Shown here: positions 1 through 26,789 of the stretch, piece after piece
Layout of the letters: each line of letters begins with the position of its first letter
Numbering within the stretch: position 1 is the first letter of the stretch
Source of the DNA: a virus
Lineage: Duplodnaviria; Heunggongvirae; Uroviricota; Caudoviricetes
Virus record (IMG/VR): IMGVR_UViG_2568526722_000004
Coordinates: 1 to 26,789 of that record
Length of the DNA: 26,789 bases
Reading direction: 5' to 3' (one strand)
Made by a program: the position numbers and the translations under genes
Notes under the pieces: model-generated
What the model saw: the letters and a program-made list of their open reading frames with translations, nothing else
Database searches by the model: none
What the model was told of the DNA's origin: nothing

Positions 1-588
1 GCGGCATGACGAATAAATATCGTTATTCTCCCGCTCATGTTTAGCGCCACGAAACGCCACCGCGGGAATAACAATCTGCCGGTCAAACGGCTGATCGTCA
101 TAAACCCTGACGGTAATGGTCCCTGATGGCCACCGCTCCGGTGCACGGGAGTCCCGGGGGAAAGCTTTGCCCACTGTTTTAACGAGATCGCCTTCAATCT
201 GGTTCGCAGACAGTTTTCCCAGAACCCGACAGTTTTCATTTATCGTGACATTGTTGAGCGTCCCGGCGTTCGCATTCACACTGCCACTGATATCCGCATT
301 TTTCGCCGTCAGTCGCCCGTCCGGTGTAAGGGAAAATGCAGGAGGATTACCGCCGCTGGTAATGGTGGGAGCCGTCAGATATTTCAGGAACACGGCCCGA
401 ACGGCAGGATCATCCGCCAGCGGTTGTGATGCCGCCGGAACGGCACCACTGGCGAAAGATGAATAACGTTCCGGCTCAGGCTCCAGCAAGACACGCCCCT
501 GCATAAACAAGGGCATCAGCTCTGAACCTGGTCTGAACAATACGATCCCCATACGCGGGGCAATTTCAGGGGTCAGTAGTGCTCTCAC
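1..588 (-). CDS. Phage tail host-specificity (lambda J-like) protein, partial: N-terminally truncated remnant whose C-terminus lies beyond the left window edge
   Basis: Hand translation of the minus strand gives an open frame from an in-frame stop at 619-621 to position 1 (e.g. ...[97 protein letters not shown]...), which resembles the C-terminal receptor-binding region of lambda gpJ from memory. No ATG; a GTG at 588 follows GAGGTGA. Not in the ORF track because it lacks an ATG start. Confidence 0.5.
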
Positions 589-595
589 GGTCACC

Positions 596-1393
596 TCAAT
601 GAACGGTATCGAGCAGCTTTAACAGCTCAGGGAATCGGGATTCGAAGAAATGCGGCTGCGTCTCGCGCGGATTTGCGGGACTGGTGATGTTCTTGCCGAA
701 CATGCAGCCTTTCGCCGTCAGCGACCAGAATTTTTTGATGTTGTTAATCGCTGTACGGCTGTATCGTTCGCGCTGTTCGACGATCCCCAGCTTCGCCATC
801 TGGTGATATGCCTGATTAGCCGTAAGGCGGATACCATACTGTTTCAGCAGTGCACTCAGCGACAGTGTCGGGCGACTTGAGCCATCAGGCGCGTCAGCAG
901 GAGCATCAATGGCATAGCGCGGTGCCAGATTCGGTAAGCCAACAGCCTCCTGGAGTTTCTGACAGGCCCCAAGCACAGATGAGTTAGACAGGTTTAACTC
1001 CCGGCGCATAAAGTCCAGCAGAATCACGCCAGCCTGCATCTTGTCAGCAGCCTGCCCGGATAATTTTTCCGGTGCGCTGGTTACCATATCGAAAGTACGG
1101 ATCACCTTCAGATGGAATGACGGGCTGATCCACATTGCATAGGCATACACCAGTTCTTTGCAGACATACGTCCCCTGGTTATTTCCGCCACGACTAACGT
1201 TAACTGGCTCTATATTGACCGAGTTGCAAATCTGCAACTCGCTTATTAAACGTTCGGTTTGCTCATTGCGGAGCCAGAATGCAGGCTTATGCTTATCCTG
1301 AGAACCGGCAGCCCTGTGCAGATCGTTCAGGCTGTAACGCCCATAAGCATCACGACGAACTTCAATACCATCAATGACCATCAGATTATTCAT
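596..1393 (-). CDS. KilA-N domain phage protein (antirepressor-like)
   Basis: 265-aa ORF; N-terminus [30 protein letters not shown]... is typical of KilA-N DNA-binding domains; last gene of the minus-strand early operon. Confidence 0.6.
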
Positions 1394-1412
1394 ACTTCGT
1401 TTCTCCTCTTAA

Positions 1413-1775
1413 TCAGGCGGCTGCACCCGCCGTTTTCTCGTACTTACTGATAGTGATCTCGACCTTCCCTCCCGGGATAACCGGTCCCCACTCCACCAAC
1501 ATTCTTTTCACCTGACTGTCGTCTTCCCACACACCCGCGTGGGTCAGGGCGTCAAACAGCGCCTTGTTATAGTTGTCCAGATCGCGGATCCGGTTAGCCG
1601 TTCTGACGGTACTCATCCCCGCGCCAATCTGACGGGCAATGGTTTCAATTGATGGCCAGCACACACCTTCGTCATTACTGAAATCAGCCAGGCGGGCCAT
1701 AATTGCCACGCTGGATAATTTCATGCCTGACGCAGCGCAACCATCCCATACATAGCCGGTTAATTTAGTGCTCAT
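1413..1775 (-). CDS. Phage helix-turn-helix domain protein
   Basis: 120-aa ORF with GAGGT RBS 5 nt upstream of the ATG at 1775; winged-HTH-like segment (SVAIMARLADFSNDEGVCWPSIETIARQIGAGMSTVRTANRIRDLD). Confidence 0.5.
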   Translation of the reverse strand: MSTKLTGYVWDGCAASGMKLSSVAIMARLADFSNDEGVCWPSIETIARQIGAGMSTVRTANRIRDLDNYNKALFDALTHAGVWEDDSQVKRMLVEWGPVIPGGKVEITISKYEKTAGAAA

Positions 1776-1784
1776 GACCGACCT

Positions 1785-2123
1785 CTATTTCCCTGAATTT
1801 ACGACGAAACTGTTCGAGCGGGCTGAAGCACTCATGCTCATAGCCTTCACGGAGGTAGATAACCCGTTGTGTTTCCGGCTCCCAACGAATGACTCTGACG
1901 GGCACTCCGTAGTGATCTTTGAACCAGCGGTTAACTTGTCGCAAAGGACTGTCTCCTTCTGCCGGTTGAAATCACCCACAGCCCACTCTGCAAAGCTGTG
2001 GGTTACAATTTCCCTGTCACCTGGTACATTTACTGCATAGCAATACTCCACCTTCGCTTTTCCACCCGGTACAGGAAGCGCAATCAGTTGCGAGCGACGG
2101 TAGTGTGTTGTTAAACTGTTCAT
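1785..2123 (-). CDS. Hypothetical phage protein
   Basis: 112-aa ORF whose ATG overlaps the upstream gene's TGA (ATGA coupling at 2120-2123) and whose stop sits in the RBS of the next gene; operon context favours it over the antisense ORF 1768..2040. Confidence 0.45.
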
Positions 2124-2683
2124 GCGTTAGTTTCTCCACAGTCACGACACGCCACGGCGCCCGGAGCTGCACACTCGCGGGCGTCACTACTTTCTGAAAC
2201 GCAAAAGATTTTGTAGACCAGTGCTGCATGCTCCTGCAGCTTCGAAATTGAGAGGTACAGCTCATCGTTAATTGCTGTCTTCTCATGCGGTTCCACTACA
2301 CCGTCTTCAATTGCTGAACGAATCTGTTTTGAATAACTGCCGATCTGTTCAATGACTTCCAGCAGGCGTTGGTTGATATCGGCGTTGTCCACATCCTCGA
2401 CGTCAGGAAGAGACACAAAGACGCCATTTGCAGACTGCGCCACAGCATCAGCAATGAAGTGAGTGCCACCAGCACGCTGTAAAACCATTGCCCATCCCAG
2501 CGGGAAAATCTGATCGCCATCTGCACGAAGGCGGTTGAATAAAGCGTTTTCTGTTACATCGAGCCAGTCAGCCGCTTCAGCGTAACCACCCGGCAACGCC
2601 GCGATAGTTTTTCTGACAGCTTTCACGTACCACTCAGGCTGTTTTTCTATTTTCCAGTGATGCTTACCCACGGTTAGCCTCAT
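2120..2683 (-). CDS. Phage CII-like regulatory protein (YdaT-like)
   Basis: 187-aa ORF directly downstream of the Cro-like gene; position and composition resemble YdaT/CII-like proteins of Rac-type prophages. Confidence 0.5.
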
Positions 2684-2714
2684 CGTTCTGTGGTTAAAAA
2701 TTGAAAGTGTTCTG

Positions 2715-2915
2715 CTAATCTTTCGGATAGATATCCGGTCTTAAGTCAGATTTCGTAATTGCACCTGACGTGCATTGCTCAAGTTTTTTAGCCAGCACAA
2801 AACTGGCTTTTTTATAGCCATTGAAAACCAGCCGTAAGTAGCCAGGTGTTGAGCCAACTTTTCCGGCCAACTCGCCCTGCTGTTCTTTGGTTAAAGAGTC
2901 CCAATACGCTTTCAT
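2715..2915 (-). CDS. Cro/YdaS-like HTH transcriptional regulator
   Basis: 66-aa protein from the internal ATG at 2915 with GGAGGT RBS (the longer 167-aa track ORF has a non-protein-like N-terminal extension); HTH segment ...ELAGKVGSTPGYLRLVFNGYKKASFVLAKKLEQCTSGAITKSDLRPD; divergent from the CI-like gene. Confidence 0.6.
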   Translation of the reverse strand: MKAYWDSLTKEQQGELAGKVGSTPGYLRLVFNGYKKASFVLAKKLEQCTSGAITKSDLRPDIYPKD

Positions 2916-2918
2916 ACA

Positions 2919-2990
2919 ATATGTACCTCCGGTATACATATTACATGATTGAAATGAACCTTCAAGATACTTGTACCTTAACGGTACAAG
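2919..2990. promoter_or_regulatory. Divergent operator/promoter region between Cro-like and CI-like genes
   Basis: Two palindromes with TGTACC half-sites: AATATGTACCTCCGGTATACATATT (2919-2942) and CTTGTACCTTAACGGTACAAG (2970-2990); the same half-site recurs at the promoter after the CI-like gene. Confidence 0.5.
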
Positions 2991-3005
2991 GGTTTTAATT
3001 TCGTT

Positions 3006-3680
3006 ATGAAAACAATCCATGACATCCGGCGGTCTAACGCCAGAAAACTGAGAGATGGTGTTGGCGGGAATTCTTCCTTTGCCACTATGATTGATCGCGA
3101 GCCAACCCAGACCAGCAGGTTTATGGGAGATGGTGCTACTAAAAATATCGGTGACAGCATGGCACGACACATCGAAAAATGTTTCGACCTGCCTGTCGGA
3201 TGGCTCGATCAAGAACACCAGACAACGAACATCACAAAAAAACCTGATGTTTCAATCACTAATAAACAAATCACATTAGTCCCTGTCATATCATGGGTAC
3301 AGGCCGGAGCATGGAAAGAAGTTGGATATTCTGAGGTTGATTTGAGCACAGCAGAAACGTATCCCTGCCCTGTACCCTGTGGGGAAATGACTTATATCTT
3401 GCGGGTGATAGGTGATTCAATGATTGATGAGTACCGCCCGGGAGACATGATTTTTGTCGATCCTGAAGTACCTGCCTGCCACGGTGACGACGTTATTGCA
3501 TTGATGCACGATACAGGCGAAACCACCTTCAAAAGGTTGATAGAAGATGGGACACAGCGTTATCTCAAAGCGTTAAACCCAAACTGGCCTGAGCCTTACA
3601 TTAAGATCAACGGTAATTGCTCTATAATTGGTACAGTGATTTTCTCAGGAAAACCAAGAAGATACAAAATCAAAGCCTAA
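3006..3680 (+). CDS. CI-like phage repressor with LexA/S24 peptidase C-terminal domain
   Basis: 224-aa ORF; C-terminal ...YILRVIGDSMIDEYRPGDMIFVDPEV... has the GDSM serine motif of the S24 (LexA/CI) autopeptidase family; divergent from the Cro-like gene; followed by a terminator. Confidence 0.75.
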   Translation: MKTIHDIRRSNARKLRDGVGGNSSFATMIDREPTQTSRFMGDGATKNIGDSMARHIEKCFDLPVGWLDQEHQTTNITKKPDVSITNKQITLVPVISWVQAGAWKEVGYSEVDLSTAETYPCPVPCGEMTYILRVIGDSMIDEYRPGDMIFVDPEVPACHGDDVIALMHDTGETTFKRLIEDGTQRYLKALNPNWPEPYIKINGNCSIIGTVIFSGKPRRYKIKA

Positions 3681-3692
3681 TCAATGTTTATG

Positions 3693-3716
3693 AACCTGCT
3701 TCGGCAGGTTTTTTTA
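3693..3716 (+). terminator. Rho-independent terminator after the CI-like gene
   Basis: AACCTGC-TTCG-GCAGGTT hairpin followed by a run of T (3709-3715). Confidence 0.7.
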
Positions 3717-3719
3717 TAC

Positions 3720-3752
3720 TTGACAATGTACCTTTGAGATACATAATGTACC
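3720..3752 (+). promoter_or_regulatory. Sigma70-like promoter (pL-like) with flanking TGTACC operator half-sites
   Basis: TTGACA (3720-3725), 17-bp spacer, CATAAT (3742-3747); ATGTACC at 3726-3732 and 3746-3752 overlap the promoter elements. Confidence 0.5.
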
Positions 3753-3914
3753 CAAGCGAAACAACGAACAGGCAGGACGCCCACGAAGTAGCCGCCTGGA
3801 GCATATGAAGTCCAGGATGATTCGTTAGCAACAAAAAAGCGCCCTACAGGACGCTTAGCTCTTTAACAATCTGGTCCCCATCAACAAGTAACTGATAACT
3901 TGAGGAGATGTGAA

Positions 3915-4121
3915 ATGCACAAAACAGAACCCAAAATCGTCGCGCCTGGCTACACAGATGAGGAAATTTATGAGTGGATGACAAAGAAGCTGGCAGCTAT
4001 AAACCAGCTTCGTGAAGTGCTGTCTTATCGACAGGAAACAATAGACTCCTTAAAAAAACTGGATCAGGAAATCACGGTTTTATCACAGGATGTTACTTTA
4101 GATATTGTGCAGACAAATTAG
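3915..4121 (+). CDS. Hypothetical small protein
   Basis: 68-aa ORF from the ATG at 3915, preceded by GAGGAG; the track ORF uses an upstream TTG at 3900. Confidence 0.35.
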   Translation: MHKTEPKIVAPGYTDEEIYEWMTKKLAAINQLREVLSYRQETIDSLKKLDQEITVLSQDVTLDIVQTN

Positions 4122-4527
4122 GATCCCATTCATTTTCGTCAAAATCATCAAAGTGATGAATTTGTGATCTCCAGTCTCGATAATCTAAAAATTTCTGGGC
4201 GGTTACGCTTATTTTATCAAGTGTGAGTTCATCCTGAATTGAAAGAAGAAGTTCATCAAATTTCATCTCATTAATCTGTTTTGGCATCCAGTGATGCTTC
4301 ATCAGAATAAGGTGAACCAGAGCCTTTTTCCCATTCAACTGATTATAGGGAGTGCCGAATTTCTTCCGGTGCTCATGTAAGACAAGGTCCAAAAGAGTAA
4401 GTAATGTTGCCCTTGATTCAACTTTGCTTATTTCGACTGATGACACTACCCCACTGATTTCAATGCCCCGATACTTTCCAACATTTTCACAGTGGGATTT
4501 GTACAGCGTATAGATATTACCGGACAT
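4093..4527 (-). CDS. Hypothetical protein (AT-rich moron, opposite strand to the surrounding operon)
   Basis: 144-aa ORF with AAGGA RBS; markedly AT-rich compared with its flanks; convergent with the upstream small gene; preceded by two direct repeats. Confidence 0.5.
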   Translation of the reverse strand: MSGNIYTLYKSHCENVGKYRGIEISGVVSSVEISKVESRATLLTLLDLVLHEHRKKFGTPYNQLNGKKALVHLILMKHHWMPKQINEMKFDELLLSIQDELTLDKISVTAQKFLDYRDWRSQIHHFDDFDENEWDPNLSAQYLK

Positions 4528-4542
4528 TTCTTTTCCTTTTGC

Positions 4543-4590
4543 GTTGTTGGGGATAACCAGATTAACCGAATCCTTGTTGTTGGGGAATAA
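4543..4590. repeat. Two direct repeats GTTGTTGGGGA(A)TAAC upstream of the moron gene
   Basis: GTTGTTGGGGATAAC at 4543-4557 and GTTGTTGGGGAATAAC at 4575-4590, 16-48 bp upstream of the start codon at 4527. Confidence 0.5.
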
Positions 4591-4995
4591 CTAGGTCCAC
4601 CTCGCCTGATGTGGCTAAAAGCAGGCACATAACAGCTAAGTATTTTCAACCAGAGAGAATCCTTAGCGTTGTGGTGAATGCGGCTCAGCGCACGCGGGTT
4701 AAGGTTGAGGCTGACAGTCGACCTTCTGTGGATACCCACCCGCCTGGTGTGCAACCTTCGCCAGGCACCGGGAGGCACCCGGCACCACAACTTTATGCTG
4801 TGTGTAGTCTTGGCGGTACCAGCTTGTACCCTTGCTTCCGGCTGGTACCGTCCTTTTTACAAAACAGAGAAGAGCATCACCGGACGACGGGCTCATAACC
4901 CAATCCATCCGGGCGGCAGTCACCGCAGGTGTTCTTCTCTGTTTTGTGGAGAAACTAACCGACCTTGCAGGGTCGATATGATGAGGAGCAGCAAA

Positions 4996-5358
4996 ATGGC
5001 TAGCGAACGCAGTACTGATGTGCAGGCATTTATCGGGGAGCTGGACGGCGGCGTATTTGAAACCAAAATCGGCGCAGTTCTCAGTGAAGTCGCTTCCGGT
5101 GTGATGAACACGAAAACCAAAGGTAAGGTCTCGCTCAACCTGGAAATCGAACCGTTTGATGAGAACCGAGTGAAAATCAAACACAAACTCTCATATGTTC
5201 GCCCGACTAACCGCGGGAAAATTTCCGAAGAAGACACCACCGAAACGCCGATGTATGTCAATCGCGGTGGTCGCCTGACTATTCTGCAGGAAGACCAGGG
5301 ACAGTTACTGACTCTTGCCGGTGAACCTGACGGAAAACTCCGCGCAGCAGGTCGTTAA
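4996..5358 (+). CDS. Hypothetical prophage protein (yfdP-like position)
   Basis: 120-aa ORF from the ATG at 4996 with AGGAG RBS; the longer track ORF 4678..5358 has an implausible GC-rich, non-protein-like N-terminal part. Confidence 0.5.
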   Translation: MASERSTDVQAFIGELDGGVFETKIGAVLSEVASGVMNTKTKGKVSLNLEIEPFDENRVKIKHKLSYVRPTNRGKISEEDTTETPMYVNRGGRLTILQEDQGQLLTLAGEPDGKLRAAGR

Positions 5359-5423
5359 TATCGTTTTTAATTAACTGATTATTTATCTCATCACTGAATA
5401 TCTTTATATAGTGAGGACTTATT

Positions 5424-6248
5424 ATGTCTCAGAACTTAGACGCAACCGCAATTAATCAAATCCATGCCCTTATTTCTGCTCAGGGTGTTAATGAAATTAT
5501 CAGTAAGATTGGTGCCGATGCTGTGGCATTGCCTGAGAATTTCCGCATTCATGATCTGGAAAAATTTAATTTAAATCGCTTCCGTTTCCGTGGTGCGCTT
5601 TCCACTGCCAGCATCGATGACTTTACCCGTTATTCTAAAGATCTTGCAGATGAAGGCACCCGCTGCTTTATCGATGCTGATAATATGCGTGCCGTCAGTG
5701 TGCTTAACCTGGGTACTATTGATGAACCAGGTCACGCAGATAACACCGCCACACTCAAACTGAAAAAGACAGCACCGTTCTCTGCTCTGTTGTCTGTTAA
5801 CGGCGAGCGTAACTCCCAGAAGTCACTAGCAGAATGGATTGAAGACTGGGCCGACTATCTTGTGGGCTTTGATGCTAATGGTGACGCTATTCAGGCAACA
5901 AAAGCGGCTGCGGCTGTCCGTAAAATCACGATTGAAGCAAACCAGACCGCTGATTTTGAAGATAATGACTTCAGCGGCAAACGCTCCCTGATGGAGTCTG
6001 TCGAAGCGAAGACCAAAGACATTATGCCAGTGGCATTTGAATTTAAATGCGTTCCGTTTGAAGGTCTGAAAGAACGCCCGTTTAAATTACGCCTCAGTAT
6101 TATCACTGGCGATCGTCCTGTACTGGTTCTGCGCATTATTCAGCTGGAGGCGGTGCAGGAAGAAATGGCTAACGAATTTCGTGATCTGCTTGTTGAGAAA
6201 TTCAAGGACAGCAAAGTAGAAACCTTTATTGGTACTTTCACCGCCTGA
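5424..6248 (+). CDS. yfdQ: Prophage protein, YfdQ-like (274 aa)
   Basis: 274-aa ORF; size and gene order (274/178/120/101 aa) match the yfdQ-yfdR-yfdS-yfdT block of E. coli CPS-53/KplE1 as I recall it; symbol assigned from memory, not verified. Confidence 0.5.
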
Positions 6249-6375
6249 TTTCATTACTGCAAATGCCCCTGCGGGGGCATTTATGGAAACGTAATTTACT
6301 CAATAATCGCCGGATGGTGAGGGATTCTTTTTACCAGAATTCAGCGCGGTGCAGCGCATATACGTGGAGAACAAA

Positions 6376-6912
6376 ATGTCATTTATTAAAACTTTTTCCG
6401 GGAAGCATTTTTATTATGACAGGATAAATAAAGACGACATCGATATTAACGATATCGCGGTTTCCCTTTCAAATATCTGTCGCTTTGCCGGTCATCTTTC
6501 GCACTTCTACAGCGTCGCCCAACATGCGGTTCTTTGCAGCCAGCTGGTGCCGCAGGAATTTGCTTTTGAAGCGTTAATGCATGATGCAACAGAAGCGTAT
6601 TGCCAGGACATTCCCGCACCACTGAAACGCCTTCTTCCTGACTATAAACAAATGGAAGAAAAAATAGACGCCGTAATCCGTGAGAAATACGGGTTACCCC
6701 CAGTTATGAGTACGCCCGTGAAATATGCCGATCTCATCATGCTGGCAACCGAACGCCGCGATCTCGGACTTGATGATGGCTCTTTCTGGCCTGTATTGGA
6801 AGGTATCCCGGCAACAGAGATGTTCAAAGTGATTCCACTGGCTCCAGGCCATGCCTACGGGATGTTTATGGAACGTTTTAACGAGTTATCGGAGTTACGC
6901 AAATGCGCATGA
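6376..6912 (+). CDS. yfdR: HD-domain protein, YfdR-like 5'-deoxynucleotidase
   Basis: 178-aa protein from the ATG at 6376 with GGAGAA RBS; has H..HD-type metal-binding motifs (CRFAGH, MHDATEAY) typical of HD-domain phosphohydrolases. Confidence 0.55.
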   Translation: MSFIKTFSGKHFYYDRINKDDIDINDIAVSLSNICRFAGHLSHFYSVAQHAVLCSQLVPQEFAFEALMHDATEAYCQDIPAPLKRLLPDYKQMEEKIDAVIREKYGLPPVMSTPVKYADLIMLATERRDLGLDDGSFWPVLEGIPATEMFKVIPLAPGHAYGMFMERFNELSELRKCA

Positions 6913-7265
6913 ATGTTTTCGAAATGGAAGGGTTTCTTCGCGGGAAATGTGTACCGCGAGATCTGAAAGTGAACGAAACAAATGCTGAGTACCTGGTACG
7001 TAAATTCGATGCGCTTGAAGCTAAATGTGCAGCACAGGAAAACAAAGTAATACCAGTGTCAACTGAACTGCCACCAGCAAATGAAAGTGTTTTGTTATTC
7101 GATGCTAACGGAGAAGGCTGGCTAATTGGCTGGCGTTCTCTCTGGTACACCTGGGGACAAAAAGAAACCGGAGAATGGCAGTGGACATTTCAGGTCGGGG
7201 ACCTTGAAAACGTCAATATCACTCACTGGGCAGTAATGCCAAAAGCACCGGAGGCTGGAGCATAA
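6903..7265 (+). CDS. yfdS: Prophage protein, YfdS-like
   Basis: 120-aa ORF overlapping the yfdR-like stop; size and order match CPS-53 yfdS from memory. Confidence 0.45.
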   Translation: MRMNVFEMEGFLRGKCVPRDLKVNETNAEYLVRKFDALEAKCAAQENKVIPVSTELPPANESVLLFDANGEGWLIGWRSLWYTWGQKETGEWQWTFQVGDLENVNITHWAVMPKAPEAGA

Positions 7266-7570
7266 TGACCACTTTTACCGACAAAGAACTGATTAAAGAA
7301 ATTAAAGAGCGTATCAGCAGCCTTGACGTGCGAGACGATATTGAGCGCCGTGCTTATGAAATCGCACTCCTATCTCTGGAAGTAGAACCAGATGAACGCG
7401 AAGCTTATGAATTATTCATGGAAAAGCGTTTCGGTGACTTAGTAGATCGTCGGAGAGCAAAAAACGGCGATAACGAATACATGGCATGGGATATGACTCT
7501 CGGTTGGATCGTCTGGCAGCAACGAGCTGGTATCCATTTTTCAACAATGTCACAGCAAGAGGTGAAATAA
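7265..7570 (+). CDS. yfdT: Prophage protein, YfdT-like
   Basis: 101-aa ORF with stop/start overlap on both sides; size and order match CPS-53 yfdT from memory. Confidence 0.45.
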   Translation: MTTFTDKELIKEIKERISSLDVRDDIERRAYEIALLSLEVEPDEREAYELFMEKRFGDLVDRRRAKNGDNEYMAWDMTLGWIVWQQRAGIHFSTMSQQEVK

Positions 7571-7920
7571 TGGAGCCATACAGCCTCACACTCGATGAGG
7601 CCTGTCATTTTCTCAAGATATCCAGACCGACTGCCATTAACTGGATACGCACAGGGCGTCTTCAGGCAACACGCAAAGATCCCACTAAGAATAAATCTCC
7701 TTACCTCACAACACGACAAGCCTGCATTGCGGCTCTTCAGTCTCCGCTGCATACTGTCCAGGTGAGCGCGGGTGATGGCATAACAGAGGAAAGAAAATGT
7801 CACTCTTCCGCAGAGGTGAAATATGGTACGCCAGTTTCACATTGCCGAACGGTAAAAGATTTAAACAGTCTCTTGGAACAAAGGACAAAAGGCAGGCGAC
7901 AGAACTCCATGACAAGCTAA
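7570..7920 (+). CDS. Excisionase-like HTH protein (Xis/AlpA-type)
   Basis: ATG at 7570 with AGGTGA RBS; N-terminal [31 protein letters not shown] is an excisionase-type HTH; sits directly upstream of the integrase; the frame stays open to 7920, overlapping int by 124 nt, so the 3' end is uncertain. Confidence 0.5.
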
Positions 7921-8960
7921 AGGCTGAAGCATGGCGGGTCAGCAAACTTGGTGAAATACCTGATATAACGTTCGAGGAAGCGTGTGTCAGGTGGCTTGAA
8001 GAGAAAGCACATAAAAAATCACTGGACGATGACAAAAGCCGGATCGGATTCTGGCTTCAACATTTCGCAGGAATGCAACTAAGAGACATTACTGAATCAA
8101 AAATTTATTCAGCAATGCAGAAAATGACGAACCGGCGTCATGAGGAAAACTGGAAACTCAGGGCAGAAGCATGCAGAAAAAAAGGGAAACCTGTTCCAGA
8201 ATACACGCCAAAACCAGCGTCCGTTGCAACGAAGGCTACGCATCTTTCATTTATAAAGGCCCTACTAAGAGCCGCAGAGCGTGAATGGAAAATGCTGGAT
8301 AAGGCACCAATTATTAAAGTGCCCCAACCAAAGAATAAACGGATCCGCTGGCTGGAGCCCCATGAAGCACAAAGGCTGATTGATGAATGTCCGGAGCCAT
8401 TAAAGTCTGTTGTTGAATTTGCACTGGCAACAGGCCTAAGACGCTCGAACATCATCAACCTTGAATGGCAACAAATAGATATGCAGCGCCGGGTGGCATG
8501 GATAAACCCGGAAGAGAGTAAATCAAACCGCGCAATTGGCGTTGCGCTGAATGATACTGCATGTCGCGTATTGAAAAAACAAATCGGGAATCATCACCGT
8601 TGGGTATTTGTGTACAAGGAAAGCTGTACCAAACCAGACGGAACGAAAGCGCCAACAGTCAGGAAGATGCGGTATGACGCAAACACAGCCTGGAAAGCGG
8701 CGCTGAGACGGACTGGTATTGATGATTTCAGATTTCACGACTTGAGACACACCTGGGCAAGTTGGCTGGTTCAAGCCGGAGTCCCGTTGTCAGTGTTACA
8801 GGAAATGGGAGGCTGGGAGTCTATCGAAATGGTTCGTCGATATGCTCACCTTGCACCTAATCACCTTACCGAACACGCACGGCAAATAGACTCGATCCTA
8901 AACCCATCGGTCCCAAATTTGTCCCAGTCAAAAAATAAGGAAGGTACTAATGATGTGTAA
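7797..8960 (+). CDS. Tyrosine recombinase, lambdoid phage integrase
   Basis: 387-aa ORF; N-terminus [14 protein letters not shown]... (arm-binding type); C-terminal catalytic region ...[40 protein letters not shown] with the conserved HxxR and Tyr motif; ends 13 nt before a copy of the thrW 3' end. Confidence 0.85.
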
Positions 8961-8972
8961 CTTATTGATTTA

Positions 8973-8990
8973 AATGGTGCGATAATAGGA
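8973..8990. repeat. att core repeat (copy of the thrW 3' end): attR of element A and attL of element B
   Basis: AATGGTGCGATAATAGGA matches 25344-25362 AATGGTGCCGATAATAGGA (18/19, one C missing), same orientation. Confidence 0.7.
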
Positions 8991-9049
8991 ACAAATCAAA
9001 CCACATAACCAATTGATTTCTATTATATTTTTATGTTTTAGTTTTCAAC

Positions 9050-9070
9050 ATACCCCCAAAAGTACCCCCA
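9050..9070. repeat. 21-bp repeat ATACCCCCAAAAGTACCCCCA (candidate integrase arm-type site), copy 1
   Basis: Exact 21-bp direct repeat of 25211-25231; contains an internal TACCCCCA duplication; lies about 60 bp inside the left att core. Confidence 0.6.
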
Positions 9071-9307
9071 TAAGCGCCTGTATGATTAGACTCCGGGAAA
9101 AACATAAAAGCTATTCATTTAAGAGCTTTATGTCTTCATTCACTTTGTCAATTAAGAAAGATATCCAAACGAATAAAATTTCAATTTATTGAAGGCCATG
9201 TCATGTTTTCTATTTCTACAGTTTAAAAGTTTTATCATAACCTTCTGTTAGAACAGAATTAATTAGCAAAAAAACCCCAAGGGCATGAGGTTTTTTATTT
9301 TCCATTG

Positions 9308-10288
9308 TCATGCTAAAGCTCGAGCTACATTTTCTTTGATCGCAATAGCACAAGGAGTTTTGAACTTTTCTTTGCAACAGTGTAATAGCGTATTAATATT
9401 CAAATCAGTTTCAAGAATATTTTTTAGCTCACTCTTTCTTTCCGAGATTAAGGTTGGTTTATCTTTGCATTGTTTGACTATTAAGGCAGTTTCATTAATA
9501 TTCAATTGCTCTATCAATGATTTTATGACAGGCATGACAACTCTATCAGCTAAAAAATGACCATTGATATATTGATAGGCGTTATCTTCTCTCAATCCTT
9601 TATCATATAACTGCTCATAGAATTTATCAGCATCGTATTCATCTTGAATAAGGTTATCAAGTTTTTCTTCAATAACCGCTTTAGATTGCTGCATACTTTC
9701 AAATACAGCATTTTTGATAACAAATTGGTTCGTTAATCGTGGCACAGAAGGAGCAATCGCTTCATGGAAAACTGAGTCATCAAGTCTAACTTGATGCTGT
9801 TTAAGCAATAAAAATTTCTTCAGCACGGGGTAGATCAACCGTGAATACTCTGTAATGTATGCTGTAAAATCGAATTTAATTTCAGTAGCGATCTTTATTT
9901 GAGAAAGACAATACTCAAGGACTTCATGGTGTAACTCGATGCTCTCTTTTGAATATACAAATGTTTGAAAAATAAACTTGTTACTGCAAATTATCTCTGA
10001 GTCTGTACTGTTTTTAGGGCATAAATAATCAAAATCACTATCCATTGCAAATATGGCATATCGATTTGCTCGGCTCATGAATTTTTTTAATACTGGTTTC
10101 CCTTTTGTTCCTTTATTGGTAGGGTTACAAATATCAAAACGTATATCATTATCTTTATCGTTTAATAAGCCTTCCCAGAAAGAAATGTCTTTTAGACCTT
10201 CAACAAAGACAAAGCCATTGTGTCCAGCCATAATACAATATACCTGAAGATATTCTTCGCTAAAATTAATATCCTCAAACTCAGTCAT
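9308..10288 (-). CDS. ariB: AriB-like DUF4435/Toprim protein (PARIS defense system effector)
   Basis: 326-aa ORF overlapping the upstream ATPase gene by 8 nt; N-terminal Toprim-like features (MAGHNGFVFVEGLKD..., acidic AIFAMDSDFDY); low GC; the pairing with an ABC-type ATPase is the PARIS (AriA/AriB) architecture. Confidence 0.6.
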   Translation of the reverse strand: MTEFEDINFSEEYLQVYCIMAGHNGFVFVEGLKDISFWEGLLNDKDNDIRFDICNPTNKGTKGKPVLKKFMSRANRYAIFAMDSDFDYLCPKNSTDSEIICSNKFIFQTFVYSKESIELHHEVLEYCLSQIKIATEIKFDFTAYITEYSRLIYPVLKKFLLLKQHQVRLDDSVFHEAIAPSVPRLTNQFVIKNAVFESMQQSKAVIEEKLDNLIQDEYDADKFYEQLYDKGLREDNAYQYINGHFLADRVVMPVIKSLIEQLNINETALIVKQCKDKPTLISERKSELKNILETDLNINTLLHCCKEKFKTPCAIAIKENVARALA

Positions 10289-11276
10289 GAGAAGATTCCT
10301 TTGAAATATTTTTTATATCTACGAAAGAATCCATCCAGCCTTTCATTAATATTGCAGGACTATGAGTAACAATAATTAACTGACAATTATCGTTAATTGA
10401 TTTGATGGTGCTTATTAATCTTTCTTGCCACGTAAGGTGCAAGGATATTTCTGGCTCATCCATCAACAAGACAGATTCATCCAATGAAGTATTAGCTGTT
10501 TTAATCAGAATATATAACAACTGACGTTCACCTGATGAAAGAAGATTATACCTAATATCTTCACCAGAATCACTCATCTTAATAGAAATGTTACCATTAC
10601 TAAAAGAAACAACTTTGTTACATTCAGCAAATAAATTATTTATAGCTGATTCCAACTTATCCTTTATGAGAATACCTTTAGACTCACTTACTTTGAAAGT
10701 ATTCTTTAACCTTTCTAATTCACCAGCAATTTCCATATCAAGAATTGTGGTGCGCTCACCATCACTTTTTTTGAATTCATAGATGGAATTGGCACTCATA
10801 TTGATAGTTGATATTAACTCAACATTTATTCGCTTAGTGTTTTTAATATTATCACTTACGCTAACAGTTCCCATCCCGAACTCTTTAATTTCAGTGTCTT
10901 CTTTTTTCGATTCAAGCAACTCAATAAGTTCATTTAACTCCTTTATTTCCTTACCCTTTGATTTACCTTTAATACTGTTTTTCTTAAGGTTATTAAGTAG
11001 GTTTAGAAGCTGGACAGAGTCAATTTCGCGAAAATTAACTTTGTGAGTAATTGTGCCTCCATTGGCCAATGTTATTTGAGCCAACGCAGCATTACTTAAA
11101 CTTTCATTTAATTCTTGTTTTAAGAGGGCAAAAACACTTTGAATTATCGTGCTCTTACCTGAGCCATTTTTACCCACTAAAACATTCACATCTTTTAAAC
11201 TCCAATCAATGTCCTTCCGTTTAAAAAGACCTTTGATTGCTATATTTTTGATTATCGTCGCCACTCTCGTATCCAT
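10281..11276 (-). CDS. ariA: AriA-like ABC/AAA_15-21 ATPase (PARIS defense system sensor)
   Basis: 331-aa ORF; Walker A GKNGSGKST, signature-like LSSGERQLL, Walker B LLMDEPE, H-loop IIVTHS; low GC. Confidence 0.65.
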   Translation of the reverse strand: MDTRVATIIKNIAIKGLFKRKDIDWSLKDVNVLVGKNGSGKSTIIQSVFALLKQELNESLSNAALAQITLANGGTITHKVNFREIDSVQLLNLLNNLKKNSIKGKSKGKEIKELNELIELLESKKEDTEIKEFGMGTVSVSDNIKNTKRINVELISTINMSANSIYEFKKSDGERTTILDMEIAGELERLKNTFKVSESKGILIKDKLESAINNLFAECNKVVSFSNGNISIKMSDSGEDIRYNLLSSGERQLLYILIKTANTSLDESVLLMDEPEISLHLTWQERLISTIKSINDNCQLIIVTHSPAILMKGWMDSFVDIKNISKESSHD

Positions 11277-11653
11277 TATTATGAAAGTTGAAATGATTAT
11301 AACATGCTTAGCGTGCGCTTGGCATCTACCCTACAGTTGTTAGCAATAAACTTTATAACACAATGTAACACATTGAATTTAAACACTTAATATCAAATCC
11401 AACGCTAAACATCACGGAACCTGAAAGACTCTTGGCATTCTAGTTAGTACCTACTACGAAACGTTTTGAAAGGTTAAAGTGGACAGTCCGCATCAACTGT
11501 AACTTAAAATGCTCAGTAACGATGCATCTGCATGATTTGCAAAGTATGACAGAACTTCATTTGATGCTTTCACAAATGCGTGCCTGAAGTTTTCTAAAGC
11601 GGCGCGGTTAACTCTTTCTGGCTCAAAACCTTAATAAATCTGTATATCGCGGG

Positions 11654-11880
11654 TTGACACACTTGACACTTTTTCGGGAAAAACCTTAACAAAACTTAAC
11701 CTCCCCTGGCATTTCTAAGCATGGCAACTTGACACTTTTCGCGATTTTTTCGGCTTTTTGACGTGGTAAATCTGGCGAAAGGCCAGTAATGGCGCGGCTT
11801 ACAGCGAGGTTGACACTTTTTCGCGTTCAGAGTGTAAAGTGTCAACCTGGCAAGCTGCTCAACTTGACACTTTTTGATGT
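11654..11880. repeat. Array of TTGACAC(T)TTTT direct repeats plus one inverted copy
   Basis: GTTGACACACTTGACACTTTTTCGGG (~11654-11680), AACTTGACACTTTTCGCG (~11727), GGTTGACACTTTTTCGCG (~11808), inverted AGTGTAAAGTGTCAACC (~11831), AACTTGACACTTTTTGATG (~11862); immediately 3' of the 175-aa HTH gene. Confidence 0.55.
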
Positions 11881-12407
11881 CATTGATGGTCTGATTTTTC
11901 CCATTCAGCTAGGGCGTTTAGCCCGGCTTCACTCCATGATTCCAGTTCATCGGCATAATCACCTGCAACATAGCAGAGTTCGCAACGCAGCATACGAATT
12001 GCCAGCCTGGCATTACCTCGCAAATTGTATTTTTCAAAGTAATGCTGCCCTTCATCATCCTCAAGGCAGATAGCACCATCATCAAGAAAGTGCACTTCCC
12101 AGCCTAATTCCCCGGCTGCATCCAGCACACGCTGCTGTATGCCCTCGTCCGTTGCTGGCGCAGGAATTTTACCGCCTCTGGCCTTAACTGCTTTCCAGAA
12201 CTCGCCCCACGTCATTTCCAGCGTTCTTTCTGGCCACATTTCAGAAATGGTGTCTTTCCCCTGTGCTGGTGGGCTGTTCCGCTGCTCTGTCGCTTCCACA
12301 TCAATTTTTTTGCCAGACATGATCACTTCGCCTTTCTCGATCCAGTCGTAAACTGTCTGGCGGCTTACGCCTTTGTATTTGGCGTATTCGGCTTTACTCA
12401 TCAACAT
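11880..12407 (-). CDS. HTH-domain protein with terminase-small-subunit (Nu1)-like N-terminus; possible packaging or regulatory role
   Basis: 175-aa protein from the ATG at 12407 (GAGGTGA RBS 5 nt upstream); N-terminal MLMSKAEYAKYKGVSRQTVYDWIEKGEV resembles the winged-HTH of small terminase/Nu1-type proteins; the track's longer 202-aa form is an unlikely N-terminal extension. Confidence 0.5.
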   Translation of the reverse strand: MLMSKAEYAKYKGVSRQTVYDWIEKGEVIMSGKKIDVEATEQRNSPPAQGKDTISEMWPERTLEMTWGEFWKAVKARGGKIPAPATDEGIQQRVLDAAGELGWEVHFLDDGAICLEDDEGQHYFEKYNLRGNARLAIRMLRCELCYVAGDYADELESWSEAGLNALAEWEKSDHQ

Positions 12408-12506
12408 GTAGCTCACCTCATGCATATACGATAAAAAATAATTTAATGCGAAAAGGGAATGCGTTGTGGGTATGGAGGAAAGGGGCAATAACCGCCCCTT
12501 ACTGAT

Positions 12507-12779
12507 TCAGTTGCGCCAGGATGGCTGGCTAAGCGTGGTTTTCATTACATCATTGACGACCTGCTTTACGATTTCTGTGTTGGCAGTCGTGCTTTCAACA
12601 TCAACAAAGCCATAATCGCCAATTTCCACCGTCAGGGATTCCAGTTTCTTCCCCAGTGCATCAGGCAACTCTCCACTGAACCGGTGCCGAAGATTTTCCA
12701 CCAGCAAAGCCCTGAATGCCTCGCTGTTCTCTTTTTTCTGCCATAGCTGGCGTTTATCCACTCTGATATTTAATTTCAC
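12507..12779 (-). CDS. Hypothetical protein (90 aa)
   Basis: GTG start at 12779 overlapping the upstream stop (GTGA) and preceded by GAGGTGAGG; second gene of a three-gene operon. Confidence 0.45.
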   Translation of the reverse strand: MKLNIRVDKRQLWQKKENSEAFRALLVENLRHRFSGELPDALGKKLESLTVEIGDYGFVDVESTTANTEIVKQVVNDVMKTTLSQPSWRN

Positions 12780-12943
12780 AGCCTCACCTCTTTAAGTGCC
12801 TTATCCATCAGTTGCCGGGCAATAACATGAATCGACGGTGCCACACCAAGCACAGATTTCTGACGCTTTTCGGCCTGGATACGTTGCAGGGCTTCGATCT
12901 GCCCCCGGGAAAGTAAAACTGGCTTTACTCCGTGATTTTTCAT
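12776..12943 (-). CDS. Small putative DNA-binding protein (55 aa)
   Basis: ATG at 12943 with AAGGGA RBS; MKNHGVKPVLLSRGQIEALQRIQAEKRQKSVLGVAPSIHVIARQLMDKALKEVRL; palindromic operators lie just upstream; the track ORF 12776..13099 has a junk-like N-terminal extension. Confidence 0.45.
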   Translation of the reverse strand: MKNHGVKPVLLSRGQIEALQRIQAEKRQKSVLGVAPSIHVIARQLMDKALKEVRL

Positions 12944-12962
12944 GATGATCCCTTCTGAATGA

Positions 12963-13019
12963 CAATAATTGCAATTATTGCACAAATTGAAATAATACCA
13001 TCGATAATTGCAATAAATG
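12963..13019. promoter_or_regulatory. Palindromic operator candidates upstream of the 55-aa gene
   Basis: Perfect 18-bp palindrome CAATAATTGCAATTATTG (12963-12980) and related GATAATTGCAATAAATG (13003-13019) in an AT-rich region 20-80 bp upstream of the start at 12943. Confidence 0.5.
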
Positions 13020-13221
13020 AAACAAAAAGCATCAATAAACCAACCTTCGGCACTAAATGCTCTGATTTTTCTGCAAAGGTATGGCAGATGTTGCTGCATG
13101 CAAACATAAAGGAAATAGCAGAAGAAACAGCGGGGAGTGAAAAGGGGAAGTTTTTATAAATACACGATTGTCGCCTCACTGCAGGTTAACAGCCACAAAC
13201 CCCATGATAATAACTTGTTAA

Positions 13222-13545
13222 TTATTTCATCAGATTTTTCATTATTTGCGCGATTGAGTACACAAGCAAAAACTCGGCAGCCGCAAGAGTATAAAAAACA
13301 TAGATTCGCTTAGCCCACCGACGATGAAAGAACTCCTCAGCATGGCCGAATGTTCGAGATACAAGCCATGCACCTACTGCACACAGAGCAGGTGCAATGA
13401 GCACAGTTATAAACCAGATTGTGATGCCCATCCCATGCCTACTGATAATAGCCATTGGTATTGCAAAAATGAATGTTAGAGCAGCATTAGCTAATAGAAT
13501 ATCTTTTAAAGTATTTTCAATTAGTTTTTCTAGATTATCTTTCAT
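13222..13545 (-). CDS. Small integral membrane protein (about 3 TM helices)
   Basis: 107-aa ORF with hydrophobic segments (LLANAALTFIFAIPMAIISR, ITIWFITVLIAPALCAVGAWLV, IYVFYTLAAAEFLLVYSIAQI); AT-rich; directly downstream of the lipoprotein gene. Confidence 0.55.
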   Translation of the reverse strand: MKDNLEKLIENTLKDILLANAALTFIFAIPMAIISRHGMGITIWFITVLIAPALCAVGAWLVSRTFGHAEEFFHRRWAKRIYVFYTLAAAEFLLVYSIAQIMKNLMK

Positions 13546-13570
13546 CTAATCCCCCCCGTTGAACATTAAT

Positions 13571-13595
13571 ATATAAAAGCCCCTTACTAAGGGGC
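13571..13595 (-). terminator. Intergenic stem-loop with U-run between the lipoprotein and membrane-protein genes (terminator or attenuator)
   Basis: On the minus strand GCCCCT-UAGUA-AGGGGC followed by UUUUAUAUAUU; lies in the 64-bp gap between the two genes. Confidence 0.5.
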
Positions 13596-13609
13596 TTTGC
13601 ACGGATTGT

Positions 13610-14752
13610 TTAAAGGGAACTTTTTTTCGCCCCTTCAATTTCTTCCTGACAAATTTCGTCATTTGTAAATGAGTACTGCAGATAGACATATCCCTGAGTG
13701 GAATTGTTCGCTCTGGCCTCAATAGAGATAGTATCGATATTGTTTTTTAATGGTATTTCTTTTGTTCCCTTCCATGTGGCAGATAAGAAGCGTTCTTTTT
13801 TGTTTAGCCCCCTCATCCAGTCCTGAGGATCTTTCCAAATTGAACCAGCCAGCAAAAAGTCTGTAGTATCAGCCTTTCCATACAGAGAACTTAAAGAATT
13901 ACTCAATTCTTCAAACTTGGATTTAAGAGCCAATCCATAGCTATCAGTATCAATATTTTTTCCTAAAGCCCGTATTTGACATAAACCAGCTTTCGGGGAG
14001 ATCAACAAACCATACATTTCAAAATCTGCGTTTTGCTTCGGTAATTTATCAGAAGTATACAGATTCACACTGTCTGGTAGTGGCTTGAGCTTAGCACCGA
14101 TCATATCTTCGATGTTTTTCTGTGTAAGACCGGCTTCTAAGCCAAACGGACCATCCGCTGGCGGGAGTAAAGGAAGTTGCCCTTGGGAATTTTTGGCTGT
14201 TACTTCCGTTTCAGTACTGTTTTTTGCGTCATTATCTTGTACTGATGCCAGCTTAACTTCAGCGAGGCCATACTTGGCTGTGAGGTACTTTTGCTGCAAC
14301 ATTGCCATGGTCTGCTCTTCAGTGGCAACAGTAGATAATTTTAGTACCTTTATCAGACCACCACTATACTGACGAGCATCAGCTTTGGCTTCGTTGATTT
14401 TTGCATCTAAGCTGTCAATTTCAGTTTTAATTGAAGCCGCAAGCTCAGGATCAGGTTTTACTCCAGATACAACAACATCAATTTTGGCACCTGATTCAAT
14501 AGCATTAATACGCTGTTCCAAAAGCGCTTTATTAGTTCCTAATATTTCCAGTCTTGCTGTTGTCAGATTTTTTATCAACCCACCAGAAAACTGCTGGTCA
14601 ACTTCCTTAGCTGCTGATATTTCACCTTCCGTTTGCGACAGTTCAGCTTTAAGAGCCGCTACTTCCTGTTTCTGTTCTGGAGTTAACTCTTCTGGCCCAC
14701 ATCCGGTTAACATTACTATACCGACTAATGTTGCAATTAAAGTTTTATTCAT
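13610..14752 (-). CDS. Lipoprotein with internal tandem repeat, unknown function
   Basis: 380-aa ORF; signal peptide with lipobox (MNKTLIATLVGIVMLTGCG); two related ~55-aa repeats (…QQFSGGLIKNLTTARLEILGT… and …RQYSGGLIKVLKLSTVATEEQ…); AT-rich. Confidence 0.6.
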   Translation of the reverse strand: MNKTLIATLVGIVMLTGCGPEELTPEQKQEVAALKAELSQTEGEISAAKEVDQQFSGGLIKNLTTARLEILGTNKALLEQRINAIESGAKIDVVVSGVKPDPELAASIKTEIDSLDAKINEAKADARQYSGGLIKVLKLSTVATEEQTMAMLQQKYLTAKYGLAEVKLASVQDNDAKNSTETEVTAKNSQGQLPLLPPADGPFGLEAGLTQKNIEDMIGAKLKPLPDSVNLYTSDKLPKQNADFEMYGLLISPKAGLCQIRALGKNIDTDSYGLALKSKFEELSNSLSSLYGKADTTDFLLAGSIWKDPQDWMRGLNKKERFLSATWKGTKEIPLKNNIDTISIEARANNSTQGYVYLQYSFTNDEICQEEIEGAKKSSL

Positions 14753-14929
14753 ATCCCTATTCCAAATGAAAATATTCAGATTAATCTTATCAGGAACCCA
14801 GATGCAATTGAATATTCATCTGCTCAGCAACGTAGTAGATTTCCTCAGAAAGCATCAACAAAAAACCAAGAGAATCCCATCCTCTGTTACTGACTACAAT
14901 TGTTCTTTTTTTGGTATTTCCTGAATGCC

Positions 14930-15175
14930 TCACCATTGAGCTGATGTAATCCCATCCCGGCATGTGCCCGGCTGATGGTTTCGCGCATCTCCCCCGAAAT
15001 TATCCTGCCTTGCTGGTGGGCGTGCTGCCTTGTGGATACATTCCGCGCGACGTTTTGCCGCCTGTTCCCGTGCCTTGTCATCATTCGCCAGCATGATGAC
15101 CTCAGCCCACCGCGCCGCCGCTCTCCGGTACAGACCACGCGCTTCCAGTGCTTCCGCTTTGCTGTCGTGAATCAT
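14930..15175 (-). CDS. PerC-family transcriptional regulator-like protein
   Basis: 81-aa ORF with ATGA overlap to the upstream gene; MIHDSKAEALEARGLYRRAAARWAEVIM... resembles PerC/Pch-type proteins. Confidence 0.5.
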   Translation of the reverse strand: MIHDSKAEALEARGLYRRAAARWAEVIMLANDDKAREQAAKRRAECIHKAARPPARQDNFGGDARNHQPGTCRDGITSAQW

Positions 15176-15684
15176 GCGCCTATTGTCTCCTTTGCTGCCC
15201 GGCGCTGGCGTTTGCGCTTCTCATTCAGCGCCACCAGCCGCGTTTCTGCGTCCTGTTGTTCCTGTGGTGTCACCTCGCCGCACGGCTGGCCTTTCAGGTC
15301 GTAGCGTACCCCACCAGCCATTAAGGCGCGGTAATAGTGCGGACACTGCGCATAAGATGCCAGCGTCGCACGCAATGCCCCTGGCCCGAATGCCAGCCCC
15401 CTGACGGCGAGATCCTGCATCAGGTCGTCGAATATCCCCACCTTAAGCGGCTTCGGTGCTTCCCGGCTGAATAAGTCAGGCCACAACTCAGTGAGGCGGT
15501 TAACGCGCCTGCGGTTTTTGCGCTGGCGTTTGGTCATATGCCGCCACGGTGTCGCCCCTGTGGGCTTTTGCTGCGCTTTCTGGTTACCGGGCATCACTTT
15601 ATGCGCCGATGTGGTTTTATGATCTTACCCAGCAATAGTGGACACGCGGCTAAGTGAGTAAACTCTCAGTCAGAGGTGACTCAC

Positions 15685-15984
15685 ATGACAAAAACAGTAT
15701 CAACCAGTAAAAAACCCCGTAAACAGCATTCGCCTGAATTTCGCAGTGAAGCCCTGAAGCTTGCTGAACGCATCGGTGTTACTGCCGCAGCCCGTGAACT
15801 CAGCCTGTATGAATCACAACTCTACAACTGGCGCAGTAAACAGCAAAATCAGCAGACGTCTTCTGAACGTGAACTGGAGATGTCTACCGAGATTGCACGT
15901 CTCAAACGCCAGCTGGCAGAACGGGATGAAGAGCTGGCTATCCTCCAAAAGGCCGCGACATACTTCGCGAAGCGCCTGAAATGA
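15685..15984 (+). CDS. insE: IS3 transposase OrfA (InsE)
   Basis: 99-aa product [32 protein letters not shown]... with AGGTGA RBS; matches IS3 InsE from memory. Confidence 0.9.
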
Positions 15985-16847
15985 AGTATGTCTTTATTGA
16001 AAAACATCAGGCTGAGTTCAGCATCAAAGCAATGTGCCGCGTGCTCCGGGTGGCCCGCAGCGGCTGGTATACGTGGTGTCAGCGGCGGACAAGGATAAGC
16101 ACGCGTCAGCAGTTCCGCCAACACTGCGACAGCGTTGTCCTCGCGGCTTTTACCCGGTCAAAACAGCGTTACGGTGCCCCACGCCTGACGGATGAACTGC
16201 GTGCTCAGGGTTACCCCTTTAACGTAAAAACCGTGGCGGCAAGCCTGCGCCGTCAGGGACTGAGGGCAAAGGCCTCCCGGAAGTTCAGCCCGGTCAGCTA
16301 CCGCGCACACGGCCTGCCTGTGTCAGAAAATCTGTTGGAGCAGGATTTTTACGCCAGTGGCCCGAACCAGAAGTGGGCAGGAGACATCACGTACTTACGT
16401 ACAGATGAAGGCTGGCTGTATCTGGCAGTGGTCATTGACCTGTGGTCACGTGCCGTTATTGGCTGGTCAATGTCGCCACGCATGACGGCGCAACTGGCCT
16501 GCGATGCCCTGCAGATGGCGCTGTGGCGGCGTAAGAGGCCCCGGAACGTTATCGTTCACACGGACCGTGGAGGCCAGTACTGTTCAGCAGATTATCAGGC
16601 GCAACTGAAGCGGCATAATCTGCGTGGAAGTATGAGCGCAAAAGGTTGCTGCTACGATAATGCCTGCGTGGAAAGCTTCTTTCATTCGCTGAAAGTGGAA
16701 TGTATCCATGGAGAACACTTTATCAGCCGGGAAATAATGCGGGCAACGGTGTTTAATTATATCGAATGTGATTACAATCGGTGGCGGCGGCACAGTTGGT
16801 GTGGCGGCCTCAGTCCGGAACAATTTGAAAACAAGAACCTCGCTTAG
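15981..16847 (+). CDS. insF: IS3 transposase OrfB (InsF), DDE catalytic domain; expressed as OrfAB by -1 frameshift
   Basis: 288-aa ORF overlapping the orfA stop (ATGA); DDE-type integrase core (…HTDRGGQY…, …[11 protein letters not shown]…). Confidence 0.9.
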
Positions 16848-16982
16848 GCCTGTGTCCATATTACGTGGGTAGGATCATTATCCTGCTCCTGCGCCGCCTG
16901 CGTCGTTTTCTGCGGCGTGCCGTAAATGCCTTTCGGTTTTCTGTTAATGGTCAGCTTAGTCATGCTTTGCCCCATCGTTACA

Positions 16983-17316
16983 ACTGTCTACCAACTGTCT
17001 ACCGATATAATTGTTTGATTTATTTAATGTTATTAATACATAACAAAAAAACAATCTGCAAACTGTCTACCAACTCTCTACAGTATTAATACATTGATAA
17101 TTAATGACTTTTACTAAATGGTAGACAGTGTAGATAGTTAAAAGAAAAATTTTAAAAATGAACCCATAACTATCTATTTTTAGATACCCCCGTGGTTTAG
17201 AAATATAAAATAAACTGTCCACCTCTCTACCACATTAAAAATACCTATATAATTCAAAACATTAATTAGTAGATGGTTGGTAGAGGGTTAAGTGTATCTG
17301 TCTACCAACCGTCTAC
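16983..17316. repeat. Iteron-like repeat array in AT-rich DNA downstream of the primase gene (candidate replication origin)
   Basis: CTGTCTACCAACTGTCTACC (16983-17002), CTGTCTACCAACTCTCTAC (17063-17081), inverted GGTAGACAGTGTAGATAG (~17120), CTGTCCACCTCTCTACCAC (~17215), inverted GGTTGGTAGAGGG (~17276), CTGTCTACCAACCGTCTAC (17298-17316). Confidence 0.6.
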
Positions 17317-17344
17317 TTTTAAGTTTCAACTTATAAATTTCGTA

Positions 17345-19150
17345 TCATGTTCTGTCGTTAATGCCTGCCGTTGCTGGTAACCATCCATCAGCATCTTTAT
17401 CTAACAGAACATTTGTGATCGTTCGCCCTTTATCTGGACCTTTAGTGCATTTAGCCCGCTTGTACTCCTTTCCGTACTCAGCCATTGCCCCTGGCATATC
17501 TGTACCAAAGCGTGTCAGTGATACCGGTTTTCCCAGACCATGCGCAGACATATAAGCCAAATAAGCATGATACAGATATCGCCTCGGACTAAATGGCACT
17601 ATTTCTGCATTACCTACTATCATTCCCTCACATTTAACCAACGACATCAGATAACCGCAGAAGTCCACCAGCGAATCACCTTCACGCTTTATCAACAGTG
17701 CTTCTTCTGATTTTTGCTGCTCATAAAGTAGTCTTTTCGCTTCGTCCTGGTCGGCAAATCGTGTAAGCAAATGGCGAATCACTACTGCCAGTTCCCCTTC
17801 TATCTTTTTCGCCAGCATCGGATCGCGTTCGTTCTCTGGTACAACCTCAGAGAAATTAAATATTACTCGTCGACGCGAGATCCCCCCACTACGGTCGCTG
17901 AATGACATGGCATAATTGTTTACTGCCAGCACTACCGCAGGAACGCGCGTGGAATAGGGCGCTTTGTGTTTCGGATCGATAGCCACCTTGTCACCGCCTG
18001 TAATGGCCTTAATCCCAGCACCATCACCTGCGTAGCGGGTCATGTCAGGCATGATAATCAGAGAATATCCCACCACTAACGCTCGTTCCCTCGCGTCTTC
18101 CAGCGCCTTCATGCTCGCCGATACTGTATTGGCCTTACCCGCCAGCATGGTACAAATCTCCGCCATCACACTTTTACCGCTTCCGCCCGGCCCCGTTACC
18201 TCAAGGAATAACTGCCAGTCGTACCGGTTCGCCAGTACCATGAATAATGCCGCCAGTACGCGATCCGCTTTACGAGCATTATCCGCCACCGAACGACGCA
18301 ACCACTTCCAGAAATTCGGCGCATGTGTTGCCAGCGTTTCCCCCTCTTCTGGCGGGCTGAACGGTAATTCACTGGCATTTAACAACCAGTCATTTTTGTT
18401 GTGTTCCCGAAAATTTCCTGTCCTGATATCAAAAACACCGTTACTGAACCCAATAAGATTTCTGTCCGCTCCCCCCATAACAGGTAGACTCAATTTCATT
18501 GTCTCTACGGCAAATTTAATGGCGTTTTGCGAATAACTAATTTCGGCATCAATAAAAATCTTCGCCATAGACCGCTGGAGTTCCTTATCAGATACAGGCT
18601 CCCAAACAATTCCGTTGTAATGGTGAACTACATCAGAATCATCATTTATCGCCAGTGCTCCTCCATAATGTTCAAGTAACACTTCCCCTCTCTGGCTGGC
18701 TCCCATCTGATTTAATGCAGGCTTGGGTAGACCACTATTTTTTGTAGCTAATTTCATCACTGAAACTTCCCCGTGCTCAGCCTGTTCGCGGATCCGTTGC
18801 AGGTAGTCGCGCCAGTTCTCCGGTTCCTGGTCGGTGATACCTTTGTATAATTTCGCCTCCTGTACGCCAGCCAGCGCCAGCTTTTCAGCGATAGTATTGA
18901 TCTGGATTGGCTCTATCTCCCCCGCGATATAGACACGCGCAAAACGGCGTTTCTCGTCAATAATGCGGATATTCGCCAGGTCTGCCAGTTGCTTTGGCCC
19001 CAGGTAAACAGGAGGCACGTTATCGCCGTGTTTTCGTCCTTCACTTTCAATCCAGTGTTGAGCATGGGCGTAAGCATCCATCCCGGCAAAAATGATTACC
19101 TCAGTGAATTTATCCTTCGGCTGATATTTTAGACTCGGTGCGTTTTTCAC
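17345..19150 (-). CDS. Replication primase/helicase-like protein (P4 alpha / D5-type SF3 NTPase family)
   Basis: 601-aa ORF; Walker A in ...LEVTGPGGSGKSVMAE...; last gene of a tightly coupled operon; followed by the iteron array. Confidence 0.7.
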   Translation of the reverse strand: MKNAPSLKYQPKDKFTEVIIFAGMDAYAHAQHWIESEGRKHGDNVPPVYLGPKQLADLANIRIIDEKRRFARVYIAGEIEPIQINTIAEKLALAGVQEAKLYKGITDQEPENWRDYLQRIREQAEHGEVSVMKLATKNSGLPKPALNQMGASQRGEVLLEHYGGALAINDDSDVVHHYNGIVWEPVSDKELQRSMAKIFIDAEISYSQNAIKFAVETMKLSLPVMGGADRNLIGFSNGVFDIRTGNFREHNKNDWLLNASELPFSPPEEGETLATHAPNFWKWLRRSVADNARKADRVLAALFMVLANRYDWQLFLEVTGPGGSGKSVMAEICTMLAGKANTVSASMKALEDARERALVVGYSLIIMPDMTRYAGDGAGIKAITGGDKVAIDPKHKAPYSTRVPAVVLAVNNYAMSFSDRSGGISRRRVIFNFSEVVPENERDPMLAKKIEGELAVVIRHLLTRFADQDEAKRLLYEQQKSEEALLIKREGDSLVDFCGYLMSLVKCEGMIVGNAEIVPFSPRRYLYHAYLAYMSAHGLGKPVSLTRFGTDMPGAMAEYGKEYKRAKCTKGPDKGRTITNVLLDKDADGWLPATAGINDRT

Positions 19151-19437
19151 TTCTTACCTCCCGCAACCAACATTGCCCGGATTTTTTTAATATTCGTGGC
19201 TGCACGTCTCGCCACTGCCTGTTGTTTGTTTTCCACCACAATAAAATCACGATCAAACTGACGGCGCGGCATTACGCAGTCATATTCGTAAGCCTCACGG
19301 CGGTAGGTGATATTGCCTGGCGTAACGTGACGAATAACCACCCGTCCCCCGCGTCTGGTGTCCCGGAAAATATCACCGGGGCGGATTTCAGGCCGAGAGA
19401 GGCCGCTGGCAGTAAAGCCAGAATTTTTCTTTTTCAT
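19147..19437 (-). CDS. Hypothetical protein (replication operon)
   Basis: 96-aa ORF whose stop overlaps the primase start (ATGA). Confidence 0.45.
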   Translation of the reverse strand: MKKKNSGFTASGLSRPEIRPGDIFRDTRRGGRVVIRHVTPGNITYRREAYEYDCVMPRRQFDRDFIVVENKQQAVARRAATNIKKIRAMLVAGGKK

Positions 19438-19441
19438 GGTT

Positions 19442-19642
19442 TTATTTTCCTGTCAGCAGTTCCGGTTTTATTTCCGCACGAATACAAAGTTCAGAAAAAA
19501 ATTCAGGAGAACCAACAATCTCATTACTTTTCAGTCGGCATTGTGATTTCACTTTCCCTTTATCCAGGTAAACCAGTACGCGTCCGGTGAAATCATCTGG
19601 CACATTAAGCACTACGGGTACATGCGCTTCATGATTATGCAT
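19442..19642 (-). CDS. Hypothetical protein (replication operon)
   Basis: 66-aa ORF; start overlaps the upstream stop by 8 nt. Confidence 0.4.
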   Translation of the reverse strand: MHNHEAHVPVVLNVPDDFTGRVLVYLDKGKVKSQCRLKSNEIVGSPEFFSELCIRAEIKPELLTGK

Positions 19643-19868
19643 GGCTTACATCCTCCGTGAATTTTCTTCTGTAACGCGTCTCTGCCACATATTCCGCATA
19701 GTCCGACGCAATACTAAGAATCATTTCACCCTCTGACTTGTAGCCACTGGTATTGATAAGAAAATATGCAGCTTTCATCATGTCAGCAACGCTCAACAAT
19801 GCGCCCGCTGCATCTTCCGGTGCGCCATCAAATTCCCGTTTCAGGGAATTAAAACGATCATCACGCAT
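19635..19868 (-). CDS. Hypothetical protein (replication operon)
   Basis: 77-aa ORF; start overlaps the upstream stop by 8 nt. Confidence 0.4.
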   Translation of the reverse strand: MRDDRFNSLKREFDGAPEDAAGALLSVADMMKAAYFLINTSGYKSEGEMILSIASDYAEYVAETRYRRKFTEDVSHA

Positions 19869-20226
19869 GTTTACCCCCCTGAATGACCTGATAACCGCAA
19901 CTGGTCAGCAACTCGATAAATTCCGGCAGTGTGCCGAAACAGCAATCATCACGCAGCCGTTCGCGGGATACTTCAACGCCGTTTTCGTAGTGACTCACCA
20001 TACGCCCGGTAAAATGCAGATCATCATCGTGATGGCTCGTTGACGGCTTAATCAGTCGCGCACGTTCCGCCAGTTCCAGCAATGCTTCAACGCTTCCGGC
20101 AATTGCACCATCCGGCAGGTGGTAATTACGCACTATGCGCCCGTTCTCCACATTGACCAGCAACTGCCCGGTAAATTTCTCGTCAAACTGAATGCTGTTA
20201 AGGTCAGAAATTGACAGGTTATGCAT
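19861..20226 (-). CDS. Hypothetical protein (replication operon)
   Basis: 121-aa protein from the second ATG (20226), which has a perfect AGGAGG RBS 6 nt upstream; the track start at 20244 is less likely. Confidence 0.45.
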   Translation of the reverse strand: MHNLSISDLNSIQFDEKFTGQLLVNVENGRIVRNYHLPDGAIAGSVEALLELAERARLIKPSTSHHDDDLHFTGRMVSHYENGVEVSRERLRDDCCFGTLPEFIELLTSCGYQVIQGGKHA

Positions 20227-20443
20227 GGTGCACCTCCTGCACATCAGCCATGATAATTTTTCCGGCCTTATCCAGTGCCTGATCGGCTTTTAGCTGCACA
20301 AATGCTAAATAATGGGAGATGCATTCTGATTCTCTGGCTGCGTGTTTATGCGCCACACCAGCGATAGCAGAAATCTCAATAAGTGAATCCATCAGCGTTT
20401 TGATAGCGTCTACCGCTGCATCAGGCCATGTTGCATTACACAT
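20219..20443 (-). CDS. Hypothetical protein (replication operon)
   Basis: 74-aa ORF; start overlaps the upstream stop by 8 nt. Confidence 0.4.
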   Translation of the reverse strand: MCNATWPDAAVDAIKTLMDSLIEISAIAGVAHKHAARESECISHYLAFVQLKADQALDKAGKIIMADVQEVHHA

Positions 20444-20639
20444 GTTCCACCTCCTGGCGAATACGGGCGGCGAATACCATCACGCAGCCATCAGGAGATT
20501 GCTGGCGTGCTTCCTGTTCGCTGGTGGCCTCGATGTGAATTACGCGCGGTTGTGCCGTGCTCAGGGCGATAAAACGCCAGATGTATTTATTCAGGTTGTG
20601 CGAGTCCCGCCCTTGCGGGTGTGTGGTATGATTTCTCAT
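20436..20639 (-). CDS. Hypothetical protein, first gene of the replication operon
   Basis: 67-aa product from the ATG at 20639 with GAGGT RBS, just downstream of the operator region; it is the plausible C-terminal segment of the 435-aa track ORF. Confidence 0.4.
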   Translation of the reverse strand: MRNHTTHPQGRDSHNLNKYIWRFIALSTAQPRVIHIEATSEQEARQQSPDGCVMVFAARIRQEVEHV

Positions 20640-20735
20640 AGCTACCTCGATACTCTTGCTATCGTTGGTGGTTAGACGCCCTGCATGTGTGCCACCACTG
20701 CGGGGCGTTGTCGTTTCTGCACCTTGCATCAACAA

Positions 20736-20789
20736 GGTGTTGAACACCAATTTAAGCCCAGGTGTTAAACACGTCAAGTGTTGAACACT
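20736..20789. promoter_or_regulatory. Three 13-bp palindromic operators (GTGTT-N-AACAC) in a divergent promoter region
   Basis: GGTGTTGAACACC (20736-20748, perfect), GGTGTTAAACACG (20761-20773), AGTGTTGAACACT (20777-20789, perfect); between the RHH gene (20839, +) and the replication operon (20639, -). Confidence 0.6.
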
Positions 20790-20838
20790 TATTTTTTTTC
20801 CTGCATACTGCATTTGTTTTTTGTAAGGGGTACACAAC

Positions 20839-21018
20839 ATGGCGACAAAAGCAGTAAACGCAAAATCACAAACAGTTGCGGCAAGGGTTCCGCATGAAGT
20901 TATGAACAATGTTGAGGCGGTAAAAATGCCTGGTGAAAGTACAGGGCAGTTTGTAACAGCAGCATTAAAGCGAGAAGTTGAATACCGCCAGCGCCGCAAG
21001 GCCAAAGAACAGGAGTAA
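20839..21018 (+). CDS. Ribbon-helix-helix (Arc/CopG-like) small DNA-binding protein, candidate repressor
   Basis: 59-aa ORF (below the track's length cutoff) read by hand: MATKAVNAKSQTVAARVPHEVMNNVEAVKMPGESTGQFVTAALKREVEYRQRRKAKEQE; beta-strand/helix/helix pattern; AGGGG RBS-like upstream; only gene on the opposite strand in this block. Confidence 0.5.
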   Translation: MATKAVNAKSQTVAARVPHEVMNNVEAVKMPGESTGQFVTAALKREVEYRQRRKAKEQE

Positions 21019-21329
21019 CCATCACCAGCGCCGTGGTGTGAGGAACTACGGTGCATCGTTTTACAGGGCTGCGCCATGACCAACAAAAAATCAACCAATA
21101 CACCATCACCGGCACGGAAAAGACAGCGCAGAAAGATAGCGTACGAGCATGAGTCAAACAGATTCGCGCCCTGTGCGTTTATCCTTGAGAAATTCCTTAA
21201 AGAGTACAGGCGCACAAAAATGGGGTCGCATACCTGGAAAACATCGCGGCATGGCAATGTTAAAGAGCAGGAATAGCCCACCAGCAAGCCAGCATATTCA
21301 CCATAATGACCCTCAGTTAAACATAGAGT

Positions 21330-21743
21330 CATTGGTGCAAAGCTGACACATTGCCCACCAGCCGCAAATCTGGCATTGTTGGCGATGCGTTCAAGTATGT
21401 AGCTTTCCCACTGGCGGCCCTCTGCGGTCGCCTTTGTTTTATCCAGAACGAAATCAGACATCAGATTGATCAGCACCTGGCGACCTGACAAAATCGCATC
21501 AGTCGCGCCACCAGCAAAATTTTTTGCTTTCCGGACAGTGTGACCAACGACATTTTGCAGCAAAATATTCTGCATTTCTGGCGTGCTGTAGTAACGGTGA
21601 TCAGCGCCTTCACTCTGTGCGACCACAACGCTATAATCTGCCTCGTAGACAGTAAGCAATATGGCGCAGTAGGCTATTCGTTCACAAAGGCGCTCCGGCA
21701 ACGGGGCGCTTTCTCTTTTTGTAACGGTCAGAGCGTTACACAT
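21330..21743 (-). CDS. Hypothetical protein co-transcribed with the antirepressor; 3' end undefined
   Basis: ATG at 21743 overlaps the antirepressor stop by 8 nt; the first ~140 codons look protein-like, but the frame has no stop until 20436 and runs through the + strand RHH gene and operators, so the true end is unknown (21330 is arbitrary). Confidence 0.3.
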
Positions 21744-22536
21744 GGCTGTTTTCCTCCATGCGACGGGCTAACCAACGCTGCGAAAGACGAATTAATTCAG
21801 CCTTCCGCTGGTGGTAGTCCTGGCCTAACTCAATCAGCGTGATATTGCTCTGCTCAAGGTAAGAAAGGTGCTCAAGCTGCAACGTGCTCATGTGGTCGCG
21901 TGGTTCGCCTGTAATGCCGTTCGCCAGTGCCCACTGTTTTGCAGTCATGCCACCCAGCACGATACGCGCCAGCATGTTCGCTTCCGTGGTGTAGTGGTGC
22001 TGGAGTGTGTTTTTACCCAGTTCAGCCCGGTACGCCTCCAGCGCGGCACACATTGGCTTAAAGTAGCTGGCAACTGTGATACGGGCTTTCAGTTCCCGGC
22101 GTAACGCTGCGGAACGAACAGGCGCAACCTTGTGTAGCTCCTCCTCGCATTTGATAAAGTACTGGCGAACGGCGCGGCCCTGTTCGGTACGTTCGACCAT
22201 CGCCAGTTCTTTCGCCATGTTCACGGTGATGATGTACTCAAGAGCTGTTTGCTGGCGAGATTTTGCGCTCACCGGATCGGGTCGGCTCAAATATTCAACA
22301 ACCTCATAATCCACGCCTTCCGTGAAGCCGTATTCTTCAATGCGCCCCTTGATCCACGAACGGAAAACGCGCCCTACACCTAACGCCTTATGTAACGCTC
22401 TGGCACTAACAATATTGGTTTCACTCCCGCCAATAACGCCGGAAATAATCGGGATAATATCGCCGAGATTTTGCAGATTCTGGTTTTCAGGCCGAACGAA
22501 GCCCCGCCCCTGTACGGGCATTTTTGGAAATTTCAT
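21736..22536 (-). CDS. Phage antirepressor (Ant/Rha-type)
   Basis: 266-aa ORF; segment ...ALEYIITVNMAKELAMVERTEQGRAVRQYFIKCEEEL... is characteristic of phage antirepressor/Rha-type proteins. Confidence 0.55.
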   Translation of the reverse strand: MKFPKMPVQGRGFVRPENQNLQNLGDIIPIISGVIGGSETNIVSARALHKALGVGRVFRSWIKGRIEEYGFTEGVDYEVVEYLSRPDPVSAKSRQQTALEYIITVNMAKELAMVERTEQGRAVRQYFIKCEEELHKVAPVRSAALRRELKARITVASYFKPMCAALEAYRAELGKNTLQHHYTTEANMLARIVLGGMTAKQWALANGITGEPRDHMSTLQLEHLSYLEQSNITLIELGQDYHQRKAELIRLSQRWLARRMEENSHV

Positions 22537-22613
22537 AAAAACTCCTGCTATCGAATTAAGTTACTTTTATTTGCTGGTGGATAGCTGGGGGCAATAGCCC
22601 CGTAGCCATTTAA

Positions 22614-22811
22614 TCAGGTAGCTGTTCCGCGTGATTCCGCAATACGCTGATTAATCCACTCGTCAATTTCACTCTCAACGAAAGCAATAGCTCGCGAGCC
22701 AATTTTAACTGATGCAGGAAATTTACCTTGCCCCATAAGGCGATAAATCCATGCCTTGCTATATCCAGTTCTACGCTGAACTTCTGTTAAACGAATAAGC
22801 GTATTTGACAT
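22614..22811 (-). CDS. alpA: AlpA-family phage transcriptional regulator
   Basis: 65-aa ORF: MSNTLIRLTEVQRRTGYSKAWIYRLMGQGKFPASVKIGSRAIAFVESEIDEWINQR, a typical AlpA HTH; sits downstream of a P4-type integrase. Confidence 0.8.
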   Translation of the reverse strand: MSNTLIRLTEVQRRTGYSKAWIYRLMGQGKFPASVKIGSRAIAFVESEIDEWINQRIAESRGTAT

Positions 22812-22880
22812 ATATTTACCTCATAACGTCTACTCAATTTGACGAGGTAATCATGGCACAGAAATAACGAATATTTTCAT

Positions 22881-23023
22881 ACCCTCAGGCCTAATGGTTA
22901 CCGGAAGGAAATCTACCCTAAGGGTGATGGTAATCTGGAGGAAATCTACCCTAAGGGTGATGGTAAAATTGACGGGGAAGATAAAAAAATACCCTCAGGG
23001 TAACAGTAAATCACCCTCAGGGT
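22881..23023. promoter_or_regulatory. Array of five 11-bp palindromic sites ACCCT-N-AGGGT upstream of alpA, including a 27-bp tandem repeat
   Basis: ACCCTCAGGCC (22881-22891, imperfect), ACCCTAAGGGT (22915-22925), ACCCTAAGGGT (22948-22958), ACCCTCAGGGT (22991-23001), ACCCTCAGGGT (23013-23023); GGAAATCTACCCTAAGGGTGATGGTAA repeated at 22907-22933 and 22940-22966. Confidence 0.6.
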
Positions 23024-23038
23024 ATGCGGTATGGTGCG

Positions 23039-23842
23039 TTAATCCGGCTTTGCGTTCTTTTGGCTGTTGTCTCGGTTAATAGGGCAGGCAGTCCTCTCTA
23101 TGAGCGTTGCAAGTGCATTACTTGCCCCCCACTGCTTAAGCTCCCTGGTTATCGCTTCTTGATTTCCCCTGGTGGCAAAATCATTTTCTGGATCGTAATT
23201 GGCCCACTCTCTGTTTCTAATCTCAATAGCCTTAGCTAATGGGTCTTTATCCCAGTATTTATATAAGTGTATCGGGTGCTCTTGCTCTAACTGCTCTATC
23301 CTTGCCCTTAACTCTGCGTTTTCTTTTTCCAGCATTGCGATTTGGGATAATAAATCATCCTCTGTACGCAACTCTTTCTTTTCAATATCGCGTCCTTGTG
23401 CCTCGTCATTTTCAGAAGAGTTAGCGCCTTCCAGCTTCGTTAACGCGTCAAGGACATCGGGAAAAATTGCGAAAATTTCACCCCTTATAAATCCAATGTT
23501 CTCAAATTCGGGATCTTCCCAATAACCGGACACCAGAAAACCATTTTCATCCCTCTCACCAGGTAAACAACCACGTTTCCGAACCGCATTCAGATTTCTA
23601 TAAAGAACATCATTATCAAATTCATCCCGATACGGGTTACAAAAAGATTCCAACAGCTTAAATTCATTTACTGTGTACAGGCGGATATGTTCTCCGCTTA
23701 TTCTCCTGAGTATCCAAGTTATGACATCTGAAACATCATAATCATCACCAGCGACCTTAAGCACGACCTCAAGAAATTCACGTAAAGAAATAAAATCTTT
23801 TTTGTATTCGTTTAATTCGGCATGAATATCAATCATACGCAC
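23039..23842 (-). CDS. Hypothetical protein with coiled-coil segment
   Basis: 267-aa ORF between the integrase and alpA; coiled-coil-like LLSQIAMLEKENAELRARIEQLEQEH; lower GC than the neighbouring core genes. Confidence 0.5.
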   Translation of the reverse strand: MRMIDIHAELNEYKKDFISLREFLEVVLKVAGDDYDVSDVITWILRRISGEHIRLYTVNEFKLLESFCNPYRDEFDNDVLYRNLNAVRKRGCLPGERDENGFLVSGYWEDPEFENIGFIRGEIFAIFPDVLDALTKLEGANSSENDEAQGRDIEKKELRTEDDLLSQIAMLEKENAELRARIEQLEQEHPIHLYKYWDKDPLAKAIEIRNREWANYDPENDFATRGNQEAITRELKQWGASNALATLIERTACPINRDNSQKNAKPD

Positions 23843-23964
23843 ACCTCAGCGTCCTCTACTGTAGTGGCTGTACCAGTCCGTCGAGGTGTACGGATTTTCG
23901 GGAGCGACCCTAGACACAGCCTTTTCTTTCGTCGCTCAAAGTCTACTACTGTATACTCAACCAG

Positions 23965-25179
23965 TCACCCGCATTTTCCGAACTCACCATGCACCACATT
24001 TCCGCCATGCTCGAGCGAATCCATATAATCAGCGTACCACTGAAGCATTTCCCGCCGCCCATCCAGATATTGCGCATGGTTGTATGTGCCACGAATTGAG
24101 TTTTTATCGACGTGCGCAAGCTGTGTCTCTATCCACGCGGTGTTATAGCCCTGCTCATGCAAAATGGTGCTCATAGTGTGCCGGAAGCCATGACCAGTAA
24201 CCTTTCCGTTATAGCCGATGCGTTTAAATACTTGGTTTATGCTAGCCTCGCTCATTGTTTTCCTTGGATCATTACGGCCGGGAAACATAAGCGGATAATT
24301 GCCAGTTAGTTCTTTAATCTGCCCAATAAGCGAAAGAGCCTGCTCAGACAAAGGCACTACATGAGGGCGACGCATTTTCATCCGTGAAGCAGGTATCTCC
24401 CAGATAGCCTTGTTGAGATCGATTTCATCCCATAATGCACCGCGCAGTTCGCCAGTCCGCAAACCGGTGATAATCAGTAAACGAGCCGCCATAACAACCA
24501 ATGCACTTCCTGAGTAACTGGACAATGCCTTGAAAAAATCAGGTAATTCTTTGGCTGTGAGGAAAGGATAATGATTAGATTCATGACCTTGCATCGCGCT
24601 GGTGAGATCCGGTGCAGGGTTATACTCAGCACGTCCAGTGACAATTGCATAGCGGAAAACTTCCCCACATCGCTGCCTCACTTTTTTGGCTTTTTCGGTA
24701 GCACCGCGCCCCTCGATGCGCCGCAGCACATTCAGCAGTTCAAGTGGTTTGATTTCGGCGATTGGTTTTTTGCCAATGTAAGGGAACACATCTTTGTTGA
24801 AGGCTTCGAGGATGTCTGAAGCATAACCAGCAGACCATTTTTTTAATTTGCTGCTGTGCCACTCAAGGGCAATATCTTTGAAGGTGTTGTTTAACTGCGT
24901 TTCCCGGGCAATCTTTTCCTCTCGTTTCGCTTCCATCGGATCGATACCCCCAGCGATACCCCTTTTAGCTTCTTCACGTTTTGCACGAGCATCAGCCAAG
25001 GTAACTTCAGGATACACACCTAGTGCTAACAGCTTCTCTTTACCAGCTACACGATACTTGAAGCGCCAATATTTTCCTCCACTAGGTTTTACCAAGAGAT
25101 ACAGACCACCACCATCAGCCAGCTTGTAAGCCTTCTCTTTTGGCTTGGCAGTGTCTATTTGACGGGCATTGAGTTTCAC
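23965..25179 (-). CDS. Tyrosine recombinase, P4-type integrase
   Basis: 404-aa ORF next to and co-oriented with thrW; N-terminal MKLNARQIDTAKPKEKAYKLADGGGLYLLVKPSGGKYWRFKYR... (P4-integrase N-terminal domain type) and C-terminal ...GHGFRHTMSTILHEQGYNTAWIETQLAH...Y catalytic region. Confidence 0.9.
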   Translation of the reverse strand: MKLNARQIDTAKPKEKAYKLADGGGLYLLVKPSGGKYWRFKYRVAGKEKLLALGVYPEVTLADARAKREEAKRGIAGGIDPMEAKREEKIARETQLNNTFKDIALEWHSSKLKKWSAGYASDILEAFNKDVFPYIGKKPIAEIKPLELLNVLRRIEGRGATEKAKKVRQRCGEVFRYAIVTGRAEYNPAPDLTSAMQGHESNHYPFLTAKELPDFFKALSSYSGSALVVMAARLLIITGLRTGELRGALWDEIDLNKAIWEIPASRMKMRRPHVVPLSEQALSLIGQIKELTGNYPLMFPGRNDPRKTMSEASINQVFKRIGYNGKVTGHGFRHTMSTILHEQGYNTAWIETQLAHVDKNSIRGTYNHAQYLDGRREMLQWYADYMDSLEHGGNVVHGEFGKCG

Positions 25180-25210
25180 TTGGGGGTACCTCCACTAAAC
25201 CGAACAGCAA

Positions 25211-25231
25211 ATACCCCCAAAAGTACCCCCA
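25211..25231. repeat. 21-bp repeat ATACCCCCAAAAGTACCCCCA (candidate integrase arm-type site), copy 2
   Basis: Exact direct repeat of 9050-9070; lies between the integrase start and the tRNA. Confidence 0.6.
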
Positions 25232-25343
25232 ATTGACTGTAGATTTTGGAGTACTTAAGTAGACGTCAAAAGACTAAAAGGGGCGCTAACATGCGGATTA
25301 TAAGAGGTTTTTAAATACTTGAGTAGACTTGGGGATACATTAG

Positions 25344-25362
25344 AATGGTGCCGATAATAGGA
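25344..25362. repeat. att core at the thrW 3' end (attL of element A)
   Basis: AATGGTGCCGATAATAGGA overlaps the last 17 nt of the tRNA gene; imperfect direct repeat at 8973-8990. Confidence 0.7.
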
Positions 25363-25421
25363 GTCGAACCTACGACCTTCGCATTACGAATGCGCTGCTC
25401 TACCAACTGAGCTATATCGGC
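25346..25421 (-). tRNA. thrW: tRNA-Thr (anticodon CGU)
   Basis: Reverse complement is GCCGATATAGCTCAGTTGGTAGAGCAGCGCATTCGTAATGCGAAGGTCGTAGGTTCGACTCCTATTATCGGCACCA: 76 nt, cloverleaf-compatible, anticodon loop TTCGTAA, encoded CCA; sits immediately downstream of proA as thrW does in E. coli. Confidence 0.95.
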
Positions 25422-25450
25422 CCTGAAAGGACATGTTCACGAACGTGAAT

Positions 25451-25479
25451 CACGGTGGACAAGGTTAAAACTAACCGGG
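25451..25479 (-). promoter_or_regulatory. Possible thrW promoter
   Basis: On the minus strand TTGACG (25479-25474), 17-bp spacer, TAACCT (25456-25451), about 30 nt upstream of the tRNA 5' end; weak -10, so tentative. Confidence 0.3.
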
Positions 25480-25535
25480 CGATGCGTCAATGGCCTTGTG
25501 AATCAAATGGCTACTTTTGCATCACCCGGTTTTAT

Positions 25536-26789
25536 TTACGCACGAATGGTGTAATCACCAATGCCGATCCACTTGTAAGTGGTCAGTGCTTCCAGCCCCA
25601 TTGGGCCACGCGCGTGGAGTTTTTGTGTGCTTACCGCCACTTCCGCACCCAGACCAAACTGGCCGCCGTCGGTAAAACGCGTAGAGGCGTTAACGTAAAC
25701 AGCGGACGAATCCACTTCGTTAACAAAACGCTGGGCGTTGCGCATATCGCGGGTCAGGATCGCATCGGAGTGTTGTGTGCCGTGTTCACGAATATGGGCG
25801 ATGGCATCGTCAAGATCGCTGACGATTTTGACGTTCAAATCTAATGACAGAAACTCATCGTCATACTCTTCGGCTTTAACAGCAACCACCTTCGCAGGGC
25901 CTGCCTGCAACTGCGCCAGTGCAGCTGCATCTGCGTGTAATGTCACGCCGCTTTCCGCCATTTGTTTGCTTAATGCGGGCAGGAAGCTATCGGCGATGTT
26001 TTTATTCACCAGCAACGTTTCAACCGTATTACATGTGCTCGGACGCTGAGTTTTCGCGTTGACGATCACTTTTAATGCTTCAGCGATCTCTACACTTTCA
26101 TCAACGTAAATATGGCATACGCCTATACCACCTGTGATCACCGGGATTGTCGACTGTTCACGGCACAGTTTATGCAAACCAGCGCCACCACGCGGGATCA
26201 GCATGTCGATGTATTTATCCATACGCAGCATTTCACTGACCAGCGCACGGTCAGGATTATCAATCGCCTGCACGGCACCCGCCGGTAAGCCGCAGGATTT
26301 CAGGGCGTCCTGAATCACCGCCACCGTTGCAGCGTTAGTGCGACACGTTTCTTTGCCACCGCGCAGGATCACCGCATTACCGGTTTTCAGGCACAGCGAA
26401 GCGACATCAACCGTCACGTTCGGGCGCGCTTCATAAATCACGCCAATAACCCCCAGCGGTACGCGACGACGCTCAAGACGCAGGCCGCTGTCCAGTACGC
26501 CGCCATCGATTACCTGCCCCACCGGATCGGCGAGGTTGCACACCTGACGTACATCGTCGGCAATGCCTTTCAGCCGTGCGGGCGTCAGTGCCAGACGGTC
26601 AAGCATCGCTTCGCTAAGGCCATTGGCTCGCGCGTCAGCAACATCCTGGGCGTTAGCGTTGAGGATGATTTCGCTTTGTGCTTCCAGTTCATCGGCGATT
26701 TTTTCCAGCACGCGATTTTTTTCGCGGCTGGAGAGTTGCGCTAATTTATACGAGGCTTGCTTCGCGGCAATGCCCATTTGTTCCAGCAT
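25536..26789 (-). CDS. proA: Gamma-glutamyl phosphate reductase (glutamate-5-semialdehyde dehydrogenase)
   Basis: 417-aa ORF, full length; [38 protein letters not shown]... ...[15 protein letters not shown] matches E. coli ProA from memory; the start codon is the last three bases of the window. Confidence 0.95.

Follow-up and report, generated by a model that had tools for sequence, protein, structure and literature searches.

A three-gene operon and TTGACAC site array in an EcCIMP1-like PICI satellite: a candidate packaging-recognition module

What do three small genes, and the repeated sites beside them, contribute to a PICI satellite in which they mark the boundary between core and cargo? 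The packaging mechanism of EcCIMP1-type ("Type C") PICIs is explicitly described as unknown (PMC11773190). The stretch of Caudoviricetes DNA analyzed here (26,789 nucleotides of IMG/VR record IMGVR_UViG_2568526722_000004; hereafter, the window) places a conserved protein, predicted to bind DNA, next to a site array at exactly that boundary, and the pair represents a testable candidate for the missing Type C packaging step. If true, this reading would account for the entry into phage capsids of the abundant Type C PICIs of enterobacteria, which have no terS, rpp or helper-like cos. Should the packaging reading prove wrong, the module would remain a well-defined pair of regulator and operator in which to study satellite gene control.

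The Locus Lies in an EcCIMP1-Like PICI

The host element is a 16.4-kb EcCIMP1-like PICI satellite inserted in tRNA-Thr next to proA, with the following landmarks.

8981-25362, minus strand: the whole PICI, with TCCTATTATC direct repeats at 8981-8990 and 25353-25362
16982-17306: PICI replication origin, with GGTAGACAGTT iterons flanking an AT-rich stretch
9308-11276, minus strand: PARIS defense system (AriA, 10281-11276; AriB, 9308-10288)

The second att repeat is located inside the tRNA-Thr gene (25346-25421). The origin is directly downstream of the primase gene (17345-19150), and iterons flanking an AT-rich stretch after the primase have been described for Gram-negative PICI origins (PMC6092414). 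As in Gram-negative PICIs, the island harbors an integrase, an AlpA-position regulator (an HTH gene that adjoins int), a primase, the post-primase iteron origin and att repeats; its size falls within 10-20 kb, it contains no virion structural genes, and no terminase large subunit is annotated in it. EcCIMP1, the Kapi1-mobilized PICI of E. coli MP1 for which helper-dependent induction has been demonstrated (PMC11773190), is likewise inserted in tRNA-Thr, between proA and yagU, and shares the TCCTATTATC att core (PMC11773190). The two also have the same backbone gene types, namely a tyrosine integrase, AlpA-position HTH, AntA/B, Icd-like, primase and PerC. However, neither the three genes nor the array is present in EcCIMP1, which carries P22-like ejection proteins in its post-primase module instead. 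PICIs of this backbone are present in ~3% of complete E. coli genomes (167/5426) and in several other enterobacterial genera.

Three Small Genes Form the Last Conserved Core Transcription Unit

The three-gene block is the last conserved core transcription unit of the PICI. Its features, which can be read directly from the sequence, run from 12943 to 11880 on the minus strand.

12776-12943, minus strand: 55-aa gene, ATG start; ribbon-helix-helix (RHH) DNA-binding protein, probable autorepressor
12507-12779, minus strand: 90-aa gene, GTG start overlapping the 55-aa stop; orphan, strongly constrained
12480-12500, minus strand: hairpin with an 8-bp stem, directly after the 90-aa stop, within a 99-nt spacer
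11880-12407, minus strand: 175-aa gene, ATG start (MLMSK...); two-domain protein

A Shine-Dalgarno-like sequence precedes each start (GAAGGGA, AGAGGTGAGG and GAGGTGA), and the 55-aa stop and 90-aa start overlap in a GTGA at 12776-12779. The first-pass annotation had read the block as a translationally coupled three-gene operon. The 55/90 pair indeed overlaps, but the 90-aa and 175-aa genes are separated by 99 nt that hold the hairpin, so translational coupling is possible for the first two genes only. The hairpin has no proper U-tract and may act at most as a weak terminator or stabilizer.

The three ORFs are genuinely coding. Compared with natural alleles by the Nei-Gojobori method, the 90-aa gene has a dN/dS of 0-0.13 and the 175-aa gene one of 0.14-0.58; for the 55-aa gene the values run from 0.14 to 0.65 when only alleles with three or more synonymous differences are counted. 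The gene order 55-90-175 is found again in E. ruysiae and in Serratia oryzae. The observation made in the first pass is largely real, and its interpretation survives in part.

The 55-aa RHH Protein Is a Probable Autorepressor

Upstream of the 55-aa gene lie two related sites that bracket a putative promoter element.

12963-12980: O1, proximal operator, perfect palindrome CAATAATTGCAATTATTG, at -37 to -20 from the 55-aa ATG
13004-13019: O2, distal operator-like site ATAATTGCAATAAATG, with a TTGCAAT core in common with O1
12992-13000, minus strand: putative extended -10, TGGTATTAT, between O2 and O1, proposed from sequence only

The perfect palindrome (18 bp, 20 nt upstream of the ATG) and the related site that had been reported with it are both present. 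O1 is the sole perfect palindrome with arms of at least 7 nt in all 26.8 kb of the window; of 300 dinucleotide shuffles, only 10% contained a perfect palindrome with arms of at least 9 nt. The centers of O2 and O1 are ~39 bp apart, O2 overlaps the putative minus-strand promoter at its -35 region, and the TGnTAT.AT of the putative -10 is kept in E. ruysiae (L009).

Fold comparison, using a monomer model that cannot reveal the dimeric β-ribbon, revealed a β-α-α RHH fold over approximately residues 6-53 of the 55-aa protein. The Arc/Mnt, CopG and omega-type RHH repressors are alike in size (45-55 aa), in the β-α-α fold and in having, at their own promoters, operators of short inverted or tandem subsites; the palindromic site here is a candidate operator of this kind at the protein's own promoter. 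In contrast to those repressors, the 55-aa family has no sequence-level match in Pfam or PDB profile searches and was placed by fold comparison alone. Because TGCAAT-rich palindromes are found at the same position upstream of 55-aa orthologues in five other genera, the protein is probably an autorepressor acting at O1 and O2, the link to these operators being positional and comparative.

A Winged-Helix Protein Adjoins a TTGACAC Site Array

The predicted structure of the 175-aa protein contains a winged helix-turn-helix of the lambda Nu1, Xis or BldC type (residues 1-45), a disordered linker (residues 45-55) and an α/β domain with no confident structural match (residues 60-172). At the sequence level, the protein matches phrog_57, the lambda Nu1 family, with an E value of 3.8e-6 over residues 1-42 only, and hhalign against Nu1 aligned 33 columns with a probability of 16%. 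A BFVD fold search with the 175-aa model gave matches to the HTH domain only, fold comparison showed no resemblance of the C-terminal domain to TerS or Rpp, and phmmer against all PDB chains (RppC, 6HN7, included) returned nothing at E ≤ 10. Because excisionases and MerR/BldC regulators have the winged-helix fold as well as TerS, this fold by itself is no sign of packaging. The sites beside the gene are as follows.

11654-11874: seven TTGACAC(TTT) sites in an array to which the 175-aa protein presumably binds
11663, 11729, 11810 and 11864, plus strand: exact 10-mers, TTGACACTTT
11836-11845, minus strand: exact 10-mer
11654-11660 and 11832-11838: partial copies

The array was overlooked in the first pass and is the most striking feature of the locus. 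It begins 10 nt after the 175-aa stop, and its five exact TTGACACTTT copies and two partial copies have no counterpart elsewhere in the 26.8-kb window. In eight genera, 5-9 TTGACAC(TTT) sites are clustered starting 10-23 nt past the stop of the 175-aa gene, and the array is downstream of that gene in most loci. Serratia oryzae has the three genes and no TTGACAC motif. The recognition helix is too conserved to inform on covariation with the motif variants TTGACAC and TTTACAC. An Rfam search returned nothing relevant. A helper-phage source of the array or the protein was considered and rejected: INPHARED blastn with the array region yielded nothing beyond chance matches of 40 bp to the Stx-phage early region, tblastn with the 175-aa protein gave nothing, and no phage in INPHARED has the array region or the protein.

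Beyond the array, the defense cargo that directly follows the module changes from element to element and includes PARIS, bSEFIR and restriction-modification-like genes. The module is also a practical landmark for locating defense hotspots. In this island PARIS occupies the variable 3' hotspot after the array and has its own promoter-like site at 11325-11296.

The 175-aa Protein and Array May Specify Packaging

We infer a mechanism in which the module serves packaging recognition. An RHH dimer-of-dimers would bind the two operators bracketing the extended -10 and keep its own operon repressed up to the start of the satellite cycle. Bound to the TTGACAC array via its winged helix, the 175-aa protein would act as a packaging-specificity factor that marks satellite DNA with a private cosB/pac-like site, while its C-terminal domain would recruit the helper phage terminase. 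Such a unit would be functionally like Rpp, or like TerS with cosB, and a member of neither family. As an explanation for the whole module, including control of the operon by the RHH protein, we give packaging recognition slightly less than an even chance. We hold more loosely, as possible yet doubtful, the fuller proposal that the 175-aa protein and array constitute a previously undescribed satellite packaging-specificity system, in which a Nu1-like winged helix, fused to a putative helper-binding domain, would read a private pac/cosB-like signal of several sites. Access to the operon would be gated by the RHH protein, and defense cargo would be exchanged at a fixed boundary marked by the array.

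No cosN-type cleavage site was identified, and no match to the lambda-like cosQ/cosN sequence GGGCGGCGACCT was found at two or fewer mismatches inside the island. Both lambda-type and P2-type cos were rejected, as neither has a credible match inside the island, which is therefore not an Rpp/lambda-cos or P4-like element.

The main rival, which we regard as unlikely, casts the 175-aa protein solely as a BldC-, MerR- or AlpA-type transcription factor that multimerizes on the array and has no direct role in packaging. It would control the expression of satellite or helper genes, for instance by activating the helper's late genes, by antisense control or by allowing read-through into the hotspot. 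However, the array is mostly downstream of the gene and is separated from the cargo promoter by ~340 nt, or by what was read as a terminator (an inverted repeat plus T-run). Moreover, it is constant across elements whose cargo differs completely, most of its TTGACA copies are followed by no usable -10 as read from the sequence, and the best family-level sequence match is to the Nu1 TerS family. The array was also rejected as a promoter or operator of PARIS, given the distance of ~340 nt to the PARIS promoter-like site and its retention as the cargo changes.

The 90-aa Protein Is a Strongly Constrained Orphan

The 90-aa protein is strongly constrained by purifying selection, and its orphan family is tiny: among 1.84 billion clusters, an exhaustive HMMER profile search recovered just five representatives, two of which are fragments. 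The first-pass annotation had left both of the first two proteins outside any known family; this stands for the 90-aa protein and no longer for the 55-aa protein, which its fold identifies as RHH.

The same annotation conjectured a toxin-antitoxin-like pair plus an effector. In type II terms, an RHH antitoxin and a small toxin would be autoregulated through the palindrome, with the 175-aa protein as the effector. The layout is classically type II, with a palindromic operator, then an RHH gene and, overlapping its end, a gene for a protein of ~90 aa, and an orphan without assignable function could in principle be the toxin. A type II antitoxin, however, combines a DNA-binding domain with a C-terminal toxin-neutralizing extension, and the RHH fold, spanning approximately residues 6-53 of 55, leaves no such extension. 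Nor is the pair conserved: in Rouxiella, Pantoea and Raoultella the RHH orthologue is followed by baseplate genes and the 90-aa gene is missing. Finally, toxin folds are widespread, whereas this family numbers five cluster representatives worldwide, and the 90-aa protein has no toxin-family match in Pfam, PADLOC, PHROG or PDB sequences. The conjecture is unsupported and we judge it improbable. Because the operon slot of the 90-aa gene holds baseplate genes in related satellites, our best guess is that the protein may have a helper-interference or virion-related accessory role.

Replication and Excision Account Poorly for the Array

Repeated sites are iteron-like, and long arrays of the TTGACAC motif lie beside AT-rich DNA in two unrelated phage-like contigs (L030 and L052). 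The array might therefore be a partition-type site or a second cis-acting replication element akin to P4 crr, for which the 175-aa protein would serve as initiator or adaptor. We consider this highly improbable: the array region is not AT-rich, its spacing is irregular (66, 81 and 54 nt), and one iteron sequence serves P4 ori and crr, while the two differ here. As the replication origin itself, the array is ruled out by the complete, canonical PICI-type origin, with its different GGTAGACAGTT iterons, right after the primase.

Least plausible of all is a recombination directionality factor (excisionase) with the array as its arm-type sites, since excisionases are 55-80 aa and bind within ~100-150 bp of the att core, whereas this protein has 175 aa and an extra domain, its array lies 2.67 kb from one att core (8981-8990) and 13.5 kb from the more distant one, the array-att distance in relatives varies with cargo, and an AlpA-position HTH gene is already beside int.

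Comparison with Known Packaging Modules and Hotspots

The closest parallels to the proposed packaging role are the Rpp proteins (RppA, RppB and RppC) with cos1/cosB in EcCICFT073-type E. coli PICIs (PMC6739421; PMC9026076). These are likewise satellite-encoded, have an N-terminal winged helix like the lambda TerS DNA-binding domain and adjoin a presumed DNA site near the island 3' end, just before accessory genes; the proposed job, a private packaging signal for the satellite, is the same. However, Rpp proteins are 135-153 aa and dimerize through a three-helix coiled-coil, whereas the 175-aa protein has an α/β C-terminal domain. In addition, Rpp has a single R3-like site upstream and a lambda-like cosQ/cosN immediately upstream of its gene, while here 5-9 repeated sites are mostly downstream of the gene and no such cosQ/cosN is present. 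Membership of the 175-aa protein in Rpp was rejected on the basis of the different C-terminal fold and the absence of a sequence match.

Lambda gpNu1 (TerS), which acts with cosB R1-R3, also has an N-terminal winged-helix DNA-binding domain. Unlike gpNu1, the 175-aa protein has no helical oligomerization or TerL-binding region and no adjacent terL or cosN, and its sites usually follow the gene.

The island also has the same layout as P4 (PMC9122126), in which a satellite late operon, a packaging site (here a candidate) and a hypervariable antiphage hotspot succeed one another; PARIS was first described in the P4 hotspot (PMC9122126). The two differ in satellite family and in their proteins, and no P2-type cos is present here. 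The hotspot of this island abuts attR, whereas that of P4 abuts int.

Coding status and island context of the three-gene module

The module and its neighborhood read as follows:

12943..12776, minus strand, 55-aa ORF, from sequence reading
12779..12507, minus strand, 90-aa ORF, GTG start
12480-12500, minus strand, hairpin in the gap between the 90-aa stop and the 175-aa start
12407..11880, minus strand, 175-aa ORF, from sequence reading

The first-pass annotation had taken these genes to be closely spaced or overlapping, translationally coupled and equipped with strong ribosome-binding sites. A purine-rich Shine-Dalgarno-like sequence does precede the start codon in all three, and the GTG start of the 90-aa gene overlaps the TGA stop of the 55-aa gene (GTGA, 12776-12779). 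However, 99 nt with a hairpin separate the 90-aa stop from the 175-aa start, and thus translational coupling is possible for the first two genes only. Comparison with natural alleles from other genomes and viral contigs gave dN/dS values of 0-0.13 for the 90-aa gene (for example, 12 synonymous versus 2 non-synonymous differences), 0.14-0.65 for the 55-aa gene (alleles with at least 3 synonymous differences) and 0.14-0.58 for the 175-aa gene. The 55-90-175 order recurs in Escherichia ruysiae and in Serratia oryzae, where the proteins are 48-66% identical. These ratios and the recurring order argue against the small ORFs being untranslated, and all three are real coding genes.

The 1.6-kb module region is chromosomal, and 167 of 5426 complete E. 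coli genomes contain it. Starting at tRNA-Thr, the annotated neighborhoods run through a tyrosine integrase, a hypothetical gene, a small AlpA-position HTH gene, an AntA/B antirepressor, an Icd-like gene, DUF4222, a DNA primase, ProQ/FinO, PerC, two hypothetical genes and the 55-90-175 genes, followed by an AAA ATPase with a DUF4435 protein, a LysR remnant and paoD. Landmarks in the window are:

8981-8990 and 25353-25362, 10-bp direct repeat TCCTATTATC, the latter copy inside tRNA-Thr (25346-25421)
9308-11276, minus strand, PARIS, a complete system in the 3' hotspot (AriA, 331 aa; AriB/DUF4435, 326 aa)
11325-11296, promoter-like site of PARIS's own
16982-17306, replication origin, six or more GGTAGACAGTT iterons in both orientations flanking an AT-rich stretch

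EcCIMP1, which was mobilised by phage Kapi1 in experiments, is reported to have the same att core and insertion site (PMC11773190), and because both match, the element is a 16.4-kb EcCIMP1-like phage-inducible chromosomal island (PICI); EcCIMP1 lacks the three genes, whereas the window island has them. The origin lies directly after the primase gene (17345-19150), and iterons with an AT-rich stretch after primase are the origin architecture of Gram-negative PICIs (PMC6092414). The satellite context is strongly supported.

The window island is 1261 bp longer than the NZ_CM170160 copy, the extra DNA lying between the PerC/ProQ genes and the primase gene (about 15676-16935) and containing plus-strand ORFs of 102 and 288 aa that are typical of an IS3-family element; PerC is annotated as frameshifted in RefSeq copies. 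At 1-8980 a second, different island with an integrase-like ORF (7797-8960) adjoins the PICI, a tandem arrangement also seen in E. coli MP1; in this region the best-matching genome carries annotations for a RepA-family helicase, YfdQ and other genes. The stretch between PerC and the operon (13222-14752, minus strand) encodes a 380-aa protein carrying a lipoprotein signal (…LTGC) and a 107-aa membrane protein; neither matched a family, and both may be accessory cargo of the region that PICI descriptions place 'downstream of pri'.

A ribbon-helix-helix protein and its putative operators

Searches of Pfam, PHROG and PDB sequences with the 55-aa protein alone and with its family profile returned no match. 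Its 27 homologous clusters, whose named sources are all Enterobacterales, share the pattern VKPVLL...Q..A...IQ..ER..S.LGVAPSIHVIARQLMDKAL, and a ribbon-helix-helix (RHH) fold, along with conserved upstream palindromes, is strongly supported. An exhaustive HMMER search with a profile of the 90-aa protein, covering 1.84 billion cluster representatives, yielded a family of just five members, of which two are fragments; the protein is a true orphan.

Both the perfect 18-bp palindrome and the related site that had been noted ahead of the operon are present: CAATAATTGCAATTATTG at 12963-12980, which ends 20 nt from the 55-aa ATG, and an imperfect second copy at 13004-13019. The former is the sole perfect palindrome with arms of at least 7 nt across the 26.8-kb window, and palindromes with arms of at least 9 nt were present in only 10% of 300 dinucleotide-preserving shuffles. 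The minus strand reads CATTTATTGCAATTATCGA-TGGTATTAT-TTCAATTTGTG-CAATAATTGCAATTATTG, then 20 nt, then the ATG. TGGTATTAT is a good putative extended -10 element (TGnTATAAT); the imperfect site would overlap the putative -35 region and the perfect palindrome would span roughly +5 to +22 of the predicted transcript, an arrangement that would be classic for autorepression. The orthologues lend comparative support: palindromes whose arms measure 8-15 nt lie at -15 to -75 ahead of the RHH genes of E. ruysiae, Rouxiella (two loci), Pantoea, Raoultella and Serratia oryzae, and in the first four genera they centre on TGCAAT/TTGCAA. Plus-strand promoter-like sites at 12969-13008 overlap the operators. 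A divergent 66-aa ORF (WP_024170960 in RefSeq; 12959-13159, plus strand) has its start codon within the palindrome; an intact reading frame is confined to close E. coli alleles, no copy was found in other genera, and the ORF is probably spurious.

A winged-helix gene coupled to a TTGACAC array

The 175-aa protein, named 'MerR family transcriptional regulator' in RefSeq, has about 100 homologous clusters, with all named sources from Enterobacterales; nearly all homologues are 167-179 aa long and begin MLMSK. Among families it is best matched by PHROG 57 ('terminase small subunit'; E 3.8e-6 over residues 1-42). The lambda Nu1 sequence scores 1.3e-76 against phrog_57, confirming the latter as the lambda Nu1 family. 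The AlphaFold model (pLDDT 88) contains:

residues 1-45, winged helix-turn-helix
residues 45-55, disordered linker
residues 60-172, compact alpha/beta domain

S15, R16 and Q17 in the recognition helix do not vary among the homologues.

Immediately 3' of this gene lies an array that the first-pass annotation did not mention. TTGACACTTT occurs in five exact copies, all in 11663-11873 and nowhere else in the 26.8 kb; two more partial copies bring the array to seven sites, the nearest beginning 10 nt past the 175-aa stop codon. In E. ruysiae, Klebsiella, Rouxiella, Pantoea (three alleles), Raoultella and Buttiauxella, 5-9 clustered copies of T(T/G)(G/T)ACAC, in both orientations, lie within about 250 nt 3' of the homologue stop, against a flank background of about 0.4 per 400 nt; Serratia oryzae, which lacks the motif, is the exception. 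In an unbiased test, a scan of 2.9 million IMG/VR contigs for AAAGTGTCAA-N15-45-TTGACACTTT found 68 loci, at 47 of which a homologue (46-96% identity; 46 full-length, one, L085, aligned from residue 22 only) stops 10-23 nt ahead of the pair, always in the same orientation. Given these loci and the clustered motif after homologues, gene and array are a conserved unit. Most other scan loci represent a divergent variant, exemplified by L084, where a related winged-helix gene (194 aa) has about ten repeats upstream of it and also comes after an RHH homologue; its product matches the 175-aa family (hhalign probability 96.6%) and, across residues 1-99, the Nu1 family.

Beyond the array, content is hypervariable among otherwise similar elements (0.3-4.5 kb past the array in L009, L035, L039, L046, L071 and others). 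This cargo is PARIS in the window (the ATPase/DUF4435 pair; PADLOC, AriA E 2.6e-43, AriB E 3.6e-22), bSEFIR in E. ruysiae, and elsewhere a type II methyltransferase with an NsnA/REase-like protein or several unassigned one- or two-gene sets. Such variability agrees with the published placement of immune systems at the 5' or 3' ends of PICIs (PMC11364771), and the array is therefore usable as a defence-hotspot landmark. Physical coupling of a Nu1/Xis-type winged helix to a conserved site array at this core/hotspot boundary is strongly supported.

Non-repeat blocks within the array, CCAGTAATGGCG and CCTGGCATTTCTAAGCAT (11783-11794 and 11705-11722), are kept in E. coli, Raoultella and Pantoea despite an adjacent protein only about 50% identical; they are candidate cleavage or host-factor sites. 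The Pantoea array is separated from its cargo by an inverted repeat with a T-run, a putative intrinsic terminator. An ORF of about 61 aa follows soon after the array in Klebsiella (L003, 9384-9572; phrog_7271 match), Pantoea (L007, 9800-9985) and Rouxiella (L006, about 9890-10085) and is absent from the E. coli window; the Klebsiella and Rouxiella C-termini read ...AAKERHRQRMT.P.Y.WRKP, and the Pantoea copy is more divergent. The array was rejected as a lambda or P2 cos site and as the PARIS promoter, the TG-extended promoter-like site lying about 340 nt past the last repeat. Two unrelated phage-like metagenomic contigs (L030, 11150-11950; L052, about 6600-7400) carry about 20 AAAGTGTCAA/AAAGTGTAAA repeats beside AT-rich DNA, in L052 1.2-2 kb upstream of a terS-position ORF and large terminase gene; these may be origins, packaging sites or a coincidence.

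Candidate roles of the module

We propose that the RHH protein would repress its own operon, while the 175-aa protein would bind the array, recruit the helper terminase via its C-terminal domain and so confer packaging specificity, much as Rpp with the R3 site or Nu1 with cosB. The full account is tentative, its probability somewhat short of even. In its favor, the closest sequence-level relation of the 175-aa protein is the Nu1 TerS family, the module occupies the position of rpp and cos in characterised PICIs (PMC6739421, PMC9026076), no further terS, rpp or cos candidate was found in the island, and the L084 variant places sites before the gene, as in lambda. Caution comes from the C-domain, which is unlike any terminase, from searches that identified neither a cleavage site nor a helper phage, and from the winged-helix fold, which is common to excisionases and BldC/MerR regulators. 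A purely regulatory 175-aa protein is unlikely, yet the most credible alternative. The toxin-antitoxin-like pair conjectured earlier is improbable: RHH gene, overlapping small gene and palindrome form a suggestive layout, but the RHH protein has no neutralising tail and lacks its 90-aa partner in three other genera, the 90-aa protein has no toxin-family match, and the conserved partner in the module is the winged-helix gene with its array. A second replication element is very improbable, and the array was rejected as an origin, since the island already has its iteron origin after primase; an excisionase, with the array as arm sites, is least probable of all, the nearest att core lying 2.67 kb away at a distance that varies with cargo.

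Island type, PARIS and RHH repressors are already known; no description of the RHH/variable slot/winged-helix/TTGACAC-array module was found in the searchable literature. EcCIMP1, the closest island to have been characterised, does not carry it, and the authors describing EcCIMP1 state that the packaging mechanism of its PICI type is unknown (PMC11773190). The module is a concrete candidate for this common class's missing packaging determinant and is easy to test.

The variable operon slot in related satellites

In Pantoea (L007, 6170-8982), Rouxiella (L006, 6541-8664) and Klebsiella (L003, 4501-7522), the 90-aa slot is filled by phage tail-tip genes:

Dit-like or tail-fibre protein (phrog_817, E 2e-55)
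baseplate hub (phrog_196, E 5e-77)
116-aa protein
Gp138_N/Apex-type spike

A tail-fibre assembly protein occupies the slot in L084. Given this content, the unit is the satellite's 'late' operon. The Rouxiella operon begins with the RHH gene, in Pantoea L007 two short ORFs immediately precede it, and the winged-helix gene is last in every case. These Pantoea, Rouxiella and Klebsiella satellites seem to provide their own baseplate parts, perhaps retargeting helper virions. The Klebsiella relatives (L003-L005) look like satellites embedded in a helper, inserted among late genes of a prophage whose tail module is of the E217/PhiTE type; in L004 the insertion adjoins a capsid gene fragment.

What the first reader, a model, noticed from the sequence alone, without database searches (positions are those of the whole stretch)
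13222..14752. AT-rich two-gene cassette: repeat-containing lipoprotein plus small membrane protein, candidate undescribed phage-exclusion/defense module
A 380-aa lipoprotein (lipobox LTGC, two internal ~55-aa repeats sharing a SGGLIK core, a distinct C-terminal half) is followed 64 bp downstream by a 107-aa three-helix membrane protein, with a GC-rich stem-loop plus U-run between them. Both genes are markedly AT-rich and sit in the cargo arm of a satellite-like island alongside a PARIS-like system; such hotspots are known to concentrate anti-phage genes. I do not recognise either protein as a member of a named defense family, so this pair is the best candidate in the window for an undescribed envelope-acting system.
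Basis: partly seen in the sequence, partly recalled or inferred. Interest (0 to 1): 0.72.

Follow-up and report, generated by a model that had tools for sequence, protein, structure and literature searches.

The report
Mobile lipoprotein gene, likely phage-exclusion
The two genes are real, but they are two independently mobile single-gene add-ons of phages and phage satellites rather than a two-part system. The larger one is an uncharacterised outer-membrane lipoprotein that repeatedly sits beside phage DNA-injection (tape-measure) genes, so it is a testable candidate for blocking entry of rival phages.

Summary
The element is a 16.4-kb EcCIMP1-type PICI satellite at tRNA-Thr.

The "two-gene system" reading fails:
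- 64 of 91 LP loci lack the 107-aa gene, including LPs 86–88% identical to this one.
- Distant 107-aa relatives occur alone after PICI primases in Citrobacter, Yersinia and Hafnia.
- The LP is a self-contained moron. It carries a conserved promoter-like block and its own terminator in nearly every context, and it is absent as a clean 1.8-kb indel from a sister island.

The LP recurs after PICI primases and inside λ-like prophage tail modules next to the tape-measure gene, which is the HK97 gene-15 slot. The position after its terminator holds interchangeable small inner-membrane proteins, one of them a Pfam Imm_superinfect member.

No match to Pfam, NCBIfam, PADLOC or PDB sequences was found for either LP module, although the family spans 2,853 clusters. 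The C-domain fold resembles Mog1/PsbP/DcrB only weakly.

Best guess (about 0.4): envelope-level superinfection exclusion aimed at phage DNA delivery. This is untested.

The parts
13610..14752 (-). LP gene: a 380-aa lipoprotein, probably sorted to the outer membrane (Gly at +2). It is the core of the finding.
   Evidence: ORF. More than 320 full-length homologs across Enterobacterales. dN/dS 0.05. No match in any curated family library.
14699..14752 (-). Signal peptide and lipobox (residues 1-18, L-T-G-C18). The mature N-terminus is CGPEE, with no Asp at +2.
   Evidence: Read directly from the sequence. G17, C18, G19 and P20 are invariant in alignment A1. Outer-membrane sorting is inferred from the established Lol +2 rule.
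14462..14680 (-). N-module repeat 1 (residues 25-97): a helix-turn(FSGGLIK)-helix hairpin followed by a short strand.
   Evidence: AF2 model with H25-54, H59-87 and E93-97. Repeat statistics z≈9.
14249..14449 (-). N-module repeat 2 (residues 102-168): a second hairpin (YSGGLIK) followed by a short strand.
   Evidence: The N-module occurs fused to other C-terminal domains in other proteins.
14159..14248 (-). Variable, disordered linker (residues 169-198) ending in LLPP.
   Evidence: pLDDT below 50. These are the least conserved columns in A1.
13613..14158 (-). C-terminal α/β domain (residues 199-380). It starts with GPFGLEAGLT and has invariant C258 and C368.
14778..14792 (-). Promoter-like element: an extended -10 (TGATAAGAT, 14784-14792) overlapping a perfect 10-bp palindrome (AGATTAATCT, 14778-14787), about 26-40 nt upstream of the ATG.
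   Evidence: This roughly 45-bp block is conserved upstream of the LP in unrelated contexts. Both palindrome arms have changed symmetrically relative to the GGATTAATCC seen in other loci. Promoter or operator function is inferred, and the σ70 scan with its -35 requirement did not call it.
13576..13598 (-). Intrinsic terminator that ends the LP transcription unit.
   Evidence: 10-bp stem plus T-rich tail. ΔG -14.5 kcal/mol, z -3.4. Analogous hairpins with different sequences follow the LP stop codon in PICI, prophage and chromosomal contexts.
13222..13545 (-). The 107-aa small inner-membrane protein (three predicted TM segments, with an R/K-rich loop at residues 64-80). It is an independent accessory gene stacked behind the LP.
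   Evidence: ORF and hydropathy. dN/dS 0.16-0.19. The family has 35 members, and distant members stand alone after a PICI primase and origin.
14849..14858 (-). Left copy of the 10-bp direct repeat TTGATGCTTT at the border of the 1.8-kb LP+107-aa indel.
   Evidence: Junction alignment against strain 67-1, which lacks the block. The repeat occurs 3 times in the window, against 0.14 expected.
13026..13035 (-). Right copy of the 10-bp direct repeat at the indel border.
14930..15175 (-). Context: PerC-family regulator gene directly upstream (backbone gene).
   Evidence: Pfam PerC E=1.2e-22. The same PerC-LP order is seen in Pantoea septica L036.
12776..12943 (-). Context: a 55-aa backbone gene that marks the downstream edge of the accessory slot.
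   Evidence: Its homolog follows the LP directly (+170 to +191 bp) in L030, L036, L070 and L071. It follows the Imm_superinfect gene in satellite-B, and it follows the lone 107-aa-like gene in L094/95.
9308..11276 (-). Context: PARIS (AriA 10281-11276, AriB 9308-10288) at the distal end of the PICI.
   Evidence: PADLOC AriA E=2.6e-43, AriB E=3.6e-22; Pfam AAA_21/AAA_15 and DUF4435.
8981..25362 (-). Context: the whole PICI, from the att core repeat at 8981-8990 to the copy at 25353-25362 inside tRNA-Thr (25346-25421). It contains int, an AlpA-like gene, AntA, primase, origin iterons (16982-17316), an IS3-type insertion, ProQ/FinO, PerC, the LP, the 107-aa gene and PARIS.
   Evidence: The att core and chromosomal site are the same as for EcCIMP1 (PMC11773190).

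Best explanation
Shown. The 380-aa gene encodes a lipoprotein whose periplasmic part is two helical hairpins, a flexible linker and a novel α/β domain; the outer-membrane anchor is inferred from the absence of Asp at +2. The gene is a self-contained moron: it has a conserved promoter-like block, its own terminator and low GC, and it is present or absent as a clean indel. It has been shuffled among PICI satellites, where it sits just after the primase/origin or after PerC, and λ-like prophage tail modules, where it sits next to the tape-measure gene. The 107-aa gene is a second, independently mobile small inner-membrane protein that has landed behind the LP terminator in one lineage (E. coli, Edwardsiella, Klebsiella, Yokenella).

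Inferred. The LP is expressed from the resident prophage or satellite and acts in the periplasm to exclude superinfecting phages after adsorption. It would do this by interfering with the trans-periplasmic DNA-delivery conduit, which is built from the tape-measure protein in siphoviruses and from ejection proteins in P22-like phages. In function it would be the Gram-negative counterpart of the Ltp lipoprotein or of HK97 gp15. The 107-aa protein would act separately at the inner membrane, in the manner of Imm, SieA or gp15, giving a layered barrier rather than an obligate complex.
For: Moron anatomy:
- A terminator follows the LP stop codon in nearly all contexts, with non-homologous hairpins.
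- A roughly 45-bp upstream block with an extended -10 and a palindrome travels with the gene.
- GC is 40%, against 46% for the window and 51-61% in the PerC/ProQ/IS region just upstream.
- E. coli strain 67-1 has the same PerC|55-aa backbone without the 1.8-kb block.

Context:
- Of 64 LP loci without the 107-aa gene, 33 have a tape-measure homolog within 3 kb.
- In L078/L079/L081-L084 the LP stop lies 65-95 bp from the TMP start. In L032 the order is TMP-LP-gpM.
- This matches the slot of the archetypal moron HK97 gene 15, a DNA-entry exclusion protein (PMC3594210).
- The position after the LP terminator is alternately empty or filled by different small inner-membrane proteins: the 107-aa protein, a Pfam Imm_superinfect + Zn-ribbon protein (59 bits, 10 loci), or a 2-TM Zn-ribbon protein.
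- The sibling PICI EcCIMP1 carries P22-type ejection-protein homologs in the equivalent slot, and it confers an unexplained superinfection immunity.

Defence genes recur nearby: PARIS here; PD-Lambda-4_A, PD-T4-5-like, Old and PDC-S20/PifA-like elsewhere. A secreted C-domain homolog sits inside a Deinococcus type I-E cas operon.

Precedents for exclusion proteins that target the tape-measure protein or ejection proteins are Ltp, gp15, SieA (PMC10883804) and SNIPE (PMC13190303).
Against: - There is no experimental evidence for this family, and no sequence or convincing structural homology to any known exclusion protein.
- The family is broad (2,853 clusters). It includes chromosomal, non-mobile members in Alphaproteobacteria and elsewhere, so the domain is not intrinsically anti-phage.
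- No match was found in 50,697 sequenced phage genomes.
- The loci sampled are neither phylogenetically independent nor randomly chosen.
- In the satellites, linkage to the tape-measure gene may partly reflect backbone synteny.
- Promoter activity and expression in the lysogenic state have not been shown.
Confidence: 0.4

Rival explanations
1. One reading: the LP and the 107-aa protein form one obligate two-component, envelope-spanning defence system, with an outer-membrane/periplasmic sensor or blocker and an inner-membrane partner or effector.
For: In the lineages where the LP is at least 80% identical, the two genes keep the same order and a 64-69-bp spacer (87 bp in Yokenella) in 27 loci. 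In E. coli they are gained or lost together as one 1.8-kb block. In satellite-B and in some prophages a different small inner-membrane protein follows the LP, so an LP plus inner-membrane-protein pairing is a recurring theme.
Against: 64 of 91 LP loci lack the small gene, including LPs 86-88% identical to this one (L023, L025-27). In four loci the slot is empty. 107-aa homologs stand alone in Citrobacter, Yersinia and Hafnia PICIs. A strong terminator separates the two genes. By the hydropathy-based topology inferred here, the small protein exposes only about 6 and about 8 residues to the periplasm, leaving little surface for contact with the LP. The Yokenella copy appears truncated.
Confidence: 0.1
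2. Lysogenic-conversion or host-fitness factor unrelated to phages. In this reading the LP is an envelope lipoprotein moron that alters serum resistance, adhesion, permeability or envelope-stress signalling, in the manner of Bor, TraT/Iss or Lom.
For: The moron anatomy is the same as for bor and lom (PMC3594210). The cassette is present in pathogenic E. coli lineages, including 55989 and HUSEC2011. It sits next to a PerC-family regulator. The N-terminus carries an LTPEQ motif with a sub-threshold LTXXQ (Spy/CpxP) match (13.3 against a cut-off of 24.3 bits).
Against: The family is equally common in plant-, insect- and environment-associated Enterobacterales such as Pantoea, Xenorhabdus, Lonsdalea and Rahnella. 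It is repeatedly placed beside tape-measure genes, an Imm_superinfect gene and defence systems. There is no homology to Bor, TraT or Lom.
Confidence: 0.2
3. Orphan immunity or protection protein against periplasm-acting toxins, such as colicins, T6SS or Rhs effectors, or lysozyme-like enzymes.
Against: The structural similarity is weak and belongs to a very common fold class. No cognate toxin gene is adjacent in the window, in the PICIs or in the prophages. Immunity genes normally travel with their toxin.
Confidence: 0.12
4. A life-cycle function for the carrier element. The LP would assist the element's own DNA delivery, tail function or release, or it would protect progeny virions from inactivation by receptors on lysed-cell debris, as T5 Llp does.
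For: The LP is tightly adjacent to tape-measure genes in prophages and in satellite-B PICIs that encode their own TMP_3 protein.
Against: The LP is exported through the Sec and lipoprotein pathways, so it cannot be a virion component. It has its own terminator, and apparently its own promoter, inside late operons. It is dispensable in sister islands and phages. It also occurs at chromosomal, non-phage loci.
Confidence: 0.1

Closest known systems
HK97 gp15 moron (superinfection exclusion, inner membrane)
   Same: Single-gene moron with its own transcription signals and atypical GC, inserted in the tail operon beside the tape-measure gene (PMC3594210). In L078/L079/L081-L084 the LP lies immediately upstream of the tape-measure gene, at the downstream edge of a multi-gene moron block. 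gp15 exclusion depends on the tail and tape-measure proteins of the incoming phage.
   Different: gp15 is a small YebO-like inner-membrane protein. The LP is a 380-aa lipoprotein with a large periplasmic part and no sequence similarity to gp15. Function is shown for gp15 and only inferred here.
Ltp of Streptococcus phage TP-J34 (lipoprotein that targets the tape-measure protein)
   Same: A prophage-encoded, lipid-anchored protein with a flexible spacer and an internal duplication. It blocks DNA injection, and the tape-measure protein has been identified as its target (cited in PMC10883804).
Cor (φ80/N15/HK022) and Llp (T5) outer-membrane lipoproteins
   Same: Phage-encoded outer-membrane lipoproteins in Gram-negative hosts, genetically linked to tail or receptor-binding genes, that exclude superinfecting phages (PMC3594210).
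   Different: They are small (about 60-80 aa, from memory) and act by blocking the FhuA receptor at the adsorption step. The LP is five times larger and has a different architecture. Its linkage is to tape-measure genes rather than to receptor-binding proteins.
T4 Imm / Pfam PF14373 Imm_superinfect, and P22 SieA
   Same: Small inner-membrane proteins that block DNA entry. An Imm_superinfect-family gene occupies the same position after the LP in satellite-B PICIs as the 107-aa gene does here. SieA targets the ejection-protein conduit (PMC10883804).
   Different: The 107-aa protein does not match PF14373 or any other model. It has three predicted TM segments rather than two and lacks a Zn-ribbon.
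EcCIMP1 and related thrW-integrated PICIs
   Same: The chromosomal site (tRNA-Thr next to proA), the att core (TCCTATTATC) and the general gene complement (int, AlpA, AntA, a primase, PerC) are the same, although the primases are of different types (D5-like here, TOPRIM/DUF927 in EcCIMP1). EcCIMP1 confers unexplained superinfection immunity (PMC11773190).
   Different: EcCIMP1 has neither the LP nor the 107-aa gene. Its accessory slot holds P22-like ejection-protein homologs.
Periplasmic proteins with a Mog1/PsbP/DUF1795-like fold (DcrB, LpqN, PA1624, Eag chaperones, T6SS immunity proteins)
   Different: Sequence identity is only 4-14% and the scores are low. The characteristic GPFGL N-terminus and the two invariant cysteines are specific to this family.

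Membership tests
Bacterial lipoprotein (Lgt/LspA substrate) | An N-terminal signal peptide ending in the lipobox [LVI][ASTVI][GAS]C. | tested here: met
   MNKTLIATLVGIVMLTG|C18. G17 and C18 are invariant in 26 homologs. Outer-membrane sorting (Gly at +2, no Asp) follows from the established Lol rule and was not tested.
Moron (Juhala/Hendrix definition) | Inserted between genes that are adjacent in related genomes. | tested here: met
   In strain 67-1, PerC directly abuts the 55-aa gene. The 1.8-kb block is absent there and is flanked here by a 10-bp direct repeat.
Moron (Juhala/Hendrix definition) | Its own terminator and promoter. | tested here: inconclusive
   The terminator is clearly present and recurs across contexts. 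A conserved block resembling an extended -10 lies upstream, but no -35 was called and there are no expression data.
Moron (Juhala/Hendrix definition) | Base composition different from the flanking genes. | tested here: met
   GC 40.2% and GC3 33%, against 46% for the window and 51-61% in the 500-bp bins covering PerC/ProQ and the IS. The gene is also the lowest-GC stretch of the L082 tail module.
Obligate two-gene defence system (LP + 107-aa) | Conserved co-occurrence of both genes across lineages. | tested here: not met
   LP without the partner in 64 of 91 loci. Partner without the LP in L094-L098.
Known anti-phage systems (PADLOC-DB v2) | A significant match to any system component model. 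| tested here: not met
   Zero families at E≤1 for both proteins.
Known exclusion or conversion lipoproteins (Cor, Llp, Ltp, TraT, Bor) | Sequence or structural homology. | tested here: not met
Pfam PF14373 Imm_superinfect (for the 107-aa protein) | A match above the gathering threshold (27.9 bits). | tested here: not met
   No hit at E≤1. By contrast, the positional analog in L013 scores 59.1 bits.
Class I holin or spanin (lysis proteins) | Homology to holin or spanin families, and location in a lysis cassette. | tested here: not met
   No Pfam or PHROG match. The neighbouring genes are PerC and small backbone genes, with no endolysin.
LTXXQ / Spy-CpxP family (N-module) | A Pfam PF07813 match above 24.3 bits. 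| tested here: not met
   13.3 bits, E=0.14, over residues 23-86. An LTPEQ motif is present, but this is a lead only.
SadB/YajI lipoprotein family (the name one source gave to a homolog) | A match to the NCBIfam or Pfam model. | tested here: not met
   The name appears for one cluster member. No such model matched the window protein at E≤1.
PICI satellite (the element that carries the genes) | An int, an AlpA-type regulator, a primase/replication gene with origin iterons, att repeats at a tRNA, and no structural or lysis genes. | tested here: met
   The att core and chromosomal site are the same as for the experimentally mobilised EcCIMP1 (PMC11773190). Mobilisation of this particular island was not tested.

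The most novel reading that the evidence does not exclude
The LP would be the first Gram-negative, outer-membrane-anchored, periplasm-acting exclusion protein that intercepts the tape-measure or ejection-protein DNA conduit. Its two unannotated modules (2,853 clusters at 50% identity, including a secreted homolog embedded in a type I-E cas operon) would then define a widespread, previously unrecognised class of envelope-level antiviral domains. The small inner-membrane proteins behind it would form a swappable second layer.
Probability: 0.22. Interest if true: 0.75.

Novelty: new variant of a known kind. Interest (0 to 1): 0.5.

Why it matters
- Passage of phage DNA across the Gram-negative periplasm is the least understood step of infection, and few host or prophage factors are known to act there. 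This is a conserved, easily cloned single gene that is genetically tied to tape-measure genes in many prophages, so it offers a direct experimental handle.
- The gene is common in clinical Enterobacter, Klebsiella, Salmonella and E. coli, including the 55989/O104:H4 lineage. If it excludes phages it would matter for phage-therapy host range.
- Two abundant domain families currently have no Pfam model or solved structure.
- The result defines a small accessory slot, between the primase/PerC genes and the 55-aa gene, in EcCIMP1-type PICIs. This slot is distinct from the terminal hotspot that holds PARIS.
- If the LP has no phage phenotype, it is simply one more uncharacterised envelope moron.

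Tried and rejected
- Curated libraries. Pfam, NCBIfam, PADLOC and PHROGs gave nothing at or above threshold for either protein. Panels of distant relatives gave no family that covers either module.
- PDB sequence searches, with the single sequence and with a profile, gave nothing relevant.
- Foldseek against PDB with the full model gave no hit below E=0.04. The afdb50 library was unavailable.
- tblastn against 50,697 phage genomes found no match.
- Literature searches by protein accession and by topic found no description of either family. The Tai tail-assembly-interference systems are different: no lipoprotein is mentioned in the text, and the genes lie upstream of the packaging module.
- A holin or spanin role for the small protein was considered and rejected, because there is no homology and no lysis context.
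- A Spy/CpxP-like N-module was considered and rejected as sub-threshold.
- I checked whether a diverged, unrecognisable small membrane ORF follows the LP elsewhere. It does not do so consistently.
- I recalled that the palindrome resembles an RcsAB box. This rests on memory only and was not tested.
Full report
**1.

The window has a 380-aa ORF at 13610-14752(-) and a 107-aa ORF at 13222-13545(-), separated by 64 bp.

- The larger protein begins MNKTLIATLVGIVMLTG|C. This lipobox and the following Gly-Pro are invariant in 26 homologs.
- Residues 32-81 and 106-155 are a genuine internal repeat centred on (F/Y)SGGLIK. The local score is 76, against 27.5±5.3 for shuffles.
- The small protein has three hydrophobic segments.
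- The spacer holds a 10-bp GC-rich hairpin with a T-rich tail. Its ΔG is -14.5 kcal/mol, z=-3.4.
- Both genes are about 39-40% GC with GC3 about 33%. The window is 46% GC, and the 500-bp bins covering PerC/ProQ and the IS (15001-16500) are 51-61%.
- Both genes are under purifying selection. dN/dS is 0.05 for the lipoprotein and 0.16-0.19 for the small gene at dS>1, so the small ORF is a real gene.

**2. Where it sits**

The DNA is E. coli. The block occurs in 113 of 5,426 complete genomes, always on the chromosome.

The element is a PICI-type satellite integrated at tRNA-Thr next to proA.
- Its borders are the att core TCCTATTATC at 8981-8990 and 25353-25362.
- This is the same site and the same core as the experimentally mobilised EcCIMP1 (PMC11773190).
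- Reading from the tRNA, the order is: int, a 267-aa gene, an AlpA-like gene, AntA, primase, origin iterons, an IS3-type insertion, ProQ/FinO, PerC, LP, the 107-aa gene, a 55-aa gene, a 90-aa gene, an HTH_17 gene, then PARIS at the distal end.

**3. The two genes are not a system**

The LP family has more than 320 full-length members across Enterobacterales. The small-protein family has only 17 members by single-sequence search and 35 by profile search.

I collected 91 LP-bearing loci from look-ups, species genomes and IMG/VR. Of these, 27 carry the 107-aa gene 67-87 bp downstream, and all 27 come from lineages where the LP is at least 80% identical to this one.

The other 64 lack it.
- They include LPs that are 86-88% identical (E. 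cancerogenus, Pseudenterobacter, Enterobacter sp., C. amalonaticus).
- A scan for any small membrane ORF downstream found no consistent substitute.

The reverse also holds. 107-109-aa relatives at 51-57% identity sit alone, directly after the primase and origin iterons, in PICIs of Citrobacter, Yersinia and Hafnia. There is no LP remnant in those loci at tblastn E<1.

A terminator also separates the two genes. The pair is therefore two independent accessory genes stacked together in one lineage.

**4. The LP is a complete moron cassette**

- An intrinsic terminator follows the LP stop codon in nearly every context: PICIs, prophage tail operons and chromosomal sites. The hairpin sequences differ between contexts.
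- A roughly 45-bp upstream block, CTGATAGGATTAATCCGAAT…GGGATAGGGATATG, is conserved across otherwise unrelated flanks. It contains an extended -10-like TGnTAGGAT and a perfect palindrome. In the window both palindrome arms have changed symmetrically, to AGATTAATCT.
- E. coli strain 67-1 has the same backbone, but PerC abuts the 55-aa gene. The 1.8-kb block is missing there, and here it is bounded by a 10-bp direct repeat.
- The slot between PerC or the primase and the 55-aa gene is a small accessory site that takes several states:
  - empty;
  - LP alone (L030, L036, L070, L071);
  - the 107-aa-like gene alone (L094/95);
  - LP plus the 107-aa gene (this lineage);
  - LP plus an Imm_superinfect gene (satellite-B).

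**5. Recurrent contexts**

The first context is PICIs, where the LP lies directly after the primase/origin or after PerC. Examples are E. hormaechei, Yersinia, Lonsdalea, Pantoea septica and Enterobacter.

The second is λ-like prophage tail modules.
- In L078/L079/L081-L084 the LP stop is 65-95 bp from the start of an 1,111-aa tape-measure gene, at the end of a low-GC moron cluster.
- In Pseudocitrobacter and Xenorhabdus the order is TMP-(…)-LP-gpM.
- Of the 64 loci without the small gene, 33 have a tape-measure homolog within 3 kb.

The position beside the tape-measure gene matches the slot of the archetypal moron, HK97 gene 15. Its product blocks DNA entry in a way that depends on the incoming tail (PMC3594210).

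In satellite-B PICIs the gene after the LP is a true Pfam Imm_superinfect + Zn-ribbon membrane protein (59 bits), present in 10 loci. In four prophages a 2-TM Zn-ribbon protein lies between the LP and the TMP.

The sibling PICI EcCIMP1 lacks the LP. It carries P22-type ejection-protein homologs in the equivalent region and shows unexplained superinfection immunity.

Known or candidate defence genes recur nearby.
- PARIS in this window.
- A full-length PD-Lambda-4_A and a PD-T4-5-like gene, Old, and a PDC-S20/PifA-like NTPase in other loci.
- BREX next to an N-module protein.
- A secreted C-domain homolog inside a Deinococcus type I-E cas operon.

**6. What the protein looks like**

- AlphaFold2 gives two helix-turn-helix hairpins, each followed by a short strand, then a disordered linker and a confident α/β C-domain.
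- A profile search of 1.84 billion representative proteins finds 2,853 clusters and shows that the halves are separable.
  - The C-domain occurs alone in many secreted proteins of about 200 aa, with GPFGL immediately after the signal peptide.
  - The N-module is fused to other periplasmic domains (VasI-like, peptidoglycan-binding).
  - Some versions are TM-anchored.
- In Azospirillum the two modules are encoded by adjacent genes.
- Neither module has a Pfam model or a PDB relative by sequence.
- The N-module matches only generic helical bundles.

**7. Most likely mechanism**

Shown: the gene encodes an exported, lipid-anchored protein, and it behaves as a horizontally shuffled moron of temperate phages and their satellites. 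Outer-membrane anchoring is inferred from the Lol +2 rule.

Inferred, at confidence of about 0.4: the LP is expressed from the resident element and uses its tethered periplasmic C-domain to interfere with the DNA-delivery conduit of superinfecting phages. That conduit is built from the tape-measure protein or from ejection proteins. In function the LP would parallel Ltp, gp15 and SieA (PMC10883804) and, in concept, SNIPE (PMC13190303). The 107-aa protein would be a separate inner-membrane barrier.

This rests on context and analogy alone. There is no homology to any known exclusion protein, and the domain family is much broader than mobile elements.

Rival readings are a Bor/TraT-like host-fitness factor (0.2), an orphan immunity protein against periplasmic toxins (0.12), an obligate two-gene system (0.1) and a life-cycle function for the carrier element (0.1).

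**8. Novelty and verdict**

No paper in the searched library describes either family, and no curated family model matched.

As a kind of thing, a prophage- or satellite-borne envelope moron is well known. What is new is the architecture, the size, the linkage to tape-measure genes and the swappable inner-membrane partner slot. I rate it a new variant of a known kind, with interest 0.5.

Caveats:
- The loci are redundant and were not sampled at random.
- The structural models are of moderate confidence.
- The promoter and operator assignments are inferences.
- Nothing about function has been tested.

Noticed in passing
window 1-8980 (int 7797-8960 +; S24 repressor 3006-3680; DUF2303 5424-6248; HD/YfbR-like 6349-6912): A second integrative element lies in tandem with the PICI. 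Its integrase gene ends 20 bp from the shared att core copy at 8981-8990, and the element carries a LexA/CI-like S24 repressor. The thrW site therefore appears to hold two elements side by side.
   Followed up: partly
window 15676-16847 (orfA 15676-15984, orfB 15981-16847): An IS3-family insertion (orfA/orfB) lies between ProQ/FinO and the origin iterons. The ProQ/FinO ORF is 141 aa here, against 176 aa in strain S40, which lacks the IS. The IS ends were not mapped.
   Followed up: partly
window 16982-17316: Four or more copies of the iteron CTGTCTACCAAC(T/C)GTCTAC lie just downstream of the primase gene. This is probably the PICI replication origin. Analogous iterons (GAACCAAC, GAGACAACA) precede the lone 107-aa-like genes in L094-L097.
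   Followed up: partly
window 9050-9070 and 25211-25231: An exact 21-nt direct repeat (ATACCCCCAAAAGTACCCCCA) lies just inside both ends of the PICI. It could be an integrase arm-type binding site.
   Followed up: no
window 22894-22959 and 22986-23024: A tandem 33-bp repeat and a pair of 17-bp repeats lie in the intergenic region between the 267-aa gene and the AlpA-like gene. This is probably the regulatory region of the PICI master switch.
   Followed up: no
window 14778-14787 (and the homologous position in L006, L023, L026): A perfect 10-bp palindrome overlaps the putative -10 of the LP gene. It reads GGATTAATCC in other loci and AGATTAATCT here, so a symmetric double substitution has preserved the palindrome. 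From memory it resembles an RcsAB box. It is a possible operator.
   Followed up: partly
L040 (E. coli MP1, EcCIMP1) 12632-18649: Where other PICIs carry the LP, EcCIMP1 carries homologs of podovirus DNA-ejection proteins (a 'phage DNA ejection protein', a lytic-transglycosylase-domain protein and a DUF2824 protein). These are candidates for the unexplained superinfection immunity to the P22-like helper Kapi1 reported for that island.
   Followed up: no
L013 9789-12584, and L061-L071, L075, L036: A family of DUF927-primase PICIs encodes its own tape-measure-like protein of about 930 aa (Pfam TMP_3, E=2.9e-51), downstream of the LP, 55-aa and 109-aa genes. A tail-length-determinant gene is unusual cargo for a satellite.
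   Followed up: partly
L042 (Deinococcus geothermalis pDGEO01) 4944-5528: A secreted homolog of the LP C-domain (38% identity) is encoded between cas6e and cas1e of a type I-E CRISPR-Cas operon.
   Followed up: partly
L043 (Azospirillum oryzae) 4461-6154 and L044 (Agrobacterium larrymoorei) 4998-6163: The N-module and the C-domain are encoded by two adjacent genes rather than one fused gene. This supports a functional link between the two modules.
   Followed up: no
L001 (E. coli S40) 10681-12288 versus window 9308-11276: The terminal accessory position that holds PARIS in this window holds two different hypothetical genes (259 and 275 aa) in strain S40. The island's distal end is therefore a variable hotspot, separate from the LP slot.
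   Followed up: no
L023 (E. cancerogenus) 1375-6250: A full-length PD-Lambda-4_A homolog (PADLOC E=0), followed by a DUF2335 gene, lies immediately upstream of the LP. A PD-T4-5/AbiD-like gene and a colicin-like tRNase bacteriocin with its immunity gene are nearby.
   Followed up: partly

Follow-up and report, generated by a model that had tools for sequence, protein, structure and literature searches.

FinO of the F-like plasmids, together with FopA and PcnR of the IncI plasmids, represents a class of mobile-element-borne RNA chaperones of about 170-190 aa, which consist of a basic, disordered N-terminal extension, the FinO domain and, at the C-terminus, a long helix, and which have a Tyr/Arg pocket for RNA 3' ends (PMC9977716, PMC9674577). 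In the characterised members of the FinO family, duplexing and strand exchange are carried by extensions outside the core, and cores alone usually bind RNA without regulating (PMC9977716). The pocket that takes the 3'-terminal nucleotide of terminator hairpins is formed by Y87/R97 in RocC, equivalent to Y70/R80 of ProQ (PMC9674577). E. coli ProQ is a chromosomal global RNA-binding protein in which the FinO domain is accompanied by a linker and a C-terminal Tudor-like domain. FinO-domain genes also occur among the accessory genes of PICIs, where the satellite ProQ/FinO subfamily is listed merely as an annotation (PMC13612085); when we searched the literature for FinO-domain proteins of PICIs or other satellites that had been characterised, we met with annotation-level mentions (PMC13612085; review PMC9977716) and no functional study of the subfamily.

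IS3 of Escherichia coli (IS3 family, IS3 group) is a 1258-bp element with TG...CA termini, the genes orfA and orfB, a slip site, and a 3-bp target duplication. Insertions of IS3 into accessory genes are routine. The present analysis concerns one such insertion, into a ProQ/FinO-family gene of a chromosomal island, within a window of 26,789 nucleotides (the whole stretch of DNA that was analysed).

The host island

The island spans about 16 kb including IS3 and is integrated beside the gene for tRNA-Thr (thrW). All of its listed genes lie on the minus strand, and in that reading order its features are the following, with the interrupted gene situated between the iteron region and the PerC-family gene.

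25346-25421, tRNA-Thr (Rfam match)
23965-25179, minus strand, integrase (int)
23853-23920, int-alpA RNA motif (Rfam)
between the int-alpA motif and AlpA, minus strand, 267-aa protein with no assigned function
22614-22811, minus strand, AlpA (E 2.4e-19)
21736-22536, minus strand, AntA-family protein
between AntA and the primase, minus strand, Icd-like protein and small ORFs, then DUF4222 protein
17345-19150, minus strand, island primase/helicase (D5_N, DUF5906, Pox_D5), adjoining the origin and ProQ gene on their upstream side
16982-17333, no strand assigned, AT-rich iteron region with about ten copies of AACTGTCTACC in both orientations
14930-15175, minus strand, PerC-family gene, its ATG overlapping the ProQ stop (ATGA) and preceded by its own AAGGAGA ribosome-binding site
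10281-11276, minus strand, PARIS AriA (E 2.6e-43)
9308-10288, minus strand, PARIS AriB (E 3.6e-22)

Several ORFs without assigned function lie between perC and the PARIS genes, and no structural-gene domains were detected among the island ORFs scanned. Judged by its gene content, the island is a PICI-like phage satellite, with an integrase, AlpA, a primase and origin, site-specific integration, and no morphogenesis or lysis genes; its dependence on a helper is putative. The gene order is that of the EcCICFT073-type PICIs of E. coli, in which int, alpA, a conserved non-coding stretch, a YlcI/Icd-like gene, small ORFs, and a DUF4222 gene are followed by a P4-type primase, the origin, accessory genes (SSB, PerC, ProQ), and cargo. 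The CFT073 island itself differs in carrying SSB and PerC without a ProQ gene and in having a capsid gene, and the island in the window differs from these PICIs in that its cargo is PARIS (AriA/AriB). Among distant relatives the ProQ gene is still found after a primase (of the D5_N or DUF927 type), often with an SSB gene before it and with PerC either after or before it.

The iteron region is presumed to be the replication origin of the island, and the native promoter of the ProQ gene must lie within it. The first-pass annotation had placed the gene next to a replication module with a PerC-like gene downstream, and this arrangement holds, with the primase and iteron origin adjoining on one side and perC on the other. 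The PerC-family gene is itself frameshifted (+1), since its G-run at 14991-14995 contains one G too many, and encodes 81 aa instead of 95; the same frameshift is present in relatives with an intact ProQ gene, and PGAP labels it 'frameshifted'. As for non-coding RNAs, Rfam detected no partner antisense RNA in the island, returning only the int-alpA motif elsewhere in the island and tRNA-Thr. A P1/P4-type C4/CI antisense RNA was sought given the Icd-like and AntA genes, and none was recovered by Rfam even at E ≤1. If the FinO-domain protein acts on an RNA of the island, candidate ligands would be a promoter-plus-terminator unit on the plus strand (21609-21722, with the transcript at 21644-21722), two conserved non-coding blocks between alpA/antA and icd (21343-21442 and 21665-21720), and the int-alpA RNA (23853-23920).

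IS3 and the interrupted gene

The interrupted gene, the inserted element, and the target duplication are arranged as follows.

15172-15618, minus strand, 3' fragment of the ProQ/FinO-family gene (codons 29-176 and the stop; whole FinO domain, residues about 55-170)
15617-15619, no strand assigned, left copy of the target-site duplication TTA (3 bp)
15620-16877, plus strand for the transposase genes and thus antisense to the interrupted gene, complete IS3 of 1258 bp (sequence and profile matches)
15685-15984, plus strand, IS3 orfA, 99 aa (HTH_Tnp_1)
15981-16847, plus strand, IS3 orfB, 288 aa (HTH_21; rve, the DDE integrase core, E 5e-28; rve_2)
16844-16963, minus strand, 5' fragment of the ProQ/FinO-family gene (native codons 1-28 at 16963-16880, with the conserved MTKLTINRKPKG motif)
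16878-16880, no strand assigned, right copy of the target-site duplication TTA (3 bp)

The inserted element is IS3 itself, as all of the defining features tested agree and the insertion site alone is particular. It starts with TGATCTTACC and ends with GGTAGGATCA, giving termini of the TG...CA type whose inverted repeats are imperfect in alignment, and within orfA it carries an A-AAA-G motif for -1 programmed frameshifting (15947-15951), in keeping with the 'programmed frameshift' annotation of RefSeq copies. Against three RefSeq-annotated IS3 copies (WP_085947771.1) the sole mismatch is a synonymous one at 15819, and more than 4000 E. coli records hold IS3 copies at 99% identity or above. Because its proteins are identical to the widespread WP_085947771.1, the copy in the window would be expected to be active in transposition. 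The extent of the element and the flanking TTA repeats had both been proposed in the first-pass annotation and agree with these results. In uninterrupted alleles the insertion site has a single TTA and is matched in one piece; since this single-TTA empty site exists in nature, the repeats are a true IS3 target duplication and not a chance resemblance.

In-silico removal of IS3 and one TTA brings the two minus-strand fragments into one frame as an ORF of 176 aa. The rebuilt locus of 1154 bp gives one ungapped match, at 99.9%, to many other E. coli chromosomes, which annotate it as a "ProQ/FINO family protein" (WP_001723124.1, 176 aa) followed by a PerC-family gene, and the rebuilt CDS of 531 nt is identical at 531/531 positions to the intact annotated genes (100.0% in at least 12 genomes). 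Both the single ORF of about 176 aa and the placement of the insertion after codon 28, as first proposed, are thereby borne out, and the uninterrupted homologs that the first-pass annotation suggested looking for do exist in other E. coli. IS3 thus lies between codons 28 (GAT) and 29 (AAA), and the coding-strand target, TAA, is made up of the final T of the former and the opening AA of the latter.

By sequence, predicted fold, and 3'-end pocket, the interrupted gene is a bona fide member of the ProQ/FinO family with a putative role in RNA binding. The reconstructed protein matches the Pfam family ProQ/FINO (PF04352) with 81.7 bits (cut-off 27; E 4.6e-23) over residues 64-168, covering profile positions 5-108 of 109, and sequence matches in the PDB include the N-terminal domain of E. 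coli ProQ (5nb9, E 4e-11), FinO (1dvo, E 1.4e-10), NMB1681, and RocC. For a homologue at 95% identity (P0002), AlphaFold gives a model with a pLDDT of about 90 over residues 55-170, with helices at 58-73, 90-101, 107-118, 121-129, and 146-175 and strands at 132-134 and 140-143, and predicts residues 1-53 to be disordered. When this model was compared with the PDB by Foldseek, the best 26 matches were all FinO-domain structures with a probability of 1.00. Counterparts of ProQ K35, R58, Y70, and R80 are kept as K87, R111, Y123, and R133, and the aligned pocket pair Y123/R133 is invariant in 30 homologues (alignment A2). The central region had been read from the start as a ProQ FinO-like RNA-binding domain, and the reconstructed ORF aligns with FinO/ProQ-domain proteins in the Pfam and PDB sequence comparisons.

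The N-terminal part severed by the insertion is also conserved. An N-terminal MTxLTINRKPKG motif and the pair D28-K29 are retained down to 55% identity (alignments A1 and A2), T5 and K9 being invariant and M1, L4, I6, R8, D28, and K29 conserved at 90% or above, and residues 37-63 form a basic, Trp-containing linker. Docking of the N-terminal motif onto the FinO domain was considered and set aside as without support, residues 1-53 being disordered in the AlphaFold model. Across the Enterobacteriaceae, the family comprises 241 clusters at E ≤1e-5, some with hundreds to thousands of members.

In architecture the island protein is closest to the plasmid FinO/FopA/PcnR type, with which it shares its size, the basic disordered extension, the FinO domain and long C-terminal helix, the Tyr/Arg pocket, and carriage on a mobile element, in its own case adjoining replication functions. 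It differs from FinO in sequence, being only about 29% identical, and the gene belongs to a chromosomal PICI-like satellite, whereas those of FinO, FopA, and PcnR are borne on plasmids. Among plasmids and phages, even the nearest relatives reach no more than about 45% identity, and this over just the domain; the satellite subfamily is essentially absent from sequenced phages and true plasmids. The alignment with E. coli ProQ covers the FinO domain (residues 62-167, E 4e-11); in contrast to ProQ, the island protein lacks the linker and the Tudor-like domain and carries at its N-terminus an extension of 55 residues that has a conserved motif of its own, and its gene is accessory, being present in roughly 6% of the complete E. 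coli genomes.

Consequence of the insertion

The locus can be explained by one transposition event, in which a full and apparently active IS3 copy would have entered the TTA at the boundary of codons 28 and 29 and duplicated the 3-bp target. The insertion separates the native promoter, the ribosome-binding site, and the first 28 codons, with their conserved basic motif, from the FinO RNA-binding domain. Upstream, the 28 native codons run into 11 codons of the IS3 right end and then a stop, an ORF that would yield a 39-aa peptide; downstream, expression would need transcription through 1.26 kb of untranslated antisense IS3 and then initiation at a start codon that lacks a Shine-Dalgarno sequence. 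The most likely outcome would be an allele that is null or strongly hypomorphic and exerts polar effects on the genes behind it, in an island of which the rest (integrase, AlpA, primase, origin, PARIS defence) is intact. We therefore read the locus as a loss-of-function allele, with a probability of roughly 85% that expression and function have been lost.

The first-pass annotation had left it open whether the function was lost or rewired. Rewiring would mean that read-through or read-out transcripts express a truncated FinO-domain protein, together with the downstream genes, with altered but active RNA binding. The remnant on which this depends is real as an ORF: the first in-frame ATG of the 3' fragment, at 15594, opens a frame of 140 aa starting at Met37, which keeps the basic linker and the full FinO domain with its invariant Y123/R133 pocket, and which gene callers report as a ProQ-domain ORF in other assemblies. 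In exact-protein look-ups only this ATG-start form was recorded, and there were no entries for a GTG-start remnant of 141 aa or for IS-fusion peptides of 43 aa or 39 aa. As the N-terminal 53 residues are predicted by AlphaFold to be disordered, losing them need not destabilise the FinO domain, and since a scan for minus-strand terminator-like sites inside IS3 found none, read-through from the native promoter may occur. The PerC-family gene, for its part, has a strong ribosome-binding site of its own; having been frameshifted beforehand, however, it gives read-out little consequence.

Against such expression, no signal to support it was found. A consensus scan, crude enough that it could miss a weak promoter, detected no minus-strand promoter-like site facing outward at the left end of IS3; translational read-in from IS3 is stopped by a TAA that lies in frame at 15627-15625; and no Shine-Dalgarno sequence precedes the ATG at 15594. 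Some 1.3 kb of untranslated antisense RNA upstream would also invite Rho-dependent polarity. The lost N-terminal motif is conserved, and the behaviour of FinO cores without their extensions, which usually bind RNA and do not regulate (PMC9977716), argues in the same direction. We consider rewiring improbable, with no outward promoter or ribosome-binding site found that would rescue the 140-aa remnant, so that loss of function is the best reading; of the two outcomes first proposed, 'lost' is favoured by the severed N-terminus and the missing rescue signals, and 'rewired' is unsupported.

Distribution and significance

In a megablast-level survey of 5426 complete E. coli genomes, the gene was present in 310 (about 6%) and uninterrupted in 308 of these. 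Over 12.4 kb, whole IS3 included, the window is matched at 100% identity by a scaffold of GCA_000492275.1, and the junction of the IS3 left end with the ProQ gene recurs in the Logan assembly SRR850816, in GCA_036612275.1, and in two gut-metagenome contigs. The complete genome of MB06173 has the same junction along with a second IS3 copy and an inversion. Three pieces are missing from it: one that takes in the ProQ 5' fragment, the origin, and the C-terminal part of the primase, another at 10869-13331, and a third that encodes the N-terminus of AriA; the inversion and deletions are IS3-mediated and followed the formation of the junction. Exact scans found neither IS-gene junction in JGI metagenome contigs, and no match to the left junction in GTDB representative genomes.

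A perfect duplication and flanks identical to the empty-site alleles indicate that the insertion is evolutionarily young, the survey shows it to be rare, and a junction common to several near-identical assemblies makes it the marker of a small lineage and not an event private to one strain. The earlier description of the event as relatively recent is thus retained in part: the duplication and flanks speak for it, but the junction is shared by several assemblies and has already been rearranged in MB06173. Strain 2017-02-2CC (H41, 100% query coverage) first appeared to share the insertion, and proved to have IS3 in perC and an intact ProQ gene, the BLAST pieces having been joined. In four related genomes an IS1 lies about 20 bp upstream of the ProQ start. 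Recurrent IS targeting of the ProQ gene as a general pattern was rejected on the survey result.

These distributions bear on whether the inactivation was selected, either because loss of the ProQ/FinO protein or of the operon behind it benefits the host or a resident prophage, or through domestication of the island for its PARIS cargo. Persistence of the junction in several assemblies and metagenome contigs, the further IS3-driven loss of the origin, primase C-terminus, and AriA N-terminus in MB06173, and the independent IS events nearby in relatives (IS1 upstream of ProQ in four genomes, IS3 in perC in 2017-02-2CC) would all be compatible with selection. However, the uninterrupted state of the gene in nearly every complete genome that has it argues for maintenance, the carriers are nearly identical and so represent one event, the junction is absent from the JGI metagenomes and GTDB representatives, and neutral hitch-hiking fits the data equally; we regard selected inactivation as very unlikely. 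That an assembler misplaced an IS3 copy at the locus is hardly credible. E. coli genomes contain several IS3 copies (a median of 4 places match), and such repeats can cause mis-joins, but the 3 bp that occur once in empty alleles are perfectly duplicated here, one copy at each junction, and the left junction occurs independently in the complete MB06173 genome and in at least 4 further assemblies or contigs from metagenomes.

Loss of function through a single IS3 insertion is in itself an ordinary disruption and no new kind of system, and both IS3 and the intact gene are already in RefSeq annotation. Among the plasmid analogues, FinO acts with FinP and FopA acts with Inc. By analogy, the FinO-domain proteins of about 175 aa whose genes follow the primase and origin in PICI-like satellites of enterobacteria might be dedicated RNA chaperones, each with an antisense or leader RNA of its own island as target, one that bears a terminator and governs the replication or induction of the satellite; we put this suggestion forward as speculative and rather doubtful. 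If it were true, the IS3 allele would be a natural knock-out, and its comparison with the 100%-identical intact allele would reveal the function.

The satellite ProQ/FinO subfamily is conserved and adjoins the replication module, and besides its presence in the complete E. coli genomes surveyed here it has related variants in thousands of assemblies. The lineage described here offers a clean natural disruption of one of its members, and is a convenient start for asking what role the protein plays in a phage satellite.

Neighbouring prophage, possible island limits and cargo

A lambdoid-type prophage and the satellite island, the PICI-like element at tRNA-Thr, are arranged in tandem; the prophage's early region makes up the left third of the window (1-9070). 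A direct repeat occurs twice and may mark shared att cores at the two limits of the island, and the island carries as cargo a PARIS anti-phage system on the minus strand.

Features of the prophage region, possible island limits and cargo
1-9070: prophage early genes (KilA-N, RusA, CII-like, S24 CI-like repressor, DUF2303)
7797-8960: prophage integrase
9050-9070 and 25211-25231: 21-bp direct repeat, ATACCCCCAAAAGTACCCCCA
Within 9308-11276, minus strand: AriA, AAA_21/AAA_15 ATPase (PADLOC, E 2.6e-43)
Within 9308-11276, minus strand: AriB, DUF4435 (E 3.6e-22)

Surroundings of the ProQ/FinO-family gene

Between the primase stop and the start of the ProQ/FinO-family gene (ProQ) lies an iteron region, the presumed replication origin of the island, with the arrangement of a typical iteron origin. 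Four complete genomes have an IS1 that separates the iterons from ProQ, ~20 bp ahead of its ATG.

16982-17333: iteron region, in which the 11-mer AACTGTCTACC occurs ~10 times, on either strand, flanking an AT-rich core
14930-15175, minus strand: PerC-family gene, downstream of ProQ, with a G-run at 14991-14995

The G-run of the PerC-family gene reads GGGGG in the window and GGGG in a metagenome copy (L007), and the extra G alters the C-terminus of the product (81 aa versus 95 aa). Islands with an intact ProQ also carry the extra G, and PGAP labels the gene there as 'frameshifted'; the gene could be a pseudogene or subject to phase variation, or the extra G could be a sequencing error in the homopolymer.

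Non-coding candidates and a doubtful reading frame

Int-alpA is a structured RNA characteristic of such islands. The window's copy directly follows the integrase gene and, unlike the consensus, has no U-run in its tail.

23853-23920, minus strand: int-alpA RNA motif (Rfam RF02996; score 45.5 bits, gathering threshold 35.8)
21277-21760: non-coding stretch of ~460 bp, with antA/alpA on one side and the Icd-like gene on the other
21343-21442 and 21665-21720: two short conserved blocks within that stretch
21609-21637, plus strand: promoter-like site (10/12)
21687-21712: strong hairpin with a U-tail, downstream of the promoter-like site
20436-21743, minus strand: 435-aa ORF that takes in the Icd-like gene together with its upstream non-coding region

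Both blocks are kept in 833 complete E. coli genomes, including the PICI of CFT073, far more than carry the window's ProQ gene; one possibility is a promoter or leader that depends on AlpA, another a regulatory RNA. The promoter-like site and hairpin could delimit a candidate antisense RNA of ~77 nt (folding energy -25.1 kcal/mol, z -2.45), or the hairpin may simply be the terminator of antA. The 435-aa ORF, which has an unusual composition, was reported by one gene caller, and returned no matches in a domain search, is probably spurious, because RefSeq relatives annotate only its last ~134 codons (Icd-like).

IS3 events in related islands

In E. coli 2017-02-2CC (NZ_AP027764.1), an island of the same type has a separate, independent IS3 insertion in the PerC-family gene next to ProQ, with ProQ intact. 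A relative, E. coli MB06173 (NZ_CM129884.1), has the junction of the IS3 left end and ProQ in common with the window. It holds two mutually inverted IS3 copies, between which segment 13332-15619 is inverted, and has lost 16878-17494 (the ProQ 5' end, origin and primase C-terminus) and 10869-13331, rearrangements that amount to island decay driven by IS3.

Follow-up and report, generated by a model that had tools for sequence, protein, structure and literature searches.

An iteron array 3' of a Pri-Rep-type initiator gene as the probable replication origin of a phage-satellite island in Escherichia coli

The window, that is, the whole stretch of 26 789 nucleotides that was analysed, is part of an E. 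coli chromosome. It contains an island of roughly 16 kb (from about 8992 to 25345) inserted at the 3' end of tRNA-Thr(CGU) (25346-25421), with a degenerate copy of the tRNA end at 8975-8991. All island genes lie on the minus strand in the order int, alpA, AntA, Icd-like, small ORFs, DUF4222, Pri-Rep, iteron array, ProQ/FinO, PerC, unknown genes and PARIS which, as read from the sequence, is the gene order of the E. coli PICI EcCICFT073 (L005). The island carries no phage lysis or tail genes, the context expected of a PICI, and no Pfam or PHROG matches to psu, delta or sid were obtained among its ORFs. An uninterrupted copy of the island is present in NZ_CP062853 (L001). The features relevant to the array are as follows.

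15620-16877, plus strand: IS3 copy (1258 bp, TTA target duplication), lower neighbour of the array and outside the candidate origin.
16878-16963, minus strand: first 28 codons of a ProQ/FinO-family gene severed by IS3 (remainder at 15172-15619).
16982-17317, no strand: iteron array, candidate ori, consisting of twelve 9-bp sites with the consensus CTGTCTACC in six doublets with A+T-rich spacers between.
16984-17003, plus strand: doublet D1, CTGTCTACC aa CTGTCTACC, 11-bp pitch.
17004-17062, no strand: A+T-rich spacer (83% A+T), candidate unwinding element.
17063-17082, plus strand: doublet D2, CTGTCTACC aa CTCTCTACA.
17120-17137, minus strand: inverted doublet D3, reading CTATCTACA / CTGTCTACC on the minus strand, 9-bp pitch.
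17138-17214, no strand: longest spacer (77 bp, 78% A+T), between the oppositely oriented D3 and D4.
17215-17231, plus strand: doublet D4, CTGTCCACC / CTCTCTACC, 8-bp pitch with a one-base overlap.
17232-17267, no strand: A+T-rich D4-D5 spacer (36 bp, 86% A+T).
17268-17287, minus strand: inverted doublet D5, reading CCCTCTACC aa CCATCTACT on the minus strand.
17298-17317, plus strand: doublet D6, CTGTCTACC aa CCGTCTACT.
17345-19150, minus strand: replication initiator gene of the Pri-Rep type (601 aa), with the Pfam families D5_N, DUF5906 (SF3 helicase P-loop) and Pox_D5.
17375-17680, minus strand: codons 491-592 of the initiator gene, whose product is homologous to the origin-binding winged-helix domain of P4 alpha (PDB 1KA8, E = 1e-18).
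17411-17461, minus strand: codons 564-580 of the initiator gene, specifying the putative wing (KRAKCTKGPDKGRTITN), which co-varies with the iteron core.
22614-22811, minus strand: AlpA.
23965-25179, minus strand: P4-type integrase.

The 381-bp gap between the initiator stop codon (17345) and the ProQ/FinO start codon (16963) is filled by the array alone, and the first-pass annotation was correct in placing the array directly 3' of the replication gene as the sole separator from the IS3-disrupted gene. D6 ends 28 bp from the initiator stop codon. IS3 splits the ProQ/FinO gene 84 bp past its start and leaves the array and the initiator gene untouched, the latter being intact in the window copy. 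A 74-aa ORF at 16865-17089 (plus strand), running from the end of IS3 antisense across the ProQ start and into the array, was rejected as a gene; RefSeq has no annotation there. IS3-family insertions recur around the locus of the array across strains: in FDAARGOS_1300 (L092, NZ_CP069996, 1235-2755) an IS3-family element lies inside the array and the ProQ-proximal doublets, ProQ and PerC are lost, and in TUM9812 (L091, NZ_CP128926, 2269-2436) the ProQ gene is truncated.

Several features were recorded elsewhere in the island. The int-alpA RNA (Rfam RF02996) was found at 23853-23920 on the minus strand (45.5 bits, gathering threshold 35.8), directly downstream of the integrase gene and ahead of the ORF at 23039-23842. 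A tandem 33-bp duplication (22894-22959, 88% identical) just upstream of alpA may be an operator of the island regulatory region. At the far end of the island there is an anti-phage pair of the PARIS type (9308-11276, minus strand) comprising AriA (AAA ATPase, 10281-11276) and AriB (DUF4435, 9308-10288), with PADLOC E values of 2.6e-43 and 3.6e-22, respectively. The 435-aa stop-free ORF at 20436-21743 (minus strand) was matched only in its last ~90 residues (Icd-like, phrog_6196); in this interval RefSeq has a short Icd-like gene and, on the opposite strand, two small genes. The ORFs at 13610-14752, 13222-13545, 12776-13099, 12507-12779 and 23039-23842 (minus strand, 90-380 aa) gave no Pfam or PHROG match and the first and last of these no PADLOC match either, while the ORF at 11880-12488 gave only a weak HTH / small-terminase-like match.

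The 3' end of thrW, TGGTGCCGATAATAGGA (25346-25362), has its degenerate copy (8975-8991) directly past a lambdoid integrase gene (7797-8960, plus strand), which places island and prophage in tandem at thrW. A 21-bp repeat, ATACCCCCAAAAGTACCCCCA, is present in both island arms (9050-9070 and 25211-25231), and TACTTRAGTAGAC occurs twice beside int (25250-25329); both look like arm-type integrase sites. Locus L094, which pairs a 91%-identical integrase with a different primase, keeps beside its integrase both the 13-bp repeats and, with two substitutions, the int-proximal 21-mer; these repeats therefore follow the integrase and not the primase. The GTAGAC cores at 25240-25330 near the integrase were rejected as a second iteron cluster because they form part of the integrase-linked 13-bp repeats.

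The 19-mer CTGTCTACCAACYGTCTAC, searched with up to three mismatches, gave four matches in the window, each within 16984-17316 (0.01 expected from shuffles; none of 100 shuffles reached four). The 9-mer CTGTCTACC, allowing one mismatch, gave 11 matches in the 26.8-kb window versus 2.85 expected, seven of them within 16984-17306. The twelve sites in six doublets were obtained by reading half-sites. The repeat array at 16982-17317 is real and non-random. It holds 11 TCTAC-type cores and no core of the P4 type (T[GA]TTCAC). The pitch within D1-D6 is 11, 11, 9, 8, 11 and 11 bp, respectively. Four doublets are direct on the plus strand (D1, D2, D4 and D6) and two are inverted (D3 and D5), so that the four direct and two inverted copies of a ~19-bp motif described in the first-pass annotation hold good as doublets, two of which are nevertheless off the 19-mer register. 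The 38-nt stretch beginning at D2 is 79% identical to that beginning at D1, and D5 and D6 together form a 17-nt inverted repeat. Read in the direction of the gene, the order of sites in the window and in E. ruysiae is << >> << (86-bp gap) >> << (68-bp gap) <<, spanning ~335 bp; in strain FDAARGOS_1058 D1 has an additional third 11-bp unit. No second iteron cluster was found in the window, where other 400-bp stretches hold at most four degenerate cores.

The repeats had been described as embedded in very AT-rich DNA, and this is borne out by an A+T content of 71% for the array and 78-86% for the spacers (G+C 27% at 17000-17299). Across the 26.8-kb window, duplex stability is lowest for the 40-mer that begins at 17004, in the spacer at 17004-17062, and next lowest in the D4-D5 spacer (40-mers starting at 17232-17236). 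The 77-bp spacer is bracketed by D3 (inverted) and D4 (direct) and the 36-bp spacer by D4 and D5. No GATC was present in the 381-bp intergenic region, and the DnaA box TTWTNCACA was found neither in the array nor elsewhere in the window. The window has six IHF consensus matches, of which two fall in the array (17008-17020 and 17087-17099), at equivalent places just past D1 and D2. In a comparison of eight close array variants, variable columns made up 10% of the cores (taken as 5 bp) and 20% of the spacers, a difference that is not significant (p = 0.09) and was not used as evidence for an origin.

The gene product had previously been labelled a primase/helicase. The label is appropriate in so far as D5_N, the SF3 helicase and the origin-binding domain are recognized; the N-terminal 160 residues match no primase family. 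Residues 1-160 (18671-19150, minus strand) gave no Pfam match even at E values of up to 10, and no zinc-finger or Toprim primase part was detectable in the initiator. The match to NCBIfam 'primase_Cterm' was below its cutoff (94 versus 108.7 bits). In P4 alpha the origin-binding domain has two conserved tyrosines on alpha2, followed by the recognition helix and then a beta-hairpin wing (PMC2777425). From the alignment with 1KA8 and this published winged-helix topology, residues 564-580 would be the wing. Relative to 1KA8 there is a five-residue insertion (GPDKG) past the last helix. A single-sequence AlphaFold model of residues 470-601 (pLDDT 36) was discarded.

Fillol-Salom et al. 2018 (PMC6092414) place the origin of Gram-negative PICIs directly 3' of their replication initiation gene. 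The rep-ori segment of EcCICFT073 maintained a temperature-sensitive plasmid, the rep mutant giving no colonies and deletion of ori significantly fewer (PMC6092414); thrW, iteron and ProQ were not found in the supplements of that paper. We mapped the corresponding EcCICFT073 region (L005 4930-5217) and found 12 sites with the core CTGTCTACC or CTATCTACC. EcCICFT073 resembles the window in having its array immediately 3' of pri-rep in an int-alpA-...-DUF4222-pri-rep island with one direction of transcription, in having A+T-rich DNA surrounded by 12 short sites of both orientations with the identical iteron core TCTACC, and in having a single cluster, with no T-type cores in the remaining 9.8 kb of its locus beyond gene and array. 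It differs in its initiator (44% identical to that of the window), in its putative wing (TRKVKGVTQTN versus KRAKCTKGPDKGRTITN), in the length of its array (~235 versus ~335 bp) and in its downstream gene (a hypothetical gene plus SSB, versus ProQ/FinO). Its layout, >> < >>> <<< > <<, a descriptive criterion of our own and not one from the literature, is common to L002, L011, L016 and L021 and unlike that of the window. Since the layout of the window differs from that of EcCICFT073 and most relatives, function is not simply transferable from EcCICFT073.

From its anatomy, its position and the comparison with EcCICFT073, the array probably serves a PICI-type phage-satellite island at tRNA-Thr as its origin of replication. 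The array had already been put forward as a candidate origin, and this proposal is supported by its position and anatomy, the EcCICFT073 core, the 1KA8 homology and a co-variation across 86 loci that is described below.

The SaPIs (Staphylococcus aureus pathogenicity islands) provide a further comparison. Their origins consist of 6-12 short iterons directly after rep; the centre is A+T-rich and is flanked on either side by two or more iterons in opposite directions, and the iterons are read by the C-terminal winged-helix domain of a self-loading Rep helicase (PMC9371898). The window array likewise has at least two opposed iterons to either side of A+T-rich DNA. The relationship between the proteins is distant, the match to the PriRep5 structure 7OLA (E = 2.7e-8) being confined to the helicase core; the SaPI iterons are 5-6 bp long versus 9 bp in the window, and the host of the window island is Gram-negative.

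Iteron co-variation was examined in 86 loci (Enterobacterales plus P4) with sufficient downstream sequence, made up of 80 loci with relatives of the protein from a scan of one-genome-per-species contigs, five E. coli loci and P4. In all 86, the 450 bp past the stop codon contain 3-13 copies of one short motif on both strands, and this motif is rare elsewhere in each locus. The class of the motif tracks the putative wing segment in 86 of 86 loci, with zero exceptions, in the following pairs.

Wing K[RK]K[TS]K.G.RSN with iteron core T[GA]TTCAC: about 60 loci and P4.
Wing ..T[KR][GN]PDKGR.I[TS]N with core [GA]TCTAC: window, E. ruysiae, Kluyvera, Enterobacter, Lelliottia and Scandinavium.
Wing RKKSTKGN.RSN with core TCTCCAC: Yersinia, Rahnella, Erwinia and others.
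Wing KKATRGRIQSN with core TGTCCGC: Serratia.
Wing ERATRGPSKGNYQSN with core TGTCCAC: L029 (Serratia oryzae).

The window protein is 90% identical to those of the TTCAC-type loci L002 and L003 and 87% identical to those of the TCTAC-type loci L011 and L016; L011 itself shares 95% identity with the TTCAC-type L009. Despite an identity of 98-99% to L028 and L030, L029 has another wing and one changed iteron base. The protein upstream of the wing is thus not sorted by class, and the pattern does not merely reflect shared ancestry. An island with a 91% identical integrase and a different primase of 813 aa carries the iteron ATCCCTAC at the equivalent position.

The same repeats could instead be operators in the promoter region of ProQ/FinO, PerC and the following genes, bound by the initiator or another regulator and having no origin function. 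The last doublet lies 20 bp from the ProQ/FinO start codon, three promoter-like hexamer pairs overlap sites, and no terminator was predicted on the coding strand of the array region, so that transcription probably crosses the array. The number of hexamer pairs is, however, at chance level (three versus 2.3 expected), and a promoter or terminator signal in the array was rejected as not above chance. Equivalent arrays precede unrelated genes (a hypothetical gene plus SSB in EcCICFT073 and L002, capsid genes in others), and the repeat sequence tracks the DNA-binding segment of the initiator rather than the variable downstream genes. A purely regulatory function is accordingly unlikely; binding of the initiator at the array may have a regulatory side role.

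The array had also been likened to the P4 cis replication region. In P4, crr (4291-4590) lies just 3' of alpha (4636-6969), as the window array does relative to its initiator, and this part of the likeness stands. The two systems further share 8-9-bp iterons in both orientations and an SF3-helicase initiator with a homologous C-terminal origin-binding domain (1KA8), and the close alleles of the window protein in L002-L004 use the P4 iteron TGTTCACC. The iteron of the window is TGTCTACC, alpha is 777 aa long whereas the window protein has 601 aa and lacks a detectable zinc-finger or Toprim primase part, and the P4 genes psu, delta and sid have no detected counterparts in the island. A literature search with the bare string TGTTCACC returned unrelated primer matches only. 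The likeness does not extend to the logic of the system: P4 uses ori plus crr, two clusters, and the window island has one.

In view of the exact equivalence in position, the iterons in both orientations and the P4-type origin-binding domain, the array might be a crr-like auxiliary element needed in cis, with initiation at a separate origin elsewhere in the island. This we consider very unlikely, because P4 has its second iteron cluster 4.5 kb away (nine sites outside crr) whereas none is present in the window, where the small group near the integrase consists of 13-bp repeats travelling with the integrase and not with the primase type, and because EcCICFT073 likewise lacks T-type cores in the rest of its locus.

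Among 5426 complete E. coli genomes, 105 carry the 335-bp array. No plasmid was found to contain it, and its derivation from a plasmid or a phage was rejected. The repeats, though real, could also be a decayed or inactive relic that does not work in this copy. Some window sites are off the consensus where the E. ruysiae copy retains it (for example CTGTCCACC and CTCTCTACA), the island carries IS3 and another strain has an IS3-family element inside the array. Against this, the initiator is encoded by an intact gene that, along with the array, is found in about 70 E. coli genomes at an identity of at least 99%, and both E. ruysiae and array variants as little as 87% identical keep the 12-site layout, which makes a relic highly improbable.

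That the region acts as RNA, either as a structured terminator or attenuator after the initiator or as a partner RNA of the ProQ/FinO-family protein, is scarcely credible. In its favour, the predicted fold of the minus-strand transcript is much stronger than that of shuffled sequences (-98.2 kcal/mol, z = -5.25), the D5/D6 17-nt hairpin directly follows the stop codon and the gene of a ProQ/FinO RNA chaperone adjoins the array. Such a fold, however, simply results from the presence of one DNA motif in inverted copies, and the 9-mer is also repeated in direct tandem, where it has nothing to pair with. Arrays of the same type are found in islands without a ProQ gene, the coding strand has no predicted terminator and a known RNA family was rejected in the absence of an Rfam match in the array (best E = 0.75).

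Theta plasmid origins of the pSC101, F, P1 and R6K type have direct iterons of 17-22 bp and a RepA-type (WH1-WH2) initiator, together with DnaA boxes and loading of the host DnaB. The array shares with them repeated initiator sites beside an A+T-rich region and the initiator gene; it differs in that its sites are 9 bp long and in both orientations, that it has no DnaA box, that the initiator is itself a helicase and that the array was not found on any plasmid.

For the array as an origin, the following mechanism is proposed. The 601-aa initiator, identified by homology as an SF3 helicase whose C-terminal part is a winged-helix origin-binding domain, would recognize the 9-bp sites CTGTCTACC through this domain, and at the 8-11 bp pitch of the doublets two bound protomers would lie on roughly one side of the helix; both steps are suggested by the co-variation and by the biochemistry of P4 alpha and SaPI Rep. 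Oppositely oriented doublets would bracket the least stable A+T-rich spacers (17004-17062, 17138-17214 and 17232-17267). The bound initiator would form hexamers, melt a spacer and load itself as the replicative helicase without DnaA, consistent with the absence of a DnaA box. Priming would be carried out either by the N-terminal part of the initiator or by a host or helper primase. Specificity would be set by the putative wing (564-580) after the recognition helix, and the wing segment, the C-terminal tail and the array appear from their sequences to travel as one exchangeable module, in which case each island would be expected to replicate only from its own origin.

Evidence for exchange comes from two independent cross-class pairs in which DNA homology breaks off about 39 codons before the stop codon. 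Homology between the window and L002 ends at 17463 (codon 562), 118 bp ahead of the stop, and that between L011 and L009 ends 114 bp ahead of it, which indicates that wing, tail and array move as one unit. We tentatively suggest that the last ~40 initiator codons (putative wing and tail) and the array may constitute one exchangeable specificity cassette, swapped repeatedly between initiators that are 90-99% identical at a fixed breakpoint just past the recognition helix, and that this may give rise, among satellites resident in one cell, to mutually orthogonal groups of replicons, of which the window represents a distinct solution. The pairing in the window of the GPDKG wing insertion with a six-doublet, 335-bp origin containing two low-stability spacers could be read in the same way, although we would not put this above a conjecture. 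If the cassette reading is true, the sequence of the wing would predict that of the iteron and satellite origins would be re-targetable by a swap of ~17 residues.

The kind of origin proposed here has already been described and tested in the sister island EcCICFT073, and the finding is correct and ordinary in this respect; the current view of how satellite elements replicate is unchanged. Only the unusual layout, the wing-iteron rule and the cassette-like exchange are fresh points. For the island itself, a 335-bp stretch that had no annotation becomes the probable origin of a PARIS-carrying satellite. Across Enterobacterales, the rule links a 17-residue protein segment to an iteron sequence; it could aid the automatic annotation of satellite origins, predict cross-activation between co-resident satellites and guide the design of orthogonal initiator-origin pairs.

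Follow-up and report, generated by a model that had tools for sequence, protein, structure and literature searches.

In the immI operon of phage P1 (c4 RNA, icd, ant), a small gene of the Icd family is translationally coupled to the gene downstream of it, and an antirepressor gene belongs to the same immunity region; icd precedes ant there, and the c4 antisense RNA exerts control. Leader ORFs whose translation governs Rho-dependent termination, such as tnaC, represent another described arrangement, in which ribosome occupancy, and not the peptide, decides whether transcription continues; leaders of the tnaC type comprise tens of codons and sense metabolites.

In phage P4, eta/kil is a long frame that is coupled to the upstream gene; its translation from the late promoter keeps transcription from terminating before the replication genes are reached (Forti et al., 1999, J Bacteriol 181:5225, as summarised in PMC10111431). 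Inside this long ORF, upstream of kil, lies a constitutive promoter, PLE. The long ORF also encodes the CI immunity RNA together with its seqA and seqC targets, and translation of the kil region keeps the Rho-dependent terminator timm from acting. PMC10111431 describes, for Gram-negative PICIs and helper-embedded PICIs, a variable "Bro zone" with Bro/Ant-type genes and immunity functions, positioned between the integration (int, alpA) and replication zones; long ORFs are viewed there as domain-swapping proteins, and P4 eta and similar genes are classed as Bro-network protein genes.

Here we analyze a 26,789-nt stretch of viral DNA (Caudoviricetes; IMG/VR record IMGVR_UViG_2568526722_000004; hereafter the window), in which a minus-strand ORF of 435 codons runs from an antirepressor gene to the end of a kil/icd-like gene. 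We propose, with a probability of about 0.6, that this frame is the counterpart of the P4 eta/kil nested pair in an integrative satellite island, kept open for ribosome read-through.

Island context and frame geometry

Read from the genes alone, the region has the order of Gram-negative PICIs and P4-like elements, that is, int, alpA, a variable Bro/Ant zone and primase, co-oriented beside a tRNA gene. An int gene (23965-25179), co-oriented with alpA, ant and primase, lies near a tRNA-Thr (25346-25421) that adjoins the island, and is followed by an int-alpA RNA identified with Rfam (23853-23920), an alpA-type HTH gene (22614-22811), an AntA/AntB antirepressor gene (21736-22536, minus strand; Pfam AntA, E 2.5e-23) and a primase with D5_N/DUF5906/Pox_D5 domains (17345-19150). 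The antirepressor gene was the only part of the region found by blastn against the phage collection. Both this layout and the mosaic swapping of segments are shared with the "Bro zone" islands described in PMC10111431.

The sequence-only reading had reported a 435-aa minus-strand frame at 20436-21743 with its ATG at the antirepressor stop, and this is borne out by the ORF coordinates and by the overlap ATGTGTAA. At this junction (21736-21757, minus strand), the ATG of the long frame (21743-21741) overlaps the antirepressor stop TAA (21738-21736), and a GGAGG at 21757-21753 is positioned 9 nt 5' of the ATG. The antirepressor gene is therefore the likely coupling partner upstream, as judged from the geometry of the junction, which is unchanged in all antirepressor-linked relatives.

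Comparison with the described systems

As in P4 eta/kil, where the ATGs of eta share bases with the TGA of vis (ATGATGATG), the long frame has an ATG that overlaps the stop of the gene before it, a short gene of the Kil/Icd family is nested in the same phase at the 3' end, and the frame lies between alpA (vis in P4) and the primase operon; a candidate promoter region inside the frame may be a further point in common. The P4 open frame (8168-8812) contains kil (65 aa), the product of which matches NF033153 at E 1.6e-21, and direct BLASTP of P4 Kil against the window ORF gave a weak match (28% identity, E 0.005). P4 eta and one relative of the window island (L010) both match Phage_ASH (PF10554). 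The two systems differ in that the P4 frame has 197 codons and follows vis/alpA, whereas the window frame has 435 and follows an AntA/B antirepressor gene; moreover, the place of the CI RNA and Ash is taken in the window by a divergent two-gene cassette, operators and two plus-strand terminators, all antisense to the frame. No Phage_ASH match was found in the window ORF with Pfam, no C4, isrK or other Rfam family was detected within 20300-21900 at E ≤ 1, nor there at the gathering threshold when the whole window was searched, and sensitive blastn of the region against P4 gave no nucleotide similarity; these absences weigh against the proposed equivalence.

An Icd-family gene and an antirepressor gene occur together in this region as in P1 immI; unlike in P1, ant lies ahead of the long frame, and a C4-type RNA was not detected. 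In the reading proposed here, the frame would also resemble the tnaC-type leaders in that ribosome occupancy rather than the peptide matters, although it extends over hundreds of codons, overlaps genes on the opposite strand and is apparently coupled to the gene before it.

Coding profile and protein-level constraint

Previously, the frame had been explained by two real genes, at about 21330-21743 and 20436-20639, between which a stop-free stretch had arisen by chance, and its middle had been noted as Cys/Ser/Thr-rich. The composition is as described, with Cys, Ser and Thr together accounting for 23.7% of codons 141-368 vs. 15.0% and 13.4% of the two ends. The codon-usage profile, put forward with that explanation as a check, was gene-like toward both ends (log-odds of +0.17 to +0.49 over codons ~46-120 and +0.10 to +0.33 over codons ~376-435) and close to 0 between them; protein-level constraint on the first 133 codons, however, did not accompany it. 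On rough estimates from BLAST pairs against the window only, pN/pS is 0.14 for the kil/icd-like gene, 0.77 for codons 1-133 and 0.78 for the kil leader, compared with 0.25 for ant and 0.10 for primase.

Protein-like evolution is limited to the last 67 codons of the long frame. They constitute the kil/icd-like gene (20436-20639, minus strand; 67 aa), which is nested in phase and has a separate GAGG (20648-20645) and an ATG at 20639, and its earlier identification as a real gene is supported: residues 387-430 of the ORF match NF033153 (phage_ICD_like; E 5.1e-19), and substitutions are distributed 86/123/365 over the three codon positions, most of them thus at the third. The 67-aa form belongs to a database cluster of 624 members, and the exact 435-aa product, named "Icd-like protein", is present on 599 contigs in public databases, where the locus occurs in three nested forms of 67, 134 and 435 aa. 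Searches of the 435-aa ORF with Pfam, NCBIfam and PHROGs gave no domain match outside residues 347-435 (the last ~90 residues).

The first third of the frame (21343-21735, minus strand) is open and composed of mosaic blocks, and signs of amino-acid selection are absent from it. Over codons 1-133, substitutions are spread evenly over the codon positions (117/106/107), and the 23 unique alignments contain 46 indels that are not multiples of three, with frameshifts and single-base indels compensated locally. No Pfam, NCBIfam or PHROG family matched these codons, and PGAP places no annotation at 21330-21743. The purifying selection and frameshift-free frame expected of an ordinary gene were not found in the first ~140 codons (21330-21743), and the earlier view of this segment as a conserved protein gene is not sustained. 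Relatives of the N-terminal part were found in Escherichia only, and a search of its 133 aa against species-representative genomes returned a single locus, in Escherichia ruysiae. In relatives, the motif "TKSAPLPERLCE" comes after a genuine Bro-N domain, which suggests that the first third is partly the remnant of a Bro-type gene. Given the gene-like codon usage of codons 46-120, this part may still encode a functional peptide or may derive from a real gene of the recent past.

These observations bear on the possibility that the whole 435-aa product is a functional multi-domain "Bro-network" fusion protein, an N-terminal extension joined to a Kil domain, with the frame open through ordinary coding. 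The long ORF of some relatives does start with a real Bro-N domain (PF02498, E 2.2e-14, in L039), and the gene-like codons 46-120, the annotation of the full-length product on 599 contigs and the Bro-network class given to P4 eta in PMC10111431 are all in its favor. Outside kil, however, the pN/pS of ~0.8, the flat codon-position profiles, the compensated frameshifts and the lack of a domain match before residue 347 speak against a functional fusion, and we consider it improbable. Over most of its length the window frame shows no constraint on the amino acids, and some of it lies opposite other genes, in contrast to the domain-swapping proteins as which such ORFs are presented in that paper.

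An antisense cassette with operators and terminators

The middle of the frame had been described as lying antisense to a real gene and spanning palindromic operators, and both statements hold. A YlcI/YnfO-family gene of 59 aa (20839-21018, plus strand; NF041551, E 2.1e-16), a candidate repressor, lies antisense within the frame and keeps the same phase relative to it in 86/86 unique copies. A second plus-strand gene, encoding a small protein of 66 aa (21076-21276; phrog_21027, E 4.9e-32; annotated as a CDS by PGAP), is likewise antisense within the frame, and its third codon positions are opposite those of the long frame. About 380 nt of the frame are antisense to these two genes, and the mid-frame substitution pattern (387/581/696 by codon position) follows the plus-strand genes, so that their constraints, and not those of a 435-aa fusion, set it. 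Text searches of PMC10111431 returned no description of an antisense YlcI/YnfO cassette inside a long frame.

With respect to a ribbon-helix-helix (RHH) fold, no PDB sequence matched YlcI/YnfO; a single-sequence AlphaFold model (pLDDT 76.8), in which the N-terminus is extended and two helices are present, is compatible with an RHH monomer but gave no significant Foldseek match. A tblastn search of the phage collection with YlcI found nothing.

Three palindromic operator-like sites, GTGTTNAACAC, are located at 20735-20788 and overlap a promoter-like sequence, TTGACG-17-TAAATT (20777-20749, minus strand). Both are consensus matches, and promoter-like sites are no commoner here than in shuffles; the predicted minus-strand promoter would be the counterpart of P4 PLE inside the long frame.

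Two plus-strand intrinsic terminators are also embedded in the frame. Block A (21687-21722), opposite minus-strand codons 8-19, has an 11-bp stem and a T-run, and its hairpin and T-run are preserved in 19 sequence variants with different flanks. Block B (21413-21442), which would terminate the plus-strand cassette, is the core of a ~100-nt block that recurs in hundreds of E. coli islands, with a conserved stem (GGCGACC/GGTCGCC) and T-run and a variable loop. The larger block (21343-21442) was considered as a P4 CI-like RNA or a plus-strand sRNA, and the simpler account, an intrinsic terminator of the plus-strand cassette, was preferred. The minus-strand RNA has C-rich, G-poor stretches at ~20880-20960 (C/G 2.0-2.2) and ~20540-20600 (C>G), the first of which could load Rho if left untranslated.

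Openness opposite the antisense genes carries little weight by itself. Given their amino-acid sequences and the codon usage of the island, the probability that no stop occurs opposite them is 0.17 and 0.15, and K-12 ylcI, although not part of such a frame, is likewise stop-free in that antisense phase; the antisense-gene part is therefore not counted as independent evidence. Within-gene synonymous shuffling is powerless for these genes, the codon pools being already purged.

The open frame in related islands

A survey of 87 loci of related islands yielded 40 sequence clusters, which share mosaic modules and are not independent samples. In 37 of the 40, no stop interrupts the kil-phase frame over 133-586 codons upstream of kil, while the two other frames contain 0.056 and 0.064 stops per codon across clusters (about one stop per 17 codons). 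In two of the three exceptional clusters, L012 and L045, an ORF of 396 and 328 codons, respectively, is found in another frame, ending 22 and 152 nt before kil. ORFs starting from this antirepressor junction measure 258, 283, 284, 331, 336, 402, 403, 420, 433, 435, 445, 510 and 522 aa, all of them in frame, and in L040 two tandem cassettes leave the frame open for 586 codons. Among the 34 cluster representatives with an identifiable upstream ORF, 20 have a start codon of the eta frame within -45 to +40 nt of the stop of that ORF. Against the proposed reading, the frame of some relatives in protein databases is interrupted at an early point, as in products of 90 aa that end behind an A-run.

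The relatives thus conserve an open frame and not the sequence of a protein. Swaps, duplications and deletions of the middle segments distinguish them from one another, which is a further argument against the fusion protein. The full-length frame, the retention of which in relatives had been set as the deciding observation, is indeed retained as an open frame and not as a protein sequence; for the same reason the long fusion ORF, a minority option of the sequence-only reading, comes nearest to the picture in relatives in the one respect and departs from it in the other.

The preferred option of that reading, the chance join of two genes, fares worse. It agrees with codon usage that is gene-like at the two ends only, and an antisense phase with opposed third positions is naturally poor in stops. 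Nevertheless, none of 20,000 dinucleotide-preserving shuffles of the stop-free 376-codon stretch lacked an in-frame stop (mean, 14.9 stops), the remaining two frames of this stretch contain 16 and 21 stops, the same frame is open in 37 of the 40 clusters despite differing middles, all length variants hold the phase, and the supposed 5' gene, never annotated by PGAP, shows no protein-level constraint. A chance join is hence very unlikely. Even less credible is a frameshift, lost stop or assembly error that fused neighboring ORFs in one genome, in favor of which nothing was found: the segment 20300-21900 is 100% identical in E. coli NZ_CP062853 and at least 99% identical in 75 complete E. coli genomes, and the ORF is therefore no sequencing artefact; no conserved stop near 21330, as had been envisaged for such a local change, exists in relatives, and the kil-phase frame is open in 37 of the 40 clusters. 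Taken as a whole, the sequence-only interpretation is partly supported.

The kil leader

A structured leader (20645-20708, minus strand) precedes the nested gene, with hairpins at 20676-20708 and 20648-20664, the second of which touches the GAGG. Its fold has a z-score of -3.84, and in the consensus fold 6 of the 15 predicted pairs are preserved by two-sided changes (for example, AU 8/CG 6/GC 1/GU 1 for one of them); the upstream hairpin covaries in the alignment.

These features raise the possibility that the frame is open for a local reason linked to kil, either because N-terminally extended Kil isoforms are made or because ribosomes arriving from upstream are needed to unfold the leader hairpins and thus give access to the ribosome-binding site of kil. 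The structured and covarying leader, the nested 67-, 134- and 435-aa database forms and the in-frame starts seen in relatives ("MSDFVLDK" and "MAHKTKAT") are consistent with such a role. However, it leaves unexplained why the open frame reaches as far as the stop of the preceding gene and why it has a coupled ATG and a GGAGG there, and the long ORF of L012 is out of phase with kil and yet is kept for 396 codons. We regard this explanation, like the fusion protein, as having a small chance of being correct.

Proposed read-through mechanism

By analogy with P4 eta/kil, we infer a read-through mechanism for the window frame. When an upstream promoter, probably driven by AlpA, fires, ribosomes leaving the antirepressor gene would re-initiate at the coupled ATG and traverse ~1.1 kb of otherwise non-coding or antisense sequence. 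Translation of the whole frame would shield RNA polymerase from termination, presumably dependent on Rho, and transcription could thus reach kil and the replication genes whatever the state of the internal promoter. The nested kil/icd-like gene, with its own ribosome-binding site, would lie downstream of this internal, operator-controlled promoter, and YlcI/YnfO may act as the repressor in the divergent cassette. Selection would then retain an open frame in the right phase, and not a peptide.

As the divergent cassette is antisense inside the long frame, read-through from upstream would meet its transcription head-on. This leads us to a broader and more tentative proposal, which we think could well be wrong: several hundred codons may be kept stop-free in enterobacterial satellites purely as a ribosome track, even antisense to a repressor cassette, operators and terminators, and coupled read-through from an AlpA-activated promoter may both bypass the repressed internal promoter and silence the divergent repressor genes head-on. 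Induction at this locus would then be switched in one direction only, with a protein repressor cassette in place of the CI RNA of P4.

Implications

A frame of the eta type would account for the recurrent conflict in annotation, in which the same locus is called a 67-, 134- or 435-aa "Icd-like" protein. It would also mean that many mosaic satellite islands of E. coli retain the logic of P4 eta/kil, which is known from a single phage. If the frame is kept only for the passage of ribosomes, it would offer an example, unusual in its length and clarity, of an open frame that is under selection while its product is not, and one that overlaps antisense genes.

Anatomy and annotation of the long frame

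The long frame was called as a 435-codon ORF (20436-21743, minus strand). Within ATGTGTAA, its ATG (21743-21741) and the TAA of the upstream AntA/AntB antirepressor gene (21736-22536, minus strand) overlap, and a GGAGG is located 9 nt upstream of the ATG. Two plus-strand genes lie antisense within the frame, one of the YlcI/YnfO family (20839-21018; NF041551, E 2e-16) and another small one (21076-21276; phrog_21027, E 5e-32). The frame also spans three GTGTTNAACAC palindromes (20735-20788) and ends with the in-phase, 67-aa kil/Icd-like gene (20436-20639, minus strand). In line with the sequence-only reading, codon usage is gene-like only at codons ~46-120 and ~376-435, and the middle is enriched in Cys, Ser and Thr. 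In addition, the junction CATGTGTAA (…HV* overlapping MCNA…), preceded by GGAGG, occurs at both the antirepressor/long-frame (21736-21743) and the kil/next-gene (20436-20443) boundaries on the minus strand, which suggests that this repeated coupling junction is a site of module exchange.

Segment 20300-21900 has an identical copy in E. coli NZ_CP062853 and is present at ≥99% identity in 75 complete genomes. In NZ_CP062853, PGAP annotated a 134-aa “Icd-like” CDS (20436-20840) and both plus-strand genes, and nothing whatever across 21277-21735. Public protein databases hold nested products of 67, 134 and 435 aa from this one locus, all named “host cell division inhibitor Icd-like protein”, while the PHROGs label for the family is “transcriptional repressor”, a name presumably carried over from the former P4 “cI protein” ORF. 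Overall, matches to known families were confined to the last 67 codons: NF033153 (NCBIfam phage_ICD_like) matched residues 387-430 (E 5e-19), and the PHROGs matches span residues 347-435. Residues 1-155 had no match in Pfam, NCBIfam or PHROG; their homologs in a collection of 5.8 billion proteins were from Escherichia in every case, and among 185,579 species-representative genomes a relative was found in E. ruysiae only.

Conservation of the open frame

The anomalous open frame was confirmed, and a chance origin is excluded. When the 376-codon open stretch was shuffled 20,000 times with dinucleotides preserved, every shuffle contained in-frame stops (mean of 14.9), and the other two frames of the unshuffled stretch contain 16 and 21 stops. 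Several N-terminal homologs are long ORFs with a start like that of the window ORF, a different middle and an Icd-like end; therefore, the upstream open length of the Icd-like gene's reading frame was measured in 80 viral-contig loci carrying this gene and 13 E. coli loci. Nearly all loci kept the kil-phase frame open for 130-586 codons, whereas nearly all had a stop in the other two frames after 0-21 codons. When 87 loci were clustered at >50% shared 12-mers, the stretch was open for 133-586 codons in 37 of the resulting 40 clusters, which are non-independent samples because modules are common to them; the other two frames averaged 0.056 and 0.064 stops per codon. Two of the three exceptional clusters retained an ORF (396 or 328 codons) that had slipped to another frame near the small gene, and early frame breaks are present in some database relatives. 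ORFs starting at the shared antirepressor junction encode 258, 283, 284, 331, 336, 402, 403, 420, 433, 435, 445, 510 or 522 aa, phase being kept through deletions, insertions and module swaps. The 586-codon frame belongs to IMGVR_UViG_2737471855_000016 (~1243-3201), which carries a tandem pair of antisense YlcI-type cassettes.

Substitutions between the window and unique relatives revealed that the frame is conserved and that the peptide is not, outside the last 67 codons; the sequences are related, and the pN/pS values are approximate. The Icd-like part showed 86/123/365 substitutions by codon position and a pN/pS of 0.14, as against 0.25 and 0.10 for the antirepressor and primase controls, whereas codons 1-133 showed 117/106/107 and 0.77, with many 1- and 2-base indels cancelled over a short distance, and the leader (codons 301-368) gave 0.78; the difference from the controls is large even for approximate figures. 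The middle (387/581/696) has the pattern expected if the plus-strand genes impose the constraint, because their third positions face those of the long frame. Thus, the earlier proposal of two real genes joined by a chance stop-free stretch is right about the 3′ gene, supported by NF033153 and its low pN/pS, but wrong about the chance gap, given the shuffles and relatives, and about the 5′ gene, given its pN/pS, even codon-position profile and compensated indels.

The antisense phase used by the long frame is naturally stop-poor: the two plus-strand genes would lack a stop with probabilities of 0.17 and 0.15, and K-12 ylcI, outside such a context, is also stop-free in this phase. For this reason, the case for a maintained frame is built on the stretch as a whole, the non-coding parts and the phase-preserving structural variants.

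Terminators and possible origin of the first third

Two DNA blocks shared by many mosaic islands are intrinsic plus-strand terminators, each with a stem and T-run: GGCGACC-loop-GGTCGCC-TTTGTTTT (21413-21442) and GGCGCTCCGG-CAAC-GGGGCGC followed by a T-run (21687-21722, block A). Among relatives the stems and T-runs are kept, and the loops and flanks vary. Both would halt transcription of the YlcI/YnfO cassette before it reaches the antirepressor gene and alpA. Where the long ORF of a relative opens with a true Bro-N domain (PF02498, E 2e-14), the block A peptide motif directly follows the domain, and therefore the gene-like appearance of the first third may be inherited from a Bro-type gene.

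A promoter-like site, TTCACT-17-TATAAT (10/12 matches), precedes the strong terminator at 21687-21722 by ~50 nt; the pair (21609-21722, plus strand) could yield a ~75-nt RNA antisense to long-frame codons ~8-33. The promoter-bearing segment 21441-21663 is absent from some relatives, such as the island locus L013.

Other features of the window

PARIS is typical anti-phage defence cargo of P4-like satellites, and two adjacent genes at 9308-11276 (minus strand) match it (AriB, E 3.6e-22; AriA, E 2.6e-43). An Rfam int-alpA RNA (23853-23920, minus strand; 45.5 bits, which exceeds the gathering score) is located immediately 3′ of the integrase gene, before the next same-strand gene, and the tRNA-Thr(CGT) adjoining the integrase (25346-25421, minus strand) likely marks the integration site. 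An IS3-family transposase with rve domains (15981-16847, plus strand) adjoins a ProQ/FinO-family gene (15172-15597, minus strand), and a second tyrosine integrase is found further left (7797-8960, plus strand); the window may represent two or more mobile elements, or an island disrupted by an IS.

Comparison with phage P4 and a proposed mechanism

In the P4 record, the historical “cI protein” ORF occupies 8168-8584 of a frame open over 8168-8812, whose last 65 codons are Kil (NF033153, E 1.6e-21); a ATGATGATG run at 8767-8759 overlaps the vis/orf88 TGA and starts a 197-codon eta. According to PMC10111431, which cites Forti et al. (1999), the transcript of a constitutive promoter inside eta is ended early via CI/seqA RNA pairing, and Kil represents a shortened Eta. 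Translation of full-length Eta is described there as coupled to the alpA homolog and as occurring solely on transcripts from the late promoter upstream; it blocks termination, and therefore the late transcript continues into downstream genes.

Similarly, the window ORF has a coupled start, a nested in-phase Kil-family gene and a candidate internal operator/promoter region, and is flanked by the alpA/antirepressor genes on one side and the primase operon on the other. No nucleotide similarity to P4 was found in this region, and a Phage_ASH match present in P4 eta and in the related island locus L010 is absent from the window ORF. Neither C4 nor isrK RNA was detected in this region; in place of the P4 immunity RNA is a divergent two-gene protein-coding cassette with palindromic operators. 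This cassette would be the source of a protein repressor replacing the CI RNA; an RHH fold was not confirmed for YlcI/YnfO.

We infer that transcription from the upstream AlpA-dependent promoter would run past the antirepressor gene, colliding head-on with that of the putative repressor cassette, and that ribosomes would resume translation at the coupled ATG and continue through the entire frame. This translation would shield the transcript from Rho, which might load at a stretch rich in C and poor in G (~20880-20960), and would thereby carry expression into kil and the replication genes. The short gene could also be expressed alone from an internal promoter, via a structured leader (fold z −3.84). 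The leader (20645-20708, minus strand) contains two conserved hairpins; pairing in the upstream one (20676-20708) is kept via compensatory changes across relatives, its loop is variable, and no U-run follows it.

Taken together, the feature is a variant of the P4 eta/kil arrangement with an antisense protein-coding cassette at the position of the immunity RNA, and the family-wide evidence indicates maintenance of the open frame and not of the peptide.

What the first reader, a model, noticed from the sequence alone, without database searches (positions are those of the whole stretch)
20736..21018. RHH-type small protein with three GTGTT-N-AACAC palindromic operators at the divergent control point of element A
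The only opposite-strand gene in the island core encodes a 59-aa protein with a ribbon-helix-helix-like pattern. It sits next to three 13-bp palindromes, two of them perfect, between itself and the first gene of the primase operon. This looks like the island's master repressor switch, analogous to Stl or CI but much smaller, alongside the AlpA and antirepressor genes.
Basis: partly seen in the sequence, partly recalled or inferred. Interest (0 to 1): 0.55.

Follow-up and report, generated by a model that had tools for sequence, protein, structure and literature searches.

The report
Small swappable repressor switch in phage satellites
A 59-residue DNA-binding protein and three matching 11-bp palindromes form an exchangeable repressor/operator cassette in front of the replication genes of an E. 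coli phage satellite. The same cassette sits in the model island EcCICFT073, a group of elements for which no repressor has been identified.

Summary
GTGTTNAACAC occurs exactly three times in the window, all within 52 bp (20737, 20762, 20778), next to a 59-aa ORF (20839-21018).

The ORF is a real gene:
- It belongs to the YlcI/YnfO family (60 bits, cutoff 30).
- pN/pS is 0.09.

Evidence for a cognate pair, from about 40 related loci in more than 10 genera:
- Sites keep fixed positions (-102, -77, -32 or -61 from the ATG) over a leftward TTGACG promoter and the gene's own -10.
- The 11-mer changes in about 11 classes, in concert with the protein's N-terminal arm and strand.
- Nearly identical Icd-like or AlpA proteins occur with different classes.
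- The cassette (-125 to +140) is swapped as a unit.
- Four out-of-sample predictions held.

I conclude it is a local immunity-type repressor of the Icd/primase operon that also regulates itself. "Master repressor like Stl" is only partly supported, because AlpA is the published master activator and no other sites exist in the island.

Unexpectedly, the gene lies antisense inside a 435-codon stop-free frame ending in the Icd-like domain. This resembles P4 eta/kil and is conserved by selection.

Binding and repression are untested.

The parts
20737..20747 (.). Operator O1, GTGTTGAACAC. It covers the -10 edge and predicted +1 of the leftward promoter, 102 nt upstream of the RHH ATG.
   Evidence: Exact match. 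The same position (-102/-98) carries the class-specific 11-mer in nearly all related loci.
20762..20772 (.). Operator O2, GTGTTAAACAC. It fills 11 of the 17 spacer bp of the leftward promoter (-77).
20778..20788 (.). Operator O3' , GTGTTGAACAC (-61). It abuts the leftward -35 and overlaps the putative -35 (TTGAAC) of the RHH gene's own promoter. In most other classes the third site is at -32, over the -10/+1 of the RHH promoter.
   Evidence: L006 and L049 carry both the -61 and the -32 site.
20749..20777 (-). Predicted leftward sigma-70 promoter: TTGACG (20777-20772), 17 bp, TAAATT (20754-20749). It would drive the Icd-like gene and the DUF4222/primase operon.
   Evidence: Consensus scan. The TCAA of the -35 is the most conserved intergenic element across classes, and most loci have a TATAGT/TATACT-type -10. 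Not experimentally mapped.
20780..20808 (+). Putative promoter of the RHH gene: TTGAAC, 17 bp, CATACT.
   Evidence: My own reading of the sequence; at 8 of 12 it falls below the scan threshold. The -10 (TATACT in most loci) is conserved at -36..-31.
20839..21018 (+). 59-aa YlcI/YnfO-family protein, predicted ribbon-helix-helix repressor.
21028..21054 (+). Hairpin just after the RHH stop codon, with a weak T tail.
   Evidence: The same hairpin follows the EcCICFT073 homologue.
21076..21276 (+). 66-aa basic ORF co-oriented with the RHH gene. Function unknown. Present only in some E. coli loci, so it is not the specificity factor.
   Evidence: phrog_21027 at 5e-32; PGAP hypothetical protein; absent from most loci; 57-aa homologue in EcCICFT073.
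21413..21441 (+). Conserved + strand terminator-like hairpin followed by TTTGTTTTAT; probable end of the RHH transcription unit.
   Evidence: Its antisense translation 'DKTKA..GR' recurs in L003, L006, L012 and L031.
20436..20639 (-). Icd-like/Kil-like 67-aa gene (short form), first gene of the replication operon. GAGG lies 5 nt before the ATG.
   Evidence: NF033153 at 1.5e-19. The P4 Eta/Kil C-terminus matches the same model at 1.2e-20. The same start codon and N-terminus are conserved in L039.
20436..21743 (-). 435-codon stop-free frame (Eta-like). It starts 8 nt inside the end of antA. It runs antisense through the 66-aa ORF, the RHH gene and the operators, and ends as the Icd-like domain.
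   Evidence: Zero stops in 18 of 20 class representatives, against 6-22 in the other frames. Synonymous resampling gives P(open) about 0.2, observed 20 of 20. EcCICFT073 has 434 codons. P4 eta/kil is the precedent (PMC10111431).
20640..20745 (-). Structured leader of the leftward transcript: three hairpins, the last pairing with the Shine-Dalgarno sequence of the Icd-like gene.
   Evidence: MFE -38.1 kcal/mol, z = -2.97. The CCTTG..CAAGG hairpin next to O1 recurs in other classes.
17345..20443 (-). Downstream replication operon: four small ORFs, DUF4222, P4-type primase.
21736..22811 (-). Upstream alpA (22614-22811) and antA (21736-22536). This is the AlpA-driven unit whose read-through would enter the long ORF.
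   Evidence: Pfam Phage_AlpA at 2e-19 and AntA at 2.5e-23. AlpA is an activator in EcCICFT073 and EcCIMP1 (PMC6092414, PMC11773190).

Best explanation
The 59-aa protein is a dimeric ribbon-helix-helix repressor. Its N-terminal arm and beta-ribbon read 11-bp (pseudo)palindromes.

In the resting island it occupies O2, in the spacer of a strong leftward promoter, and O1, at its -10/+1. This keeps the Icd/Kil-like gene and the DUF4222-primase replication operon off. Through the third site, at its own -35 here and at its own -10/+1 in most relatives, it limits its own synthesis.

Protein and operators form one exchangeable 'immunity' cassette with at least 11 specificities.

The cassette sits antisense inside an Eta-like read-through ORF. 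After the helper phage switches on alpA, transcription and translation from alpA-antA probably run through the cassette into the replication operon. In doing so they would run against the repressor gene. That could bypass and silence the repressor.

Shown computationally: the sites, their fixed promoter-relative positions, purifying selection on the gene, RHH-like fold, co-variation, cassette swapping, and exclusion of AlpA, Icd and the replication proteins as the specificity factor. Also shown: selection for the open antisense frame.

Inferred: binding, repression, autoregulation and the read-through/interference step.
For: Sites and promoter geometry:
- Three exact sites lie within 52 bp and nowhere else in the window.
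- The leftward promoter is TTGACG-17-TAAATT, with O2 in the spacer and O1 at +1.
- In about 40 loci from Escherichia, Edwardsiella, Salmonella, Klebsiella, Kosakonia, Pectobacterium, Serratia, Leclercia, Proteus, Xenorhabdus and others, the sites sit at -102, -77 and -32/-61. The 11-mer differs by class.

Co-variation with the protein:
- Identical residues 11-15 go with a mean site distance of 0.29; two or more differences go with 3.5, minimum 1.5.
- Mantel r is 0.665 for residues 2-15, and the partial r given the helices is 0.62, p = 1e-4. The residue set was chosen post hoc.
- Four out-of-sample checks were correct: P0044, P0056, P0033 and P0060.

Other candidates excluded:
- Icd-like proteins that are at least 90% identical go with four operator classes. 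Identical AlpA proteins go with three classes, in two separate sets.
- L037 and L041 share the class but have different replication proteins.

Cassette behaviour:
- Window versus L037, L038 and L040 is 90-100% identical from -380 to -130. Identity is about 50% from -125 to +140 and 90% again from +145.
- Co-resident islands in one genome carry different classes: L016/L027 and L018/L029.

Gene reality and fold.

Eta-like frame. P4 precedent.
Against: - There is no experimental binding, transcription-start or expression data.
- No Pfam RHH model is matched. hhalign against Arc gives only 2% probability.
- With residues 11-15 alone, the partial Mantel signal is weak (r = 0.18, p = 0.04). Part of the co-variation is plain linkage.
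- L027 and L029 have identical residues 9-18 but sites that differ at 2-3 positions.
- Published work names AlpA, an activator, as the master regulator. An alpA deletion abolishes induction, which a simple repressor model does not predict (PMC6092414, PMC11773190).
- In L039 a separate PLE-like promoter lies directly upstream of isrK/C4. The RHH-controlled promoter is therefore not the strict positional equivalent of P4 PLE.
Confidence: 0.66

Rival explanations
1. The protein binds the sites but is not a maintenance repressor. It could be a Cro-like or late modulator, a roadblock or insulator against read-through from alpA/antA, or an activator of one of the two promoters.
For: The sites lie in the path of any transcript coming from alpA/antA. 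Induction of these islands is AlpA-dependent (PMC6092414, PMC11773190). Expression timing is unknown.
Against: O2 inside the spacer and O1 at +1 of the leftward promoter is classic occlusion geometry. The gene is transcribed away from the replication genes, as maintenance repressors are. Immunity-like diversification into many classes, and different classes in co-resident islands, fit a specificity-determining repressor.
Confidence: 0.15
2. The RHH protein is an antitoxin-type autoregulator of its own small operon (RHH plus the 66-aa ORF), unrelated to control of replication.
Against: The 66-aa ORF matches no toxin family and is absent from most loci that keep the cassette. The protein has no C-terminal toxin-binding extension. 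Two of the three sites sit on the divergent promoter rather than on its own.
Confidence: 0.06
3. Another factor recognises the palindromes: AlpA, the Icd-like protein, a replication initiator using them as iterons, the peptide encoded on the antisense strand, or a host protein. On this view the RHH co-variation is only linkage.
For: Operator distance also correlates with the rest of the RHH protein (r = 0.38-0.60), as linkage would give.
Against: Identical or nearly identical AlpA and Icd-like proteins occur with different operator classes. The same class occurs with different replication proteins. Classes differ within E. coli, so a host factor is unlikely. The swapped cassette contains only the sites and RHH codons 1-47. 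The antisense frame shows no amino-acid-level constraint: 35% transversions at its two-fold sites against 11% for the sense frame.
Confidence: 0.06
4. The 59-aa ORF is not translated. The long minus-strand ORF is the only real gene and the palindromes are RNA or DNA structure elements.
For: The minus-strand frame is open for 435 codons, and PGAP extends the Icd-like CDS across the operators to 20840.
Against: Sense-frame pN/pS is 0.09. Conserved residues persist at about 50% nucleotide identity. The ORF matches a curated family and has an RHH-like model and a conserved Shine-Dalgarno/ATG.
Confidence: 0.03

Closest known systems
Phage P22 immI region: Mnt (and Arc) ribbon-helix-helix repressors at the divergent Pmnt/Pant promoters (from my own knowledge of the system)
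   Same: A small RHH repressor is transcribed divergently from the operon it silences. Operators overlap back-to-back promoters, and the protein autoregulates. It acts as a second, local immunity layer beside the main regulator. The RVPxEV...G-x-S register aligns with Arc.
   Different: There is no detectable sequence homology (hhalign probability 2%). Here there are three separate 11-bp sites rather than one 17-21-bp operator bound by a tetramer. The controlled operon carries Icd/Kil plus replication genes, not an antirepressor. The gene is embedded antisense in a long ORF.
Satellite phage P4 immunity region: vis - eta/kil nested genes - PLE - seqA/CI RNA (Forti et al. 1999, as summarised in PMC10111431)
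   Same: The gene order matches: an AlpA/Vis homologue, then a long ORF that ends in an Icd/Kil-like domain, then the primase operon. P4 Eta matches NF033153 at 1.2e-20. There is an internal promoter inside the long ORF, and the long ORF starts at the end of the upstream gene. L039 carries isrK and C4 in the same ORF.
   Different: The window has no C4/isrK RNA. Control at the internal promoter would be by a protein repressor with operators. [quoted passage not shown] P4 has no such gene. In L039 the RHH promoter and a PLE-like promoter are separate.
SaPI Stl / Gram-positive PICI Rpr master repressors
   Same: The gene is transcribed divergently from the excision/replication side of a phage satellite, and its presumed role is to keep the replication genes silent.
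   Different: Per the SaPI literature, Stl proteins are large HTH proteins with a helper-protein-binding domain; this is a 59-aa RHH protein. There is no evidence of derepression by a helper protein. In these Gram-negative islands the activator AlpA governs induction (PMC6092414).
Phage P1/P7 immI: c4 RNA - icd - ant (from my own knowledge)
   Same: An Icd-type leader gene heads an operon, and its expression gates the downstream genes.
   Different: The regulator in P1 is an antisense RNA. No C4 match was found in the window.
YlcI (DLP12) and YnfO (Qin) of E. coli K-12, the namesakes of NF041551
   Same: Same curated family; small prophage proteins.
   Different: No function is reported for them (the literature search found only listings). 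Whether they sit next to matching palindromes was not examined here.

Membership tests
YlcI/YnfO family (NCBIfam NF041551) | Score above the curated cutoff of the family HMM | tested here: met
   59.7 bits against a cutoff of 30, E = 2e-16, residues 9-50. PGAP names the identical protein WP_000201462.1 accordingly.
Ribbon-helix-helix (MetJ/Arc) DNA-binding fold | Strand-helix-helix topology, with the N-terminal strand pairing in a dimer | tested here: inconclusive
Ribbon-helix-helix (MetJ/Arc) DNA-binding fold | G-x-S/T/N turn that caps helix 2 | tested here: met
   G32-E33-S34-T35 is invariant or nearly invariant in all homologues.
Ribbon-helix-helix (MetJ/Arc) DNA-binding fold | Significant match to an RHH sequence model or a solved RHH protein | tested here: not met
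   No Pfam RHH family matches at E <= 10. PDB sequence searches found nothing. hhalign against Arc gives probability 2%.
Ribbon-helix-helix (MetJ/Arc) DNA-binding fold | Binds repeated (pseudo)palindromic sites, with specificity set by the strand and N-terminal arm | not testable with these tools
   Indirect only: sites co-vary with residues 2-15.
P4-type immunity region | Long ORF (eta) with an in-frame nested Kil/Icd-like C-terminus, starting at the end of the upstream vis/alpA-side gene | tested here: met
   435 codons, 20436-21743 (-), with the ATG overlapping the end of antA. The C-terminus matches NF033153, the same model that P4 Eta matches. Conserved in relatives and in EcCICFT073.
P4-type immunity region | CI (C4) immunity RNA and its seqA (isrK) target | tested here: not met
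   No C4 or isrK match in the window, even at E <= 10. Both are present in P4 and in L039.
SaPI Stl-type master repressor | Large HTH repressor with a helper-protein-binding domain (per the SaPI literature; not examined here) | tested here: not met
   59 aa, RHH-like, and no HTH family hit.
SaPI Stl-type master repressor | Derepression by a specific helper-phage protein | not testable with these tools
   No data. In related islands induction runs through AlpA (PMC6092414, PMC11773190).
Type II toxin-antitoxin RHH antitoxin | A cognate toxin gene conserved in the same operon | tested here: not met
   The downstream 66-aa ORF has no toxin-family hit and is absent from most loci.
Gram-negative PICI (EcCICFT073/EcCIMP1 type) | int - alpA - (Bro/AntA) - replication module, integrated at a tRNA and flanked by att repeats | tested here: met
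   The att core TCCTATTATC lies at 8981 and 25353, within tRNA-Thr next to proA, as for EcCIMP1 (PMC11773190). Gene content. Helper dependence was not tested.

The most novel reading that the evidence does not exclude
Gram-negative PICIs and related satellites, including the model element EcCICFT073, may carry an overlooked protein immunity switch. It would be a 59-aa RHH repressor plus three operators that diversifies and is exchanged as a cassette (at least 11 specificities).

The repressor gene is encoded antisense inside an Eta-like read-through ORF whose openness is maintained by synonymous-codon selection in the repressor gene. AlpA-driven, translated read-through across the cassette would both bypass the repressed promoter and silence the repressor by convergent transcription. 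That would flip the satellite from quiescence to replication.
Probability: 0.35. Interest if true: 0.78.

Novelty: new variant of a known kind. Interest (0 to 1): 0.64.

Why it matters
[quoted passage not shown] It calls the difference from Gram-positive islands a mystery (PMC6092414). None of the satellite papers returned by my searches contains the term ribbon-helix-helix.

The cassette described here is present in the experimentally tractable EcCICFT073. It matches DNA in about a third of complete E. coli genomes (1886 of 5426). The question therefore becomes directly testable.

If confirmed, three things would follow:
- It would explain how these satellites keep Icd/Kil and replication silent.
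- It would show how co-resident satellites stay mutually non-immune.
- It would provide a set of small orthogonal repressor/operator pairs.

The antisense nesting, with selection on both strands, is also an unusually clear case of overlapping constraints.

Tried and rejected
- Immunity RNA in the window. Rfam at gathering scores and at E <= 10 found no C4 or isrK, only tRNA-Thr and int-alpA RNA.
- Phage homologues. tblastn against 50,697 phage records found none at 1e-3.
- Residues 11-15 alone as the specificity determinant. The partial Mantel signal is weak. Adding the N-terminal arm gives a strong signal, but that choice was post hoc.
- The Icd-like protein as the repressor, as the phrog_6196/1743 name 'transcriptional repressor' suggests. 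I rejected this. That name is also the product label of an old P4 CDS annotated 'cI gene product' (8168-8584), which overlaps eta/kil; I infer the PHROG name was inherited from it. Nearly identical Icd-like proteins also go with four operator classes.
- Toxin-antitoxin reading. No toxin hit was found.
- Extra operator copies elsewhere in the island, which a 'master' regulon would predict. None were found.
- Strict positional equivalence of the RHH-controlled promoter with P4 PLE. This does not hold: L039 has a separate PLE-like promoter next to isrK.
- A second copy of the cassette in the tandem element at 1-8980. None was found.
- A literature search for a prior description found no functional study of this family.

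Full report
**Context**

The window ends in proA and tRNA-Thr(CGT) at 25346-25421. The 10-bp core TCCTATTATC occurs only at 25353 and 8981. It bounds a 16.4-kb island.

On the minus strand the island carries:
- int (23965-25179) and a 267-aa ORF;
- alpA (22614-22811) and antA (21736-22536);
- an Icd-like gene, four small ORFs, DUF4222 and a P4-type primase (17345-19150);
- ProQ/FinO, a frameshifted PerC and accessory genes.

Site, att core and gene set match the published PICI EcCIMP1. That island is mobilised by phage Kapi1 and needs alpA for excision and transfer (PMC11773190). The finding therefore lies in a functional type of Gram-negative phage satellite.

**The observation**

GTGTTNAACAC occurs exactly at 20737, 20762 and 20778 and nowhere else in the window. 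Even with two mismatches, no other credible copy exists in the island.

The 59-aa ORF (20839-21018) has a Shine-Dalgarno-like AAGGGG. One statement is wrong: a second plus-strand ORF (21076-21276, phrog_21027) follows it.

**Is the ORF a gene, and is it RHH?**

- It matches NCBIfam YlcI/YnfO (59.7 bits, cutoff 30) and phrog_949.
- Homologues occur across Enterobacterales. The family is narrow: only 77 clusters at 50% identity among 1.84 billion representatives.
- N7, K9, S10, R16, P18, H19, E26, K29, G32-E33-S34-T35, F38, E46 and R50 are invariant or nearly invariant.
- For close pairs pN/pS is 0.09.

Wobble positions coincide with those of a long antisense frame, so I used a discriminating test. 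Where the sense codon is two-fold and the antisense codon four-fold degenerate, 11% of differences are transversions (123 of 1085). In the reverse case 35% are (272 of 770). Selection therefore acts on the 59-aa frame.

**Promoter geometry**

The scan finds TTGACG (20777-20772), 17 bp, TAAATT (20754-20749) on the minus strand.
- O2 fills the spacer.
- O1 covers the -10 edge and +1.
- The third site abuts the -35 and overlaps a weak plus-strand TTGAAC-17-CATACT. That promoter is my own reading.

**Comparative evidence**

I collected about 40 loci: 33 from one-genome-per-species contigs, 6 from E. coli genomes, EcCICFT073 and 7 retrieved through four further homologues.

Counted from the homologue's ATG, the sites sit at -102 (or -98), -77 and -32. 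The window class uses -61 for the third site, and L006 and L049 have both. The TCAA of the leftward -35 and the TATACT of the rightward -10 stay constant.

The 11-mer itself changes, in all copies of a locus together:

| Residues 11-16 | Site |
|---|---|
| QT[VLI]AAR | GTGTT[GA]AACAC |
| [KR]KLEAR | GTGTCAGCCAC |
| KRFDVR | GTGTC[CG]GACAC |
| QKLQ[AT]R | GTGGA[CT]TCCAC |
| QKMSAR | CTGGCACCCAG |
| QALKAR / QSLKSR | GTGTGGCCCAC |
| QMTTVR | GTGTATTTCAC |
| QS[VL]TAR | GTGTAAGACAC |

Further classes exist.

Statistics:
- Identical residues 11-15 give a mean operator distance of 0.29. Two or more differences give 3.5 and never less than 1.5.
- The formal signal for residues 11-15 alone, after controlling for the rest of the protein, is weak (r = 0.18).
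- For the arm plus strand (residues 2-15), controlling for the helices, r is 0.62 at p = 1e-4. That residue set was chosen post hoc.

Four predictions made before looking were correct:
- E. coli P0044 has GTGTCAGCCAC.
- Salmonella P0056 has GTGTCGGACAC.
- Klebsiella P0033 has GTGTT[AG]AACAC.
- P0060 shares both K14 and the site of the QALKAR class.

**Who reads the sites?**

- Icd-like proteins at least 90% identical (window, L037, L038, L040) accompany four operator classes.
- Identical AlpA proteins accompany three classes in Xenorhabdus and three in E. coli.
- L037 and L041 share the class but have a DUF927 primase and a RepA helicase respectively.
- Classes differ within E. coli, so a host factor is unlikely.

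Pairwise profiles show a sharp mosaic. Identity is 90-100% over the Icd gene and leader, about 50% from -125 to +140, and 90% again from +145. The exchanged unit holds only the sites and codons 1-47 of the RHH gene. Two Xenorhabdus genomes each hold two islands with different classes.

This is the pattern of an immunity region: a repressor and its operators swapped together.

**An unexpected layer**

The minus-strand frame that ends in the Icd-like domain is stop-free for 435 codons (20436-21743). It begins 8 nt inside antA and runs antisense through the RHH gene and the operators.

- It is open for 200-500 codons in at least 24 of 34 loci.
- Over -301 to +290 it has no stop in 18 of 20 class representatives. 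The other frames have 6-22 stops.
- Inside the RHH gene, synonymous resampling predicts an open antisense frame in about 20% of cases. It is open in 20 of 20.

P4 offers the precedent. Its eta gene (197 codons, open at 8171-8761) starts at the end of vis and contains the internal promoter PLE and the CI/seqA RNAs. It ends as Kil, and its translation prevents termination when transcription comes from the upstream late promoter (PMC10111431).

P4 Eta's C-terminus matches the same Icd-like model as the window protein, at 1.2e-20. The PHROG name 'transcriptional repressor' for this family probably echoes an old P4 'cI gene product' CDS that overlaps eta/kil.

The window has no C4 or isrK RNA. One relative, L039, has both, plus the RHH cassette and a separate PLE-like promoter. 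The cassette is therefore an additional or alternative protein-based control inside an Eta-like ORF. It is not a strict positional replacement of PLE.

**Model**

The RHH dimers occlude the leftward promoter. They hold the Icd/Kil-like gene and the replication operon off, and they autoregulate.

After helper-dependent activation of alpA (shown for EcCICFT073 and EcCIMP1), translated read-through from alpA-antA would cross the cassette into the replication genes. It would also oppose transcription of the repressor gene.

The first half rests on strong comparative evidence. The second half is inference from the conserved open frame and the P4 precedent.

**Comparison with what is known**

By function the module is closest to P22 Mnt/Arc, which are RHH proteins at divergent promoters with local immunity. 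By context it is closest to the P4 immunity region. It is not Stl-like in fold, size or, as far as is known, mode of induction.

The same module, with GTGTGGCCCAC sites and a 434-codon antisense frame, is present in EcCICFT073. The paper on that island says the existence of a repressor in Gram-negative PICIs is unclear (PMC6092414). I found no paper describing this protein's function.

**Verdict**

The operator/RHH pairing is well supported. The 'master repressor like Stl' reading is only partly supported. This is a new variant of a known kind of switch, readily testable in established systems.

Noticed in passing
window 20436-21743 (-); also L044 7752-9053 (+): A 435-codon stop-free frame runs antisense through the RHH gene and its operators and ends in the Icd-like domain. 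It is conserved as an open frame, though not as a protein sequence, in most related loci and in EcCICFT073. It resembles the P4 eta/kil nested genes. PGAP calls only 134 codons of it.
   Followed up: yes
window 9308-11276 (-): The island carries a PARIS anti-phage system: AriB (DUF4435, 3.6e-22) and AriA (AAA ATPase, 2.6e-43) in PADLOC.
   Followed up: partly
window 23853-23920 (-): A match to the Rfam int-alpA RNA (RF02996, 45.5 bits, gathering score 35.8) lies just downstream of int, between int and the 267-aa ORF. The same family is found in L003, L007 and L023.
   Followed up: no
window 20640-20745 (-): The leader of the Icd-like gene folds into three hairpins (z = -2.97). The third pairs with the Shine-Dalgarno sequence. 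The first (CACCTTG..CAAGGTG) abuts O1 and recurs with different loop sequences in other classes. Read on the plus strand, the middle hairpin looks like a terminator with a T-rich tail.
   Followed up: partly
window 21076-21276 (+); L044 8243-8416 (-): A small basic ORF (66 aa here, 57 aa in EcCICFT073; conserved SPARKR.RRKI...RFAPCAF.LE.FLKEYR) follows the RHH gene in E. coli islands only. It matches phrog_21027 and has no known function.
   Followed up: partly
L039 1261-1446 (-): One E. coli island has both the RHH/operator cassette and P4-type immunity RNAs (isrK at 80 bits, C4 at 75 bits), with their own PLE-like promoter. They lie inside the same long ORF, which there also contains a Phage_ASH domain.
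   Followed up: partly
window 1-8980: A second, unrelated integrative element lies in tandem at the same att core. It has its own integrase (7797-8960, +) and no YlcI/YnfO homologue.
   Followed up: partly
L045 1885-2064 (+): In one E. coli island a second, different RHH-like 59-aa ORF (PFQFRLDPDLREKM...) lies 500 bp downstream of the YlcI/YnfO gene. It is preceded by its own AT-rich palindrome (TGTGTATATACACA).
   Followed up: no
window 20806-20817 / 20845-20856: A 12-nt inverted repeat (11 of 12 complementary) brackets the ribosome-binding site and start codon of the RHH gene. It occupies the place where other classes have the -32 operator.
   Followed up: no
phrog_6196 / phrog_1743; L042 8168-8584: The PHROG label 'transcriptional repressor' for Icd/Kil-like proteins matches the product label of an old P4 CDS annotated 'cI gene product', which overlaps eta/kil. 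I infer the label was inherited and should not be read as evidence of repressor function.
   Followed up: yes
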